From assembly GCA_030153785.1 (NCBI GenBank), contig JASKLF010000005.1, positions 32,001 to 96,000 of the forward strand: a DNA stretch of 64,000 nucleotides, written 5' to 3'. Shown piece after piece: positions 1-64,000 of the stretch. The position numbers and the translations under genes are program-made. Every line of letters starts with the position of its first letter. The stretch's first letter is position 1. This DNA comes from a bacterium (lineage in GTDB: Bacteria; Synergistota; GBS-1). The notes beneath the pieces were generated by a model. That model worked only from the letters and a program-made list of their open reading frames with translations, was not told the origin of the DNA and made no database searches.

Positions 1-444
1 TGCTCTTGAAATAATAGCGTTTGAAATTGATAGTTCCTTTCCTTCTTCGACTATTTCCTTGAAGTAACTCCTATCTTTCACGTTTATCTTTGCGCCGGCA
101 GTGCTCTCTGCTTTCCCTGTGAGGTCAACTATAAGAACGTCTTCATAGGGCTTGTTTTTTATCCTTGGTGGTAGATAAGTCTTTAGTAGATTGGTCCAGT
201 CCCCGCTTTTTAAGGCGTCTTTTGCCGCATTGGTTCCTGCAAGCCAGCTTACATCACTTATCACGCTTTTCATCCATTCGTCAACTATTTTTGCTCCCTT
301 TTCTGAAATTTCAAGACTCAGGCTTTCGACGATTTCGTCGATGGACGAATCTACCCTTTCTCTTGTTAGTAGTGCTATAGTAGCCGATAAGGCTATTATA
401 GGGATTAAAAGTAAAACGAGTAGCTTGATCCGTACACTTTTCAT
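1..444 (-). CDS. Cache-domain membrane sensor, probably a methyl-accepting chemotaxis protein (5' part only; runs off window)
   Basis: Not in ORF track. Manual translation from ATG at 444: MKSVRIKLLVLLLIPIIALSATIALL (TM) ... INVKDRSYFKEIVEEGKELSISNAIISRA, typical of dCache. SD GAGGAGG upstream; frame open to window edge. Confidence 0.75.
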   Translation of the reverse strand, partial: MKSVRIKLLVLLLIPIIALSATIALLTRERVDSSIDEIVESLSLEISEKGAKIVDEWMKSVISDVSWLAGTNAAKDALKSGDWTNLLKTYLPPRIKNKPYEDVLIVDLTGKAESTAGAKINVKDRSYFKEIVEEGKELSISNAIISRA

Positions 445-551
445 TTTATTCAACCTCCTCCAATATTAAAATTATGTTAAAATTAATTTGTGTCGAAGTT
501 CTTAATTTGTGTTGATTTGGAATTTGAAGCTGGTCAAAACTGACCTTCAAA

Positions 552-580
552 AGTTTATTACTTCTTTAGCCTCTTGTCAA
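552..580 (-). promoter_or_regulatory. sigma70-type promoter for the Cache sensor gene
   Basis: Minus strand TTGACA-17 nt-TAAACT. Confidence 0.55.
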
Positions 581-625
581 TAAATTTTTTATGGGTTATT
601 GTTTTAAAAAGAGGAGGGTTATAGG

Positions 626-2623
626 ATGTTTGAGGGAGAAGAATATAAAAATAATTTATATAAATTGAAAGCCCTTTTGGATTTGGTTCAGGTTATGGTT
701 TTGGTCTTAGATAAGGAAGGCAGGGTGACCTTCATAAATCCGAAGGGGTGTGAGATACTCGGATATAGTGAAGAGGAGATTATCGGTAAGGATTGGTTTA
801 CCAACTTTTTACCCGAGGATATAAGGGAGGGGGTCAAGAGGGTGTTTCAAAAGCTTGTTAACGGGGAGCTTGGGCCTGTGAGATATAATGAAAACCCCGT
901 TCTCACGAAAAAGGGAGAGCAAAGAATCATAGCTTGGCATAACAGCTTTTTGCGGGACGAGCATGGAAATATATCGGAGGTCATAAGCGCGGGAGAGGAC
1001 ATAACGGAGTTAAAGAGCTATATGGTTTCCTTGGGTAACCTGTATGATTTAGCAAGAGAGCTTGTGGAAGGGGAATTAGACTTTGTAGAAAGGGCAAGGA
1101 TTGTTGTTAAAAGATGTGTTGAGAGGTTCGATGCCTATATGTCGCTGATTGGATGGGTTGAGCCCGATGGAAGGGTGAGGCTTGTGGCTCACTACCCCGA
1201 GGGACATCCTTATTTTGATGGCCTTATAGTCCGCTGGGATAAAAGCCCCTATGGAATGGGAAGCGCGGGAAAGGCCATTAGAAGCGGTCTTCCCCAGGTT
1301 GTAGAAGATGTAGAGAGTGATAGCTCTTTCCTCGCTTGGCGGGAGAAAGCCATTTCCGCTAACCTTAAAACGGTGGCATCCTTTCCAATGATGAGTAAGG
1401 GAAGGGTTTATGGAGTTTTGACCCTATACTCCAGAGAGAGGGGATTTTTCACCAAAGGGAGGGTGGAAACCTTCCAAGTGGTTGCAAACATTGCGGCTTC
1501 TTCATTGGAAAACGCTCGGCTTTTTGAGGAATCACGGAAAAGGCTTAGTATGCTTCAGACCTTAAGAAATATAGACAGGACTATAAGCGGTAGCTTAGAT
1601 CCAAGTTTAACGATGAAGGTAGTTCTTGACGAGATTATTAAACAGCTTAATGTTGATGCCGCTTCCATACTCCGCCTCGACCCGTGGACGATGGAGCTAA
1701 GGATTTCTCATGGATGGGGCTTCGCTGTAAAAGAGTTTGAAAAGGCTCGCATAAGGGTGGGAGAGGGAGTAGCTGGTAAGGCTCTTTTGGAGAAAAGGGT
1801 TTTGTGGCTGGAGAGCATAGAGATAGATAACCCGAGAAGCCCCCTTTTAAGGGAGGAAGGTTTTCAAAGTTATTTCGCTGCTCCTCTTATAAGCAAGGGT
1901 AAAAACCTTGGCGTTTTGGAGATATTTAAAAGAAGTCCTATTCACGCTGATGAGGAATGGATAGGCTTCTTAGAGACCTTGGCTGGACAATTGGCCATAG
2001 CGATAGATAACATGGAGCTTTTAAGAAACCTTGAAAATACAAACATAAAGCTTCTTCAGGCCTATGAAGATACCATAGAAAGCTGGGCGAAGGTTTTGGA
2101 GCTCCGTGACAGGGAAACCGAGGGGCATAGTGAGAGGGTGACGGAGCTGACACTCAAAGTGGCTAAAAAGCTTGGCATAGAAGGAGAGGCCCTTGTTCAC
2201 ATTAGAAGGGGAGCTCTTCTTCACGATATTGGCAAGCTTGCTATCCCCGATAGCATACTTTTAAAGCCTGGCCCGCTAAATGCGGAGGAATGGGAGATGA
2301 TGAAGAAGCATCCCGTTTATGCCTATGAGCTTCTTTCGAGGATAGAATATCTAAAACCCGCTTTAGATATCCCCTATTACCATTATGAAAGATGGGATGG
2401 AAGCGGTTATCCTAAGGGGCTGAGGGGTGAAGAAATTCCTCTTCCTGCAAGAATTTTTTCGGTAGTGGACGTTTATGACGCCCTAACAAGCGACCGTCCC
2501 TATCGAAAGGCATGGACGAAGGAGGAAGCTATAAAATACATAAAGGATGAAAGCGGACGGCTCTTCGATCCAAAGGTTGTAAAGGCTTTTCTTGAAGTAT
2601 TAAGGGAGGAGGAAATAAGTTGA
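626..2623 (+). CDS. PAS-GAF-GAF-HD-GYP cyclic dinucleotide phosphodiesterase
   Basis: N-terminal PAS (INPKGCEILGYSEEEIIGKDW), two GAF repeats, then ETEGHSERV, LHDIGK and ERWDGSGYP motifs. SD AGGAGG. Confidence 0.9.
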   Translation: MFEGEEYKNNLYKLKALLDLVQVMVLVLDKEGRVTFINPKGCEILGYSEEEIIGKDWFTNFLPEDIREGVKRVFQKLVNGELGPVRYNENPVLTKKGEQRIIAWHNSFLRDEHGNISEVISAGEDITELKSYMVSLGNLYDLARELVEGELDFVERARIVVKRCVERFDAYMSLIGWVEPDGRVRLVAHYPEGHPYFDGLIVRWDKSPYGMGSAGKAIRSGLPQVVEDVESDSSFLAWREKAISANLKTVASFPMMSKGRVYGVLTLYSRERGFFTKGRVETFQVVANIAASSLENARLFEESRKRLSMLQTLRNIDRTISGSLDPSLTMKVVLDEIIKQLNVDAASILRLDPWTMELRISHGWGFAVKEFEKARIRVGEGVAGKALLEKRVLWLESIEIDNPRSPLLREEGFQSYFAAPLISKGKNLGVLEIFKRSPIHADEEWIGFLETLAGQLAIAIDNMELLRNLENTNIKLLQAYEDTIESWAKVLELRDRETEGHSERVTELTLKVAKKLGIEGEALVHIRRGALLHDIGKLAIPDSILLKPGPLNAEEWEMMKKHPVYAYELLSRIEYLKPALDIPYYHYERWDGSGYPKGLRGEEIPLPARIFSVVDVYDALTSDRPYRKAWTKEEAIKYIKDESGRLFDPKVVKAFLEVLREEEIS

Positions 2624-2649
2624 AGGCCCGGGAAAAGCCTCCCGGGCCT
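2624..2649. terminator. hairpin between convergent genes, probable bidirectional terminator
   Basis: AGGCCCGGGA-aaagcc-TCCCGGGCCT perfect 10-bp stem. Confidence 0.6.
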
Positions 2650-2656
2650 CTGTAGT

Positions 2657-3706
2657 TTACCCCTTTATTTTCCTCGCAAGCTCGGCAAGTTCGGGTGGGT
2701 TTATAACCCTTCCCTTATCGGTTATCTGAAGGTCATCTATCCATACCGAGGAATTTAAGCAGATGCCATCGGTATGGGATGAGGCTGGAACTCCGCCGGG
2801 TATATCGGGGACCAGGCGCGGTCCAATATTTCCTATACCCCATTCTGTGGCTCCCCAAACCCTTTCGTCTTCCACGATGTCTCCCGTGAGCTTTGCGCCC
2901 GGGTTAAAACCATAGGATATATGGGCCAGCTGATACATGTTAGGGTCATTAAAGCTTTTAATCCAATCCTCTAACTCCCTTGCCTCTCTTCCGCCCTCTA
3001 TCTTTACTATTCTTCCCCCTTCGATGGTTAGCTTTATGGGTTCGCGAAGCAGTCCTATAGGCGGGTATATGGAGCCATCGAAGACTATGTATCCGTTTAT
3101 CGTTTCAAGCTTGGGTGTCCAGCTTATCTGCCCGGGAAGCATTCCGTAAGTTCCCTTTGGAATATATCCCGAGTGAACTATGGGTGGTCTTTCGGGGTGG
3201 TTTTCGAATTCTACATCGGTTCCCGCTGGTGTCGTTATCCTCACGCGTTTTCCTTTCATCGTGATTTCCGCTACCATATTCAGGAATCTGGCTAAGGCTT
3301 TTATGTCCACCCTTCCTATAACCCTAACCATCATGTCTGGGTTCATTCCTACAAGGCATATATACCTTATGTTTTTGTTCTCCGATATAACTTTATCGAA
3401 CACCGTGGAATATAATAGCCACTGATAGTTAAACTCTATCCATACATCTACATTGTTTAAGGCGCCGATCAGGGCATCTTGAGGAAGCATTGGGTCTGCA
3501 GCCTTTCCCACTCCCAGGGGGGTGGCAACCCACATGACCAATGGTTTCGCTCCTGTCTCAAAGACCGCTCTTGCCGTTGCATTGACCACGGCTTCACTGG
3601 AAAGGGTATCTGCGGTTATCCCTACCACTTCATCAGGCTGGATATCGAGGATATCTTTAACGAGCTTTCTTGCTGCGAGTCCGAGCTCGAAGTCGTAGGT
3701 ATGCAT
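2657..3706 (-). CDS. M29/aminopeptidase T-like metallohydrolase (often annotated leucyl aminopeptidase; NicX-like clan)
   Basis: RITTPAGTD, LPGQISW, GYIVFDGS, AHISYGFNPGAKLTGDIVEDER, SHTDGICLNSSVWID. Confidence 0.7.
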   Translation of the reverse strand: MHTYDFELGLAARKLVKDILDIQPDEVVGITADTLSSEAVVNATARAVFETGAKPLVMWVATPLGVGKAADPMLPQDALIGALNNVDVWIEFNYQWLLYSTVFDKVISENKNIRYICLVGMNPDMMVRVIGRVDIKALARFLNMVAEITMKGKRVRITTPAGTDVEFENHPERPPIVHSGYIPKGTYGMLPGQISWTPKLETINGYIVFDGSIYPPIGLLREPIKLTIEGGRIVKIEGGREARELEDWIKSFNDPNMYQLAHISYGFNPGAKLTGDIVEDERVWGATEWGIGNIGPRLVPDIPGGVPASSHTDGICLNSSVWIDDLQITDKGRVINPPELAELARKIKG

Positions 3707-3715
3707 GGCAACTTA

Positions 3716-5296
3716 TCACTTCCTTCCGAGTCTTAAGGTGGACCTGAAGAAGCTTACCAGCGTTGCTCCTGCTATGAAGCCAGCCCCAAGAACGTAAAGG
3801 ACGTTTTGCCCTTCCTCTTTGAAGGCTTTTATAACTAAGAGTCTTATTCCTAAGGCTACAAGGACGGTGAAACCTGCTATTGGATATCTTATAAGTAACC
3901 CTGTTGCAAGAAGTATGCCTATTTGCCTGTCCGGTCCGCCGAGCGCCTGAACTATTGCACCGGGGATTGCCCATATTATTAGATATTTTGCTATTTGCGA
4001 ATTAGCTCCAGCTTCTATCGTCTTGGCATATACTCTATCAACGGGAGGAACGAGATCCTGCACCAGGTAGGTTTTGGCCAAGATCGCTACCATAATCGCT
4101 GCTATAACGAGCCCTGTTATTTCGGCAATATACTGCTGTCTCCTTCCCTCCATTTCGAAGGCCTGGTCTTTTCCGTAGCCTCTTATAATCCAACCAGCTT
4201 TAAGGTCGTATCCCATGTCGGCAAAGGCGGGTCCTGTGGAGGCGGTGTATCCTACGAGCAGGCCCAATGCTATAGGTGGAAAGCCCATGAGCATCCCTAT
4301 AGTCAGGAATATCAAAGCTGTCGCGAAGGCCGGAAACCAACCCGCATGCATCGCTGAAAGTCCCACCATAAGCTCGGAGATAATTGCTGCTATGGCAGCA
4401 AATATTATCCACCATATGAAGGTACTTGTTGGCATATCGGTATATAAACCTCCCATAACCGCTATGAGAAGTCCTATACCTATGTAGAGAATGAATCCTT
4501 TGCTGAGCCCGAAGGCGATGTCTCTATCGGGTCTTGATGGCTTGTAGTCCCCCAGCTCCTCTTTAACGGCTTCTTTTTTCTTGGTGAGAATGATTATTAT
4601 TTGAATTAAGGCTGTTACACCTGCTCCTATCATTATTCCGTGAGGCACATAATATTGGTTAATATCAACGCCAAAGAGCTTTGTAGAGTATCCCCTCAGT
4701 ATAAGGCCTATTCCAAACATGGCTAATGCCCACATGTTTCCTATCCATGCAACTCCGGCGACGTCAGCGGGAATTCCAAAGTATGCTAACGTTCCACCGC
4801 CGATCATCCCGTAAATTAGATAGAGCGCTCTTTTACCCTTTTGAGCTGCGGCGAGAAGAGTTTCAGCTGTGGCTATGCCCGGTGGCCATGGATTTTTAGC
4901 CGGGAAAATCCTTGTGTCAAAGAGCCAGTAGATAATTGTCATGTCCACTACCGCTCCCAAGAAGGCACCTATGAGCATGGGCATAACGAGGTCGGGCCTT
5001 TTAAGGAGCCAAGGTATAGCGGCGGGTAGGAATATGGCGTTTGCCGCTCCAAAGGTGGCTCCTGAAATGGTTGTCTGAACAAGGTTTTGTCTGTTGATGT
5101 CGAGGAATTTTTGTAAGGCGATAATGGGAAGCCTTGCAAGTATTATGGCTATTAAGGCACCTATTATGGAAGTATTCGTTGATATACCGAGGCGGGTGAT
5201 AAGCTCAAGTCCTATGATGGTTCCAAATACGGCCATGGCTATGTTGAGTATCAATACTGAAGGTTCAAGCGCCGATGGGTGTCTTTTCCCTTCCAT
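3716..5296 (-). CDS. OPT/YSL-family oligopeptide transporter
   Basis: Polytopic membrane protein with QNLVQTTISGA, WPPGIATAETL and AFADMGYDLKAG motifs. Confidence 0.8.
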   Translation of the reverse strand: MEGKRHPSALEPSVLILNIAMAVFGTIIGLELITRLGISTNTSIIGALIAIILARLPIIALQKFLDINRQNLVQTTISGATFGAANAIFLPAAIPWLLKRPDLVMPMLIGAFLGAVVDMTIIYWLFDTRIFPAKNPWPPGIATAETLLAAAQKGKRALYLIYGMIGGGTLAYFGIPADVAGVAWIGNMWALAMFGIGLILRGYSTKLFGVDINQYYVPHGIMIGAGVTALIQIIIILTKKKEAVKEELGDYKPSRPDRDIAFGLSKGFILYIGIGLLIAVMGGLYTDMPTSTFIWWIIFAAIAAIISELMVGLSAMHAGWFPAFATALIFLTIGMLMGFPPIALGLLVGYTASTGPAFADMGYDLKAGWIIRGYGKDQAFEMEGRRQQYIAEITGLVIAAIMVAILAKTYLVQDLVPPVDRVYAKTIEAGANSQIAKYLIIWAIPGAIVQALGGPDRQIGILLATGLLIRYPIAGFTVLVALGIRLLVIKAFKEEGQNVLYVLGAGFIAGATLVSFFRSTLRLGRK

Positions 5297-5311
5297 CTTC
5301 TACCACTCCCT

Positions 5312-6280
5312 TCATATTAGGAGCTTGCCCTCTCTCATGAGGGGCTTTCCATCCACAATTACTGTCGGGCTTTTTACTATTCCATCGAGGTGAATTGGAG
5401 CTCTTACGGTTCCTCCAAAATCTATGTTGCTTCCTAGCGCTATATGAATGGTTCCTAAGACCTTTTCATCTTCAAGGATGTTACCGCTTATCATGGCCTG
5501 TGGATTGGTCCCAATCCCGAACTCTCCAATGTTTCTTGCTTCCTCACCGTATCCTGAAAGTATTTCTTTGAGTTTCTCTGCTTCTTCCTGTCCCTCAATA
5601 TCTTTTACCTTTCCATCTTTTATAATAAGTTTTATAGGATTCTTAAGCAATCCTATTCCCGCCATGGAGCCATCTATTACGACTATCCCCTCCGCCGTCC
5701 CTTCTACCGGTGCTATGAAGGCTTCAGCTCCAGGGATGTTCCCACATTCGCCAACCCTTTTGTAGATGCCCGTGCTTCTCTTAGCCTGCCTTTCGGTTAT
5801 ATAGAACTTCAAGTTTGTTCCTGAAGAAGTTAATATTTCAACCCTTTCCCCTCTATCAAGTATCTCTGCCACCCTATTCGTTATCTGAAGTATCTCTTCA
5901 TAATTGACCTTTAAGGTTCTTATAAAGATCTCCTCGGTTATTCCCGGTAAGGTTGCGACCCTCGTTCCTCTCTCGCAGGCCTCCTTTTTGGCGAGGGTGT
6001 GGGTTATGGATTTGGATGTTGGTGCTAAAACCACATCAGAGGATTTCATCGCTTCGGCTATAGGGGGAGGGGGCTCTTCGCCGTGCATCTTTCTTGGTAG
6101 CATTTCCATGTAAATTGCTTCTGTGCCAAGCTCTTTTGCTTTTAACCACAGGTGAACCCCTATGTTTCTTTTCTCCTCGTCGGTTATGATGGATACTATT
6201 TCACCTTCTTTCACTCCCATACAATCCTTTAAAGCCACTTCACAGGCTTCGTAAAGCTCCTTATCTATCTCGATTTTCAA
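5312..6280 (-). CDS. M29-family aminopeptidase (thermophilic metalloprotease)
   Basis: GNIPGAEAFIAP, IGEFGIGTN, ILEDEKVLGTIHIALG, IHLDGI. Confidence 0.85.
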   Translation of the reverse strand: MKIEIDKELYEACEVALKDCMGVKEGEIVSIITDEEKRNIGVHLWLKAKELGTEAIYMEMLPRKMHGEEPPPPIAEAMKSSDVVLAPTSKSITHTLAKKEACERGTRVATLPGITEEIFIRTLKVNYEEILQITNRVAEILDRGERVEILTSSGTNLKFYITERQAKRSTGIYKRVGECGNIPGAEAFIAPVEGTAEGIVVIDGSMAGIGLLKNPIKLIIKDGKVKDIEGQEEAEKLKEILSGYGEEARNIGEFGIGTNPQAMISGNILEDEKVLGTIHIALGSNIDFGGTVRAPIHLDGIVKSPTVIVDGKPLMREGKLLI

Positions 6281-6942
6281 GCTTTCTCACCTCCCAAAAG
6301 TTCGCCTATAACTCTTGCTATGAGCGTTCGTGGCAGGAGGATGGGTCTTCCTGTAAGTTCTCTTAGTATCCTTTTAACGTTCAGGTTATATCCTATGCAG
6401 TCCAATACTATGAGGTCACAATTTTTAAGTTCCCCGGCCATCCTTATAAGCTCCTCTTCCTTTCCACTGTAGGGAGAGATACTCCCTATAGTAATTTCTT
6501 TTGCCTTTCCTTCCCATTTTCTTAGGGTCATTTCTTCCTGTCTTGGATCTGGTATCAGTATGCCGAGCCTGTTTACATTTAGGGACTCAACCGTCTTTGC
6601 TAAGAGATTTGACGGTTCAATCAATATCTTCTTTGAGCTGATCTCTTTAAACTCTCCCGTGCAAAGTAAACCTATTATATCAACCTTATCCTCTATTTTC
6701 TTTACACACTCTTTTAAGCTTCGTGTTATAAGATTACCGTTTAGCTTTACCTCTCTCCCATCTCTGAGCCTGCTTACCAACACGGGGTCTCCTTCTTTCG
6801 GCGAAAGGGATTCTATTTCCTCGAGGGATAAGCCATCTAAAGCTCCAATCTCAAGTATTTCCACATCGCCAAGGTAAGGCTTCATCTCTGGAACTACGTC
6901 TACCCTTGGAGATTGACCTATGGTTATAAAACCGACCTTCAC
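6277..6942 (-). CDS. AroM family protein
   Basis: GFITIGQSPRVDV, LVSRLRDG, LLCTGEF, LDCIGY. Confidence 0.85.
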   Translation of the reverse strand: MKVGFITIGQSPRVDVVPEMKPYLGDVEILEIGALDGLSLEEIESLSPKEGDPVLVSRLRDGREVKLNGNLITRSLKECVKKIEDKVDIIGLLCTGEFKEISSKKILIEPSNLLAKTVESLNVNRLGILIPDPRQEEMTLRKWEGKAKEITIGSISPYSGKEEELIRMAGELKNCDLIVLDCIGYNLNVKRILRELTGRPILLPRTLIARVIGELLGGEKA

Positions 6943-7877
6943 CTTTTGATTCCTCCCATTTCCTGAAGATGGTTCATGGGACCATAAAGCTCGATAAGCC
7001 TCCTAAATTCCTCTTCATCATAAAATCTTATCTTTTTTCTTCCAAATTCCTTTGCTACCTCTATGCAGAATCTTCCAGCAAGCTCTATGTCGATCGCTTG
7101 ACTCGCTCCTGTTGCACAGCCTGGAACTGGTATTTCCGATGTTATGGCTACGCCTACCACGGGGGCATTTGTTGCTGTTGCAGGTTGCATGATGCTGTTT
7201 ATGTGGTAAATTCCATTCCCATAAGGGGTTATATCCTGCATCGTTATTGGAACAACGGCGGGCATCCTCCCTGTAACATATCCCATTATGTTTAAAAGGT
7301 CTTCGCTAACCCTTAATATCCATCCTTCCTTTACTGTAGGGGTGATGGCGAAGCCTTTTACGTTTATTATCCTGTTTCCTCTCGTGGTGTCTATCGAGAG
7401 AATCGCGTCCATCCGGGGATCCACCTCGAACCTGTTCATCGTGGCCATATCTACGGGTGAGCCCATGAAGGGAACGGGCTCATGTTTTTGAGTTGGAGCG
7501 TTGGGACAGATGTGAGTCGCGATTATAACATCGCCGTCAAGGATATCTCCGTTTTTAATCATATCGGCCATCTTTAAGGCTATAGCTATGGCTGTTATAG
7601 CTCCATCTGCATCGGAGACCAGTCCGATTCTTTCGGGTCTTGCTCCTATACCTCCAAGCCTACCTATTATTCCAAGGGTGGGAGCGTTTCCGTCAGAGGA
7701 CTTTCCCATTCTCCCGGGTATAAAAACTTTTATGAAGTCTGTCATTCCCTTTTCTCCCTTTATGGTTTTAACCTCCGTGGTTTTTAATCCTCTTTCAGTC
7801 AGAACTTCCTTTACTCTTTCTCCGTTAACATAGGCACTATCAAGAAGCTCAAAGGCTTCTATGACTTGCTTTAACAC
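6939..7877 (-). CDS. DUF1177 family protein
   Basis: TLGIIGRLGGIGARPERIGLVSDADGA, HINSIMQP; typical context with AroM and DUF917. Confidence 0.8.
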   Translation of the reverse strand: MLKQVIEAFELLDSAYVNGERVKEVLTERGLKTTEVKTIKGEKGMTDFIKVFIPGRMGKSSDGNAPTLGIIGRLGGIGARPERIGLVSDADGAITAIAIALKMADMIKNGDILDGDVIIATHICPNAPTQKHEPVPFMGSPVDMATMNRFEVDPRMDAILSIDTTRGNRIINVKGFAITPTVKEGWILRVSEDLLNIMGYVTGRMPAVVPITMQDITPYGNGIYHINSIMQPATATNAPVVGVAITSEIPVPGCATGASQAIDIELAGRFCIEVAKEFGRKKIRFYDEEEFRRLIELYGPMNHLQEMGGIKR

Positions 7878-8962
7878 ACGCTTTCACCTCCTAAAATTTT
7901 CTTGCCAGTTATCTTCTCTACTTCTCTCAAGACTTCTGGGTCCTTGACTCCCGCTCCTAAAATTATGCTCTCTTTAGGTATTGCCAGAAGAAGGGCTTCC
8001 ATATTTTCCTTAATCTCTGCGGAGGTTAGGGGTATGGATTCTTCCATTTCTATAAGTGATATTAAATCGGGAAACGTGGCTAACCTTTCTCCATCTGAAC
8101 TTTCTAAAGTCATAAACTCGTTCCAGAAGGTGACTTCGTATCTATCTTTCTCTCCCTGTGCGATTACCTTACCTACATCAAACCCTCCCTCCGTCTTAAG
8201 GGAGACTTCCATTATTCTTACTTTATCCACTATTTTACCATTGCCTAAATACTCGATTATTTTCTCTGAGAGTTTGTAGGTTTCCCCCTTGTATTTTTTC
8301 ATGAACCCTCCTATTTCTATCGCCTGTGTCATGGCTCCAATTGCTCCGTTTTCTTTTACATAGTTCCTTTTAACGGGGTTCCTCGTTACGGCAACCAAAC
8401 CTCCAGCTTGAACCGCCGCTTCTCTCACCATTCTCGAGGCCCTTATGAGGTTTCCTTTAACCAGTATTTCTATGTACCTTCCTTCTTCCTCGCTTCCTCC
8501 CACCGCTGACTGAAGGGACACGAAATCCTTTAACCTGTGTAGTCCCATGGCTCCCATTATTCCCGTTGGGTGAGCTCTTCCATCTGCCGGCGCATCAACT
8601 ATTGGTATTCCCGTTAATGCTGAGACTATCCATCCATTGATCGTTGAATATCCTCCGTTTTCTGAAGATACGATGCCTGTTATCTCTCCCTTGAAAGATT
8701 CTTTTAGAATTTGAAACGATTTAAGCATGTGTGAGGGAAGCACGAGCTTCTCCTTGGCGGCTGGAGCGCCGACCATTGAGGCGGTGACTAAATAGCCATC
8801 TTCAGGAAGAGAGTCTATATCTATTAACCTTATTTCACCCAGGCTTAACGCCAGCCTTGCATGAGAAAGCCCTAACTTAAAATCCCCGCCTCCGCCACCG
8901 CCTAAGAAGGCTCCTCCTAAGACGGCGGCCTCGGCTATGTCCTCGTTAACTTTCAAAATCAT
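7871..8962 (-). CDS. DUF917 family protein (S-methyl-thiohydantoin desulfurase-like)
   Basis: GGAFLGGGGGG, MVGAP, SSENGG, VDAPADGRAHP, FWNEFM, ATFPDLI. Confidence 0.8.
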   Translation of the reverse strand: MILKVNEDIAEAAVLGGAFLGGGGGGDFKLGLSHARLALSLGEIRLIDIDSLPEDGYLVTASMVGAPAAKEKLVLPSHMLKSFQILKESFKGEITGIVSSENGGYSTINGWIVSALTGIPIVDAPADGRAHPTGIMGAMGLHRLKDFVSLQSAVGGSEEEGRYIEILVKGNLIRASRMVREAAVQAGGLVAVTRNPVKRNYVKENGAIGAMTQAIEIGGFMKKYKGETYKLSEKIIEYLGNGKIVDKVRIMEVSLKTEGGFDVGKVIAQGEKDRYEVTFWNEFMTLESSDGERLATFPDLISLIEMEESIPLTSAEIKENMEALLLAIPKESIILGAGVKDPEVLREVEKITGKKILGGESVC

Positions 8963-8965
8963 TTT

Positions 8966-9637
8966 TTATCCCTCCCAGCATTTAAGCCTTCTTAAGGTGT
9001 AAAGGGCGATCGCTCCCGAGGCTATTACTGCATCTATCACGGGAAGTTTAAGGCTCTTCTCTAAAAACGGAGCGAGGCCTATCGTGGAGTATCCTGTGCA
9101 GGCAAAGGCTATCGCTTCGGCTCCTTTTTCTCTTAATTTTCCCGCGGCTTCTAAGGCTCTCTCTTTACCCCAGTCGCTTAGAAGGTCCAAGGTGTTTTTA
9201 ACTCCCTCAGGGTTTGCTTCAGCGATCAGGTTATCCTTTAGTATCTCTTTAAATACCTTTGGAGTTCTTTCTGTGAGATTTAAAACCCCGATTTTTCTTC
9301 CGCAAGCTAATGCCATTAGCGCTGAAGAGGTTCCCGCTCCTATGATGGGTATCTTCGATATCTTTCTGGCTTCATCGATCGCTGGGTCTGCAGCACAGCT
9401 TATAATTATCCCTTCAACCTCCTCTTGGAAGTCCTGAACCAGCCTTAGAATTTTGGGTTTGGCTATTTTTTCCGTTTCCTCATCGTATATACCCTTCGGC
9501 TGGTCTTCGATACATTTGCTTACCACCTTTACTTCTGGGAAGGCCCTTTCTATCAGCCTTCCATGAAAGTTTAGAAGCTCTTCGTTTTCTATGGTTACAA
9601 CCCTTATCAAACCGATTTTGTGCTTTATCAAGGGCAA
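8966..9637 (-). CDS. Asp/Glu/hydantoin racemase family protein
   Basis: Two catalytic-Cys motifs IISCAADP and FACTG, plus PVIDAV. Confidence 0.8.
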   Translation of the reverse strand: MPLIKHKIGLIRVVTIENEELLNFHGRLIERAFPEVKVVSKCIEDQPKGIYDEETEKIAKPKILRLVQDFQEEVEGIIISCAADPAIDEARKISKIPIIGAGTSSALMALACGRKIGVLNLTERTPKVFKEILKDNLIAEANPEGVKNTLDLLSDWGKERALEAAGKLREKGAEAIAFACTGYSTIGLAPFLEKSLKLPVIDAVIASGAIALYTLRRLKCWEG

Positions 9638-9692
9638 GCACCTCCACCTTTATTTTACTATTTAGAAACCTTTTCTACAATCTCTTCCAAAA

Positions 9693-10841
9693 TTAAGGAT
9701 TCTGGATAGTCTCGCTTAGTAATCCGAATCTGAATTTTAATACCCTTTCTAAGAAGCCTTCCACCTGTCTGGGGTCCCTTTTAAAGTAGAAGAGGTGGCT
9801 TTCGCAGGCACAATCGCTTGAACCGAAACCGGCGATTATCCCATCTGCTATAGCTTTGAGCTCCTTCGCTATTTTGCATTCCATCCTCTCGGGGTTTCTT
9901 ATAGGTATAACTTTTACTATTTTCATCCCCTTTTTGATTTTATCGATGTGCCAGAAAGGTTTTCCTTTATCGCTTAAGTGTCTTTTTATCCTCGATGATA
10001 GGCCCTTTAGTCCCGATCCCACATATACATAAAACCCTCTTTCAAAGAGAGCGCTTTTAGGCTTGCTCCCCTCGGAAAAGGGTAGCGCTTTTGGACTTTC
10101 GTTTAGTAATAACAGTAGATAAGCCCCCTTATCTTGTAAAAGGGGTTCCATCCTTTCCCATGGGATATGTGCCCGTGATATCGATTCTTCGATTAAATTT
10201 AAGTCTTCATCCCACTTTAAACTTATAGCTTCTATTAACAACCTTTCTCTTGCCTTGTAAAGCTCGCTTGCGAATTCTGGGTCGGTGTGAAAGTTTGGTA
10301 TAAAGTACTTGACCGGTTTTTGGATAATAAATAGGATTCCTCCTTTTAAGTCTTCTGGGAGATTTGAAAGAAGCCTTAGGTGTTTTACCCCTCGCTTTGT
10401 GGGGGCATCGGGAAAGGAAGCTACATCTTCCCAAAAGAGCGTGCAACCCTTAACTTCAAGAAGAAGCTTTTGAGGTCCCTTTCCTAATAAAAAATCAAAC
10501 CTTGCATTTTCGTATCTTACCTCTCTTCGGGTTATCTGGTAGCCCTTTAAGGAAGGGATTCTCTCTATTATCGACGGTAAAATTTCGTTAACCTTTATAG
10601 AGTCTATCATTATAAAATTTCCGCTTGCATCGATCACTCCAACCGCTTTGTAGGGAAGCTTTCCTTTCTGGCTTTCGGTAACTAAAACGGTTCTTCCGGG
10701 AATTAAAAGTTCCTCCAAGCTTCCAGAGTTTGGAAGGTAGGATTTTAGGACTTTTCCATGGCGGTTTAAAACCTTAATTGTGAAGCGATTGACCCTTTCA
10801 AGAAAAGTTGCCTTTTCCGTAATGGGGAAGAACTTCGCCAT
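9693..10841 (-). CDS. sfsA: SfsA nuclease fused to a C-terminal GIY-YIG/DUF123 domain
   Basis: FLERVNRF, LPNSGSLEELL, RFDF, LEVKGCTL, FPDAPTKRGVKHL; C-terminal YVYVGS..RIKRH..WHID..GFGSSDCAC.SHL. Confidence 0.85.
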   Translation of the reverse strand: MAKFFPITEKATFLERVNRFTIKVLNRHGKVLKSYLPNSGSLEELLIPGRTVLVTESQKGKLPYKAVGVIDASGNFIMIDSIKVNEILPSIIERIPSLKGYQITRREVRYENARFDFLLGKGPQKLLLEVKGCTLFWEDVASFPDAPTKRGVKHLRLLSNLPEDLKGGILFIIQKPVKYFIPNFHTDPEFASELYKARERLLIEAISLKWDEDLNLIEESISRAHIPWERMEPLLQDKGAYLLLLLNESPKALPFSEGSKPKSALFERGFYVYVGSGLKGLSSRIKRHLSDKGKPFWHIDKIKKGMKIVKVIPIRNPERMECKIAKELKAIADGIIAGFGSSDCACESHLFYFKRDPRQVEGFLERVLKFRFGLLSETIQNP

Positions 10842-10935
10842 AAGAATATGATATCAAAATCTTGACCCTCTAAATTAACTTATGCTATTATCTTTTTCAG
10901 ATTTTTAAAAATCTAATGAAGGGGGGATATGGATT

Positions 10936-12573
10936 TTGAAAGTTAGAAATTCTGTGGTATTTATTTTAGCTGGCCTTATTTTAGAGGGTGTGGCAGTCTT
11001 TTATTGTTTGAGAGGTTTTTATTTATCTCGTTTTAGCGTTCCACTGGCTTTGGCGATCTTAGGCTTTGGTGCGGGGCTGTTTGGCCTGTTTTTGGTTTTT
11101 AAGGATTTTAAGTCTTTCACCCAGCTTGAATCGTTAGTTAAACTCCTGGAGAAGGGGGATATCGTTGGAGTTGATCAGGCCATTTTAAGGCGGAAGGGGG
11201 AGTTTTCTAAGAGCGTTGAAAATTCTATCTTGCCGGTCCTTGATACCTTTTTCAGATTGATAGGCAACGTTCAGAGAAGCTCCGAGGAGTTAAGCTACCT
11301 CGTCGATATCTTGGAGAGGGATACCGAAACCAATAGAAAGGGTTTGAAGGAAACATCTAACGCTATGAATGAGGTCTCCACCGCCGCTGACGAAGAGGCC
11401 GATGTGGCCCAGAAAGTGGCTAACGGTATAGAGACCTTGCTTTCCCTGGCACGGGAGATCTCAGAAACAGCTTCAAATCTCAGAAAGCTCTCTGATAATG
11501 CCGAAGTGCTTTCCCATGATGTGAGTAACAAGATGGGGTCGCTCCTTGGCGATATAAGGCAGGTTACAATTTCAAATGAGGAAACTGCTAAAAAGGTTAT
11601 AAAGCTTGCTGAACAGATGGAGCAGATTAACAGATTTGTCGATACATTGGCTGAGATAGCGGAGCAGACTAACCTTTTAGCCCTGAATGCTGCCATAGAG
11701 GCTGCTCGCGCTGGTGAAAGCGGAAGAGGCTTTGCTGTTGTGGCCGAGGAGGTTAGAAAGCTTGCCATGAGGTCAAGGAGCTCTGCTTTAGAAATTGCGG
11801 CGTTGGCTGGCGAGATGATGGAGAGCGCTAAAGCGGTGGCTACTGAGGTGACGAGCGGAACAGAGCTTGTTAATAATAACTTAAGGAAGGGAGAGGATGT
11901 AGTCTCATCGCTGAATGATTTTTCGCGTGCCTTTGGGGAGGTCTCCTCTGGCTTAGACTTAATAGATGAAAGGGTGAAGGCACAGGTTCAGAAGCTCTCG
12001 GAAATAGCCCAGGAGGCAGAAAGGTTGGCTTCTCTTTCTCAGGAAACGGCGGCAAGCGTTCAAGAGATTACGGCATCCTTGACTGAACAGAGCAATGCTT
12101 TGGAGCATATAGAAGGCTGTGTCAAGAAGCTTGTCGAGGTAGCCGGTCGCCTTAAAAGTGTGGCTAATCAATACACCAAGGAGACGTGGAGTAAAGAAGA
12201 TAAGGAGCGTATGGCGCGGGAAAGCTTGAAGGTTTTGATGGAATTAGCGGAGAGGCCGGAGTTTAAGAGCCTCGATATAAACAGATTGGCGCCCATTTTT
12301 GACAAAGCCTTTAAAGGCCATCCTTACATCAAGACTCCTCTCTTGGTTGGCTTAAATGGGAAGATAATTCATGCTGATGCCAGACTCGATAAAAATGTGG
12401 ACTGGTCTTTCAGACCTTGGTTTCAGGGGGCTTTAAGGGGAGAGCCGTTTGTTGGAGAACCTTATGTTACTTTGGGAACTAATAGGCCGGCTTTCACGGT
12501 ATCTTGTCCTGTTAAAAACGAACGAGGGGAGGTGATAGCTGTATTGGCGGCTAACGTGGATGACAGAGGATAG
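10936..12573 (+). CDS. methyl-accepting chemotaxis protein with C-terminal Cache-like domain
   Basis: Two N-terminal TMs, [38 protein letters not shown]-terminal [23 protein letters not shown]. Confidence 0.9.
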
Positions 12574-12669
12574 GAGAATAAAAGAGGGTGATTGAATCGG
12601 GAGGAGTGGGGTGCTTTCATAAGAACCTTAACGCTGTTTTATTTATAGTTCGAGAGGGAGGTGTGTAAG

Positions 12670-14197
12670 GTGGCACCTGAAAGGGAAGGCTTATTAACAC
12701 GGTTTGTCAACTGGATAGAAAGGGTGGGGAATAAGCTTCCCCATATGTTTTGGATATTTCTCTTTCTGTGGATCTTAGTTATATTACTTTCGGGCGTGTT
12801 TGAGGGAGCATCTGCTATAGATCCTGCGAAGGGTAAAGAGATAAAGGTAATAAGCCTCTTGGATAGAAAGGGACTTGCTTGGATTTTATCCAATGTTGTT
12901 CGTAACTTTGCAAAATTTCCACCTTTAGGTTTGGTTTTGGTTATGATGATGGCAGCGGGTTTTGCTGAAAAGGTCGGTTTTATTCCCGCTTTAATGAAGA
13001 CGCTGACTAAGGTATCGGACAAGTATCTAATTCCCGCTATTTTTGTTTTTGGCATATGTGGTAACTTGGCCTCTGACGCTTCTTTGGTAATCATCCCCCC
13101 CCTTAACGGCAGCTCTGTTTTACGCGAGAAAGCAAGACCCCATCTTTGGTCTAGTATTGGGTTATGTGGCTGCCGCTTCTGGCTTCACCGCTAACCTTTT
13201 TATTGCGGGAACCGATGTTTTGCTTGCAGGCATTACCGATACCGCTGCTAAGATAGTAAACGCCAAATATAATGTGTATCCCACAGCAAATTATTATTTC
13301 ATGGTCGCTTCAACCTTCGTGCTTACCGTAGTAGGAACGATATTTACAGTGAAGTATGCCATGCCAAGGTTTGCAAGGTGGGAAGAGGAATACGAGCATG
13401 CACAGGTTCCTCCCGAGTATTTGAGTGAACTTAGCGGGATGGAGATAAGCGCGCTCAGAAAGGCGCTTTTCGCTGGAGGATTGTATATCTTCTTCATCCT
13501 CCTTCTGACTTTCACGCCAAATGGCCCTTTGAGGGATCCTGTTAAGAACACGATCGTGCCATCTACTTTTCTTAGAGGCATGGTTCCCATTCTCTTCATG
13601 TTCTTCGTAATAGGGGGATACGTCTTCGGTAAAAGCGTGGGTAAGGTTAAGAGAGCAACGGATATGATTAATTATATGGTGGAGAGCATGAAGACCATGG
13701 CCTCCTATATTGTCATAATACTTCCCATAGCTAACTTCATCTACACGTTTACTCACACCAACATGGCTTCGGTGCTTGCCATAAAGCTCGCGAATTTTCT
13801 TAAGAGCACGGGATTTACCGGTATAGGCCTTTTCATTTCTATAATACTAATTTCGACCTTTATAAACCTTTTCATTACAAGCGGTTCTACCAAGTGGGCC
13901 TTTTTAGCGCCCGTTATAGTTCCCATGATGTACTATTTGGGTTACTCTCCTGAATGGACTCAGCTGCTTTACAGGGTGGGAGACTCAAGCACTAACTCCT
14001 TTACTCCTCTTATGACTTACTTTCCCATAGTTATAGGTTACGCCTCAATTTACAAGAAGGATGTGGGGATAGGCACGATAATTTCAAGGACTTTTCTTTA
14101 TTCGCTGGTATTCTTGGTGACCTGGATAGTTATGATAGTCGTTTGGTATTTGTTAGGCCTTCCGGTGGGACCCGGTGCTGGAATAAGGCTTAGTTAG
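12670..14197 (+). pseudogene. abgT: AbgT-family (p-aminobenzoyl-glutamate) transporter split by a +1 frameshift in a C8 run
   Basis: IERVGNKLPH, NFAKFPPLG in ORF 12661..13194; GFTAN, SGSTKW, YRVGDSSTN in ORF 13157..14197. Removing one C from 13095-13102 gives continuous IIPPLTAALFYARKQDPIFGLVLGYVAAASG. Probable start GTG 12670. Confidence 0.8.
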
Positions 14198-14214
14198 GGG
14201 GGAGGTTTTCTAAA

Positions 14215-15387
14215 ATGGAGATGGAGAAAAGGGTTATCGAGCGTGCCAAAGATTTGGAATCTTATATCATCGAAAAAAGAAGGGATTTTCATCAAAACCC
14301 GGAGCTCAGATTTGAGGAAGTTAGGACTTCTCAGATTGTGGAGGAGGAATTGAAGAACCTTGGGTATGAGGTGAAAAGAACTGCTGGGACTGGAGTTGTG
14401 GCTCTTCTTGACGGTGGGAAAGGGGGTAAAACCGTCGCATTGAGGGCGGATATGGATGCCCTTCCCGTGGAGGAGGAAAACGACGTTCCCTATAAATCCA
14501 AGGTTCCTGGTAAGATGCATGCTTGTGGACACGATGCTCACACCGCGATGCTTCTTGGAGCTGCCAAGATATTGTCGGAAATAAGGGAAGAGCTTAAAGG
14601 TAAGGTTAAGCTTATCTTTCAGCCGGCTGAAGAGGGTGGCGCGGGAGCAAAGAAGGTTGTCGAAGAGGGACATGTAGATGATATAGATGCGATTTTTGGA
14701 ATTCATGTATGGGCTCATATTCCATCAGGCGTTATTGCTACAAGGAGAGGACCTTTCATGGCTTCCTCCGATGGCTATGTAATAAAGATTCGGGGAAAAG
14801 GAGGGCACGCTGCATCTCCCCACCTTGCCATAGATCCTACTAATCCTGCCACCGATATTTACAATGCTCTGCAAAAGATAGTTTCAAGATATGTAAACCC
14901 TCTTTATCCGGTTGTTATAAGTACTCCCGTTCTTAAGGGTAGTCAGGGATATAACGTTATACCTGATGAAGCTGAGATAACGGGGACGCTCAGAACCTTC
15001 GATATGGAAGTGCGGGAAAGGATAATAAAGAAAATCCAAGATATAGTAAAAGGCTATTCGATGGCATGGGATTGTGAAGGCAGTTTTGAGCTATTCAGGG
15101 TTTCTTATCCACCGACGGTTAACACCCCTGAGCTTGCGGACTTTGCCATTGAAGTTGCAAAGGATTTAGGTCCTGTAACCGAGGCTGAAATGACGATGGG
15201 AGCGGAAGACTTTGCCTTCTATCTTCAAAAGGTTAAGGATGCTTTCATTTTCTTAGGGGTAAGAAACGAGGAAAAGGGAATCATCTATCCTCATCACCAT
15301 CCGAGGTTTAACGTGGATGAAGAGGTTCTGTGGAAAGGAACGGCACTCTATGCGCTTTTAGCTTACAGATACCTAAGGGACAGATAG
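14215..15387 (+). CDS. M20D-family amidohydrolase/carboxypeptidase
   Basis: LRADMDALP, MHACGHDAH, FQPAEEG, GGHAA.PH, MGAEDF, HHHPRF. Confidence 0.9.
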   Translation: MEMEKRVIERAKDLESYIIEKRRDFHQNPELRFEEVRTSQIVEEELKNLGYEVKRTAGTGVVALLDGGKGGKTVALRADMDALPVEEENDVPYKSKVPGKMHACGHDAHTAMLLGAAKILSEIREELKGKVKLIFQPAEEGGAGAKKVVEEGHVDDIDAIFGIHVWAHIPSGVIATRRGPFMASSDGYVIKIRGKGGHAASPHLAIDPTNPATDIYNALQKIVSRYVNPLYPVVISTPVLKGSQGYNVIPDEAEITGTLRTFDMEVRERIIKKIQDIVKGYSMAWDCEGSFELFRVSYPPTVNTPELADFAIEVAKDLGPVTEAEMTMGAEDFAFYLQKVKDAFIFLGVRNEEKGIIYPHHHPRFNVDEEVLWKGTALYALLAYRYLRDR

Positions 15388-15401
15388 CTTTAGCCTTTAT
15401 G

Positions 15402-15435
15402 GCCGGTGCCACGAAAGGCACCGGCTTTCTTTTTT
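15402..15435 (+). terminator. intrinsic terminator
   Basis: GCCGGTGCC-acgaaa-GGCACCGGC followed by TTTCTTTTTT. Confidence 0.8.
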
Positions 15436-15442
15436 ACACATA

Positions 15443-15472
15443 TTGACAAATTGCACATATGTTGATTATAAT
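15443..15472 (+). promoter_or_regulatory. sigma70 promoter of the NifB/NifX-PadR operon
   Basis: TTGACA-18 nt-TATAAT. Confidence 0.65.
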
Positions 15473-15508
15473 AATAAATGAGAAATTTGAATAAGGAGAT
15501 GATGCGCT

Positions 15509-15898
15509 ATGGGAAAAAGAATAGTGGTCCCCGTTTTGGAAGATAAAGGGTTGGATTCGAAGCTATCAGCTCATTTTGGCAGGTCTCCTTATTTCGCCGT
15601 AGTTGATATTGATGAGAGCGGAGAGGTTATCGATGTGAAGGTAGAGCCTAATAGGGGTGAGCATTTTGGTGGTGGAAGAAAGGCAAGGGATATCGTTTTG
15701 GCTTATAAACCGGATTCCGTCATCGTTTTAAACATTGGTCCTGGTGCCATAGCGGGTTTAAGGGAAGCGGGAGTGAAGGTTTTTAGGGCGAAAGCTTCCT
15801 CTTTGAGGGAAACGGTTCTCTCTTATTGGAGAGGGGAGCTTGAGGAGCTTGATGAGGCCTGTGAGAATCCTCGACACGAGGGGATGCACAAGCTATGA
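15509..15898 (+). CDS. NifB/NifX-family Mo-Fe cluster-binding protein
   Basis: RIVVPV, SAHFGRSPYFAVVD, IGPGA..LREAGVKV. Confidence 0.85.
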   Translation: MGKRIVVPVLEDKGLDSKLSAHFGRSPYFAVVDIDESGEVIDVKVEPNRGEHFGGGRKARDIVLAYKPDSVIVLNIGPGAIAGLREAGVKVFRAKASSLRETVLSYWRGELEELDEACENPRHEGMHKL

Positions 15899-16260
15899 GA
15901 TGGAGATTTTGTGGTTGCAGGCCTGAAAGGCCTTTCATGGGAGGAGACCTTTTAATTCCCGCCATATTAGCAATTTTGTCGAAAAAGCCGGCTCATGGAT
16001 ATTCCCTTATAGAGGAGCTTTCGGGTTTGGGGATAGAGCCTTCGCTATTTCACCATAGCTCTATATACAGAGCCTTAAGGGCTTTGGAGGTTGAGGGACT
16101 CCTCATTTCCGATTGGGATGTGGGAGAAGGTGGTCCCCCAAAGAGGGTTTACAGAATCACGGAAAGAGGAAAGGCCTTTTTAAAGAGATGGGCTTCCTCT
16201 GCAAGGGAGAATTTAAAGGTAATAGAGCGAGTTATAAAACTCATAGAGGGAGGTGAGTAG
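15895..16260 (+). CDS. PadR-family transcriptional regulator
   Basis: ILAIL..PAHGYSL, IYRALRALE.EGL..SDW, GPPKRVYRITERG. Confidence 0.9.
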   Translation: MRWRFCGCRPERPFMGGDLLIPAILAILSKKPAHGYSLIEELSGLGIEPSLFHHSSIYRALRALEVEGLLISDWDVGEGGPPKRVYRITERGKAFLKRWASSARENLKVIERVIKLIEGGE

Positions 16261-16261
16261 A

Positions 16262-16486
16262 ATGTGGGGCTGGGGAAGAGGTTTCCGATTTAGGGGCTCC
16301 GTTCCTCCTTGGCCATACATTGGTTGGGGTAGAGGCGGTCTTCCGAGATGCTGGTATTACTGGGGACCAAGCTATACAAGGGAAGAAGAGCTGGCCCTAT
16401 TGAAAGAACAAGCTGACCTTTTAAGAGGAGAATTAGAGTTAATTGAAGAAAGAGTTAAGAAGCTGGAGCAAGGGAAAGGTGCTTAA
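16262..16486 (+). CDS. DUF5320-like small protein
   Basis: Gly/Arg/Trp-rich N-terminus (GWGRGFR) then EEELALLKEQADLL...IEERVKKLE coil; typical NifB/NifX neighbour. Start moved to ATG 16262 after SD GGAGGTG. Confidence 0.65.
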   Translation: MWGWGRGFRFRGSVPPWPYIGWGRGGLPRCWYYWGPSYTREEELALLKEQADLLRGELELIEERVKKLEQGKGA

Positions 16487-16531
16487 ATTTTAGGGGGGGC
16501 AGGATTGAAAGGCCTGCCCCCTAAAATTTTT
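16486..16531 (+). terminator. intrinsic terminator or stabilising hairpin
   Basis: AATTTTAGGGGG..GCAGG/CCTGCCCCCTAAAATT long stem followed by T-run. Confidence 0.6.
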
Positions 16532-16581
16532 ATGGGAAAATAAAGATGGTTGATTCTATCACTGTTTGGGAGGGAGAGAAT

Positions 16582-17067
16582 ATGAGCTTAAGACTTGGAG
16601 GTTTTATTTTTCTTCTGACCTTGGGATTTTACATCCTCGTCTTCTTTAGAAGTAAAGCTCTCTTTAAAAGGGCACTTTTAAGGGGAGCTAAAAATTTGAT
16701 TCGAAATTCGGTGAGGATTTTTTCTGTTTTCGTGGTTATAGGTATCTTACAGAGCTTTCTTTCAAAAGAATTGGTTGGTGGTTTTCTGATGCACTTTTCG
16801 GGTATAAAGGGAATATTAATTGGTGCGCTCATTGGAGCTCTTATGATGGGGCCTGTTATATCTGGATATCCTATATGTAAATATATTTTGGAGAATGGAG
16901 GAGCCGTGGGTCTCGTTTCCTCCTTTTTGTTTTCTTGGGTTATGGTTGGCCTTGTTGCCCTTCCCCTTGAGATAAAGACTTTGGGAGGAAGATTTGCTTT
17001 GGTAAGGAATTCCTTTGCAATCTTTTCTGCCATAGTTTTAGGTTTAATAATGGAGGCATTGCTATGA
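16582..17067 (+). CDS. small permease (DUF318/ArsP-like half transporter)
   Basis: Hydrophobic; GILIGALIG..MGP..GYP, ENGG, LPLEIKTLG.RFALVRN. Confidence 0.65.
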   Translation: MSLRLGGFIFLLTLGFYILVFFRSKALFKRALLRGAKNLIRNSVRIFSVFVVIGILQSFLSKELVGGFLMHFSGIKGILIGALIGALMMGPVISGYPICKYILENGGAVGLVSSFLFSWVMVGLVALPLEIKTLGGRFALVRNSFAIFSAIVLGLIMEALL

Positions 17068-17564
17068 GCAAATTGGCGAAAAGTTACCCCATGGAGATCT
17101 TTGTGACATGTTTAGCCCTTATCTTGATCTTCGCAAATTCAGATAGAGCTGTTTTGGGGATAAGCCATGCGGTTAACATGTATACGAACCTCTTCATCGT
17201 CATCGTCTCGATAGCCTTTCTTTCTGGCCTAATATCGGAGTTTTTGCCTCCCGAAGTTGTAAAGAGGATAATAGGAAGAGAAAGCGGATTTAAAGGAACC
17301 TTAATAGGCGCTTTATTTGGTGCTCTCATGATTGGTCCGGCCTACGTATTTTATCCTCTGTTTAAAGACCTCGTGGACAAAGGTGCGAGTATGAGGGTAA
17401 TCGCTACTACTATCGGTGCTTGGGCTGTAAGGCTTCATGCGATTCCCCTTGCTGGAGCCTTTCTCGGTTACAAATTCGTTTTGCTTTTTAATCTCCTCAT
17501 ATTCATATATTCGCTGTTTTCCGGCTTCGTGGTAGGTTTTTTCTGTGAAAGGGATGAAAGTTAA
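17064..17564 (+). CDS. small permease (DUF318/ArsP-like half transporter)
   Basis: IGRESGFKG, IGPAYVFYP..L.DKGA; paralogous to and coupled with the upstream gene. Confidence 0.65.
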   Translation: MSKLAKSYPMEIFVTCLALILIFANSDRAVLGISHAVNMYTNLFIVIVSIAFLSGLISEFLPPEVVKRIIGRESGFKGTLIGALFGALMIGPAYVFYPLFKDLVDKGASMRVIATTIGAWAVRLHAIPLAGAFLGYKFVLLFNLLIFIYSLFSGFVVGFFCERDES

Positions 17565-17591
17565 AGCCCCAAAATTTTTTTCTAAAACCCC

Positions 17592-17620
17592 TTGCAAGAT
17601 ACTTTCTCCTTTATTATAAT
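17592..17620 (+). promoter_or_regulatory. sigma70 promoter of the T-box leader and carAB
   Basis: TTGCAA-17 nt-TATAAT about 25 nt upstream of T-box stem I. Confidence 0.7.
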
Positions 17621-17645
17621 ATACCAGAATAGCTTAATAGGGCTA

Positions 17646-17918
17646 AAGGCTGTGAAGGGGTGAAGTAGGCTTCACCTCGCCGACAGAGAGGGAGCGCCAA
17701 CGGGGCTGAGAGCGCTCCTCGGAGTTGAGGCGAAGCTGAAACGGGCCCCTGAGCCGAGGCTCGAAGAAAGGCTTAATGTAGCCAAGTAGAGCCTCCGGAT
17801 GGCTCCGTTAAAGGCCGCTAAAGTGGGTAGAAGGGAAAGGTTACCTTTCTACCAAGAAGGGTGGCACCGCGAGGCTTGATAGATAAGCCCCGCCCCTTAT
17901 AGGGGGTGGGGCTTTTTT
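17646..17918 (+). ncRNA. T-box riboswitch leader, predicted Arg specifier (CGG)
   Basis: Stem I with AGTA, AGAGA and GGGGCTGAGA elements; specifier loop GAA-A-CGG-G (17738-17745); T-box AAGGGTGGCACCGCG (17857-17871) pairing with CCGCCCCTT; mutually exclusive terminator 17885-17918. Confidence 0.9.
17885..17918 (+). terminator. T-box attenuator terminator
   Basis: AAGCCCCGCCCCT-TATA-GGGGGTGGGGCTT then TTTT, directly before the carA SD. Confidence 0.85.
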
Positions 17919-17934
17919 ACGGGGAGGTGTAGGA

Positions 17935-19056
17935 ATGAAGGCTCTCTTGGTTTTAGAGGATGGGACCGCCTTTGAGGGAAGCTCTTTTACGGGTGCGGGT
18001 GAGGCTGTGGGTGAGGTTGTTTTTAATACCAGCATGACCGGGTATCAGGAGATTTTAACCGATCCATCCTATAAGGGGCAAATAGTTACCATGACCTATC
18101 CATTGATAGGAAACTACGGTGTTAACGATGAAGATGTAGAGTCTTCGCAGGTTCAAGTTGAGGGCTTGGTAGTTAGGGAGTATTGTCCTTTTCCTAGTAA
18201 TTGGCGGTCCAAGATGAGCTTAGCTGAGTATCTTAAGAGAGCGAACGTTTTAGGAATTGAGGGTATAGATACGAGAGCCTTAACGAGAAGAATCCGTCTT
18301 TATGGTGCAATGAAGGGCATAATTTCAACGATGGATTTAAATCCGAAGTCTTTGCTCGAGCGTCTTAATGCCTTTCCGGGAATGGTGGGGATGGACCTTG
18401 CTACCCCTATATCTACAAGGAAGCCATATCTCTGGAATGGCGGTAAAAGGATATTTTTAGACGGACTTAAGGGCTTTTCTTGGAGGGACGATAGTAAACC
18501 CTATAAGGTCATAGTTTATGACGGTGGGGTTAAGTTCAACATTTTAAGGGAGCTTGAAGCAAGGGGTTGCGAGCTTTTAGTTGTTCCCATTTGGACCTCC
18601 GCTGAGGAGGTCTTTTTTTTAAGTCCTACAGGGGTTTTTCTCTCAAACGGGCCGGGTGATCCCGCCGCTATTAAAGGGGTCATTCTGGAGGTTAAAAAAC
18701 TTATAGGTAAGATACCCATCTTTGGGATATGCCTTGGGCATCAGATAATCGGGCTTGCTATGGGAGGAAAAACCTATAAGCTTAAGTTCGGTCATAGGGG
18801 AGCGAATCACCCCGTTAAGAATCTTGCTAACGGGAGGATTGAGATAACATCTCAGAATCATGGTTTCTGTGTAGATATGGATTCTCTTAAAGGGTCTGGC
18901 ATGGAAGTAACTCATATAAACTTAAACGATGGAACTCTTGAAGGCATGAGACATAGGCGACTTCCGCTGTTTTCTGTTCAATATCATCCCGAGTCAAGTC
19001 CTGGTCCTCACGATTCGAAGTATCTCTTTGATGAGTTCGTAAATATGATGAGTTAA
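17935..19056 (+). CDS. carA: carbamoyl-phosphate synthase small subunit
   Basis: GEVVFNTSMTGYQEILTDPSY, LSNGPGDP, FGICLGHQ, VQYHPESSPGPHDS. Confidence 0.97.
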   Translation: MKALLVLEDGTAFEGSSFTGAGEAVGEVVFNTSMTGYQEILTDPSYKGQIVTMTYPLIGNYGVNDEDVESSQVQVEGLVVREYCPFPSNWRSKMSLAEYLKRANVLGIEGIDTRALTRRIRLYGAMKGIISTMDLNPKSLLERLNAFPGMVGMDLATPISTRKPYLWNGGKRIFLDGLKGFSWRDDSKPYKVIVYDGGVKFNILRELEARGCELLVVPIWTSAEEVFFLSPTGVFLSNGPGDPAAIKGVILEVKKLIGKIPIFGICLGHQIIGLAMGGKTYKLKFGHRGANHPVKNLANGRIEITSQNHGFCVDMDSLKGSGMEVTHINLNDGTLEGMRHRRLPLFSVQYHPESSPGPHDSKYLFDEFVNMMS

Positions 19057-19068
19057 GGGGTGAAGGAT

Positions 19069-22000
19069 ATGCCTAAGAGGACTGATATAAAGAGGATCTT
19101 GATTATAGGTTCGGGCCCAATAGTGATAGGACAGGCCTGCGAGTTTGATTACTCAGGTAGTCAGGCTTGCAAGGCTTTGAAGGAAGATGGCTTTGAGGTA
19201 GTTCTCGTGAATAGCAATCCCGCCACAATAATGACAGACCCGGAGATGGCCGATAGAACCTATATAGAGCCTATAGTTCCGGAAGTGGTTGAAAAGATAA
19301 TAGCTAAGGAAAGGCCCGATGCTATTCTTCCAACTCTCGGTGGACAGACAGCGTTAAACACCGCTATAGCGCTTGCAGAGAATGGAGTGCTTGAAAAATA
19401 TGGAGTTGAAATGATAGGGGTTTCTCCTGAGGCGATAAAGAAGGCAGAAAGTAGAGAGCTTTTTAAGAAGGCCATGGAGAGGATAGGTTTAAGAGTTCCG
19501 AAAAGCGGAATAGCGAGAAGCATGGCTGATGTGAGGAGGATAGCTAAGGAGATAGGCTTTCCAATAATAGTAAGACCCAGCTTCACTTTAGGAGGGACAG
19601 GTGGAGGGGTTGCCTACAGTTGGGAAGACCTTGAGGTTTTGGCGCAGGCGGGTCTTTCTGCGAGCATGGTTCATGAAGTCCTTCTTGAAGAGTCTGTTTT
19701 GGGGTGGAAGGAATACGAGCTCGAGGTAATGCGAGATAAGAAGGATAATGTGGTGATAATATGTTCCATAGAGAACTTTGACCCCATGGGGGTTCACACG
19801 GGAGATAGCATCACGGTTGCTCCCGCTCAAACCTTAACCGATAAGGAATATCAGAAAATGAGGGATGCAGCTATAGCTGTGATAAGGGAGATAGGGGTTG
19901 AGACAGGGGGAAGCAACATCCAATTTGCTTTAAACCCTGAAAACGGGGAGATGATGGTTATAGAGATGAATCCCCGCGTTTCTCGCAGTTCCGCTTTAGC
20001 CTCTAAAGCCACAGGCTTTCCAATAGCTAAGATTGCGGCAAAACTTGCTGTTGGATATACTCTTGATGAGATACCGAACGATATTACAAGGGAAACCTAT
20101 GCTTCCTTTGAGCCGACGATAGATTACTGTGTCGTTAAGATCCCCAGGTGGGATTTTAAGAAGTTCCCCGGCGCTAAGGATGAGCTCGGCACTTCTATGC
20201 GTTCCGTTGGAGAGGTTATGGCTATAGGGCGCACCTTTAAGGAGGCGCTTCAGAAGGCGGTTCGCTCTCTTGAGATAGGAAGATACGGCCTTGGTTCGGA
20301 TGGTAAAGATCCCAAGGCCTTGACAAGGGAGGAAATAGAGGAGAAGCTTTCCCGCCCGAATTCTGAGAGATTGTTCTACATTAAATATGCCCTTCAAGGC
20401 GGTTTTTCCGTTGATGAAGTTCATAGACTGACCAAAATAGACCCGTGGTTTTTGAATAACATAAAGCAGATAGTTGATTTGGAGGAAGAGCTTAAAAGGT
20501 TTAAGGGCTACCCGCTAAGCGATATTCCTCAGGACCTGTTTAAGAAGGCCAAGTCTTACGGTTTTTCTGATAGACAGCTTGCCTGCCTTTGGGGTAGAGC
20601 CGAGGAAGAGGTTAGGAGGGAGAGGGAAAGGAGAAACCTTTTCCCCGTGTATAAGCTTGTAGATACGTGCGCTGCTGAATTTGAGGCTTATACGCCTTAT
20701 TACTACTCTACCTATGAGATCGAAGATGAGGCAAAGGTTTCCAATAATAAAAAGGTAATTATTCTGGGTGGCGGTCCCAACAGGATTGGTCAGGGTATAG
20801 AGTTTGATTATTGCTGTGTTCATGCATCCTTTGCCTTAAGAGAGGAAGGAATAGAAAGCATAATAGTTAACAGTAATCCGGAGACGGTGAGCACTGATTA
20901 TGATACCTCTGATAGGCTTTATTTTGACCCTTTGACCCTTGAGGATGTTCTTCATATAGTTCGTGAGGAGAAGCCTTGGGGGGTAATAGTTCAGTTTGGT
21001 GGGCAGACACCATTAAATTTAGCACTCCCCTTATACAATAATGGGGTACCTATAATAGGGACGAGCCCCCTTGAGATAGAGAGAGCCGAAAACAGAGACG
21101 AATTTAGAGAGTTCCTCTATAAGCTTGGTTTGAAGCAGGCGCCGAGCGGAATAGCCTTTAATCTTGAGGAGGCCTTAAAGATAGCGGAAGAGATCGGTTA
21201 CCCCGTTTTGGTGAGGCCATCCTATGTTTTGGGTGGCAGGGCTATGGAGATAGTTTATAATGAGGAAAGGATGAAAGGCTTTTTTGAAAGAGCTATTGAA
21301 GAGGCCCCGGGGGCTCCCGTGTTAATAGATAAGTTCCTTGAAGGTGCAACCGAGGTAGATGTGGATGCTGTGGCCGATGGAGAGATATGTGTTATAGCTG
21401 GGGTAATGGAGCATATCGAGGAGGCTGGGATTCACTCTGGGGATAGTGCGTGTGTTCTTCCTCCTCATACATTACCAAAGGATATGGTGGATGAAATAAA
21501 GCGTCAGACAAGGCTTTTGGCAAGGGAGCTTAACGTTGTTGGTTTGATTAATGTTCAATATGCCGTTAAGGATGGAGAGATATATGTTCTTGAAGTTAAT
21601 CCGAGGGCTTCTCGAACGATTCCCTTTGTTAGCAAAGCTACCGGGATTCCATGGGCTAAGATAGCTACCAAGGTAATGATAGGTAAAAAGCTAAGGGAGC
21701 TTGGAATAACTGAAGAGGTGGAGATAGAACATGTGGCTGTTAAGGAAGCGGTTTTACCGTTCTCGCGCTTTCCAGGTGTGGATCCTCAGCTTGGTCCCGA
21801 GATGCGTTCAACGGGTGAAGTTATGGGGATAGATTATAGCTACCCCTTGGCCTATGCGAAGGCTCAGATTGCGGCGGGCATGAGGCTTCCAAGGGAGGGG
21901 AAGGCCCTTTTAGCTGCTGATGAGGAGTCCTCTTTAAAGATAATACCCATTGCACAGAGGCTTTTAAGTCTCGGGTTTACCCTTGGAGCTTTCCAGTTCA

Positions 22001-22302
22001 CCGCTTCTCATCTTAAGCGTAACGGTATTCCCTGTGAGGCGTTAAAGGGCACTTCCAAGATAAGGAAAGGAGAATTTTCCTTGATAATAGGTATAGGCTC
22101 GGGTAGGGAGATATCGGAAGCGAGAAGGCTTGCTGTGGACCTGAGCATCCCTTATGCCACTACCGTTTCAGGAGCGAAGGCTATGATAGATGCTATAGAA
22201 GCCTTAAGGAGTGAGGAGTTGGAGGTAAGGCCTATTCAGGAGTACTATCTTCGGCGTGCCTTCCGCTTTGAAAACCTTGAAAGAAGGTTCAGAATCGTAT
22301 AA
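19069..22302 (+). CDS. carB: carbamoyl-phosphate synthase large subunit
   Basis: [27 protein letters not shown]; two ATP-grasp halves ([19 protein letters not shown]). ATG at 19069. Confidence 0.97.
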
Positions 22303-22324
22303 AATAATTTAAGGTGATGCTTTC

Positions 22325-22798
22325 ATGGAGTATACTTATATAGTTGTAAAGCCCAATGCGGATGAAAGGGCTGAGAGGATAATTGAAGAGCTTCCCTGTA
22401 AGGTAGAGAAGGTAGCGCTTCATGTTTCTCTCCCGCGGGAGTTCTGGGAGAGCTTTTATGTGGTCCACAGAGGAAAGAGCTTTTATGAGGAGCTTTTGGA
22501 TTTTATGTCCAGCGGAAATACGAGCCATTTTATAGGATACGGCGATGGGGTTATAAAGAAGGTGAGAAAGGCTATAGGGGCTACGGACCCTTCTAAAGCG
22601 GAGCCTGGCACTATAAGGGCTAAGTATGGGAGGAGCATAACGGAAAATGCCATTCACGCTTCGGATAGCCCTTCATCGGCGCACTTCGAGTTAAGCGTTG
22701 GCTTAACGGGGTTGCTTCAATATGGCTATATAGACCTAAAGAGGTTTATGGAGCTTAAGGAGAGGTTTTTGGGAGGGGAGGAAGTAAAGCATGCCTGA
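22325..22798 (+). CDS. ndk: nucleoside diphosphate kinase
   Basis: VKP, FY..HRGKSFY, IGATDPSKAEPGTIR, NAIHASDS (catalytic His). Confidence 0.9.
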   Translation: MEYTYIVVKPNADERAERIIEELPCKVEKVALHVSLPREFWESFYVVHRGKSFYEELLDFMSSGNTSHFIGYGDGVIKKVRKAIGATDPSKAEPGTIRAKYGRSITENAIHASDSPSSAHFELSVGLTGLLQYGYIDLKRFMELKERFLGGEEVKHA

Positions 22799-24119
22799 GA
22801 AGCTGGTTGTTATAGGTGGTGTAGCGGCTGGCCCTTCTGCGGCCTTTAAGGCGAAGAGAACCAATCCTGATCTGGAGGTTCTTTTGATAACCGATGAAGA
22901 AGACTTGTCCTATGGAGCCTGTGGTTTACCTTACTTGATAAGCAGAAAAATTTCTGAGAGAAGAAGGCTTGTTGCAAGAGACGTTGAGGCTTTTAGAAAA
23001 GGGGGTATAGATGTCAGGCTTAAAACCCGTGTAGAGAAGATAGATGTGAATGGAAGGTTCGTTGTGGCAGGCGGGGAAAATATACGCTACGATTATCTTC
23101 TTATAGCTACGGGTGCAAGCCCCCTTATTCCCCCCTTTGAAGGGGTTAACCTTGATGGAGTTTTTACCTTAAGAACCCTTAGGGATGGCGATAGAATAAT
23201 AGATTATATAAGAAGAGAAAACCCTTGGAAGGCAGTCATAGTTGGTGCAGGCTATATAGGGGTTGAGATGGCAGAGAGCTTTGCTTCTTTGGGTATGAGA
23301 GTTACCATGGTTGAGCTCATGCCTCATATACTCATTAACATGGATGGCGACATTGCAGAGAAGGTGGAGAATTACCTTAGGGAAAACAGGGTCGAGGTTT
23401 TAACATCTACAAAGGTTTTGGGTTTCGAGGGAAAAAGAAGGGTAGAGAGGGTTATAACCGATAAAGGAAAGATCGAGGCTGACATAGTCCTTCTCGCCAT
23501 AGGGGTTAGACCGAATTCGGAGCTGGCTAAGGAAGCCGGCTTAGCATTGGGGCCGAAGGGCTCCATAGATGTCAATAATCTCATGGAAACATCCGTTCCG
23601 GGGATTTACGCGGCGGGTGATTGTGCCGATGCCGTGCATCTTGTGACAGGTAAAAAGGTTTATATTCCTCTTGGCAGTACCGCTAATAAGCAGGGAAGGG
23701 TTGCGGGTAGCAACATTGCGGGTGAGCGCGCAATCTTCCCAGGGGTCGTGGGAACCGCTATAGCTAAGGTGATGGATATGGAGATAGCGAGAACGGGGTT
23801 AAGTGTCGAGGAGGCGAAGGCTGAAGGATTAAAGATAAAAACTTCCCTTATAGAGTCACACACTACAGCCGGCTATTACCCTGGTGGTTCCTCTATCTCG
23901 GTAAAGATAGTAGCTGAGGAGGAAACGGGTAGAATACTTGGTGGACAGATATTCGGTGGGCCGGGAAGTGCGATGAGAATTAACGCCCTGGCTGTTGCGG
24001 TATCAAGCGGAATGAAGATATGGGATTTTGCTTATCTTGACTTGGCGTATGCGCCTCCCTTTGCTCCCGTATGGGATCCTCTGCTTGTTGCTGCGCAAAA
24101 TCTTCTTAAAGAATATTAG
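22791..24119 (+). CDS. CoA-disulfide reductase / NADH oxidase family flavoprotein
   Basis: GGVAAG, SYGACGLPY (redox Cys), GAGYIGVE, AAGDCA, DLAYAPPFAP. Confidence 0.88.
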   Translation: MPEKLVVIGGVAAGPSAAFKAKRTNPDLEVLLITDEEDLSYGACGLPYLISRKISERRRLVARDVEAFRKGGIDVRLKTRVEKIDVNGRFVVAGGENIRYDYLLIATGASPLIPPFEGVNLDGVFTLRTLRDGDRIIDYIRRENPWKAVIVGAGYIGVEMAESFASLGMRVTMVELMPHILINMDGDIAEKVENYLRENRVEVLTSTKVLGFEGKRRVERVITDKGKIEADIVLLAIGVRPNSELAKEAGLALGPKGSIDVNNLMETSVPGIYAAGDCADAVHLVTGKKVYIPLGSTANKQGRVAGSNIAGERAIFPGVVGTAIAKVMDMEIARTGLSVEEAKAEGLKIKTSLIESHTTAGYYPGGSSISVKIVAEEETGRILGGQIFGGPGSAMRINALAVAVSSGMKIWDFAYLDLAYAPPFAPVWDPLLVAAQNLLKEY

Positions 24120-24792
24120 CTATAGAGTCATAAACGAATTGGGCTAAGGTCAGAAAGTCAAAGACGGGTAGACCAAGCTCCATTTGAACTCTCGGTGTAT
24201 AAGGCGGTAGGTTATGGCATTCAAAGAGGATAGCTTTTGTATCGGGATGTTCATAAACTAACTCTTTTGCCGTTTCTAACACTTCCTTTTCTATCTTTAT
24301 AAAATCTCCATCAGGGGAGTCCTCGAGTATGACCCTTTTGGATTCGCTTTTGCCTTCAAGCCCCTTTATCCCAAGGGGAATTCCCTTGCCTCCCGCGGCT
24401 TCAATATGAGATTCAGACAGCGACCTTGAGTTTGCGGTTATGATGCCGATTTTCCCCCTCACCATCTTGTAAATCAAAGGTATCATTATTAGCCCTGAGG
24501 CGAATACGGGAACCTTTACCTCCTGGGCTAACCTGTCCTGAAATAGAACGGTGAAACCGCAGCTTGTGGTTATTGCCTTTACTCCTTCCGCTTCGAGCTC
24601 TTTTGCCCCTTTTATAAATGCATCTATAAGGCTTTCTTCCGTTTTCCAGACCACCGTTTTAAGGTTTGCCCCCTTAACCTTTTTAAGCTTCACGGGGAAT
24701 GGATAGGTCTGGGGATTACCCACATCACCTATTATTCTTGGAAATTTAGTTTCAAGCATCAATACTCCGAGGATGGCGGTATTTCCCTTCAT
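24106..24792 (-). CDS. aspartate/glutamate racemase-fold protein
   Basis: LGVLMLETKFPRIIGDVGNP.TY.FPV, ITTSCGF, LFECHNLPPY. ATG 24792 after SD GAGGT (GTG 24807 is an alternative). Confidence 0.75.
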   Translation of the reverse strand: MKGNTAILGVLMLETKFPRIIGDVGNPQTYPFPVKLKKVKGANLKTVVWKTEESLIDAFIKGAKELEAEGVKAITTSCGFTVLFQDRLAQEVKVPVFASGLIMIPLIYKMVRGKIGIITANSRSLSESHIEAAGGKGIPLGIKGLEGKSESKRVILEDSPDGDFIKIEKEVLETAKELVYEHPDTKAILFECHNLPPYTPRVQMELGLPVFDFLTLAQFVYDSIANIL

Positions 24793-24807
24793 GGTTGAAA
24801 ACCTCAC

Positions 24808-25596
24808 TTACAGGTCTTTTCTAAAAGGCTTATAGGCTAAAAGCTCTAAAAGAACTTCGGCTAAAAGGCCGGGAACTCTTCCTATGGCAAATATTCCCCT
24901 TCCCGTTAGGTAGGGGAATCCCATGTCGCTAAGTATGGACCCTGAGGCTCCGTCTATGTTCATATATATTCCCTTATGTTCCGAAAGTAGCTTTTCGATC
25001 TCTATGGCGAGCTTTAGATGCGGACCATCCACTTCCAGTTCTTTCGCTAATGCAATTAATGCGGGAGGACGTGGATCCCTGTTATGGTATCTATGTCCGT
25101 ATCCCGGTATTTTTTTGCCGTTTTTCATGTGATCTTCAAATATTACCTGAGCTGCCTCTTTGAAGGATAGACCTTCCTTCTCTATTAGCCTTTCTACGCT
25201 CTCCTGAAAGAGCTTCATGGCAAGCTCTATTGCACCCGCGTGGTGATCCCCGAAGGCTAATATTCCTCCTGCTATTGCAGCTTGAATGGGGGAACCGGCA
25301 GAAACTATAAGTCTTGCGGTTTTCGTGCTTGCCGGCGTTGGCCCGTGGTCACACATGGCTACGAAGATTGCTTCAAGCATTCTTGCCCTTTCCGGAGACG
25401 GTCTTTCACCTTTAAGAAGAAACCAGACCACTTCTGCGAAGCTCCAGCTTCTTATAAGCTCTTCTATTCTTATTCCCCTGACTATGATGTGATTAGGTTC
25501 TATCTTTGTTATCCCTCTGTCTGGAGGGATGGGAATCTCCTTGCTTGGTGACATTTTGATCTCCCGCCTTTCTCTCTGGTCTTCTAATAAACTCAC
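24808..25596 (-). CDS. citryl-CoA lyase / short citrate synthase-like protein
   Basis: DHGPTPAS, GDHHAGAIE, IPGYGHRYH.RDPR, NIDGA, GRVPGL; 262 aa. Confidence 0.8.
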   Translation of the reverse strand: MSLLEDQRERREIKMSPSKEIPIPPDRGITKIEPNHIIVRGIRIEELIRSWSFAEVVWFLLKGERPSPERARMLEAIFVAMCDHGPTPASTKTARLIVSAGSPIQAAIAGGILAFGDHHAGAIELAMKLFQESVERLIEKEGLSFKEAAQVIFEDHMKNGKKIPGYGHRYHNRDPRPPALIALAKELEVDGPHLKLAIEIEKLLSEHKGIYMNIDGASGSILSDMGFPYLTGRGIFAIGRVPGLLAEVLLELLAYKPFRKDL

Positions 25597-25633
25597 GATT
25601 AAGACACCTCCTAAGGTTTAATGAGACGGTAAC

Positions 25634-25719
25634 AAAAAAGCCCGCTCCAGATTTTCTGGAGCGGGCCAGGAAGTCGAAAATAAGCTGATCTCGGGTTACC
25701 GCCCGAGATATCCTGGCCC
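25634..25719 (-). promoter_or_regulatory. candidate attenuator: terminator with competing antiterminator in the 5' leader
   Basis: Minus-strand 12-bp stem GCCCGCTCCAGA/TCTGGAGCGGGC plus U6; GGGCCAGGA (25711-25719) can pair with TCCTGGCCC (25663-25671), which overlaps the terminator 5' arm. Confidence 0.6.
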
Positions 25720-25806
25720 CTATTCGCTTCTTCTCCTTCTTAAGGCTAAATACTTTAAAAGCTACAGCCCTTCTCATTTTTGCCTCCGTTTAGATGCTTT
25801 TCTCCT

Positions 25807-25835
25807 ATTTTATCTTAGGAGTTTATGCTAGTCAA
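25807..25835 (-). promoter_or_regulatory. sigma70 promoter upstream of the leader and citryl-CoA lyase-like gene
   Basis: Minus strand TTGACT-17 nt-TAAAAT. Confidence 0.65.
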
Positions 25836-25877
25836 GAAGCTGAGGACAAATTTTTGTAAGGGTGCCGAGAACTTTAT

Positions 25878-26480
25878 CTACGATGGTATGATATCTTTTC
25901 TGAGGATTCTTATTCTCCTTCCCGCCTTTTCTATGATTCCCTCTCGAATAAGGTCCTGAAGGACTCTTGATAAGGCAGGGCGTGCACAGCCAAACATTTT
26001 GGATAGGTCTTCAATAGTTACATTTAGAACTAAATAGCCATCTTCATTTGCATGCTGTATTAAATAATACAGGAGCCTTTCTTTTAGGGTTTTAGTGCTA
26101 AGAAGGAAGAGCTTTTCTGAGACCATCCTGAAGTGTTCGGATATGTCTTCGAGAAAGAAAAACAATATATCTTTTCTCTTCATTAGAATATCGAGGAAAT
26201 CTTTCCTTTCTATATGAAGAATTTTTGACTCCTCCTTCGCGGTTACTGTTGCGGGGTATTTGGGTTCCCTTGAGAATATAAGCCCAGAGGCTATTATTTT
26301 GATGGGCTTGATCGTATCGATTTCCAAGCTCTTTCCGCTATCCGATATGTGCTCCGTTGAGAGCAAACCTTCAAGGAGGATTAAAATTTCCTCTATTGGT
26401 TCTCCCTGAAGCTTAATGATCTCTCCCTTTTTATATATGGCTATCTTACCCTTCTGAAGCAGGTCCTCTAAATCGACCAA
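25878..26480 (-). CDS. Crp/Fnr-family regulator (HcpR-like)
   Basis: cNMP-type domain (YKKGEII..QGE, YPATVTA) plus HTH (TIEDLSKMFGCARPALSRVL); divergent from hcp. Likely TTG start 26480 after GGGGGTGA. Confidence 0.85.
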   Translation of the reverse strand: MVDLEDLLQKGKIAIYKKGEIIKLQGEPIEEILILLEGLLSTEHISDSGKSLEIDTIKPIKIIASGLIFSREPKYPATVTAKEESKILHIERKDFLDILMKRKDILFFFLEDISEHFRMVSEKLFLLSTKTLKERLLYYLIQHANEDGYLVLNVTIEDLSKMFGCARPALSRVLQDLIREGIIEKAGRRIRILRKDIIPS

Positions 26481-26496
26481 GGTTTCACCCCCGAAA

Positions 26497-26512
26497 TGTA
26501 ACAAATGTTACA
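26497..26512. promoter_or_regulatory. Crp/Fnr (HcpR-type) binding palindrome
   Basis: TGTAAC-AAAT-GTTACA between the regulator and hcp. Confidence 0.7.
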
Positions 26513-26575
26513 GACAGTTTCACTTGAAAATATTATAGTATAAAGTGAAATTATAAGAAGGAGGTTTGAGGAAAC

Positions 26576-27871
26576 ATGCAGATGTTCTGTTATCAGTGTT
26601 CTCAAACGGCGAAGGGTACGGGTTGTACCGAGCGTGGGGTTTGTGGGAAGAGTCCTACTCTTGCAAGACTACAGGATAATCTGATATTTGCTATAAAAGG
26701 CATATCTGCTTATTACTACCATGCAAGGGAGCTTGGTTATGATGATTCTGAGATAGCTGGTTTTCTTGATGAGGCGCTTTACAGCACCTTAACTAATGTG
26801 AACTTTGATGCGGAGGATTTTGTAAGATACGCGCTTGAGGCGGGAAAGATGAACTTGAAGGCGATGAAGCTTCTTAAGAAGGCTCATATCGATACATATG
26901 GGGAGCCCACCCCTGTAGAGGTGGAGACGGGGACGAGGAAAGGCAAGGGTATCATCGTTACCGGGCATAACCTTAAGGCGCTTGAGGAGCTTTTAAAACA
27001 GGTTGATGGGACAAACGTCTATGTTTATACCCACTCTGAGATGCTTCCTGCGCATGGGTATCCTGGCTTGAGAAAATATAAGAATCTGGTTGGTAACCTT
27101 GGAAAGGCGTGGTATGATCAGAGGAAGCTCTTTGCTGAATACCCCGTTGCCATACTTGGAACCTCAAACTGTGTATTGCTACCTGAGGAGTCTTATAAAG
27201 ACAGGATGTTTACTACGAGCATCGCAAGGCTTCCCGGGGTGAAGTATATAAGCGGCTATGATTATACTGAGGTGATTGAGAAGGCAAAAACTTTGCCTGA
27301 CCTGGAGGATAAACCTGGAACTTACAAGCTCAAAACAGGTTTTTCCACATCTGTGGTAGCCTCTCTTGTTGATAAGATAAGGGAGCTCGTTAATGCCGGT
27401 AAGATAAGACACTTCTTCGTGGTCGGAGGATGCGATGTGCCTTTCAAGAGAAACGAATATTACAGGGAGTTTGTTCAGAAGCTTCCTAAAGAGACGGTGG
27501 TTATCACCCTTGCTTGCGGTAAGTTTAGAATAAACGACCTTGATCTTGGAGAGATAGAGGGTATTCCGAGGCTGATCGATGTTGGTCAATGTAATGATAC
27601 GATCGTTGCAATAGAGATTGCGGAGGCGCTTGCGAAGGCTTTCAACGTGCCCGTTACAGATCTTCCTCTCACGCTCGTTCTAACCTGGATGGAGCAGAAG
27701 GCGGTGGCGATCCTTTGGACTTTGCTTGCGCTCGGTCTGAAAAATATCTATGTTGGGCCAATCATTCCTGCGTGGGTTAACGAGGATATATTGAAGGTAT
27801 TGACTACGGAGTTCGGTATAAAGGCTATATCGGAGCCTGAAAGGGATATAAATGAGATATTAAAGGTTTAG
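26576..27871 (+). CDS. hcp: hybrid cluster protein (hydroxylamine/NO reductase), short form
   Basis: [55 protein letters not shown]. Confidence 0.95.
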
Positions 27872-27878
27872 TTTTAGT

Positions 27879-27906
27879 AAGCCCCACCCTCTAAAGGGTG
27901 GGGCTT
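27879..27906. terminator. bidirectional terminator hairpin
   Basis: AAGCCCCACCCT-ctaa-AGGGTGGGGCTT between convergent genes. Confidence 0.7.
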
Positions 27907-27911
27907 GGTTT

Positions 27912-29348
27912 TTAGAATTCGTATGCTCCAATATCGGGTTGCGCATCGCGAGGCTTATTTTCTAAATCTACTGTTGGGGCATCTTGCGTTGTTCCCGCAT
28001 TAATTGCTGGGCTACCAGCTTGCAGGTGATAATCTCCCTCCGTTCCCCATGCGGGATTTACAAATAACGGATCGCCATAGATATTTCCGCTACCTAAGTT
28101 TCCAATGTTTGTAGAGTTATACTCGGTATTACCATGTATCAATACCCTTTGGCTTTGTGGCATGTAAAAAAGGTTGTGATCAGCTACCAGGGTGCTGACT
28201 TCGTTGATGTAGATAGGGCAGTCTGGTCCTCGCCCGCTGAATATCGAATTTCTGATGGTTAAGTTAACAGGAATGGTTGGATTATCATACTGAACATACA
28301 TTATATAGTTGTTTCCCAATTCGTCATCAACGGTGACGTTTACGATTTCAAAGCGAGCCCTAACTTGTTCTCCTTGGTCAATTACGATGGCCGCCCAAGG
28401 GGTAGGTGTTGGGTCACCGTCGCCTCTGCCATAGATGAGGGTATTTTCTACACGGCTGTTATCTCCCCAGAGTTTTACTCCATCGCAAGAGTTGTTTGCA
28501 ACGATGCACCTTCGAATTGTGGTGTTGGCTGCTTTTGAATCTAAGCCGTCTCCATAATTATGTTCCGCAATGGTATCTTCAATTATAATGGGTCCGTTGG
28601 AGGGTTCTATTCCGAAACCATCGGGACGGTCATAGGGGCGGTTTGAACCATCGCCTCCTTGATAGTAATGACCACTATAGGATAGTGAACACCCTTGTAT
28701 AGTCACATTCTGCCATCCTCCATGGTCTCCTTGGGGTCCTCCTAAAGCTCCAAAACCACAATATTCTATACGACAGTTAATAATTTGCAAATCTTCCACG
28801 TCCTTTATATCCATTCCAAATTCATCTATGTGATGAATATACAGGTCTTGTAATAGGATATGAGCTGCTGGTTCATCAAGTATGCTTATTCCCTCTCGGA
28901 ACCAGAGATCCTGTCCAGTAGCGGTATCGTCATGGGTAATTTCAAGGTTCTCTATACGAACATATTGAGCGCCAGAAAGGTCAAAGGCAGCTCTAAGGTT
29001 ATTTCGTCCCACCAAGACTGGGCGATTTCCCTCTTCCCCTCGTATGGTGACCCAAGCGGAAGATGTTCCCGAATTTGGAATAATAACATCTTCTTCCTCC
29101 CTTAAGACATAACGGCCTCCCAGTATTATGAGTGTATCGCCGGGTTGAAGCATTCTCGCACCATAGGCGGGGGTAGCCCACGGTTGATCTCGGGTACCTG
29201 GGTTGCTATTGTTTCCGTTTGGAGAAACATAGTAGACGTTGTTTGAAGGAGGTGGAGGAGCTTCGCCACTCGATGTTGCGCCGCCACCGCATCCGAACAT
29301 CGATAAGGCTAAGGCTAAGCTTAGCAAGGTGATGACGATACCCCTCAT
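27912..29348 (-). CDS. probable lipoprotein with right-handed parallel beta-helix (pectin lyase-like fold)
   Basis: Signal peptide ending FGC; YYVSPNGNNSNPGT..PWAT, PGDTL; repeated beta-helix turns; C-terminal DPLFV..DYHLQAGSPAINAG..PDIGAYE. Confidence 0.75.
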   Translation of the reverse strand: MRGIVITLLSLALALSMFGCGGGATSSGEAPPPPSNNVYYVSPNGNNSNPGTRDQPWATPAYGARMLQPGDTLIILGGRYVLREEEDVIIPNSGTSSAWVTIRGEEGNRPVLVGRNNLRAAFDLSGAQYVRIENLEITHDDTATGQDLWFREGISILDEPAAHILLQDLYIHHIDEFGMDIKDVEDLQIINCRIEYCGFGALGGPQGDHGGWQNVTIQGCSLSYSGHYYQGGDGSNRPYDRPDGFGIEPSNGPIIIEDTIAEHNYGDGLDSKAANTTIRRCIVANNSCDGVKLWGDNSRVENTLIYGRGDGDPTPTPWAAIVIDQGEQVRARFEIVNVTVDDELGNNYIMYVQYDNPTIPVNLTIRNSIFSGRGPDCPIYINEVSTLVADHNLFYMPQSQRVLIHGNTEYNSTNIGNLGSGNIYGDPLFVNPAWGTEGDYHLQAGSPAINAGTTQDAPTVDLENKPRDAQPDIGAYEF

Positions 29349-29625
29349 TTTCACTCACCCCCTTTCGCTTTGGATATTGTAATGCAATTTTATACATTAT
29401 AGCTCTGTATGTAAAGTTATTCAATTATATATATAATTAACAGTTTTTGAACTTATGGATGGAAGGGAAAGGATAGCTTGTACGGGGGGATATTATCGCT
29501 TTTAGATTGCCAGTATTTTATTTGTTATGAATGGATATTTCTGTGACTCGGAATTTCAAGGAGACTTGAGGCTTTTTAATCTTATGGGGGTGATATGTAA
29601 GTTGTGGAGGTGGGATGCTGGAACT

Positions 29626-30384
29626 TTATTCTCCTATGTAATCTCTTGCCCTTTTACAGGTCTCATAGAATAAGAGGGTGTCAACATTATAGGCTACATA
29701 GTTTAGCCCTAAGGAAAACCATTCTTTTACATCGTCAAGGTCTACAGAGAAGGTCCCCACATATACTCCTTTTTCCTTTGCCTTGTTGGCCATTTCCTTT
29801 AAGGCCTTTCTAACTAAGGGGTTGTGCACTTCCCCTGGGAGTCCTAAGGACACGGATAGGTCAAAGGGGCCGAGCATTACCGCGTCTATATAAGGCACGC
29901 TTATTATTTCGTCAAAGTTTTTAACTCCTTCTTTTCCTTCGACAAGAAGAATGACCGAGGTTTTATCGTTTGCGGTTCTTAAGTAATTGGGGTCTCCAGC
30001 TCCGTATTTGTTCGCCCTTACGCTTGGGCAGGCTCCTCTTATACCGATAGGTCCATATTTTGAGGCTTTAACTGCCTTTTCCGCATCCTCTTTAGAGGAT
30101 ATCCCGGGGATTATTACGGCTGAAGCTCCTATATCGAGGGCCTTAAGTATGGCTGTATTGGAGTTTTCCGGAACCCTCACTATTGGTGTTATTCCCGCTG
30201 CGTCTGCAGCTCTTACAAGGTTTAATGCTACCTCTATATCGAAGGGACCATGCTCCATGTCTATTATCACGAGGTCGAAGCCTGAGTAGCCTATTATTTC
30301 AACTATTTCTTCGCTTCTCGATTGAACGAACATCCCTAAAAGCCTTTTTCCCGATGCCTTTAGCTCCTTGAAGCTTTTAAACAT
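29626..30384 (-). CDS. HpcH/HpaI-family aldolase
   Basis: GFDLVIIDMEHG, IVRVP, KALDIGA, LGPFDLSVSLG. Confidence 0.88.
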   Translation of the reverse strand: MFKSFKELKASGKRLLGMFVQSRSEEIVEIIGYSGFDLVIIDMEHGPFDIEVALNLVRAADAAGITPIVRVPENSNTAILKALDIGASAVIIPGISSKEDAEKAVKASKYGPIGIRGACPSVRANKYGAGDPNYLRTANDKTSVILLVEGKEGVKNFDEIISVPYIDAVMLGPFDLSVSLGLPGEVHNPLVRKALKEMANKAKEKGVYVGTFSVDLDDVKEWFSLGLNYVAYNVDTLLFYETCKRARDYIGE

Positions 30385-30400
30385 ATTAGAAAAACCCCCT

Positions 30401-31246
30401 TTAATAGCCTCTCAGTTTTCTTAAGGTGGCCAAATTTATGGTGTCCCAGTTACCTTCTTTTGGTGTTTCCAAAATCATCGGTATCCCTTTAAAGTTCTCA
30501 TCGTTTAATATAAGAGAGAAGGCTTTTTCTCCTATAAATCCCTTGCCTATATGGGCATGTCGGTCAAGCTTGCTTCCCAGCGGGCTTGCGGAGTCGTTTA
30601 AGTGAAACGCGAATAAAAAGCTCACCCCAATTATTCTGTTGAAATATTTCATCGTGTTCCTGTAGCCATGTTCTGTTGATATATCATAACCTGAGGCAAA
30701 TATGTGGGCTGTATCGATACAAACTCCTAATCTGTCTTCTTTTCCTACAAGGCTCATTATTTCGGCTAAGTGGTCGAGCCTGTGTCCTATGTTGTTTCCT
30801 TGACCCGAGGTGGTTTCAAGAAGTATTCTTGTTGAGGTTCCGGAGGTATCCTCTAAGACTATTTTTAGGGCATCAGCAATTCTCCTTATCCCCCACCTTT
30901 CTCCCTTTCCCTTGTGAGACCCAGGGTGCATAACTAAGTATGGGATACCGAGCTCATCGCATCTTTTAACTTCCTCTATCAGGGCTGTTATAGATTTTTC
31001 ATAGTTCACCCTGTCTGGAGATGCTAAGTTTATCAAATAAGAGGTGTGAGCCACTATCTTCTTTATATTGCTTTTTTTCCATTCGCTGTAAAACATCTCC
31101 ACATCGAGGGCGGTGAGCTTTTTTCCGAACCATTGAAGCTGATTTTTGGTGAAAATCTGGATGGCTTCGCATTTAAGTGCCTCTCCTCGCTCTATTGCCT
31201 TCCATATTCCCCCCGATATGGACATGTGCGCGCCTATTAAGCTCAT
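30401..31246 (-). CDS. nfo: endonuclease IV (AP endonuclease)
   Basis: IGAHMSISGG, QIF, HTSYLINL, MHPGSH, LLETT.GQG, CIDTAH, HLNDS, DRHAHIG, ILETP. Confidence 0.95.
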   Translation of the reverse strand: MSLIGAHMSISGGIWKAIERGEALKCEAIQIFTKNQLQWFGKKLTALDVEMFYSEWKKSNIKKIVAHTSYLINLASPDRVNYEKSITALIEEVKRCDELGIPYLVMHPGSHKGKGERWGIRRIADALKIVLEDTSGTSTRILLETTSGQGNNIGHRLDHLAEIMSLVGKEDRLGVCIDTAHIFASGYDISTEHGYRNTMKYFNRIIGVSFLFAFHLNDSASPLGSKLDRHAHIGKGFIGEKAFSLILNDENFKGIPMILETPKEGNWDTINLATLRKLRGY

Positions 31247-31748
31247 CTATAACATCTTTCCTTTCCAAAAGCTTACTTAATATTCTTGCAGTTGCTCCCC
31301 AAATTCTATAACCCCTCCAATTGTAAACAGGATAGGATATCTCCCTTCCTCTTACTACCGTGCTTTCCATTTTTAGTGGCAAAGATAAAAGCTCGTCAAA
31401 AGGCAAAACTATGATTTCCTTCACCTCCTTCTCGTTCCTTTTTAAGTCTAAGTCGTTTTTTATCAATCCTACGAAGGGCTTGATTAGATAGCTACTTACA
31501 TAGGCCATTTCGTCCTGAAGCTCTGCGATTATTTCCACGGCATCCTTGTTTAACCCTATTTCCTCTTCTGCTTCCCTTAAGGCGGTTTCTAAAAGGTTCT
31601 CCTTTTCTTCCTGCCTTCCTCCCGGGAAGCATATCTGTCCCCCATGCTGGCTTAGGTTTTGATTCCTCAGCGTTAGTATCAGGTGTAACCTATTGTCTTT
31701 GATAATAAAAGGAATTAGAACTGCGGCTTTCTTGACTTCGCTTCTCAT
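31173..31748 (-). CDS. Nudix hydrolase, CoA pyrophosphatase (NudL-like)
   Basis: AAVLIP, HGGQICFPGG, ALREAEEEIGL Nudix box, IWGATA. Confidence 0.88.
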   Translation of the reverse strand: MRSEVKKAAVLIPFIIKDNRLHLILTLRNQNLSQHGGQICFPGGRQEEKENLLETALREAEEEIGLNKDAVEIIAELQDEMAYVSSYLIKPFVGLIKNDLDLKRNEKEVKEIIVLPFDELLSLPLKMESTVVRGREISYPVYNWRGYRIWGATARILSKLLERKDVIDELNRRAHVHIGGNMEGNRARRGT

Positions 31749-31782
31749 AACCTATATTATACTCCAAAAGGGGGTGAATATC

Positions 31783-32298
31783 TTGTCCTTGGGGTTAGTT
31801 CAAGTTTATACGGGTAACGGTAAGGGTAAAACCACGGCTGCCTTGGGGCTTGCTATGAGGGCTTTAGGTCACGGTTACAAGGCTATAGTAATTCAGTTCA
31901 TGAAAGGGTGGGAATATGGGGAGCTAAGGTCCGCTTCAAAGCTTGGCCTTGAAATTGTCAGGTTTGGAAGGGCTTCTTTTGTGGATAGGAATAATCCGGC
32001 TGAAGAGGATATCGAGGAGGCTAAAAGGGGGTTCAGATTTGCCTACGAGGTTTTAAAGGGTGGAGAATATGATTTAGTAATCCTTGATGAAATAAATGTG
32101 GCTGTAGATTATGGGCTTATTTCTCTGGATGAGGTTTTAAGCCTTATAGAGATAAAACCTCCTCATGTGGAGCTCGTTTTGACAGGAAGATATGCTCATT
32201 CTAAGATAATAGAGAAGGCCGATTTAGTTAGCGAGGTGATGGAAATCAAGCACCCCTATCGTAGGGGGATAGAAATGAGGAGGGGTATAGACTATTAA
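31783..32298 (+). CDS. cobO: cob(I)alamin adenosyltransferase (CobA/CobO/BtuR)
   Basis: VQVYTGNGKGKTTAALG, QFMKG, LVILDE, ELVLTGR, KHP...GIDY. TTG start 31783 after GGGGGTGA. Confidence 0.9.
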   Translation: MSLGLVQVYTGNGKGKTTAALGLAMRALGHGYKAIVIQFMKGWEYGELRSASKLGLEIVRFGRASFVDRNNPAEEDIEEAKRGFRFAYEVLKGGEYDLVILDEINVAVDYGLISLDEVLSLIEIKPPHVELVLTGRYAHSKIIEKADLVSEVMEIKHPYRRGIEMRRGIDY

Positions 32299-33430
32299 GG
32301 TAGTCGAGCTTGACAGGGATAAGGATATCCACGGTTGGTGGAAGTGGAAGTATAGGGCTTGCCCGGCGGAGAGGCTTCTCCTTAATCCTTACGCGGGCTG
32401 TAGTGTAGGTTGCTTTTTCTGTTACTCCCGAGCCTTACCGGGATATCATAAAGAGGCTTTCTTAAAGGGCCTCGTTTTTGTTTGGCTGAGGTTTCATGAG
32501 GGGCTGGTGAAAAAGTTAGATAATTTAAGCATTTCTCCTCCAGGCTATCTTTCTCCAACGAGCGACCCTTTTCAGCCTGTAAATCTCAAGTATGGGCTTG
32601 CTGAAAAGGTTATAAGGGTTTTCGTGGACAAGAACATTCCGATTTTGGTGGTTACGAAGAGGAGTGTAACGGAGGAGGCTTTATCTCTTCTGGAAAAGCA
32701 GAAGGATAGCGTCCTTGAGGTAAGCCTCCTGACCTTAGATGAAAGGTTAAGGCGCTTTCTTTCTCCCGGTGGGTCAAGCGTGAAGGAGCTTTTAAGCTCT
32801 TTGGAACGGGCATCGAGTAGAGGTATTCACACGGTTTTAAGGATGGATCCCTTGCTTCCCTTTTTAAACGATAGGGAAGAGGATATGTATCGTCTCCTTA
32901 AGGAGGCGAAAGAAAGAGGCGTTAAGCATGTAGTAGCCTCTTGTCTCGATATCCCTCTGCGGATAAAAAGGCTCGTTTTCTTATCTCTTTCCCGCTGGGA
33001 TAGTTCCCTTCCGTTTAAGTATGAGCGCCTTTATAAGGAGAGGATTTCTAATTCCCTTCAAGCTGATATAAGATATCGACGCGAGCTCTTTTCAAAGGTT
33101 AAGGATATGGTAAACTCTTTAAAGCTCAGCCTATCCCTTTGTATGGAGTTTACGGAAGATGGAAGGAATCTGAACGAGCTTTACTCTACATCGAGAAATT
33201 GCGAGGGAAAAACGATGCCTATCTCCCTTAAAAAAGGCAAAACCTTTTTACCTCTTCCTTGTTCCAATGAAGGCTCTTGTTTGACGTGCTTTAACCCCGA
33301 TTGTGGTGTAAGTGATTTGGCTATGAGGGGACGGGCCAGATATCTTTCATACGGGGATTTCAGGAGGATAAGAGTTGAAAGGTGGACATGTTCACTTTTT
33401 GGGTCATGCAACCCTATTGATAGAGGTTAA
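32294..33430 (+). CDS. radical SAM protein (spore photoproduct lyase/DNA-repair-like family); extends upstream of the tracked start
   Basis: Frame is open from 32291 and contains NPYAGCSVGCFFCY (CxxxCxxC) upstream of the tracked GTG 32507; also SDPFQP, VTK, LRMDP. Only plausible start is ATT 32294 behind SD GAGGAGGGGT. Confidence 0.75.
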   Translation: MKVVELDRDKDIHGWWKWKYRACPAERLLLNPYAGCSVGCFFCYSRALPGYHKEAFLKGLVFVWLRFHEGLVKKLDNLSISPPGYLSPTSDPFQPVNLKYGLAEKVIRVFVDKNIPILVVTKRSVTEEALSLLEKQKDSVLEVSLLTLDERLRRFLSPGGSSVKELLSSLERASSRGIHTVLRMDPLLPFLNDREEDMYRLLKEAKERGVKHVVASCLDIPLRIKRLVFLSLSRWDSSLPFKYERLYKERISNSLQADIRYRRELFSKVKDMVNSLKLSLSLCMEFTEDGRNLNELYSTSRNCEGKTMPISLKKGKTFLPLPCSNEGSCLTCFNPDCGVSDLAMRGRARYLSYGDFRRIRVERWTCSLFGSCNPIDRG

Positions 33431-34166
33431 TGGAGTTACTCTTTTGACTGATCCCATAAGTAGGGTTCTCCGGGGAAACGCCCAATTTAAAACTTTCCTT
33501 TCCGGGGCGAAAAAACGCCCTCCCTTGGATATAGTCCTTATATCTCACTCTCACAGAGACCACTTTGACCCAAAGGCCTTAAGGGATATAGAGGCAAGCT
33601 TTTTCATCCTTCCTGAGAGGTGTTTTCGTCTTTTCCCTAAGAAGAGGAATGCCCTCCTCGTTGAGATGAGGCCGTGGGAGGTTATAGAGATTAAGGGGCT
33701 TAAGATTCGTTCCCTTCCCGCTCTTCACCTAAGCTGGCTTCATCCCTACCCTCTCCTTACTCCTTCTTTAAGTTACTTGATCGAGTTTGATAATCTCGGT
33801 TTGTATTTTGCTGGTGATACGGGGTTTTGCAGAAGGTTGTTTAAAGGCATAGGACAAAGCTTTAAGATAGACATAGCCTTTCTACCCGTGGGGCCCGATG
33901 ATTTGCTTTTTAAGTGGTATCATCTTGGTGCGAAAGATGCGATAAGGGCATATAAGCTTCTTGGTGCAAAAGTCTTCATTCCCATTCACTGGGGGGTAGT
34001 TAAAGGAACAAGCGGAGACTCCCTTAAAACCGTTAGAAAGCTACTTGGCTTTTCCTTACCTTATTTAAGATTGCTTAATGTGGGTGATAAGGTCTCCTTA
34101 GGGGAGCTTTTAAATCGGGAGGGAGCGTTTGCTCCCCCCGATTTAAATTTCCTTAAGCAAGTTTAA
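33375..34166 (+). CDS. MBL-fold metallo-hydrolase (UlaG/NAPE-PLD-like)
   Basis: FLGHATLLIE, LTDP, ISHSHRDHFD, YFAGDT, IPIHWG. Confidence 0.85.
   Translation: MKGGHVHFLGHATLLIEVNGVTLLTDPISRVLRGNAQFKTFLSGAKKRPPLDIVLISHSHRDHFDPKALRDIEASFFILPERCFRLFPKKRNALLVEMRPWEVIEIKGLKIRSLPALHLSWLHPYPLLTPSLSYLIEFDNLGLYFAGDTGFCRRLFKGIGQSFKIDIAFLPVGPDDLLFKWYHLGAKDAIRAYKLLGAKVFIPIHWGVVKGTSGDSLKTVRKLLGFSLPYLRLLNVGDKVSLGELLNREGAFAPPDLNFLKQV
34109..34147. terminator. hairpin at the convergent MBL/flagellin junction
   Basis: TTTAAATCGGG(A)GGGAGC-gttt-GCTCCCCCCGATTTAAA. Confidence 0.5.
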
Positions 34167-34883
34167 AATTGCGGTTGAGTTTGTCCTTGCTTGGTTTAAT
34201 ACCACAAGGTTATTAAGTTCTTCCAGTATCTGATTTATGGTCAAGCTTGATACCTCTTCAGCCACATTGGCGTCTCTTATCAGGGATTCCGCTGCCGTTA
34301 AATTTACTGTTGCTACACCAAGCCTTCCTATTTCCGAGGCTAAGTTCTTTTCTTCCGCTCCAAAGGTTGCTCTTCGTGAGGAAATAATTTCCCTTGCGTT
34401 ATCCAAGGCTTTTAAAGCCGTTTCGTCTCCAAGTCTTACATCGGATAACCCCAGATTTTCTACGGTCATGTCGCTTATAACCGGCTGATCATTAAATGTG
34501 GTTTCTTGTGCGATTTTATTTAGCTCCTCTTTAAGCTGTGTGAATTCCTCTTCAATGGCTCTTCTATCTTCCTCCGTTAGAGTGGCGTTCGTGGCTTGAA
34601 CGGCAAGTTCTCGCATTCTATCTACTATCTCTCCCTGTGAACCAAGCGCCTGGTCTGCTACCTGAATTCTTGAGATTTTATCCTGAAGGTTTCTTATTCC
34701 TTGTATAGCTTCAACTATTTGAGATCTTAAGCTTTCCGAGATTGAAAGCCCTGCCGCATCATCCGCAGCGCGGTTTATTTTCTGCATCGTGCTTAATCGT
34801 TCTATGTTTTCAGCGAGCCTTTTCTGAATCTCCTCAAGGAGGGTTACCTTCCTTGGAAAAAGGGGTTCTGACCCTATCCTCAT
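34143..34883 (-). CDS. short flagellin-family protein
   Basis: ERLST.QKINRAADDAAGLSISE, RMRELAVQA.N.T, T.FN, RATFGA, AESLIRDANVAEE; almost no central variable region. Confidence 0.8.
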   Translation of the reverse strand: MRIGSEPLFPRKVTLLEEIQKRLAENIERLSTMQKINRAADDAAGLSISESLRSQIVEAIQGIRNLQDKISRIQVADQALGSQGEIVDRMRELAVQATNATLTEEDRRAIEEEFTQLKEELNKIAQETTFNDQPVISDMTVENLGLSDVRLGDETALKALDNAREIISSRRATFGAEEKNLASEIGRLGVATVNLTAAESLIRDANVAEEVSSLTINQILEELNNLVVLNQARTNSTAILNLLKEI

Positions 34884-35023
34884 AACCTTTCACCCCCTCC
34901 CTTCCTTGGGTGGCTATATACGCTCCTAAACAGATTATAATACTTTTTGTTGAAAATTGTAACCCCTAATTACCTTGAGGTATAATAATAGTAGAAAAAT
35001 ATTAGCAGAAGGAGGGAGATGTT

Positions 35024-36025
35024 ATGCGGCGGCTTTTCCTTGTTTTGGGTATAGCGATTCTTATTTTCAGCATGGCCTTTCCCGCTCTTGCGAAGACCCA
35101 GTGGATAGGTAATTCCGTTTGGCCTCCTAATAATCATCACAGCATAGGATTAAATGAGTTTGCCTCCAAGGTTAAGGAGAGGACCAAGGGGGAACTCGAG
35201 ATCAAGGTTCACGTGGGTGGTGCTCTTGGCTTTAAGGGGCCTGAGCTTTTAAGGGTTGTTCGTGACGGCTTGGTTCAGATTTCTGACATGCTCTGTAGCG
35301 GGGTTGCTGGCGATGAGCCGTTGTTTGCTATAACCACATTGCCATTCCTTGTGCGTGGTTTTAGTGAGGCACGCTTGCTTAACGAGATAGCAAGACCTTA
35401 TTATGACAAGGCTGTTGAGACCAAGTGGAACCAGAAAATAGTTTACATGGCGCCTTGGCCCCCTGCTGGTCTTTGGACGAAAAAGCCTGTGAAGAGCGTT
35501 GAGGATATGAAGGGCTTGAAGACGAGAACCTATGATAAAAACGGTGCCTTGGTAGTCAAGGCAGCTGGGGGAACTCCCTATCCGTTGCCCTTTAGCGAGG
35601 TTTACTCCGCATTGGCTACTGGCTTGATCGATTCTGTTATAACCTCTACCCCTACCGCCGTCGATGCCAAGTTCTGGGAGGTTTTGAAATACTTTGCGAG
35701 GATAAATATCACTCAGGCGGTTGATATGGTCAACGTTAACCTTAAGGCCTTTAATGCCTTGAGTCCCGATGTTCAGAAGGTAATTTTGGAGACCGGCAAG
35801 GAGATGGAGGACTACATGTGGGAGTGGGTTGAGAAGCTTGATAAGGAGATGGAGAAGAAGTGTAACGATAACGGTATAGAGTCTCTACCCGTTTCTGAAG
35901 AGTTTATGAACGAGCTTTCTCAGATAACGAGGGAGATAAGGAAGGAATGGCTTGAGAAAGAAGCTCCCCCAGAGGCCAAGGAGATTTATGCCAAGTTCTT
36001 GGAAAAGGTGGGGAGGAAGGATTAG
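35024..36025 (+). CDS. dctP: TRAP transporter substrate-binding protein (DctP), probably pyroglutamate-type
   Basis: Signal peptide, GLKTR, FSEVYSALATGLID, WPPAGL; co-located with pxp genes. Confidence 0.85.
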   Translation: MRRLFLVLGIAILIFSMAFPALAKTQWIGNSVWPPNNHHSIGLNEFASKVKERTKGELEIKVHVGGALGFKGPELLRVVRDGLVQISDMLCSGVAGDEPLFAITTLPFLVRGFSEARLLNEIARPYYDKAVETKWNQKIVYMAPWPPAGLWTKKPVKSVEDMKGLKTRTYDKNGALVVKAAGGTPYPLPFSEVYSALATGLIDSVITSTPTAVDAKFWEVLKYFARINITQAVDMVNVNLKAFNALSPDVQKVILETGKEMEDYMWEWVEKLDKEMEKKCNDNGIESLPVSEEFMNELSQITREIRKEWLEKEAPPEAKEIYAKFLEKVGRKD

Positions 36026-36046
36026 TTAATCATTGGGCTTTGCTTC

Positions 36047-36082
36047 TTAAGGGGCTCACCTTTAAGGAGGTGAGCCCCTTAA
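36047..36082 (+). other. intercistronic stem-loop after dctP (mRNA stabiliser or partial terminator)
   Basis: Perfect 15-bp stem TTAAGGGGCTCACCT/AGGTGAGCCCCTTAA, no U-tract. Confidence 0.6.
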
Positions 36083-36110
36083 ACCCATTTTGGGAGGAGG
36101 GTCTTTTAAG

Positions 36111-36605
36111 ATGAAGGGCTTAACTTCTTTTCTTGACAGGCTTTCTAACATAGGGGCATATCTTTCGGGAGCTATGATGATAGCTGGGTTATCTCTCGTT
36201 CTTATAGAGATATTGATAAGAGGCCTTTTTGTTAAGACGCTTTATATAACGGAGGAGTATACAGGTTATCTTATGGCTGGCGTTACATACTTTGCGTTGG
36301 GATACACCCTCAAGGAAGATGGTCATATAAGGATGACCTTTTTACTTCACGTTTTATCTTCCCGTAAGCGCGTTTTTCTTGAGATAACATGTCTCGCTAT
36401 AGGCTTTCTTTTCTCCGTAGTTCTCACATATCTTACATTTGGACTTTTCTGGGATTCCCTTATCACGGGGACTAAGGCGATGAGCATATCGGAAACCCCT
36501 CTTGCGATCCCCCATTCCTTGCTTCCCATTGGTTCTCTGATAATGAGCTTGCAATTTGTGTCTGAGCTGATCAAAAAGTTTATAGCCCTTAAAGATTTGA
36601 GCTAA
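36111..36605 (+). CDS. dctQ: TRAP small permease (DctQ)
   Basis: 4 TMs, EEYTGYL, GHIRM, TPLAIP. Confidence 0.85.
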   Translation: MKGLTSFLDRLSNIGAYLSGAMMIAGLSLVLIEILIRGLFVKTLYITEEYTGYLMAGVTYFALGYTLKEDGHIRMTFLLHVLSSRKRVFLEITCLAIGFLFSVVLTYLTFGLFWDSLITGTKAMSISETPLAIPHSLLPIGSLIMSLQFVSELIKKFIALKDLS

Positions 36606-36617
36606 GGAGGGTCTTTC

Positions 36618-37922
36618 ATGGATAGTTTGCTTGCGAGCTTTCTTCTGGTAGTTGGGATTCTTGGCGTTCTTCTTGTAGGGAGCATCTGGGTAGGAACTGC
36701 CTTGTTTTTAGTGGGAATAGCTGGGTTCCACTTCTTCTTGGATGTTCCTTGGGGAAACATCTTAGCCAATATTGCGTGGAACAGCACAAGCAGTTCCACG
36801 ATGTTCGCCTTGCCTCTTTTCGTATGGATGGGAGAAATACTTTTTAGAAGCAAGATTTCGGAAAATCTGTTTACCGGTTTAGCTCCATGGCTTGATAGCA
36901 TTCCGGGAAGACTGATACGTGTTAACGTCTTTGCAAGCGCCATATTTGCCGCCGTAAGTGGCTCTTCAGCGGCTACCACTGCTACCGTTGGCAAGATAAC
37001 CCTTCCCGAACTTTTTAAGAGAGGATACGATAGGGTTCTTGCCATAGGTTCTTTGGCAGGTTCAGGAACATTGGGTTTTATGATACCTCCCAGCATGATG
37101 ATGCTCGTTTATGGGATATTGGCCGATGTGAGCATCGGTAAGCTCTTTATAGCTGGGGTTATCCCTGGGATAATGATAGCCATTTTCTTCAGCGGTTATA
37201 TAATGATAAAGTCCCTTCTGGATCCCGATGTAGCCCCTAAAGTTAAGGAGAGCTATACATGGGGGGACAGAATAAAGGCGATCCCGAAGATAGCGCCTGC
37301 CATCATACTTGTCGTTATGGTTCTTGGAAGCATTTATACAGGATGGGCCACGCCAACCGAGGCAGCTGCCGTTGGCGTTGCAGGGTCTATTCTCTTCGCA
37401 TGGCTTATGAGAAGCCTTGACCTTAAGATATTCAAGGAAGCCCTCATCGGGGCGGTTAAAACAAGCTGTATGATAATGTGGATAGTATGTGGAGCTACCT
37501 TCTTTTCTGTTGCGGTAGGTTATCTTGGGATAACTCAGGGAATAGCTCAATATGTTGCTAGCCTCGGCCTTTCTAAATATACCCTAATAGCCATACTTTC
37601 AATAATGTATCTGATTTTAGGATGCTTGGTAGATGGATTTTCCATGATAGTTATGACCTTGCCGATGGTTCTTCCCTTAATAAAGCTCTCAGGCTTTGAC
37701 CCCTTATGGTTTGGTATATATCTGGTTATAATGATTCAGTTGGCTCAAATAACTCCGCCTGTGGGTTTTAATCTTTTTGTAATAAAGGGTCTTATAGGAG
37801 AGGAGCTTACCACCATAGCTAAGGCGGCCTTTCCCTTTTTCCTCTTGCTTCTTTTGGCTACCGCAATAATAACCGTGTTTCCAGGGATTGTGCTTTATCT
37901 TCCGAGCTTTATGGTCAAGTGA
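36618..37922 (+). CDS. dctM: TRAP large permease (DctM)
   Basis: ALPLFVWMG, AVSGSS.AT, LGFMIPPS, ATPTEAA, ITPPVGFNL. Confidence 0.92.
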   Translation: MDSLLASFLLVVGILGVLLVGSIWVGTALFLVGIAGFHFFLDVPWGNILANIAWNSTSSSTMFALPLFVWMGEILFRSKISENLFTGLAPWLDSIPGRLIRVNVFASAIFAAVSGSSAATTATVGKITLPELFKRGYDRVLAIGSLAGSGTLGFMIPPSMMMLVYGILADVSIGKLFIAGVIPGIMIAIFFSGYIMIKSLLDPDVAPKVKESYTWGDRIKAIPKIAPAIILVVMVLGSIYTGWATPTEAAAVGVAGSILFAWLMRSLDLKIFKEALIGAVKTSCMIMWIVCGATFFSVAVGYLGITQGIAQYVASLGLSKYTLIAILSIMYLILGCLVDGFSMIVMTLPMVLPLIKLSGFDPLWFGIYLVIMIQLAQITPPVGFNLFVIKGLIGEELTTIAKAAFPFFLLLLLATAIITVFPGIVLYLPSFMVK

Positions 37923-37932
37923 GGTGTCTATA

Positions 37933-38646
37933 GTGGTCTATCCTAAGTATATTCCCATGGGAGATAAGGCCTTTCTTGTAAGGTTTGGTGATGAGATTTC
38001 TGAAGAGCTTAACAAAAAGGTTAGAGCCTTGGCCTTGCTAATTGATAGAGAAAGATTAACGGGGGTTGAGGAGCTTGTCCCCACTTATAGGTCCTTAATG
38101 ATATGTTATAATCCTATTAAAATATCTCCGAAAGAGCTTGAAAAGGCTTTAAGGGAGCTTGTTGAGAGGATAGAGGACGTGGAACTTCCCGAACCGAGGG
38201 TTATAGAGGTTCCAACCGTTTATGGAGGAAAATATGGTCCAGACCTTGAGTTTGTGGCTCGCTATCACGGTTTAAAGCCTGAAGATGTCGTTGAGCTTCA
38301 TGCTAATAAGGAATATCTGGTTTATATGTTGGGCTTTACACCGGGCTTTACCTTTTTGGGGGGGCTTGACGAACGGCTTCACACGCCGAGGCTCTCTACA
38401 CCCCGTAAGAAAGTTCCTGCTGGCTCTGTCGGAATAGGAGGGAAGCAGACGGGCGTTTATGCCGTTAATTCTCCCGGTGGTTGGAGGTTGATAGGTAGAA
38501 CCTACCTTAAGATATATGACCCTAAGCGGAATCCTCCCATACTTGTCAAAGCGGGAGACTATATGAAGTTCATTCCTATCGGTGAGGATGAGTTTCTGGC
38601 TAATTGGAATGGCCCTCTCGACTTCGCGGAGCCCGTTGAGGAGTGA
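37933..38646 (+). CDS. pxpB: 5-oxoprolinase subunit B (KipI/allophanate hydrolase subunit 1)
   Basis: GDKAFLV.FG, ELVPTYRSL, YGPDL, LGFTPGF.FL, PR..VPAGSVGI, SPGGW.LIGRT. GTG start 37933. Confidence 0.9.
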   Translation: MVYPKYIPMGDKAFLVRFGDEISEELNKKVRALALLIDRERLTGVEELVPTYRSLMICYNPIKISPKELEKALRELVERIEDVELPEPRVIEVPTVYGGKYGPDLEFVARYHGLKPEDVVELHANKEYLVYMLGFTPGFTFLGGLDERLHTPRLSTPRKKVPAGSVGIGGKQTGVYAVNSPGGWRLIGRTYLKIYDPKRNPPILVKAGDYMKFIPIGEDEFLANWNGPLDFAEPVEE

Positions 38647-38652
38647 AAAGGA

Positions 38653-39663
38653 ATGCCCTTAGTTGAGGTTGTAAAGGCTGGCTTGCTTACCACGGTTCAG
38701 GATTTGGGAAGGTTTGGCTATCAGGCGCAGGGGATAAACACGGCTGGTGCCATGGATGAATTCGCCTTGAGGTCCGCCAACATATTGGTGGGAAATCCTC
38801 AAAATGAAGCTTGCCTTGAGGTTACGCTCATTGGACCTACCTTGGCTTTCAATGACGATGTAATTGTGGCTATAACGGGTGGTGACCTTGGCCCTACCCT
38901 CGATGGTTTTCCCATCCCCATGTGGGAAAGCATCTACATTAAAAAGGGTAGCGTTCTTTCCTTTAGGGGGAGAAGATGGGGAGCTCGCTCTTACATCGCC
39001 TTTCAGGGGGGTATTTTTGTTGAGAAGGTGATGGGAAGCAAGTCTACCGATATAAGGGCTCAGATAGGAGGTCTCGAGGGAAGAGCATTGCGGGATGGTG
39101 ATAGGCTTTTTGTCGGCCTTCCTTTAGACAGATCCGTTTTAGGAAGGAGATTCCCTTCTGAGCTTCTACCGCCTTATTCTGACTCTCCCGTGCTGAGGGT
39201 TATCATGGGGCCCGAGGATGACCATTTTAAGCCCGAGTCTATCGAGAGCTTTTTATCTCAGGAGTGGCTTATAACCGAGGCTTCTGATAGAATGGGATAC
39301 AGGCTTGAGGGAGAGCCCTTGAGGCATAACGAAAAGGGAGCGGAGATAATATCCGATGGGATAGCCTTGGGAAGCATTCAGGTTCCAAAGGATGGTAAGC
39401 CGATAGTTCTTCTTAAGGATAGACAGGCGGTTGGCGGATATGCAAAAATAGCGACCGTTATTTCCGTAGATATACCTTTAATCGCTCAGACCCTTCCTGG
39501 GAATAAAGTGAGGTTCGAGAGGATATCCCTTGAGGAGGCGATAAAGGAGCTCGTGAGCTTTGAAAGGAAGCTGTATTATGTAAGCTTTGATGAAAGAAGG
39601 AAGAGTTCGTATAGAATAAAGATTAACGGCAAAGACTTTCTTGTAGAGGTGGAGGAAATTTGA
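38653..39663 (+). CDS. pxpC: 5-oxoprolinase subunit C (KipA/allophanate hydrolase subunit 2)
   Basis: TTVQDLGR.G, GAMD, AN.LVGN, SDRMGYRL, GSIQVP.DG.P, GGYAKIA. Confidence 0.9.
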   Translation: MPLVEVVKAGLLTTVQDLGRFGYQAQGINTAGAMDEFALRSANILVGNPQNEACLEVTLIGPTLAFNDDVIVAITGGDLGPTLDGFPIPMWESIYIKKGSVLSFRGRRWGARSYIAFQGGIFVEKVMGSKSTDIRAQIGGLEGRALRDGDRLFVGLPLDRSVLGRRFPSELLPPYSDSPVLRVIMGPEDDHFKPESIESFLSQEWLITEASDRMGYRLEGEPLRHNEKGAEIISDGIALGSIQVPKDGKPIVLLKDRQAVGGYAKIATVISVDIPLIAQTLPGNKVRFERISLEEAIKELVSFERKLYYVSFDERRKSSYRIKINGKDFLVEVEEI

Positions 39664-42600
39664 CTTTAAGAGGTAGGTTGTGTTTCATACTTACCCTTAT
39701 CTTTATAGCGTTAATCGCGGGGATAGGCTATTACTCTTACACCGTAGCCGTTAAGAGGATCGAGGATGGCGTTAAGGAGCACCTTTTAAGCCATATGGAT
39801 GCCATAGAAGATCTTGCCTCCTCATTTTCTCGAATTTTAAGCTTCGGTCTCAGAAGTAGGGGGGAGAAGGCATCGGATATCATTTTTGCCCTCTTCGGAT
39901 TTTTTGATGCCCTTCCGGATGAAGGCCTTTTAGAGAAGTCGTTGGAAAATTTAAACTTAAAGGGTGTAAGATTTTATCTCCTGGGGGAAAAAAACCTTCA
40001 AGGTTTACCTCTTCCAGAGGGTATTTCCACGAGGGAAGTCCTTTTCTCTCGGGAGGGAAGGGAGTTTTTTTCGGACCCTTCTGGGAATAAGCTCTTGCTG
40101 TTATGGAAGGAAAGGGGAGAGTCAGGTCTTCGCTACCTTGCCCTGGTATCTTTAAGCGAGTTCAGCGAGGAAGCGGAGATGCTCGTTTCGTTGGCAAGAG
40201 AGCTTCTCCTTGAGGCGTTCGGAAGACACCTTCTTGGGCCGAGGGGATACGTTCAGGTCTTTTCAAGTGATGGCACTCTCCTTCTTTTGAGAGGAAGCCA
40301 CATCTTGGACGAGGATGACCTTTTCGGTAGTTCATTTGTAAAGAGGGTTTTCGACTCAGGAAGGGAAGTTTTCACTTACGATTTTAAAGGGGAAAGAAAG
40401 GTGAGAGCCGGAGTAAGGCTGTTTTTCCCAGAGGTCTTCCCCGAGATGGTGGTAATTTCCACGGCTTATCTTTCGGACTTTACCGATGGGGCGGTGAGGG
40501 GCTTTATTCTGAGGGTCTCGGTGTTAGGAGCGATCTTGCTTTTTTCAACATTTTTCTTTATCAATCGCTTTTTAAGGAGGGGATTCTTTTCCTTCCTAAC
40601 TTCTCTGAGCGAAGGCTTTGATAACTTAATGAGGGGAAACTATGGTTACAGGATGAGAAAGCTTGGAGAGAAGTATTTAGATGAGTTAGTTGAAAAATTC
40701 AACAGAGTCGGTGAATCTCTTGACCTTCATAGAAAGGAGATCGAAAGAACCTACTCCGAGCTTTTGAAGATGCATTCCGATCTTAAGGGGAGCAAAGACG
40801 AGCTTGAAGCTACTTATGCCCAGCTTAAGGCCTATGCGAAAACTCTTGAAACGTTGACTGAGGAGCTTTCAAGGAGCAACGAGCTTTTAAGGATGATCGT
40901 TAGAGCTGGGGAAGAGCTTCTTGACTTGTCCAAGTTTTCCGACCCCTATTCTCGAATTTACGAAAGTCTCAGCACCTTTTATAAAGACTGTACCGTTGGA
41001 ATTTACGAGCCCTCTGGTGGTAGAAGAGTTTTGGTTAAAAAGGCTGGCGACGGCGAAGATGTGATAAGCGTGGAAGGCTCTATAGTGGAGGAGGCTCTGA
41101 AGGACATTAAGCCGTTGTTCCTTTCGGAAGGCGGAAAGGTGAGGCTTTTCGTTCCTATCAGTTTCGAGAACAAGCTTTACAGCATTATACTCATATCTTC
41201 AGAAGATAATCGCCTGGGCAAAGTTGACCTTGATGTCATATCGATGCTTGCGAGTATAGCGGGTACTGCTTTTGCAAATAAGGGGTATTTAGACTCTGCA
41301 ATAGAGAAGGCGAGAAAGCTTGGCGTTTTAGCTCAAATATCCGAGGTGTTAGCCTCAAGTAGAAGCCTCGTGGAGGACTTAAGGCTGATCATAGAAAATA
41401 TAGCGAACAAGCTTGAGTATGATTGTTTGGAGGTGTTCTTAAAGGAAGGAGAGCGCCTTCAGAGGGTGGCATCGGCTGGCAAAATATCGGAGATCGATTA
41501 TGGAGAGGAAGGCTGGGATATAAGCAAGGGGGTCTGTGGTTGGGTTGCAAGATATGGCAGAGGTGTCTTCATCCCCGATGTAACCAAGGATCACAGATAT
41601 GTGGAGGTTGTAAAGGGTATTAAGGGTGAGATAGTGGTTCCCATCTTAGGTGATGGTGAGATTTATGGAATCATAAACCTGGAGAGCTTTTCAGAGCTCT
41701 CTTATGATGATTACGAAATATTGAGCATACTTGGTAGGCAGATTGGTATGGCTTTAAGGAAAGAGAGGCTCTTTAAGAGTGTTGCAGAGGAAGCCAGGAG
41801 GTTTAAAACCCTGTATGAGCTATCTTTGGGATTGAGCTCTCCTGAAGCCTTAGAGGATGTTCTCGATAAAGTTTGCAAGAGAATAGAGAAGGAGCGGGGA
41901 TATGTTAACATAAGCGTAGCGATTTATGATAGAAAGCGTGTTTCGTGGAGGCTATTGGCTGGCAGGGTTAAGAGCAAGCTCTCGGAGGAAACCTTTAAGA
42001 AACTTGAAAGCGCTGGTGGGGTCGTATCCAAGGCTCTTCGTGAGGGTGCGGTGGTAAATGTTCCTGATGTTAGAAAGGTGGGGTATTACATCGAGGTTTT
42101 CGAGGAAACCCTGTCGGAGTTAGCTGTTCCCATATATGTGGGGGACAGAATAGAAGGCGTTTTGGATGTGGAGAGCCCTCGTTTGAATGATTTTTCTAAA
42201 GAGGATGAAGAGTTTTTTGAATCGATCGCTAATATGATTGGGCTTGTCTTAGCGAGGGAGAGGCTTCTTGAGGACTTAAGGACTCAAGGGAGGAAGCTTG
42301 AATCGCTTCTTCATATCTCAAGAAGACTGATGCTAATAAACGATGAGGACGAGTTGTATGGATATCTGTGTAAAGCTCTGGCTGAAAGCTTGGGCTATAA
42401 GAGGGTTGCCTATCGAAAGGTGGACTGGGAGAGAGGCATTGCCTTTTTAAAGGGCGAGGCTGGGGAATGGTTGGGTGTTGGTGAGAATATTCCCCTTGAC
42501 AGGGGGACGGTGGCTGGCTATGTGGCATTCACGGGGGATGTTTTCAAGAGCGACGATCTCGATAGCGACACGAGGATTAAAAGAAAATACATTAAGGGCG

Positions 42601-43835
42601 TTAAATCCATCATAGCCATTCCGTTGAAGGTCAACGGTAGCGTTGATGGCATCCTTTTCGTTTCTGATGGTGAAGAAAAGGCCTTCACCAAATATGATGA
42701 GGAGCTACTTTATATGGTGGTTAGCCTTCTTTCCTCTTCCTTAGATAGGATAAAGTTCTTAAATTCGATTAATAAGAAGAGTCAGGTTATGGATCTTCTT
42801 TATAAGCTTTCTTTAAGGCTTTCACGGTGCTTATCTGAAGAGGAAGTTTACGATGTGGTTATTGACTTCTTGAAAGAGGTAGAGTCTTATTCCAAGATAA
42901 CCATAATGACTCTTGAGGGAGAGGAGCTCGTTCTTAAAAGGTCTTATCCCTCAAGAGGTAAGGTAGTGAGGCTAAAGCTTGGTGAGGGTATAACGGGTTG
43001 GGTTGCGCTTCACGGTGAAAGCGTTTTGGTCGGAGATGTGTCTAAGGATTCCCGCTATGTCGAATGGTTTGAGGGCATTAAAAGTGAGCTTGCCGTTCCT
43101 GTAAGGGTTGAAGGCAACATCTACGGTGTTTTGAACTTGGAGAGCGAGATAATGGGAGTCTTCACCGAAGAGGACCGATGGCTCCTGGAGGCGGTTGCCA
43201 CATCAATGGGCATCGTGCTTGAAAATATTTCTCATCTGAAAGACCCGGAGGATAATCTTTTCGCTACCACCTTGGCCCTGGCAAAGACCATCGAATATAA
43301 AGACCCATACACAAGAGGACATTGTGAGAGAGTTATGGAGTATGCCGATGCCTTGGCCCTAAGAATAGGGCTTTCGGATGTTGAAAGGAAGCGATTAAGA
43401 TATGCCTGTATATTGCACGATATAGGGAAGATCGGCGTTCCCGGGCGTATTCTTGACAAGCCCGGAAGACTTACCGATGAGGAATATGAGATAGTTAAAA
43501 GACATCCCGTTTTGGGAGAGGAGCTTCTGAAAGAGGTTCCCTTCTTGAGGGAGATATCGCTTTTAGTTCGTTGGCATCATGAAAGATGGGATGGAAGGGG
43601 ATATCCTGATGGCTTGAAGGGTTATGAGATACCCTTGGAAAGCAGAATAATGGCCATAGCGGATGCCTTTGATGCCATGACTTCAGACAGACCCTACAGA
43701 AGGGCGCTTTCAAAGGAGGAAGCCATCGCCCAGATAAGAGGCGGTATGGGAACCCAATTTGACCCTGTGTTAGCTTCGGAGTTTCTGAGTTTAATAGAGG
43801 GGGGTGAGTTTGATGAGGATAGACTTAAACAGTGA
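39660..43835 (+). CDS. membrane sensor with HAMP, about five GAF domains and HD-GYP
   Basis: TM-periplasmic-TM, HAMP/coil, repeated GAF motifs (PDV..D.RY..SELAVP..GVL.LES), YTRGHCERV, LHDIGK, HHERWDGRGYP. Confidence 0.88.
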   Translation: MTLRGRLCFILTLIFIALIAGIGYYSYTVAVKRIEDGVKEHLLSHMDAIEDLASSFSRILSFGLRSRGEKASDIIFALFGFFDALPDEGLLEKSLENLNLKGVRFYLLGEKNLQGLPLPEGISTREVLFSREGREFFSDPSGNKLLLLWKERGESGLRYLALVSLSEFSEEAEMLVSLARELLLEAFGRHLLGPRGYVQVFSSDGTLLLLRGSHILDEDDLFGSSFVKRVFDSGREVFTYDFKGERKVRAGVRLFFPEVFPEMVVISTAYLSDFTDGAVRGFILRVSVLGAILLFSTFFFINRFLRRGFFSFLTSLSEGFDNLMRGNYGYRMRKLGEKYLDELVEKFNRVGESLDLHRKEIERTYSELLKMHSDLKGSKDELEATYAQLKAYAKTLETLTEELSRSNELLRMIVRAGEELLDLSKFSDPYSRIYESLSTFYKDCTVGIYEPSGGRRVLVKKAGDGEDVISVEGSIVEEALKDIKPLFLSEGGKVRLFVPISFENKLYSIILISSEDNRLGKVDLDVISMLASIAGTAFANKGYLDSAIEKARKLGVLAQISEVLASSRSLVEDLRLIIENIANKLEYDCLEVFLKEGERLQRVASAGKISEIDYGEEGWDISKGVCGWVARYGRGVFIPDVTKDHRYVEVVKGIKGEIVVPILGDGEIYGIINLESFSELSYDDYEILSILGRQIGMALRKERLFKSVAEEARRFKTLYELSLGLSSPEALEDVLDKVCKRIEKERGYVNISVAIYDRKRVSWRLLAGRVKSKLSEETFKKLESAGGVVSKALREGAVVNVPDVRKVGYYIEVFEETLSELAVPIYVGDRIEGVLDVESPRLNDFSKEDEEFFESIANMIGLVLARERLLEDLRTQGRKLESLLHISRRLMLINDEDELYGYLCKALAESLGYKRVAYRKVDWERGIAFLKGEAGEWLGVGENIPLDRGTVAGYVAFTGDVFKSDDLDSDTRIKRKYIKGVKSIIAIPLKVNGSVDGILFVSDGEEKAFTKYDEELLYMVVSLLSSSLDRIKFLNSINKKSQVMDLLYKLSLRLSRCLSEEEVYDVVIDFLKEVESYSKITIMTLEGEELVLKRSYPSRGKVVRLKLGEGITGWVALHGESVLVGDVSKDSRYVEWFEGIKSELAVPVRVEGNIYGVLNLESEIMGVFTEEDRWLLEAVATSMGIVLENISHLKDPEDNLFATTLALAKTIEYKDPYTRGHCERVMEYADALALRIGLSDVERKRLRYACILHDIGKIGVPGRILDKPGRLTDEEYEIVKRHPVLGEELLKEVPFLREISLLVRWHHERWDGRGYPDGLKGYEIPLESRIMAIADAFDAMTSDRPYRRALSKEEAIAQIRGGMGTQFDPVLASEFLSLIEGGEFDEDRLKQ

Positions 43836-44589
43836 TATGGGGGAAAGCTTTGGAAGATATAAGCTTGGATACGATGAAGAGCTCTTAAAATACGTCTCTT
43901 CTGCAAACATAGCCTGTGGGCTTCATGCGGGTGACCCGTTGGTCATGGAACGCACGGTAAAGGAGGCCTTATCTCGAGGAGTGGGAGTTGGGGCACATCC
44001 GGGTTATCCTGACCTTCAGGGCTTTGGCAGAAGGTCCATATCTATGTCTCCTGAGGAAGTGGAGGCCTTCGTCCTGTATCAGATAGGGGCGCTTTATGCC
44101 TTTGTCAAGGCCAATGGTGGCACCTTAAGGCATGTTAAGCCTCATGGACAGCTTTATAATGACGCAAATAACGCGGCGTCCCGTGGAGACGAAAGCATTG
44201 CGAGGGCCATCGGTAATGCGGTTAAAAGATTTGACCCATCTTTAATCTTGGTTGGCCTTGCGGGAAGCAAAATGGTGGAGGTCTGGAGAAGGATGGGGCT
44301 CAAGGTGGCTGAGGAGGTCTTCGCAGATAGAGCTTATAATCCTGATGGGACCCTCGTTTCCCGTTCGAAGCCTGGCGCCGTGATAAAGGACCCCGATGAG
44401 GTTGTTAACAGGGTGATTCGTATGGTCAAAGAGAGGGAGGTAGTTGCCATAGATGGAACGGTAATAAGAAACTTGAGCTTCGATACCATATGTGTTCACG
44501 GGGATACTCCTACAGCTGTTGAGCTGGTTAAGAGGATAAGAGAGGCGCTTGATAGGGAAGGAATAGAAGTGAAGCCCATGGAAGTTTGA
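43813..44589 (+). CDS. pxpA: 5-oxoprolinase subunit A (LamB/YcsF)
   Basis: IDLNSDMGESFG, SANIACGLHAGDP, GAHPGYPD..GFGRR, HVKPHG.LYN, EVFADRAY, TICVHGD. Confidence 0.93.
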   Translation: MRIDLNSDMGESFGRYKLGYDEELLKYVSSANIACGLHAGDPLVMERTVKEALSRGVGVGAHPGYPDLQGFGRRSISMSPEEVEAFVLYQIGALYAFVKANGGTLRHVKPHGQLYNDANNAASRGDESIARAIGNAVKRFDPSLILVGLAGSKMVEVWRRMGLKVAEEVFADRAYNPDGTLVSRSKPGAVIKDPDEVVNRVIRMVKEREVVAIDGTVIRNLSFDTICVHGDTPTAVELVKRIREALDREGIEVKPMEV

Positions 44590-44602
44590 GGGCGAAAGTT
44601 TC

Positions 44603-44643
44603 AAATCCCCGGTTCCGGAAAGGGAACCGGGGATTTTTTATTT
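44603..44643 (+). terminator. intrinsic terminator
   Basis: AAATCCCCGGTTCC-ggaaag-GGAACCGGGGATTT plus T-run. Confidence 0.8.
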
Positions 44644-44714
44644 GTTAAAAATTTTTACTATAGCAAATAACCCCCTCTTTTCTTCATCTATATAAGTGGA
44701 AAGGGGGTGATAAG

Positions 44715-44912
44715 ATGGCTACATTTGTAGATGCGTTATCGAGGATGAGCGTTAGGGTTATTGAGAATGGTAGTAGAAGGACCTATGCGTGGCGAAATGT
44801 TAAGCCCACCGTTACGGCGGACGACCTCGATGCCGTTTTAAGTGCGCTTATGTCTCTTTCCTTGTCCCAGGTTCTTGATAGGCTTTTGATTCGTCAGCAG
44901 AACATAATCTAA
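44715..44912 (+). CDS. DUF1659-like small protein
   Basis: 65 aa, RTYAWRNVKPTVTADDL..V..AL.SL pattern; SD GGGGGTGA; typical partner of DUF2922. Confidence 0.6.
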   Translation: MATFVDALSRMSVRVIENGSRRTYAWRNVKPTVTADDLDAVLSALMSLSLSQVLDRLLIRQQNII

Positions 44913-44930
44913 GGAAGGGGGTGATAATAG

Positions 44931-45128
44931 GTGAGGTTCTTGCACATGTATTTTTCAAACGATGCTGGAAGAAGGGTTAGGATTACCGTTAGAAATGCCC
45001 GTGAAGATGTTACCGCTGATGAAGTTTCGCAAGTTATGGACTTACTGATATCCAAGGATATTTTTTCTCCCTCCTTAACTTCTGTGATAGGTGCTGAAAT
45101 CGAGGAAAGAAGCGTAACCGAGCTTTAG
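44931..45128 (+). CDS. DUF2922-like small protein
   Basis: L.M.F....G....ITV.N.REDVT..EV...MD..I...IF....V.GA.I pattern. Confidence 0.7.
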   Translation: MRFLHMYFSNDAGRRVRITVRNAREDVTADEVSQVMDLLISKDIFSPSLTSVIGAEIEERSVTEL

Positions 45129-45136
45129 TCAAGGCG

Positions 45137-45168
45137 GGGCTTGAAGGCTGCTTGCAGCCTTCAAGCCC
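45137..45168 (+). other. intercistronic 14-bp stem-loop
   Basis: GGGCTTGAAGGCTG-cttg-CAGCCTTCAAGCCC, no U-tract. Confidence 0.55.
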
Positions 45169-45269
45169 TCTTAAAAATCTAAAGGAGGGTAGGTAAATGA
45201 GGGTTAAGCTTTTTGGTGAGATTCCCAAGGAATTTGACGAATTAAGTGAAGTTCGAGGAGGGAAAGGGA

Positions 45270-45683
45270 ATGAACAGGATAAAGATATCTTTAAACTTTT
45301 ATCTAAACGAGTTCGAGTGCCCTTGTTGTCAGAGGGTAAAGATAGATGAGATCTTGCTTTGGAAGCTTGAAGCTCTGAGGATAATCTGGGGTATGCCCTT
45401 AAGGGTGACGAGCGGTTACAGGTGTGAGAAGCACAACAAGGAGGTAGGCGGAGCTGAGAACTCTCTTCATCTTAGGGGAAGAGCGGTTGACATAGCTGTT
45501 AAGGAGGAGGACCAGGGAAAATTTCTAACCTTGGCGAAGCTCGTTGGCTTTAAGGTTATTCCCTATCCCAAGAGAAACTTTGTCCACTTAGATGTGGGAG
45601 GTGAAGGTCTTGGACGTATATCAGGTGATATCGAATCTAGGGTTTCCAATAGTCCTGAGCTTTTACCTTTTAACCCGTCTTGA
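45270..45683 (+). CDS. peptidase M15A (Zn D-Ala-D-Ala/L-Ala-D-Glu type, endolysin-like)
   Basis: NF...EF.C.CC, VTSGYRC..HN..VGG..NS.H..G.AVD, FVHLD. ATG 45270 after GAGGAGG. Confidence 0.85.
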   Translation: MNRIKISLNFYLNEFECPCCQRVKIDEILLWKLEALRIIWGMPLRVTSGYRCEKHNKEVGGAENSLHLRGRAVDIAVKEEDQGKFLTLAKLVGFKVIPYPKRNFVHLDVGGEGLGRISGDIESRVSNSPELLPFNPS

Positions 45684-45765
45684 GCGGGAGATGAAGGAGC
45701 TTAAAGAGGCGATTCATCAGTTAAGTAGTGCCATAGAAGGAAACGCTTTAAAAATCGGTCAGTAA
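45610..45765 (+). CDS. YvrJ-family small membrane protein (51 aa)
   Basis: Below ORF-track cutoff. TTG after SD GGAGGTG: MDVYQVISNLGFPIVLSFYLLTRLEREMKELKEAIHQLSSAIEGNALKIGQ, matching the YvrJ pattern I.N.GFPI....YLL.R.E. Confidence 0.8.
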   Translation: MDVYQVISNLGFPIVLSFYLLTRLEREMKELKEAIHQLSSAIEGNALKIGQ

Positions 45766-45771
45766 AAGCGT

Positions 45772-45805
45772 GGGCAGGGCGTTTAAGCCCTGCCCCTTAT
45801 TTTTT
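45772..45805. terminator. terminator hairpin between convergent units
   Basis: GGGCAGGGC-gtttaa-GCCCTGCCC followed by CTTATTTTTT. Confidence 0.65.
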
Positions 45806-47041
45806 AAGGTAGGATTTGGTTATTAAATCTGCCATTAAGGTCGGTATTATGGCTAAGTAGAAACTTTTTATGCTGAAAATTTCGTAGGAGAGAATTGCAC
45901 AGCTAAGCGGGGATCCAACCGCTCCTGCAAGGGTTGATGTGGCGGTAAAGGCTATAAAGAAGGCCTTGTCTTCCAAGCTTACGAACCCAAGAGAGTGAAG
46001 GATAAAAAATATTCCTCCTCCCATTAATCCTCCTGTTACCAGAGAGGGACCTATCATACCTCCACTTCCTCCAGCCCCCACATAGCTTCCGTTTGAAATA
46101 ATTTTGCCTAACCCCCCTAAGATGAGGATAAAGGATAGGGAGAGAAGCTCCCCCGCGTTTGATGGTTCGATGTCTTTTAATACTATTAAATTGTCAAATC
46201 CGTGCCCCAGGATGTTGGGAAACCTTAAGAGGGACGGAAAAATGAAGACCAGGAGAACTATTATTAGGGAGGTCAGGGATGGCAAAAATGGTTTTAGGTT
46301 CTTTCCTATTTTGTTACTCAGATTGCTAACCTTTTCATAGTATTTGACGAAAAGATAAGAGGAAACTCCTCCAGTAAGCCCTATAATGGGGAGAGATAGT
46401 AACGTTTCCATGTCTAAAGCGGTATTTTCTAACTTTAAAAGATTAAATTCATTAAAATTGATGAAAGATATGAACGCCCCAATTGTGGAGGCTATCTCCA
46501 TGTATATTAGCTTCCTGATATTTTTCCTCAATCTTGAGAGAAACCTACCATAGTATAGTTCGAAGATGAATAATCCTCCTCCTATCGGGGCTCTTAAGGC
46601 AGCTCCTATGCCTGCTGACAGGGCTATAAGGGAGAAAGTCTCAGCGTGCTCCTTAAAGAGGCCGTGAGCCAGAAGATAGCCTATCCTTCCAGATGGTCCC
46701 ACAAGCCCTCCGCTGTTTCCAAGTCCAATACCTATTATTTGAGCAAAGAGTTTTAGTAAAAGGGCTTGGAATGGTTTAGGAGGTTTTTCTCCTCTTTTTA
46801 TCTCTTCTAAAGTTAAATCCAAGCCTGGTCCCCAGCCTTTAAGCCCTTTAAATTTATCGTTCCATATTAGTAAACCTGCAATTAGCGCTCCTAAGGGGGG
46901 AAAGATGAGAAAAATAACGTTCTCTCTTGCTAAGCCGAGAATTAACCCCCACAGGTCGATTATCAGAAGGAGCTTGATGTTTACTATAATTCCTATGATG
47001 ATACTTGAAAGGATTAGACGGCCTATTTCTCCAAGCATCAT
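45797..47041 (-). CDS. ClC-family chloride/fluoride channel-like protein
   Basis: Polytopic; GNSGGLVGPS, AGIGAALRAPIGG..F..E, GGSGG.IGPSL..G, G.PL. Confidence 0.75.
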   Translation of the reverse strand: MMLGEIGRLILSSIIIGIIVNIKLLLIIDLWGLILGLARENVIFLIFPPLGALIAGLLIWNDKFKGLKGWGPGLDLTLEEIKRGEKPPKPFQALLLKLFAQIIGIGLGNSGGLVGPSGRIGYLLAHGLFKEHAETFSLIALSAGIGAALRAPIGGGLFIFELYYGRFLSRLRKNIRKLIYMEIASTIGAFISFINFNEFNLLKLENTALDMETLLSLPIIGLTGGVSSYLFVKYYEKVSNLSNKIGKNLKPFLPSLTSLIIVLLVFIFPSLLRFPNILGHGFDNLIVLKDIEPSNAGELLSLSFILILGGLGKIISNGSYVGAGGSGGMIGPSLVTGGLMGGGIFFILHSLGFVSLEDKAFFIAFTATSTLAGAVGSPLSCAILSYEIFSIKSFYLAIIPTLMADLITKSYLKK

Positions 47042-47070
47042 TCTAACTCAGTTAATTTTATCATAGTTTG

Positions 47071-47126
47071 TTGACATTGGAAGCTTTCTGTGATATTCTT
47101 TATTTATCGAACAATTTTGTATACAA
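47071..47126 (+). promoter_or_regulatory. promoter with GntR-type operator for the B12-enzyme operon
   Basis: TTGACA(47071)-17 nt-TATTCT with TGn extension; palindrome TTGTATACAA at 47117-47126 just before the gntR SD. Confidence 0.65.
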
Positions 47127-47137
47127 GGTGGTGTGCC

Positions 47138-47785
47138 ATGAAAGATATAGCCGAGCTTATAAAGAGAGGTATCATAATGGGTAAGTTTTTACCGGGGCAA
47201 CGGCTTAACGAGGCTGACCTGGCTGTTGAGTTTGGGGTGAGTAGGACGCCTGTAAGAGAGGCTTTAAGGGAATTGGTAGCGTGTGGTCTTCTTGAATATG
47301 AGAAGCATAAGGGGATAAGGGTGAAGAGGTATACCCTATCTGAGATAAGATACATATACGAGGTATGGTCTGAGCTGGAGGCTATAGCGGCGAGGCTATC
47401 TGCCTCTCGGATAGACGAAGCTTCCCTCCGGAGGATGAAGGATGTTCTCGATAAACAGGAAAGGCTTGTAAGGCTTGGGGAGATAAACTGGGATTACATA
47501 GAGCTTAATGATGAGTTTCATCTCGTTATTGCCAGTTCCACGCAAAATCCCTATTTGCTCAAAATGCTTTCTAACATGAGGGAGCTTATGAGACTTTACA
47601 GGCTTGGAAGCCCTGGCTGCTTGGGCAGGCTTAAGGATTCTTTTGAGGAGCATAAGAGGATCTTCGAGGCAATTAAAAATCGAGACCCGGAAGGAGCTTA
47701 TGCCTCAGCCTTTACCCATGTAAGGAATGCTTTCGCATATCTTGAAAATCGGGGGGTAAGCGAGATTGGTGTCCGAGCCTTATGA
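47138..47785 (+). CDS. GntR-family (FCD) transcriptional regulator
   Basis: PGQRL.EADLA..FGVSRTPVREAL, LNDEFH..IA....NPYL, EH..I..AI. ATG 47138. Confidence 0.92.
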   Translation: MKDIAELIKRGIIMGKFLPGQRLNEADLAVEFGVSRTPVREALRELVACGLLEYEKHKGIRVKRYTLSEIRYIYEVWSELEAIAARLSASRIDEASLRRMKDVLDKQERLVRLGEINWDYIELNDEFHLVIASSTQNPYLLKMLSNMRELMRLYRLGSPGCLGRLKDSFEEHKRIFEAIKNRDPEGAYASAFTHVRNAFAYLENRGVSEIGVRAL

Positions 47786-48203
47786 GAGGTTAAATAGGAG
47801 TCCTTTTTATCTTAAAAGGAGTCCTAAGGGCAGGCTTGTTGCCGTTTTGGACCTGAAGGTCATGGATAGGGGTTTAAAGCTCATTTTGCCCCGCTCGAGG
47901 GCTGTTAAGGCCTCTGAAATCCATGAAATAATAGTCACGCAGGAGGATGCTTCACCAGGGCAAACCGTGAATAACGCCGTCTATGTGGGTTTTTGGGAGG
48001 TTTTACAGGGTGGGATTTTGGAGGTCGGGGATGAGCTATGGATTGATGGAAAAAGGGTTGGCGTTTTGCTTGGCTTTGATGAGACTCACTTCCCCAATCA
48101 TATAAATATGGTGTTTAGGGGAGAGCCTCTAACGGGCAGGGAGAGGGGGCTGCCCTTAGAGGCTGAGGTTGTCTTTAGGGGGGAGGAATGGAGCGATGAG
48201 TAA
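47766..48203 (+). CDS. small beta-barrel protein of unknown function (DUF6917-like)
   Basis: RGL.LI...SRAV...EIHE, GF.EV..GG....GD, GFDETH.PNH.N; translationally coupled. Confidence 0.6.
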   Translation: MVSEPYERLNRSPFYLKRSPKGRLVAVLDLKVMDRGLKLILPRSRAVKASEIHEIIVTQEDASPGQTVNNAVYVGFWEVLQGGILEVGDELWIDGKRVGVLLGFDETHFPNHINMVFRGEPLTGRERGLPLEAEVVFRGEEWSDE

Positions 48204-49653
48204 CAGGTTTAAGTTCAAACTTTACAAGCATCTTCAGCTGAGCCTCCCGAAGATATACGAGGAGGCAAGGAGGGTTGCGGATGAAATAGGGATACCTAAG
48301 GAGATAAGGGGGAAGTTTGGATTAACGGGTGCCATATCCAGCTGTCATGGGCTTTTAACTCGTAAGGTGGCCAAGGTTATGGATGATGCGGCAAGGGAGG
48401 TTGTTCCTAACAAGGTTTATGACGAGGAGTTGAGGGAGATAATAAAGAGCTATTATGGAGATGAATATGATGCCTTGGCCGTTAATACCTGTGAAGCTGC
48501 CTTATGGCTGTGTTTCGATGTTTTAGTGAGTCCTCCTTTTCAGGGTAGAGGATATAACTATAGGTCCCGTTATATAGCTCCTTATGAAAGACACCTTCAT
48601 CATCAGGGTGGATACGGTAGGCCATTTCCTCCTAAGTACAAGGATATTTTTGCCGATAGGGGATGCACGGCCGGGGAGCTTGGATTTTATGGCAAGAGAC
48701 TTGAGAATGTGGATGTGGTTTATGTGCCCCTCGTGGGGGCAAGGTATGAAGTTCATGGAATAAAGTATCATCCTGTTGTATTGTTAAGCGGAGTTGACCC
48801 TAAAAGCTCGATTGAGAGAATTAAAGTTATTGCGGAGAGACACTCTCCCTTCTTGAGCGGTTTTAGCTCTCTCGCTTACGATACTCCCGGTTATGGTTAT
48901 GGGGTCAAGGATAAAGATGGAACCCCCGTTCTACAAAAGGGTATCGCCTCTTTGGCTAAAGATTTCGATGTTCCTTACATACTTGATAATGCGTGGGGAG
49001 TTCCTTTTATCGGCGCTGATTTAAGAAAGATAGGTGGAGATGTCATACTCTATAGCATGGACAAGGCGAGTGGTTCTCCCACCGTTGGGTTAATCATAGG
49101 GCGAGAGGATATCATGGTTTCTTTAAGAAGGGCCTTAGGGGTTCATGGGGATAGATGGGGGACCACGGGTTCCTACGGTAAGGCTGCTTATGTTACCTTT
49201 GACCCCGGTAAAGAGGCCCTCGTGGGATTAACGGCAGCATTAAAAGAGTTGCTCGATAACTCTAATAGGTTCATAAAGATGGTTGACAGGTTGTATGAGA
49301 TAACCATAGAGGAGTTTGGAAATATTCATCCCAACCTTAGGAAGGAGTTTAAGTTCGCTAAAAGCTATAATTCCGGTGCAGTTGAAATAAATTATGATAG
49401 GACTTGGATTGATGGTATCGGCCTTCCCATATTCTCGATAGAGGATATGTATTCTGGAACCAATATACTTCAAAGCGGTCTATCTCAAATGGGCATCATT
49501 CCAACTATAGCATATGATGCTAATATTTTCATCTCTCCCGGGCTTGGAACCACCGATGAAAATGGAGATCTCATTGAGGATCGAATGAGAATTGCGATAA
49601 GGGGATTGGTAAAGCTCATGGAGATAGTTGCAAAATACGCTGAATTGATATAA
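48196..49653 (+). CDS. uncharacterised fold-type I PLP-dependent enzyme (distant SelA/transferase-like)
   Basis: VNTCEAAL, VPYILDNAWG (PLP Asp), ILYSMDKASGSPTVGLIIGR (PLP Lys). ATG 48196. Confidence 0.7.
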   Translation: MSNRFKFKLYKHLQLSLPKIYEEARRVADEIGIPKEIRGKFGLTGAISSCHGLLTRKVAKVMDDAAREVVPNKVYDEELREIIKSYYGDEYDALAVNTCEAALWLCFDVLVSPPFQGRGYNYRSRYIAPYERHLHHQGGYGRPFPPKYKDIFADRGCTAGELGFYGKRLENVDVVYVPLVGARYEVHGIKYHPVVLLSGVDPKSSIERIKVIAERHSPFLSGFSSLAYDTPGYGYGVKDKDGTPVLQKGIASLAKDFDVPYILDNAWGVPFIGADLRKIGGDVILYSMDKASGSPTVGLIIGREDIMVSLRRALGVHGDRWGTTGSYGKAAYVTFDPGKEALVGLTAALKELLDNSNRFIKMVDRLYEITIEEFGNIHPNLRKEFKFAKSYNSGAVEINYDRTWIDGIGLPIFSIEDMYSGTNILQSGLSQMGIIPTIAYDANIFISPGLGTTDENGDLIEDRMRIAIRGLVKLMEIVAKYAELI

Positions 49654-49690
49654 GCTTAAAGGTAACATTTCGATGGGGAGGTGCAGATAC

Positions 49691-50704
49691 ATGTTAAGGG
49701 GAAGGTTTTTGTGTATCATGGTGTTGCTTCTTTCCCTGTGTGTTGGGAGTATGGCCTTAGCTTCTGAGCTTAAGCCAGTAACTTTAACATGGGTAGCTGG
49801 TGGAGTTGGAGGAGGTTGGTATACTCAAGCGGGTGCTCTGGCTTCCTTGATTAATCAGAAAGAGCCTAAGATAACCATCAAGGTTGTTCCCGGTGGAGGA
49901 GTAGTTAACCCGATGCGCGTTTCCTCAGGCGAGGCTGACCTTGGGTGGGGTATAACCTTTGTCGATAAGATGGCTTATAAGGGACTTCAGCCTCTTTACA
50001 AAAAAGCGTTCCCGAATGTTAGAGCCATAGGTGGCTATTTTGGATATTATCATATTCATTTTATCGCCGCTGCCGAAACGGGAATTAAAACCGTTAAAGA
50101 GCTTGCTGATATGGTTAAGGCGGGTAAGCCCATAAGAATAGCTATACCCATGAAGGGGACATCTGATTTGCCTCTTGCTGAGAGGATTCTTGCTTTCTAC
50201 GGGATTAGCCTGGAGGACATTAAGAAGGCCGGTGGAGAGTATTTCCATGCGGTCTATGCCGATATGGTAAGCAACTATAAGGACCGCCATGTAGATTTCG
50301 TTATAACGCATCTTTCTTTACCTGCTGCGGCTGTAACGGAGATGTTTGTTTCCCGTGACTCCGTTCTTTTGGCCGTTTCGGATGAGTGCATAGACACGAT
50401 AAGCAAGGAGCTTGGAACCGTTCCTCGTGAGACAGGATTGTGTGTAATTCCGGCTGGAACTTATAAGGGGCAGAATGAGGATGTTCCTGCGGTTGCCACC
50501 GCTGGCGAGCTTTTGGTTAACGCCAACGTGCCTGAAGATGTGGTTTATACCATCACCAAGATACTGTGCGAGAATATTGAGGAAGTCTATGCTGCTCATC
50601 CAGCGAATAAGACTTTCGACCCCAAAACGGGGTGGAAGAACATAGCGGTTCCTCTTCACCCGGGTGCCGAGAAGTATTACAAGGAAAAGGGATACATGAA
50701 GTAG
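49691..50704 (+). CDS. TAXI-family TRAP solute-binding protein
   Basis: Signal peptide, AGGVGGGWY, GG.V.N, VPEDVVY.ITK, VPLHPGAEKYY. Confidence 0.88.
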   Translation: MLRGRFLCIMVLLLSLCVGSMALASELKPVTLTWVAGGVGGGWYTQAGALASLINQKEPKITIKVVPGGGVVNPMRVSSGEADLGWGITFVDKMAYKGLQPLYKKAFPNVRAIGGYFGYYHIHFIAAAETGIKTVKELADMVKAGKPIRIAIPMKGTSDLPLAERILAFYGISLEDIKKAGGEYFHAVYADMVSNYKDRHVDFVITHLSLPAAAVTEMFVSRDSVLLAVSDECIDTISKELGTVPRETGLCVIPAGTYKGQNEDVPAVATAGELLVNANVPEDVVYTITKILCENIEEVYAAHPANKTFDPKTGWKNIAVPLHPGAEKYYKEKGYMK

Positions 50705-50720
50705 GGAGCTGAAGATACTC

Positions 50721-52619
50721 GTGCGGGTTCTTTCAGGTTGGCAAAGATATTTAGTGGGCGTGTGGCTTACCGCCACCGCCCTTTTTCATCTTTATACCGC
50801 TACCACGGGAGTTTTACAGCCGAGATATCAACGGGGAATTCATCTCCTTTTACTTTTGCCATTGGCTTTTTTGCTTTATCCAGCGACAAAGAAGTCTCCA
50901 CGCGATAGGTTTACCCTTTTAGACTCCCTTTTTGCGTTTCTTTCCCTTTTCCCTCCTCTTTACTTAATAGTTTTTAACGACGCATTGAACTTGAGATACG
51001 AATTTGTTGACCCTGTAACGCCCTTAGAGCTTACATTGGGTTTAATGAATATAGTTTTGCTTTTGGAAGCCATAAGGCGCGCTGTGGTTCCCGCTATGGC
51101 CTTGCTTCTATCGGTTCTTATGGGATACCTTTTCATTGCTCCTTATCTTCCGGGTGTTTTTTACGCTAAGCCATTGCCTTTGGGAAGGTTTGTAGAAATG
51201 TTTTATCTTATAACCGATAGCGGAATATATGGAGCGATAACGGGGATATCAGCTACAGTAGTGGCTCTTTTCGTTATCTTGGGTGCCTTTCTGGAAACCA
51301 CCAAGGTTGGAGATTATCTCACGAATATAGCTGCCAGGATAGCGGGAAGAGGACCAGGAGGTCCGGCGAAGATTGCCGTTTTGGCGAGCGGGCTCTTTGG
51401 TTCCATAAGCGGGGTGGCGGCAAGTAATGTATATGCCACAGGAAGCTTTACCATACCTATGATGAAAAGGTTGGGGTATAAACCGGAGTTTGCGGGAGCT
51501 GTTGAGGCGGTGGCTTCCACAGGTGGGATATTTATGCCTCCTGTGATGGGAGCTGCTGCCTTTGTTATGTCGGAGCTTACCAATATACCCTATATAAAGA
51601 TATGCGCCGCCGCTTTACTGGGAGCGATATTCTACTATTTGGCTCTGGGCCTTACCGTTCACTATGTGGCTCTCAGAGATAACCTTAAAGGGATGTCCAA
51701 GGAGGAGCTTCCCAAGTGGCGAGAGCTCGCTCGCGATTCCTACCTTCTTGCACCGGCATTTGGGTTGGTTTATTTTCTGATCAAGGGGTATTCTCCCTTT
51801 ATGGCAGCCTACTACTCGATATGGATTTCCATATTAATAAGCTTCTTTAAAAGGGAAACTTTCATGACCCCTAAGAGACTTCTCTTTTCCTTGGAGCGTG
51901 GGGCTTCAAATATGATAATAGTTGCTTTGGCCTGTGCGGGCGCTGGCATGGTAGTAAGTATTCTGACCCATACCGGTTTGGGTTTGGGACTGGCTTCAAT
52001 CATAACTACCCTTTCGAAGGGGCACCTTCTTTTGGCTCTTATATTGGTTATGATAGTTTGCCTGATTCTCGGCATGGGACTTCCAACCACACCTGCGTAT
52101 GTTATAGCGGTAACCATAGCTGGGCCTGCTTTGCTTAAGATGGGTGTAGACCCTTTAAAGGCTCATATGTTTTCCCTTTACTTCGCTAAGCTTTCCGAAG
52201 TTACACCGCCTGTTTGCGTAGCTTCCTACTGTGCAGCTTCAATTGCAGGAACGGATCCTATGAAGGTTGGCTTTGTCAGCTGGAGGCTTGCGCTTACGGG
52301 ATATCTCGTCGGATACATATTCATCTATAACGATGCTCTGCTTCTGAGGGGTAGCTTGGCAGAGATAGGATCGATCATCGTTTTTATGACGGTAATTTCT
52401 CTATCTCTGGCTATAGGTGTAGCGGGATATTTTAGAGGAAGATTAAGTTTGCTTGAAAGGTCGTTGTTCTTCGGTATTGTGATTGCTTTTACTCTCTTTT
52501 CAACCCTAAAGGGGTTTCCTCGTGAAACTGTGGCTTTGTTTGTGACCGTGTTTGCTTTGGGATATTTAGGTGTGAGTAAGTTTCTACTTAAAAAAGAAGA
52601 GGCTTCTAAGATAATTTAG
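50721..52619 (+). CDS. TRAP transporter fused 4TM/12TM permease (TAXI type)
   Basis: GGPAKIAV..SGLFGSISG....NV..TG..TIPMMK..GY, ASTGG..MPPVMGAAAF, LGMGLPT..AY, VTPPV. Confidence 0.92.
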   Translation: MRVLSGWQRYLVGVWLTATALFHLYTATTGVLQPRYQRGIHLLLLLPLAFLLYPATKKSPRDRFTLLDSLFAFLSLFPPLYLIVFNDALNLRYEFVDPVTPLELTLGLMNIVLLLEAIRRAVVPAMALLLSVLMGYLFIAPYLPGVFYAKPLPLGRFVEMFYLITDSGIYGAITGISATVVALFVILGAFLETTKVGDYLTNIAARIAGRGPGGPAKIAVLASGLFGSISGVAASNVYATGSFTIPMMKRLGYKPEFAGAVEAVASTGGIFMPPVMGAAAFVMSELTNIPYIKICAAALLGAIFYYLALGLTVHYVALRDNLKGMSKEELPKWRELARDSYLLAPAFGLVYFLIKGYSPFMAAYYSIWISILISFFKRETFMTPKRLLFSLERGASNMIIVALACAGAGMVVSILTHTGLGLGLASIITTLSKGHLLLALILVMIVCLILGMGLPTTPAYVIAVTIAGPALLKMGVDPLKAHMFSLYFAKLSEVTPPVCVASYCAASIAGTDPMKVGFVSWRLALTGYLVGYIFIYNDALLLRGSLAEIGSIIVFMTVISLSLAIGVAGYFRGRLSLLERSLFFGIVIAFTLFSTLKGFPRETVALFVTVFALGYLGVSKFLLKKEEASKII

Positions 52620-52650
52620 CGGTTTGAGTGGTTTCCTATGGGGTGGGGGG

Positions 52651-52890
52651 ATGGAGAGGATGTTTGAGGGAAGGATTTTAGATGCCCTTGATATTGAAGC
52701 GGTGTTTGTTGCCGAGGATGAGGAGGAGGCAAAAAGATTAGGGATTGACTTGGTTAGATCCTTTGGTCTTAAGGATGGGGATGTGGTTTTTTTAGAGAAG
52801 ATTGGGAAATTTGTTCGCGTCAGGCTTCGTGCCTATGTCTATAGACCGGGGGATAGATATTATTGGCTTTGTGGAGATGAGGCTAAATGA
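52651..52890 (+). CDS. small protein resembling the aminomutase dimerisation (OAM_dimer) domain
   Basis: 79 aa; EEEAKRLGIDLVRSFGLKDGDVVFLEKIGKFVRVRL recalls the KamE/OraE dimer-domain pattern (EAA...MGL....VV..E.LG); ATGA-coupled to the B12 enzyme. Confidence 0.5.
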   Translation: MERMFEGRILDALDIEAVFVAEDEEEAKRLGIDLVRSFGLKDGDVVFLEKIGKFVRVRLRAYVYRPGDRYYWLCGDEAK

Positions 52891-54665
52891 AGATATTGAT
52901 GGTGCCTTTGGACCCCGTTCATGATGTTGCTTTAAAGATGCTGAAAAGGGAATTAATTGGCCGAGGATACGAGATAGTCCTTCTTCCTCCAGATATGAAG
53001 CTTGAAGAGGTAGTAGAGATATGTAAGCATGAGAGGCCTTCCTTCATAATGGTAAGTAGAACGGTAGGGTATGGAGCAAGTGAAATATTAGGCAGGTTTA
53101 TAGATCTTCTTGATGCCTCTGGAGTAAGGAAGTTTGCCCGGGTTATTGTGGGAGGAAAGGCTGTAACTAAGGAACTCGCTGCCGAACTTGGGTATGATGC
53201 GGGGTTTGGCGAAGGGACGAAGTGGGAAGATGTGGTTGCCTATATAGAGGGTAGGCCTGTTAAAAGAGGGGATGCCTTTTTTAAAAGAGAGAAGAGAGAT
53301 ATTACCAAGGGGTATAGTTACAGGATAGTTGATGAGGCTTTTTTAGACCCTTTAGATGAGATAGTAAGTCAGGTTTTAGAATGGGTTTCCGATAAAAGCT
53401 CTCCTGCGATAGAAAGGGCGAAGATAAGGGAAAGGATTCTTGCCGGTGAAGACCTTCTCGGGGAGTATTTGAAGCTTTGCGATGATTTAGTGAAGGGCTT
53501 TTATCTTAGGGGTGAAGTCCCTAAGAGGGTTAAGGTTTTAGCTGATGAGGAAGTGGATAGATTTAAGCGTTTTATAGGTGATACCCTCTTTCCTGAAGAG
53601 CCTTCCCCATTTTCGGATGGAAATCCTCTTATCTTCATCCAATATGGGACAGGCTGTCCCTTCATGGATGGGCTTCACATAAAGATATGTGAAGCGTGGG
53701 GAGCTAACGGCTTTCTTCACTTCGATCCCTCTTGGGGGGCAAGGCTTGAAGGCCTTCTTAGCGGGATACTCTCTCACGAGGAAGACGGCACGATATTGAC
53801 TCTTGAAAATTTAAAGCTTATCAAATCCCTCTTAAGCGAGTCAAGCCTTTGGAGCGTTAGAGCCCATAGGGGGTTGAATACTCCTGAAACGGTTGTCCTT
53901 GCATATGCTGCTGGTGCGGATTTGACGAAGATAAACATGGTTTATGGTTCCTTAAATGGGGGGACCGATCCTGAAAGGCTTGTAGTTGATGGGGTCTATG
54001 CGATAAAGCTTGCGTCGAAATTTAGCTTACCCTTTGATATCCCTACCAATGAGGAGTTGGGTGGCATTCCCGCTTATAAGGCCTTCGCTGGAATGCTTAT
54101 AGTAGCTCATTTGGGAGTTAAGCTCGGTGCCAAGCCCATATTAAAGCCCTTGTTCTGTTTTTCTCCCGATGTGATGATTAATGGCTATATGGATGATAAC
54201 TATGTGGATTATAATGTGGCAAAGGTTCTCGCCTTAAGGGAGATAATGGATGCCCCCATTTGGGCTGGTGAACCGATAGGCTTTATGACCCATAGCGAGG
54301 AAAGGGTTCAATCAGCGCTCACAACGGCGCTTCATGCGGGTTTGGCCAAGTCTCTTAGTCTTGATGCTGTTACCATAGCGTCGACCGATGAGGCTTATGC
54401 AAGGGGGGCGATAACCTCTGCTTCGAGGGTTGATTCTCTAAGGGGAGTCAAGGAAGCCTTCAGATTTCTTGGAAGAGCTTTAATCGAGCCTACATCTAAG
54501 GCGAAGAGCTTCAAGGAACTTATCAAAGAGGGAGTGTTGAGAACCTTAGATAGGGTCGCAAAAAGGGGAGATTTTGTGGCTTCCCTTTATGAGGGCTTAT
54601 TAGGGACGAGGGAAGAGGGAGCTACCCCTGGAAGGGCTGGGAGGGGAACGATTTTAAGATGCTAA
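52887..54665 (+). CDS. cobalamin-dependent enzyme: N-terminal B12-binding domain plus aminomutase-like TIM barrel
   Basis: DPVHDVA (His-on motif), MVSRT, IVGG, LAAELGYDAGFGEGT (KamE-like); barrel motifs YGTGCPFMD..AWGA, GLNTPE, NMVYGSL..DPERLVVD resemble KamD/OraE. Confidence 0.75.
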   Translation: MKILMVPLDPVHDVALKMLKRELIGRGYEIVLLPPDMKLEEVVEICKHERPSFIMVSRTVGYGASEILGRFIDLLDASGVRKFARVIVGGKAVTKELAAELGYDAGFGEGTKWEDVVAYIEGRPVKRGDAFFKREKRDITKGYSYRIVDEAFLDPLDEIVSQVLEWVSDKSSPAIERAKIRERILAGEDLLGEYLKLCDDLVKGFYLRGEVPKRVKVLADEEVDRFKRFIGDTLFPEEPSPFSDGNPLIFIQYGTGCPFMDGLHIKICEAWGANGFLHFDPSWGARLEGLLSGILSHEEDGTILTLENLKLIKSLLSESSLWSVRAHRGLNTPETVVLAYAAGADLTKINMVYGSLNGGTDPERLVVDGVYAIKLASKFSLPFDIPTNEELGGIPAYKAFAGMLIVAHLGVKLGAKPILKPLFCFSPDVMINGYMDDNYVDYNVAKVLALREIMDAPIWAGEPIGFMTHSEERVQSALTTALHAGLAKSLSLDAVTIASTDEAYARGAITSASRVDSLRGVKEAFRFLGRALIEPTSKAKSFKELIKEGVLRTLDRVAKRGDFVASLYEGLLGTREEGATPGRAGRGTILRC

Positions 54666-55567
54666 GCTTGGGGGTATTCGGAACTGCGAAGAATACGGGA
54701 AAGACCACGGTTTTCAATACGGCTTTGAGATGCCTTTGGGGGTTCGGGCGTGTGGCGATAACCAGTATAGGCTTCGATGGCGAAGATTTGGACCACATAA
54801 CGGGGCTTCCCAAGCCCAAGGTAGTGGTTGACGAAGGTATTTGGATAGTAACAAGTAAAGGGGTAACATGGAGAGCCACCGCGAGGCTTGAGTTAGTTAG
54901 GGGTCTCGACGTTGATACTCCCTTTGGCTCTTTGGAAATATATAAGGCTAAGTCGCCTGGTAGAGTTCCACTCGTGGGGCCTAACCGGGCTGATGACTTG
55001 CTTAAAGTGAAGGAAATTCTTGCAGGTTACGGGGTTGAGCTCTTTCTGGTTGACGGGGCTATCAATCGCATGATTCCCTTTCAATACGTGGATCTTGTTA
55101 TCCTCGCAACGGGAGCGTCTCGAAGCACCAACATTGAAGAGCTACTTTTGGAAACGGAAGCCATTGTTAAAGCTCTTTTCCTACCGAAGGGAGAAATCGG
55201 CAAGCTTGAGCTCCTTGAGGGACCTATAAGCTTTGAAGTTTTGAAAAGCTATGAGGGTAGGGGGATTTTGGTAGAATCACCTTTCCACGTGCTTTTACTC
55301 ATTGATTACAGGAATTTGCTTGACCTGCTAAGGAAGGTAGAGGTCTTCGTCTTAAGGAAACCTGAGCTTTTGTGTATTACTCTGAACCCCACTTACCCTG
55401 AAAGGAGGATAGAGGGCTTTAGGCTTTCCATGATAGATTTCTCTTCCCTTAAAAGCTTTCTCTCCAAGAAGCTCGGCGTTCCCTGTATAGATGTTTTGAG
55501 GGAAGAGGATGAGCTCTGTGAACTTTTAAATGCGAGGGTGAGAAGAGGATGGGCGTTTACGACTTGA
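54659..55567 (+). CDS. KamB-like P-loop protein (aminomutase accessory or reactivase-type)
   Basis: GTAKNTGKTT, TSIGFDGEDLD.ITG.PKP, TPFG, LVGP, LVDGAINR, ILATGA, NP.YP; same motif order as the P-loop protein of lysine fermentation kam clusters. Confidence 0.65.
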   Translation: MLSLGVFGTAKNTGKTTVFNTALRCLWGFGRVAITSIGFDGEDLDHITGLPKPKVVVDEGIWIVTSKGVTWRATARLELVRGLDVDTPFGSLEIYKAKSPGRVPLVGPNRADDLLKVKEILAGYGVELFLVDGAINRMIPFQYVDLVILATGASRSTNIEELLLETEAIVKALFLPKGEIGKLELLEGPISFEVLKSYEGRGILVESPFHVLLLIDYRNLLDLLRKVEVFVLRKPELLCITLNPTYPERRIEGFRLSMIDFSSLKSFLSKKLGVPCIDVLREEDELCELLNARVRRGWAFTT

Positions 55568-56697
55568 TTATCATAGGAGGAGGAATTATAGGGTGTTCTA
55601 TAGCTTATCACGTCTCCCTTTTTAAAAAGTGGAGAATCTTGATTATCGAAAAGAATGGCATAGCTGGAGGGGCTTCTGGCTCTTGCGATGGAATTTTGTC
55701 TATTCTCTCGAAAAAGGGCGGTATACATCTTGAACTTGCCTTGGAGAGCCTTTCCATGATTAAAAGCTTGTCGAAAGAGCTTCCTATCGATATCGAGTTT
55801 CAGGAAACTCCGGGGATGGTAGTAATAGAAGATGAGGGTTATCTTCCCTTTATGGAGAGATTCGTGAATGAACAGAGGAAAAACACCGACCTTAAGATAG
55901 ATTTCTTAAATCCTAAGGAAGCTTTGCGTTTTGAGCCTCTATTGTCCACGAGAATTGCGGGGGTTTTAAGGTCTCCTCAGAATGGTCAGGTTAATCCGAT
56001 ATATCTTACTTATGCCTTCTTTGAGGGTGCCCGCTTAAGGGGGGTAGAATTGAGAAGGGGGGAAGAGGTTCTCGCTGTTGAAAGGAAGGGCTTCGGCGGT
56101 TTTAGGGTTTTAACTTCTCACGGTAGTTATGAGTCTGAAAGGGTAGTCCTTTCTGCTGGTTCTTGGTCTCCGCTTATATCCTCTTCTATAGGTATAGAGC
56201 TTCCTATAAAGCCGAGGAGAGGACAGCTCCTTGTTACCGAACCTATTGCAAGAGCCATAAATCACACCGTGCTTTCGAGCAGATATATAGTGGCCAAATA
56301 TGGGGTTGATACGGGTGGTAAGGAGGGGTTGGCCTTAGAGCAAACCCATCACGGTGCCTTTTTAATAGGGGCAACAAGAGAGTTTGTGGGCTACGATAAA
56401 AGCGTAACTTCCTCCGCTTTCGAAAGGCTTTCCAAAAATGCTGTAGAGGCCTTCCCCTTTTTGCGTGGCTTGAGGGTTATAAGGGCTTTTGCGGGATTAA
56501 GACCCTGGACGCCTGATGGCTTACCGATAATAGATAACATAGATGGTCTCTTTTTGGCTTGTGGGCACGAGGGAGATGGGATATGCCTTTCTGCCGTAAC
56601 GGGTAAGCTTTTAAGCGAGCTTATAGTTTATGGTAAGGCTTCATTTGATGTATCTCCCTTTTCCTTAAGCAGATTTAATACCTCTTCAGCTTTGTAG
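55549..56697 (+). CDS. FAD-dependent oxidoreductase, D-amino acid/glycine oxidase (DAO) family
   Basis: IIGGGIIG.SIAY, GASG, GQVNP, PRRGQ, AGLRPWTPDGLPII, GHEGDG. Confidence 0.88.
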   Translation: MGVYDLIIIGGGIIGCSIAYHVSLFKKWRILIIEKNGIAGGASGSCDGILSILSKKGGIHLELALESLSMIKSLSKELPIDIEFQETPGMVVIEDEGYLPFMERFVNEQRKNTDLKIDFLNPKEALRFEPLLSTRIAGVLRSPQNGQVNPIYLTYAFFEGARLRGVELRRGEEVLAVERKGFGGFRVLTSHGSYESERVVLSAGSWSPLISSSIGIELPIKPRRGQLLVTEPIARAINHTVLSSRYIVAKYGVDTGGKEGLALEQTHHGAFLIGATREFVGYDKSVTSSAFERLSKNAVEAFPFLRGLRVIRAFAGLRPWTPDGLPIIDNIDGLFLACGHEGDGICLSAVTGKLLSELIVYGKASFDVSPFSLSRFNTSSAL

Positions 56698-57512
56698 GAG
56701 CTTCTTACCAGAGGGGCGCAGAAGGCCAGTTTGAAGCCAAGGGAGTAGGCGATCTCTTCATATTCTTTAAATTCCTCGGGAGTTATGAAACGCTCGACAG
56801 GTAGATTTTCTTTAGTAGGCTGAAGATATTGACCAATGGTTATGATATCACAGTTCGCCTCTCTTAAATCTTCCATAACTTCTATAACTTCCTCCTTATT
56901 CTCGCCGAGACCTACCATTATCCCTGATTTAGTTATTATGCTTGGGTTTAAATCCTTAACCTTCCTCAAGAGGTTAAGGGATCTTTCGTAGTTGGCCATC
57001 GGCCTGACACGAGGGTATAGCCTTTTTATCGTTTCGAGGTTATGATTGATCACCGTGGGAAGCGCGTTGACCACCTTTGCGAGGGCTTCCTCGCTTCCCT
57101 TAAAGTCGGGTATCAGTACCTCTATTCCCTTTACGCTTTCTATCTTTTTTACCTCCCTTATCGTGCTTTCAAAGACGCTTGCTCCACCATCTTCAAGGTC
57201 GTCTCTCGTTACGGAGGTTATAACCACATATTTTAAGCGAAATTTTTTAACCGCCTCAGCCACTCTAAAGGGCTCTTCCTCATCGATGGGTAAGGGATTT
57301 CCCTTTGTTACCGCACAAAACCCGCAATTTCTCGTGCATATATCCCCCAGGATCATGAAGGTTGCCGTCCCTCTTGAGAAACACTCTCCCAAGTTTGGGC
57401 ATCTTGCTTCCTCACAAACCGTATGAAGTCCACATCCCCTTAGTATTTTCCTTGTGGATTCCGCTTTTCCTCCTTTAGGGAGGTTTGACCTTATCCAGGA
57501 TGGCTTTCTCAT
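56628..57512 (-). CDS. lipA: lipoyl synthase
   Basis: CEEARCPNLGEC, CTRNCGFC, ITSV.RDDL.DGGA, NHNLET, TKSGIMVGLGE, TIGQYLQP, VRSSY. Confidence 0.96.
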   Translation of the reverse strand: MRKPSWIRSNLPKGGKAESTRKILRGCGLHTVCEEARCPNLGECFSRGTATFMILGDICTRNCGFCAVTKGNPLPIDEEEPFRVAEAVKKFRLKYVVITSVTRDDLEDGGASVFESTIREVKKIESVKGIEVLIPDFKGSEEALAKVVNALPTVINHNLETIKRLYPRVRPMANYERSLNLLRKVKDLNPSIITKSGIMVGLGENKEEVIEVMEDLREANCDIITIGQYLQPTKENLPVERFITPEEFKEYEEIAYSLGFKLAFCAPLVRSSYKAEEVLNLLKEKGDTSNEALP

Positions 57513-57527
57513 ATCAACGATTATAGC

Positions 57528-57568
57528 AAAAAAATTGGGGCTGGGAATTTTTCCCAGCCCCGTTTTTT
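57528..57568 (-). terminator. intrinsic terminator after the TRAP operon
   Basis: GGGGCTGGGAA/TTCCCAGCCCC 11-bp stem flanked by A- and T-tracts. Confidence 0.75.
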
Positions 57569-57576
57569 CTTGTTTT

Positions 57577-58575
57577 TCACTTCGTTGCTAAGTCTATAAA
57601 TTGCTTTCCTATGTCTTCTCCCACCGTTTTCACCCATTTCTCCCACGTAGGTTTGCATATTTCTCTGAATTGCTTTACTACATCTTCTGGGGGTTCTATT
57701 ACCTCTATTCCTTTAGCTTTAATCTTGGGCCATACCTCTTGTTCGTGAACCATCTCGGCATATTTCAGGTGTAGATAATCGTACTTGTAGGCTGCGAGAG
57801 TGATGATGCGCTTGACGCTTTCGGGGAGCTTGTCCCACGTTTCTTTCTTCATATATATTCCTCTCCCATATGCGCTTAAGGGTATCTTTGTGCAATATTT
57901 AAGGACTTCATAAAGAGCCCTTCCTCCTATAGTTCCAGGATAAGCTACCAGTCCGTCGATGGTTCCCCTTTGTAAAGCTTCGTAAAGCTCACCTGAAGGC
58001 ATGAAGACGGGGGAAGCTCCTAATGCTTTAATGGCCTCAGCTTCCGCCTCTCCTCCCACCCTGATAATCATCCCTTTAAGATCTTCTGGGGTTCTGACGG
58101 GCTTCTTTGCGGTCCAGAGATATTGCGAAGGAATGGCTCCGAAAGCTAAGAATACGATACCGTGCTTTTCCATCATTACCTTTTGGATGAGATTAAATAG
58201 AGGCTGGCCTATCTTCAGCTTTTCGTTCATATCCCAATCGCTCTTGAATATGAATGGTAGAGAAGGACCACCCATTATAGGCCAACTTCCCGTGGTGTGA
58301 GATGTGGTATGAAAGATTATGTCCGCGGTTCCAGCTTCAAGTCCCGGCACAAGTTCTTTAACCTTAAGAAGTGTTCCAGAATGGTAGAAGTTCAGCTTTA
58401 TCTTGCCTTCTCCTGCCACGTTAACATCATCTATAAATGCTTCTTCGGGAGGAAGAAGGTCCTTGTATCCGGGGGTAACGTGAGAGGCAACGTTCATGGA
58501 TATAACTTTGGCTAAGGCGACGCTTGCAAATACTGATATCAGTAGAAATGCCATTAATATGTAACTTTTCTTCAC
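57577..58575 (-). CDS. dctP: TRAP transporter substrate-binding protein (DctP)
   Basis: Signal peptide, LPF, DLKGMIIR, ALGASPV..P.GELY.ALQRGTIDG. Confidence 0.88.
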   Translation of the reverse strand: MKKSYILMAFLLISVFASVALAKVISMNVASHVTPGYKDLLPPEEAFIDDVNVAGEGKIKLNFYHSGTLLKVKELVPGLEAGTADIIFHTTSHTTGSWPIMGGPSLPFIFKSDWDMNEKLKIGQPLFNLIQKVMMEKHGIVFLAFGAIPSQYLWTAKKPVRTPEDLKGMIIRVGGEAEAEAIKALGASPVFMPSGELYEALQRGTIDGLVAYPGTIGGRALYEVLKYCTKIPLSAYGRGIYMKKETWDKLPESVKRIITLAAYKYDYLHLKYAEMVHEQEVWPKIKAKGIEVIEPPEDVVKQFREICKPTWEKWVKTVGEDIGKQFIDLATK

Positions 58576-58591
58576 CCTCCTTCACCTCCTT

Positions 58592-59893
58592 TCATCTCAT
58601 TGTGCTTGGTAACCACAAGGCCAGAGATGGCCAGAATACAAACAAAAGAAGGCATAATATTTCTACTATTATGTATGGAGCCGTTCCCCTTATTATTTCA
58701 TTTATGCTCAGGTCTTCCGCGATGCTCTTTAAGGTGTAAAGGTTAAGTCCTACCGGAGGAGTTATCACCGCAATTTCTACGTTTAAGACCATAAGTATCC
58801 CAAACCATAGGGGGTCAAACCCTAAGGCCTTGACGGCGGGAAGCATAATAGGCGTGGTCACAATTATCAATGAAGCTCCATCTATTATACAGCCTAAGAG
58901 GATTAAGACCCCCATGAATATTAGAATCACTCCTATTCCCGGAAGTTCCACGCTCGTTGCCCATCTTGCTACTCTTTCGGGCACCCTGACCAAGTTCAAA
59001 AATTGACTGAAGGTAAAGGCGCAGGCTAAGATTATCAGCAAAGACGCGCTTATTCTTGCAGAGTTGGATAAAACGGTTAAGAGCTTTTTCCAGTTTAGCG
59101 TCCTGTAGATTAAGGTTATAAGCAAAGCTCCTGCAACTCCTATAGATGCTGCCTCCGTTGGCGTTGCTATCCCAGTGTATATGGAACCTAAAACGAATAT
59201 TATGAGTAAAAGGACCACCCATAGCCTCCTTAGCGAGGCAATTTTTTCGCTTAGACTTACGCTTTCAAATTCTCTGGGGGCAAGCTTGGGGTCTCTAATG
59301 ACCGTTAGAAGAACATATAAAGCCATTGCCGTGGCGAGGATTAAACCGGGGACTATTCCACCTATGAACAGCTTTGCTACCGATTCTCCCGATAGGGAAC
59401 CGTATAATATGAAGGATATGCTTGGGGGTATTAAGACCGCTAAGGCTCCCGGTGCGGCAACTGCTCCTGCGGCAAGCTTTTTATCGTATCCCCTTTTTAG
59501 CATTTCAGGTATGGCCATCGTTCCTATTGCAGCGACACCGGCTATGCTAACTCCGCACATGGCTCCAAAGAGTGCACAGGAGTATATCGTAGCTATGGCC
59601 AATCCTCCTGGAACCCTATTAAGCCACTTGCTAAAAGCGTTGTATATGTCCCTTCCTATTCCACTTACGAAGATAAGCTCGCCCATAAGTATATAAAGAG
59701 GTATTGCAACCAATATAAAGCTGAAAAGCTGGGATGTTATGGAAGCGGGTATTTGAAAGAGCCCCTTTGTTCCGCTTATAAGGTATATACCGAACGCGCC
59801 TGCAAGTCCTAAGGAAATGAAGATGGGAGTCCCCAGCGCCATGAATATCAGTAGCGTTCCTATGGCAAGGATTGTTACCGAGTCGAAACTCAT
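58592..59893 (-). CDS. dctM: TRAP large permease (DctM)
   Basis: AIPLYILMG, GGLA, LIPPS, ATPTEAA, ITPPVGLNL. Confidence 0.92.
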   Translation of the reverse strand: MSFDSVTILAIGTLLIFMALGTPIFISLGLAGAFGIYLISGTKGLFQIPASITSQLFSFILVAIPLYILMGELIFVSGIGRDIYNAFSKWLNRVPGGLAIATIYSCALFGAMCGVSIAGVAAIGTMAIPEMLKRGYDKKLAAGAVAAPGALAVLIPPSISFILYGSLSGESVAKLFIGGIVPGLILATAMALYVLLTVIRDPKLAPREFESVSLSEKIASLRRLWVVLLLIIFVLGSIYTGIATPTEAASIGVAGALLITLIYRTLNWKKLLTVLSNSARISASLLIILACAFTFSQFLNLVRVPERVARWATSVELPGIGVILIFMGVLILLGCIIDGASLIIVTTPIMLPAVKALGFDPLWFGILMVLNVEIAVITPPVGLNLYTLKSIAEDLSINEIIRGTAPYIIVEILCLLLFVFWPSLALWLPSTMR

Positions 59894-60378
59894 GGATTTT
59901 CCCTCCTCGCTTCCCTAAGCTCATCAAGGAGTTTTACTATAAGCTGGATGCCCAGTGCTAACGCACCTAAGGGAAGGAAAATGTAAACCAAGAACAAAGG
60001 GGTTCTTAAAAGCGATGGCATTTTCATTCCTTTAGAATATACGAGCCAGGTTGCTTTTCCACCTTCCCATGCTAAGATTGCTGTAAATATTAAGGCTATA
60101 GTTCTATTTATGATGTTAACTATTCTTCTTTTTCCTTCGGATAGCCAGTCGATGATAAGACTGAACTTTATGTGTTTATCGAGACGTTCAACCTCTGCTA
60201 TGGCGAGAAAGGTTAACATAATTAGCATAAGCTCCGTGACCTCCGTTGCCCAGTAGGGAGGCCTTCTAAAGAGGTAGCGCATTATAACCGAATAAAAAAC
60301 CACCACTTGTATACCTGTGATTACGCCGATGGATAGCCAAAAGAGGAGTTTTGATATCATTTCGAGCTTTCTTCTCAT
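59890..60378 (-). CDS. dctQ: TRAP small permease (DctQ)
   Basis: 4 TMs, RYLF..P..W..E, HIK, P...Y..LP.G. Confidence 0.85.
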   Translation of the reverse strand: MRRKLEMISKLLFWLSIGVITGIQVVVFYSVIMRYLFRRPPYWATEVTELMLIMLTFLAIAEVERLDKHIKFSLIIDWLSEGKRRIVNIINRTIALIFTAILAWEGGKATWLVYSKGMKMPSLLRTPLFLVYIFLPLGALALGIQLIVKLLDELREARRENP

Positions 60379-60427
60379 TCAGCTCACTCGCTTTCCTAAT
60401 GGGATTAAATGATAGACCCAATTACTA

Positions 60428-61102
60428 TTATATCATTTCATCTTCATTTAAAATTTCATAGGAGGGAAAAAGAAGCTTAAAAGACTCCAAATAGTGTTGC
60501 TTGACCTCACTTATCGGTGGGGCAAATCCCTTTAGGCTTTTTATCGAAACCATATTAATTCCTGTAAGACCGCAAGGGGTTATTAAAAGAAAGTGTCTTA
60601 AGATGGGGTCCACATTGAAGGCCGTTCCATGATAGCTTATCCACTTCTTGCCGCTTCTTTTGATTCCTATTCCAATGGATGCTATCTTTCTTCTTTCATC
60701 TATCCATACGCCGGGATAACCATCTCTATGAATGGCTTTTATATCATATTTTTTAAGAACCATGATTATCGCCTCTTCGAGCTTCCATACATATTCCTTT
60801 ACACTGCAATCTAAGGGGATTATAGGATATAATATGAGCTGGCCTGGGCCATGGTAGGTTACATCTCCGCCTCTGTCGGTAAAAACAACCTTTATTCCCT
60901 CTCTTTTTAAGACTTCCTCAGGTGCGAGGATGTGCTCTTTCTTCGCCCTTCTTCCAAGCGTGAAAACGGGCGTATGTTCTAAAAGGAGAAGGAAACCTAT
61001 ACCCTCTTTTTCCGATCTTTCTAAAAGCGTTTTCTGAAGCTTAAAGCATTCTTCGTAATCCTTTGGTTCCTTAAAATCTATCAGGTAAATCTTTGCTTTC
61101 AT
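60428..61102 (-). CDS. lipB: octanoyltransferase
   Basis: LLEH.PVFTLG, DRGGDVTYHGPGQL..YP, GVW, KIASIG, HG.AFN, ITPCG. Confidence 0.93.
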   Translation of the reverse strand: MKAKIYLIDFKEPKDYEECFKLQKTLLERSEKEGIGFLLLLEHTPVFTLGRRAKKEHILAPEEVLKREGIKVVFTDRGGDVTYHGPGQLILYPIIPLDCSVKEYVWKLEEAIIMVLKKYDIKAIHRDGYPGVWIDERRKIASIGIGIKRSGKKWISYHGTAFNVDPILRHFLLITPCGLTGINMVSIKSLKGFAPPISEVKQHYLESFKLLFPSYEILNEDEMI

Positions 61103-61659
61103 GGTCTAACCAGAAGGGGATTTAACGAATCTATCTTGGCTAAAGATACCACTTTGTAGTTTTTGAGCGTCTCTCTTCCCCTTTGAAAGGTTTTTTCTAT
61201 ACATATACCTATGCCTACAACCTTTCCCCTTGCTTCTTCAATCATTTCGCATAACGCTTTTATCGTCTCCCCCGTTGCCAGAAAGTCGTCAATGATTAAC
61301 ACCTTTTCTCCTTCCCTTATATAGTCTCCAGAAAGAGAGATGGTAATCTCGTTAAGCTTTGTTCTCGATGTTATCTTTCTTTCAAAAACTTTTCCGCATA
61401 AAGTAATGGGCTTTCTCTTCCTCGCAAAGATAAGGGGGATTCCTAACGATAAGGCAGTAAATAAAGCTGGGGAGATCCCTGAAGACTCAACCGTTAATAC
61501 TAAGGAAGGGTTTTCCTCCTTAAATATTTCGGCAAACCTTTCCCCGATTTTTTTAAGAAGGGCTGGGTCTACCCTGTGATTTAGAAAGCTGTCTACCTTA
61601 AGGATATTCTCTCCTATAACCCTGCCCTCTCTTTTGATTCTTTCGATGAGCTCTTCCAT
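61099..61659 (-). CDS. xpt: xanthine phosphoribosyltransferase
   Basis: LKVDSFLNH.VDP, TVESSGI, FARK, IIDDFLA.G, IEK.FQ.G. Confidence 0.92.
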   Translation of the reverse strand: MEELIERIKREGRVIGENILKVDSFLNHRVDPALLKKIGERFAEIFKEENPSLVLTVESSGISPALFTALSLGIPLIFARKRKPITLCGKVFERKITSRTKLNEITISLSGDYIREGEKVLIIDDFLATGETIKALCEMIEEARGKVVGIGICIEKTFQRGRETLKNYKVVSLAKIDSLNPLLVRP

Positions 61660-61727
61660 GATAAAAAATTATAACATGGCCATAGATATTGTTGAAGCCG
61701 GATATGGGCTGTAGTAAAATGATTTAA

Positions 61728-62048
61728 AAAGCTCTGTAAGTCTTGAGGGGGGGGCTTATAAGGTTGGCAATAGATGATTTTGGAAGCGGATTCTCCTCGT
61801 TCCTTTATATAAGGTATCTTGACGCTTACTTCGTTAAGATAGCGGGTAATCTTATTCGTGAGATAACGGTGAGCGCGAGGGCAAAGATGCTCGTTGAAAG
61901 CCTCACGAGTTTCTTCAAAGGTAGGTCTATAGAGGTTATAGCTGAGCATATCGAAAATGCTGAAATAGCCGATGTTCTTAGGAGAATGGGAGTTCAATAT
62001 GGTCAGGGATTTTACTTTGGGAAACCGTCTCCAAATCCGGGGACTTAG
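61728..62048 (+). pseudogene. C-terminal remnant of an EAL-domain phosphodiesterase
   Basis: LAIDDFGSGFSS, VKI, VIAEHIE, YGQGFYFGKP, but no N-terminal half; in-frame stop upstream (KAL*VLR, TAA 61737). Confidence 0.7.
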
Positions 62049-62053
62049 GGTAG

Positions 62054-63340
62054 GTGGTTGACGTGGATTTGAGAAAGGACCTTTTTGAGGTGGTAAATTT
62101 TGCCATCAAAAGGGTTTTGCCTGAGGAGTCTGTTAAAAATGTGATAGAAAGGGAATGTATAGATGAGCTTGATAACTTGTATCTCGTGGCTATAGGTAAG
62201 GCTGCTTGGAGAATGGCAAAGGCTGCTAAGGAGAAGCTCGGGAGTAAGATTAAAGGGGGAGTGGTTATTACGAAATACAAGCATTCCCTCGGGGAGATAG
62301 AGGGTCTGGAGATTTTCGAAGCGGGACATCCCCTGCCAGATGAGAACACCTTGAAGGCGACCGGGAAAGCGGTAGAGCTTGTAAGCTCTTTGGGGAAGGA
62401 AGATAAAATTCTCTTTTTGGTCTCCGGTGGAGGCTCCGCCTTGTTTGAGCTCCCTATGGAAGGAATTTCTCTGGAGGATTTAAAGACGGTTAACGAGCTT
62501 CTTTTGAAATCGGGTGCGGATATTGTAGAGATGAACACCGTTAGAAAACATATATCGAAGGTTAAGGGAGGGAGATTTGCTCAACTTGCGTTTCCCGCTT
62601 ATGTGTATTCTTTGATTTTATCGGATGTTTTGGGTGACCGTCTTGACTCAATAGCCTCTGGGCCTGCTTACCCTGATGAGACGACCTATGAAGATGCCTT
62701 AAGGGTTATAGAGAAGTATGCTCTTTATGAAAAGATGCCCCCCTCTGTTATAGAAGTTCTTGAAAGGGGAAGAAGGGGAGAGATTCCCGAAACACCCAAG
62801 GAGCTCCTTAATGTTAAGAGCGTAATAATAGGGAGCGTTAGTCTTGCGTGCAGATACGCCGTGGAGAGAGCCAAAGAGCTTGGATACAATACCCTGTTTT
62901 TGACCTCCACGCTTAGTTGTGAGGCCTCTGAGGCAGGAAGGTTTATTGCTGAGATTTTAAAGGAGGTTAAAAGGTCGTCAAACCCTATAGCTCCACCCTG
63001 TATGATAGTTTTGGGTGGGGAAACGGTGGTTCATGTGAAGGGAAATGGTAAGGGGGGAAGAGCTCAAGAGCTTGCCTTGTCGGTAGCGATAGCCATTAGA
63101 GGGGAAAATCGCATTGCTCTGATTTCTGCAGGCACCGATGGGACCGATGGCCCCACCGATGCCGCAGGTGGCCTTGTAGATGGGGAAAGCTTTAACAGAA
63201 TGGTATCTCAAGGCGTTAATCCGGAAGAAGCTCTTTCCAACAATGATTCTTATAACGCCTTAAAGGCGAGTGGAGATTTGGTTATAACCGGTCCCACGGG
63301 GACAAACGTCAATGACATAATAGTGGGTGCTGTCATTTGA
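62054..63340 (+). CDS. glycerate 2-kinase (GckA/TtuD, MOFRL family)
   Basis: GKAA..MA, GHPLPD, SGGGSAL, RKHIS.VKGG, SDV.GD...IASGP, GGET, GTDGTDG, TGPTGTNVND. Confidence 0.92.
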   Translation: MVDVDLRKDLFEVVNFAIKRVLPEESVKNVIERECIDELDNLYLVAIGKAAWRMAKAAKEKLGSKIKGGVVITKYKHSLGEIEGLEIFEAGHPLPDENTLKATGKAVELVSSLGKEDKILFLVSGGGSALFELPMEGISLEDLKTVNELLLKSGADIVEMNTVRKHISKVKGGRFAQLAFPAYVYSLILSDVLGDRLDSIASGPAYPDETTYEDALRVIEKYALYEKMPPSVIEVLERGRRGEIPETPKELLNVKSVIIGSVSLACRYAVERAKELGYNTLFLTSTLSCEASEAGRFIAEILKEVKRSSNPIAPPCMIVLGGETVVHVKGNGKGGRAQELALSVAIAIRGENRIALISAGTDGTDGPTDAAGGLVDGESFNRMVSQGVNPEEALSNNDSYNALKASGDLVITGPTGTNVNDIIVGAVI

Positions 63341-64000
63341 GAATAGGCTCTCCGTTGTAGGTTATCGATTTTATCAGCTTTTCGGCTTTTTCAACGGCTA
63401 TTTGAGGCAAAGGCGAATATGAAAGCTCGGAAGCGTATTTTTGCCCATCATGGATTATCCACCACAGGAGTTTTACAAGCTCCTCTGCCTTCTGGAGGGG
63501 TCTTCCTCCATAGTTTTGCTCCTTATAAACTATTATCCATGTAAAACTGCTTAAGGGGTATCCCTCGGGAGAGCTGGTCTCGGTTAAGTCTACTATCGTG
63601 CTTTCAGGTATTTCCATATTCGCAGCGGCTGTAACGGTTTCAACGGAAGGCTTAACGAAGTTTCCACTTTTGTTCTCTATCAAGGCAAAAGGTATTTCGC
63701 TTTGAGTTGCATATACGAACTCTATGTATCCTATGCTTCCGGGGATTTGCTTTATAAGTCCCGCTACGCCGGGATTGCCTTTTCCTCCTATTCCGGTTGG
63801 CCACTTAAGGGATTTTCCCACACCAACCTTTTCTTTCCACTCTTCGCTTACCTTGCTTAAGTATTGGCTGAATATGTATGTGCTTCCGCTACCGTCAGAC
63901 CTGTAAACGACGGTAATATTCATCTTGGGTAGTTTGATATCCGGATTTAGTTTTGCTATTTCGGGGTCGTTCCACTTTTTAATTTTTCCTAAATATATGT
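63333..64000 (-). CDS. pstS: phosphate ABC transporter substrate-binding protein (3' part; start beyond window)
   Basis: IYLGKIKKWNDPEIAKLNP (read manually upstream of tracked start), VYRSDGSGST, GKGNPGVA, GSIGYIE, YPLSSFTW. Confidence 0.92.
   Translation of the reverse strand, partial: IYLGKIKKWNDPEIAKLNPDIKLPKMNITVVYRSDGSGSTYIFSQYLSKVSEEWKEKVGVGKSLKWPTGIGGKGNPGVAGLIKQIPGSIGYIEFVYATQSEIPFALIENKSGNFVKPSVETVTAAANMEIPESTIVDLTETSSPEGYPLSSFTWIIVYKEQNYGGRPLQKAEELVKLLWWIIHDGQKYASELSYSPLPQIAVEKAEKLIKSITYNGEPILK

Follow-up and report, generated by a model that had tools for sequence, protein, structure and literature searches.

The repertoire of known AdoCbl radical reactions is small, numbering some dozen. 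The described systems closest to the locus analyzed here are lysine 5,6-aminomutase, in which KamD/KamE are accompanied by KamB and KamC (PDB 1xrs, 8t0v, and 9q1a), D-ornithine 4,5-aminomutase OraS/OraE (PDB 3kp1 and 3kow), and glutamate mutase GlmS/GlmE (PDB 1cb7 and 6h9e). With KamD/KamE, our locus shares the barrel fold with its accessory clamp, the cobalamin domain, the dimerisation domain, a KamB-like neighbor, the homolysis glutamate, and the stacking tyrosine. Here, however, the cobalamin domain precedes the barrel within one chain, the dimerisation domain has a gene of its own, neither the PLP lysine loop nor the phosphate cup is left, the cobalamin motif reads DPVHD, KamC and the kamA/kdd/kce context are missing, and a separate PLP enzyme is obligatory. 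OraE likewise unites a similar barrel (Z 24.3, its E338 corresponding to E502 here) and a cobalamin domain in one chain, but in the opposite order; moreover, its K629, R297, and H182 are not kept, and the source genome (G000) lacks a GlmL-type reactivase. Glutamate mutase, a PLP-free His-on enzyme, has a mutase barrel (Z 25.9) like that of our probably PLP-free and putatively His-on enzyme, but here the domains are fused, a KamB-like protein stands in place of GlmL, and there is no methylaspartase. Since the radical machinery of the aminomutases is kept around a rebuilt active site, the enzyme probably catalyzes another reaction, and we tentatively propose that this B12 barrel enzyme and its always-linked PLP enzyme form the core of a pathway for degrading a diamino-dicarboxylic acid taken up from outside, for which diaminopimelate (DAP) is the most likely candidate.

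The locus lies in a window of 64,000 nt from a Synergistota genome (contig JASKLF010000005.1), and its features are listed in table 1. All nine co-oriented genes of the original prediction were confirmed in place on the + strand, and so was their tight packing, the eight intergenic gaps (from -20 to +31 nt, or +40 with a second ATG) measuring, in order, -20, -8, +19 (+40 from the second ATG), +16, +31, -4, -7, and -19 nt. A scan of the operon for internal promoters and terminators stayed at chance level. As for the predicted promoter with a palindromic operator, both sequences are present; the -35 box has a matching position in the relatives G051 and G052, and the palindrome TTGTATACAA is found at the same place in G051 (exactly) and in G052 (with one mismatch). 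Two promoter-like sites were found, versus 0.9 +/- 1.0 in shuffles. However, the palindrome is no rarer than chance (2 copies in the genome against ~3.5 expected), and since it adjoins the ribosome-binding site, this neighborhood may account for part of its conservation. The predicted conservation of the genes together across genomes was borne out when neighborhoods were compared, but not the nine genes as a single unit, for TAXI-TRAP, DAO, and the regulator are exchanged among lineages. The operon core is the small subunit, the B12 enzyme, the PLP enzyme, and KamB, joined in 42/80 loci by DUF6917.

Table 1. Features of the locus, with positions counted from the first nucleotide of the window
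Feature	Position	Strand	Remark
Sigma-70-type promoter-like site	47071..47099	+	TTGACA-17-TATTCT, extended TG/-10
Palindromic candidate operator TTGTATACAA, putatively for the FCD regulator	47117..47126	undefined	kept in two relatives
GntR/FCD regulator	47138..47785	+	GntR+FCD family match; lineage-specific
DUF6917 protein	47766..48203	+	E 7e-42
Orphan fold-type-I PLP enzyme	48196..49653	+	K290 codon 49063-49065
TAXI-TRAP substrate-binding protein, accessory module	49673..50704	+	TIGR02122 above cut-off
Fused TRAP permease (DctQM)	50721..52619	+	TIGR02123 above cut-off
79-aa small subunit, putative detached OAM_dimer-type dimerisation domain	52651..52890	+	PF16554 in relative; HHalign to KamE
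AdoCbl enzyme, 592 aa	52887..54665	+	cobalamin domain ~1-125, then KamD-like TIM barrel ~148-592
KamB-like P-loop protein (predicted reactivase/chaperone), without KamC partner	54659..55567	+	NF052386, 173 bits
DAO-family flavoprotein, accessory module	55549..56697	+	DAO, E 1.7e-67
Asp/Glu-racemase-family gene	24106..24807	-	possible detached operon member

The B12 enzyme carries an N-terminal cobalamin domain (B12-binding match at residues 10-112) fused ahead of a barrel of the KamD-type TIM form that characterizes AdoCbl/PLP aminomutases. The link to KamD was established via HHalign (E 1.2e-7 for the barrel against 12 KamD sequences), via fold search, and via a lead from a language model, in which a cluster containing 22% PF09043 scored 0.95. 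In Foldseek, the top match of the barrel was KamD 1xrs_A (E 1e-16), followed by OraE and glutamate mutase, and the VIA comparison gave KamD a Z of 30.6 (rmsd 3.0 A over 383 residues, 16% identity), ahead of GlmE and OraE. By contrast, the curated aminomutase families (NF052384, NF052385, NF040743, and PF09043) are not reached (49 bits vs 280, 23 vs 800), none of their profiles matching the barrel, and when 1.84 billion representatives were searched using the barrel profile, the 54 matches were all members of the family, none of them a named mutase. Genes of the KamD/OraE, GlmE, and GlmL/OraF types were not found in the source genome, which is 95.7% complete.

The candidate cobalt ligand H12 (codon 52920-52922) is invariant, with the DxHxxG motif shifted to DPVHD, the Asp lying one place earlier, and the His+3 position being occupied by G (56 of the 79 sequences) or A (the other 23). 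This shift, together with weak matches of the cobalamin domain to methylamine corrinoid proteins (E 5e-9), could evoke a methyltransferase-corrinoid fusion devoid of radical chemistry. Such a fusion is nonetheless highly improbable: the cobalamin domain matches KamE best (E 2e-10), the barrel scores Z 30.6 to mutases versus ~16 to pterin-binding barrels, the curated methyltransferase corrinoid families are not reached (36 vs 370 and lower), and the homolysis glutamate, the dimerisation subunit, and KamB are all retained. The methyltransferase corrinoid partner that the original prediction had named as its possible undoing is thus not what the protein is, its barrel being of the mutase type and bearing the homolysis glutamate.

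Residues of the barrel were equated through profile alignments rather than by superposition, and in the B12-enzyme model, pLDDT is < 50 for loops 281-286, 355-357, 464-471, and 501-507. E502 (codon 54390-54392) is invariant in 79/79 sequences and aligns with OraE E338, GlmE E330, and MCM E370, glutamates that PMC4413051 ties to Co-C cleavage; by profile alignment only, it supplies the strand-8 barrel glutamate through which His-on AdoCbl radical mutases contact the ribose of the adenosyl group. When compared with the PLP-site residues of aminomutases, as given in PMC3958899 (section 4), the position of the PLP-binding lysine (K144/K629, His+11) holds L, F, or M in 79/79 sequences, the KamE loop being deleted; the phosphate and pyridine contacts are exchanged (R184 to D280, S238 to R328, and R268 to G/A358), and the GQS loop (G187-S189) is replaced or deleted. 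D280 corresponds by motif to the Asp found on the same strand in GlmE and MCM, two mutases that work without PLP. As all 79 sequences are devoid of both the PLP lysine loop and the phosphate cup, the B12 enzyme does not qualify as an AdoCbl/PLP aminomutase like KamDE or OraSE, as had been predicted. With the homolysis glutamate kept and the PLP site gone, it is therefore likely a radical mutase, and these residue patterns make it probable that we are dealing with a PLP-free AdoCbl radical enzyme. A PLP-dependent aminomutase in which PLP is anchored on K348, or passed as an aldimine from the partner PLP protein, would agree with KamD being the nearest structure, with the retained PLP-stacking tyrosine (Y353), with K348 being invariant in 79/79 sequences, and with the co-occurrence of the PLP enzyme. 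It is nevertheless improbable, since the phosphate-binding arginine has become an invariant Asp, the GQS loop and the second arginine are lost, the partner has a complete fold-type-I site itself, and K348 falls on OraE H182, a substrate-carboxylate ligand according to PMC3958899.

The presumably PLP-free enzyme does not match glutamate mutase either: PF06368 has no match in it, and the arginine claw (R66/R100/R149) plus E171 of GlmE is not reproduced. Among the glycyl-binding residues R66, R149, and E171, so described in PMC10947579, R149 alone maps (to R325), R66 being replaced by G254 and E171, on a weak alignment (E 0.036), by K348 with its charge reversed. On the same weak alignment, Q64, D96, R149, Y181, and E330 of GlmE have matching invariant residues.

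The 79-aa reading frame, present in 77 of the 80 loci, has no family match in the window's copy, but a relative matches PF16554 at E 5e-4 and HHalign relates the protein to KamE at E 7.7e-6; judging from these profiles, it is the detached dimerisation domain, that is, the N-terminal domain of KamE. The window's KamB-like protein falls below the NF052386 cut-off (173 vs 210 bits), which relatives exceed (254 and 226), and its P-loop is kept in at least 90% of 60 sequences. A KamB-like gene occurs in 49 of 50 carriers, when KamD/OraE occurs in only 20 of them; among 54 genomes, just 3 have a KamC that scores above the cut-off, always adjoining kamD, and in the source genome a search for KamC gave only MutS-size matches. 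Following their NCBIfam names, we take KamB and KamC to be reactivases. PF13941 was rejected as a KamC candidate, KamC being MutS-like.

The PLP enzyme is found in 52/52 carrier genomes versus 0/28 non-carriers, and second, paralogous loci keep the regulator, small subunit, B12, and PLP genes together. It has only weak family matches (DgaE/SelA-related, E 1.5e-7) and falls far short of the DgaE ammonia-lyase families (TIGR01437, 30.7 vs 385; NF047797, 14 vs 600), but it has the hallmarks of fold type I, with an invariant D264 (pyridine-N Asp) and K290 (Schiff-base Lys). These motifs are shared with the DgaE/SelA/Cap15 group, which provides the best though weak matches, at 10-16% identity, with ~100 extra residues here and no structure standing out; no close relative was found in the PDB by sequence or fold search. 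Since fold matches tie at Z 20-22.6 among transaminases, aldolases, and lyases, the type of reaction cannot be read from the fold.

DUF6917, which matched only its own family in the Atlas search, conserves H53-E54 and D105-x-T-H108-x-P-N-H112, which may form a metal site. In 19 of 44 metagenome loci of at least 9 kb, PLP and DUF6917 genes occur without the B12 gene within the stretch covered, and in soil and peat loci, ThDP 2-oxoacid enzymes adjoin the pair. A murQ/nagZ/anmK cluster lies upstream of DUF6917-PLP in seven loci; as it is split off by birA, dppA, and other genes, we counted it as a weak association. No longer, fused forms of DUF6917 were found by our search, which must be insensitive since a fusion does occur on a Streptomyces plasmid.

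The TAXI-TRAP importer, both of whose families exceed their cut-offs (table 1), has binding-protein copies 65-78% identical in Thermotogota and Atribacterota operons, and together with DAO, which travels with TAXI, it forms an accessory module found in three phyla. The operon-linked DAO copies, including the window's, form their own clade; in Pseudothermotoga and Atribacterota operons, DAO sits beside genes for 2Fe-2S, FAD/4Fe-4S, and BFD subunits, which in the source genome are on another contig. DAO likely provides catalysis within an amino/imino-acid dehydrogenase of several subunits; a DAO-family subunit is also a feature of the flavin-dependent proline, hydroxyproline, and opine dehydrogenase complexes. 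Within the 10-kb cut, DAO was counted in 1/80 loci, lying just past it in three Pseudothermotoga operons, where it coexists with DAP dehydrogenase, so that the two are not simple substitutes. PDB matches of TAXI and DAO were too distant to name a ligand. The regulator varies as well, other carriers having an HTH_12-FCD or PAS_6-HTH regulator. Elsewhere in the window, the racemase-family gene is 42% identical to a racemase situated within the Pseudothermotoga version of this operon. The cob(I)alamin adenosyltransferase (CobA) put forward as an AdoCbl supplier is a real reading frame (31693-32298), but with an enzyme of the methylmalonyl-CoA-mutase family also encoded in the genome, it cannot count as evidence for the operon.

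The predicted import and catabolism fit the presence of an importer and an FCD regulator, and the operon is probably catabolic. DAP or its oxo-acid, although a tentative choice, is the leading candidate substrate: dapF is found in 13/80 and ddh in 6/80 loci, with Thermotogota, Atribacterota, and Vecturithrix having them within the operon itself, and lysA follows the B12 gene by 50-130 nt in 8/80 loci (metagenome). In G073 and G082, which have no mutase, a GidA-like flavoprotein and an HTH_12-FCD regulator, a combination typical of Firmicute carriers, sit with ddh and dapF. The source genome has the LysW-route lysine genes, and neither lysA, dapF, ddh, nor dapB was found in it, so that any DAP in this organism would stem from import and not from synthesis. 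These links must be weighed against the facts that the 13 dapF loci represent ~4 lineages, 9 being from Pseudothermotoga, that the 8 lysA loci are close kin, that in 62/80 loci the stretch covered contains no gene of the DAP pathway, and that neither dapF nor ddh was found in the source genome or in G052, nor ddh in G051. A catabolic DapF clade, drawn from a quick tree, failed as a carrier marker (12/29 carriers vs 1/5 non-carriers in one class), and relatives that are not carriers commonly have DapF homologues with 40-46% identity to that of G051.

With regard to mechanism, family knowledge suggests that H12 would bind cobalt, that homolysis of AdoCbl would yield a 5'-deoxyadenosyl radical taking a hydrogen from the substrate in the barrel, and that KamB would remove damaged cofactor. 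More speculatively, TAXI-TRAP might bring in DAP, whose D-centre DAO might oxidize to 2-amino-6-oxopimelate, a DAP dehydrogenase or a GidA-like flavoprotein taking its place in other carriers. In a migration of the kind known from glutamate mutase, the B12 enzyme might then transfer the glycyl group of C3 onto C4 to form 2-amino-3-methyl-5-oxoadipate, with K348 holding the far carboxylate or keto group. As this shift would position the C3-C4 bond, the PLP enzyme could beta-eliminate pyruvate; hydrolysis by RidA, to which genes in 27/80 loci are similar, would turn the leftover 2-aminocrotonate into 2-oxobutyrate and ammonia, and DUF6917 might open or close cyclic imines. That a PLP-free carbon-skeleton mutase derived from aminomutases shortens a DAP-derived chain, which a PLP carbon-carbon lyase splits into pyruvate and 2-oxobutyrate, is doubtful, and the exact sequence of glycyl shift and pyruvate elimination from DAP is more doubtful still. 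We infer the identity of the substrate, the order of the steps, and, with the original prediction, that the substrate is neither lysine nor ornithine.

It is somewhat less likely that the same enzymes perform a PLP-free B12 1,2-shift or elimination on another imported amino acid, examples being gamma-substituted ones (2,4-diaminobutyrate or a hydroxy-amino acid), cyclic imino acids, and thioethers (lanthionine), moving a leaving group for PLP-dependent elimination, followed by RidA and a 2-oxoacid enzyme. This would suit the RidA-like gene of 27/80 loci, the best sequence matches of the PLP enzyme (DgaE and sulfhydrylase families), the absence of all tested DAP genes from the source genome, and the proline-racemase-family gene and Ldh-family reductase that DUF6917 adjoins elsewhere. 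Satellite dapF/ddh loci also hold C-S lyases, adjoining dapF, and a D-cysteine-desulfhydrase-family enzyme, so that a thioether such as lanthionine fits equally. On the other hand, PLP gamma-lyases act on many substrates of this sort with no need for B12, and another substrate leaves unexplained ddh and dapF inside the operon in two phyla, the dapF and DapL-like genes of a third phylum, the lysA that follows the operon in a fourth, and the flavoprotein-regulator-ddh-dapF loci.

When the species-level genome set was searched with narrow patterns, 231 stretches matched. The core occurs in 29/34 genomes of one Firmicute class, surrounded by housekeeping genes, and is patchy in the window's phylum (2/60 relatives); cultured carriers include Pseudothermotoga thermarum, Tepidanaerobacter syntrophicus, and Heliobacteria. 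Its near-constancy in that class and presence in Heliobacteria, along with neighbors from lysine-biosynthesis families (dapA-like, dapL-like, dapF, ddh, and lysA), could suggest a biosynthetic or housekeeping core that converts DAP or lysine into a modified amino acid, destined for the cell wall or spore or serving as an osmolyte, as a B12 counterpart of the lysine-to-methylornithine step of PylB. We regard this as improbable, given that importers and FCD or PAS regulators are present in most lineages, that ligase or export genes do not recur, that the source genome lacks a DAP pathway, and that the distribution in its phylum is patchy.

The route appears undescribed, as had been suggested: in the literature searched, which covers few subscription papers, neither the family nor DUF6917 nor the locus tags HM1_2740-2745 were found described. 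The family would bring a PLP subfamily that is new, give DUF6917 its first function, and exemplify a KamB that lacks KamC, and if the DAP mutase/lyase route were true, it would represent a new class of B12 chemistry and a new kind of PLP carbon-carbon lyase, with anaerobes of several phyla fermenting a cell-wall amino acid while bypassing lysine and KamB functioning without KamC. The cultured carriers make the B12 family directly testable, and the window's copy is compact, with a soluble binding protein and a regulator suited to ligand screens. Among sequencing runs, four of one study were labelled metatranscriptomic but are probably DNA, and one RNA run had a share of 0.06.

The nine ORFs of the operon fill their stretch of the window, with a divergent ClC-family gene on one side and, on the other, a convergent lipA overlapping the last operon gene, and the families originally assigned to them agree with our family searches. 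The palindrome ahead of the operon occurs twice in the window's own genome (G000), where about 3.5 copies are expected by chance, and was found at the same position in two relatives. A gene of the peptidase M15 cell-wall hydrolase family also lies upstream in G000, where the ClC gene intervenes, and in two relatives with the operon (G051 and G052), which may be a weak further link of the operon to peptidoglycan.

Location of the operon and of other features in the window, in G000 contigs (C2, C11), and in comparison loci (L numbers)
Feature	Location	Strand	Remark
Nine-gene operon	47138-56697	+	intergenic gaps -20 to +40 nt
Promoter-like site	47071-47099		ahead of operon
Palindrome	47117-47126		10 bp
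DAO/lipA 3' end overlap	56628-56697		70 nt
Peptidase M15 gene	45246-45683; L108:16734-17162; L110:6637-7152	+ (window)	upstream of operon
Racemase	24106-24807		matches operon racemase; G000 search
Oligopeptide-transporter-like gene, two aminopeptidase-like genes, several unknown genes	2657-9637	-	co-oriented; names by eye
1391-aa protein	39660-43835	+	four GAF domains and HD domain
Flavin amino-acid dehydrogenase cluster (L331)	C2:43167-46484		complete, four genes
LysW-route lysine/arginine gene cluster (L330)	C11:9795-15706		two LysX copies
KamB-like gene, second copy (G025)	L124:1-1902		adjoins 91-aa B12 gene fragment; pair probably a broken second copy
DUF6917 loci	L127:9977-12304; L126:10830-14233		fused to DXS-like ThDP enzyme (Streptomyces plasmid); between proline-racemase-family gene and ThDP enzyme (Thermomicrobium roseum)

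From a structural perspective, residues 1-125 of the B12 enzyme form a cobalamin-binding domain that, among PDB entries, matches KamE of lysine 5,6-aminomutase best (E 2e-10; 4e-18 by profile), and sequence searches beyond residue 125 returned no named relative. With the AlphaFold model (pLDDT 83.9), KamD was the best Foldseek match (E 1e-16), superposing with Z 30.6 and an rmsd of 3.0 Å over 383 residues, ahead of glutamate mutase (Z 25.9), OraE of ornithine 4,5-aminomutase (24.3), and methylmalonyl-CoA mutase (MCM; 18.9), and HHalign aligned 411 columns between 79 sequences of the family and 12 of KamD (E 1.2e-7). Since the 79-aa protein encoded upstream corresponds to KamE's N-terminal dimerisation domain (HHalign E 7.7e-6; a relative matches PF16554 at E 5e-4), all the parts of KamDE are present, but cut and joined differently in the operon proteins. 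No description of this enzyme family or of the operon was found in the literature searched, and the database names are generic.

The active site was mapped by transferring the residues given in PMC3958899 via KamD, KamE, and OraE sequences from carriers (genomes with the B12 enzyme family); the equivalences are taken from alignments of profiles, and a number of the loops concerned have low confidence in the model. On this map, 79 of 79 sequences lack the His+11 lysine that holds PLP, and the loop carrying it is deleted; an invariant Asp (D280) occupies the PLP-phosphate Arg position, a replacement or deletion has removed the GQS loop, R328 and G/A358 stand at the S238 and R268 positions, and the PLP-stacking Tyr is retained as Y353. 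The enzyme thus fails the PLP tests for an aminomutase, as which the original prediction had framed it. The invariant E502 aligns by profile with OraE E338 and the GlmE (glutamate mutase) and MCM glutamates, tied to Co-C cleavage in PMC4413051; together with the mutase-type barrel, this upholds the proposed radical-type enzyme. In a weak alignment (E 0.036), GlmE Q64, D96, R149, and Y181 have invariant counterparts, and the two residues that, according to PMC10947579, hold the glycyl group as it migrates, R66 and E171, map to G254 and K348. Basic R325, R328, and K348 and acidic D280, D384, E389, and E390 are invariant, as would suit a zwitterionic substrate; from these alignments, we read the enzyme as one likely to have retained the radical machinery, lost the PLP site, and rebuilt the substrate site.

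The search for the family gave 231 matching stretches. Of the best 80 loci, many of them truncated, 77 carry the small subunit, 63 KamB, 58 the PLP enzyme, 50 an HTH_12-FCD regulator, 45 a member of the GidA-like flavoprotein family, 42 DUF6917, 27 a RidA-like protein, and 21 a 460-aa membrane protein. As tallies rather than tests, in which kin are not independent, 50 of the genomes behind these loci gave KamB in 49, the GidA-like flavoprotein in 44 (paralogues included), and KamD/OraE in 20, the PLP enzyme being present in 52/52 carriers (G051 and G052 added) versus 0/28 non-carriers, and KamC above cut-off in 3/54 genomes, every time adjoining kamD. The cluster is conserved across genomes as predicted, although as a core and an accessory part rather than as a single unit of nine genes. 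Within the window's phylum, the B12 enzyme was found in 2 of 60 relatives; G051 has all nine genes in the same order, G052 all nine roles with a different TAXI-TRAP, and several Firmicutes harbor a second locus reduced to regulator, small subunit, B12 enzyme, and PLP enzyme. A search of G000 (1.52 Mb, 95.7% complete) found no KamD/OraE, GlmE, or GlmL-type gene, the PF09043 control giving no match anywhere in that search and matching 20/50 genomes in another. The CobA proposed as the operon's AdoCbl source may instead serve the genome's MCM-family enzyme. On high-GC soil and peat contigs (L239, L250, L256, L258, and related peat loci), DUF6917, an AceE-like ThDP enzyme, the PLP enzyme, small subunit, B12 enzyme, and lysA occur with no KamB found nearby.

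The 485-aa PLP enzyme is of fold type I (model pLDDT 86.1; D264 and K290 invariant in 33 sequences), and no solved structure stood out in searches with it, so that transaminase, lyase, and aldolase are all possible. We infer each chemical step of a route in which the B12 enzyme would shift the skeleton, bringing a ketone-activated carbon beside the beta-carbon, and the PLP enzyme would then cleave a C-C bond; the shift is proposed because setting up this cleavage would give B12 a purpose. The main structural objection to it is the K348 predicted at the GlmE E171 position. RidA and ThDP enzymes are recurrent neighbours. In DUF6917, residues of the His, Glu, and Asp types are conserved, and no paper naming it was found in the literature searched. 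Six loci (L236, L253, L265, L287, L322, L249) carry the PLP enzyme, mostly with DUF6917, alongside a PrpD/MmgE-family gene and various transporters, without a B12 gene within the stretch examined.

As for the accessory part, the operon includes TAXI (65-78% identity) and DAO genes in three Pseudothermotoga genomes, one Atribacterota genome, and two metagenome loci, accompanied by racemase and 2Fe-2S, FAD/4Fe-4S, and BFD subunit genes, and the operon-linked DAOs cluster apart from G000's other DAO genes (FastTree). On G000 contig C2, three subunits of the dehydrogenase cluster L331 match genes within the Pseudothermotoga operon (50-67% identity) and may be partners of the window's DAO. Nine carriers lack the GidA-like flavoprotein; since four of them (G000, G051, G052, G008) have a DAO in the operon and one (G017) has DAP dehydrogenase, the three enzymes are suggested to be alternatives for a single oxidation. 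All three occur in Pseudothermotoga. In L021, L026, L033, L042, L043, L053, L072, L318, L319, and L327, the GidA-like flavoprotein has a paralogue that forms a pair with a PRK05802 iron-sulfur flavoprotein.

With regard to the substrate, diaminopimelate (DAP) has points on both sides. Among the best 80 of 231 loci, dapF occurs in 13 and ddh (DAP dehydrogenase) in 6, in about four lineages and mostly within the operon; in one further locus dapF separates the PLP gene from the small subunit, eight related peat loci have lysA directly after the B12 gene, the Vecturithrix operon contains a DapL-like gene and those of Atribacterota a DapA paralogue, and in two mutase-free genomes the flavoprotein and regulator types of Firmicute operons cluster with ddh and dapF. 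Against DAP, G000 lacks dapF and ddh, 62 of the same best 80 loci have no DAP gene, operon-type DapF tested for enrichment in carriers showed none, and C-S lyases adjoin dapF in other loci. G000 has LysW-route lysine genes and a search for lysA, dapF, ddh, and dapB found none, which favours import and breakdown of DAP over its synthesis. Breakdown of DAP via lysine is ordinary biochemistry; were DAP the substrate, the new feature would be the B12 route. In Firmicute carriers (L215, L216, L217, L234), a large upstream regulator-like gene stands with ddh and either transporters or a DppA-like peptidase, frequently joined by dapF, possibly as DAP salvage units. In mutase-free genomes, L315, L316, and L317 place the HTH_12-FCD regulator together with the GidA-like flavoprotein, next to ddh and dapF in two cases and to the 460-aa membrane protein in one, a grouping that is a related, undescribed putative catabolic module.
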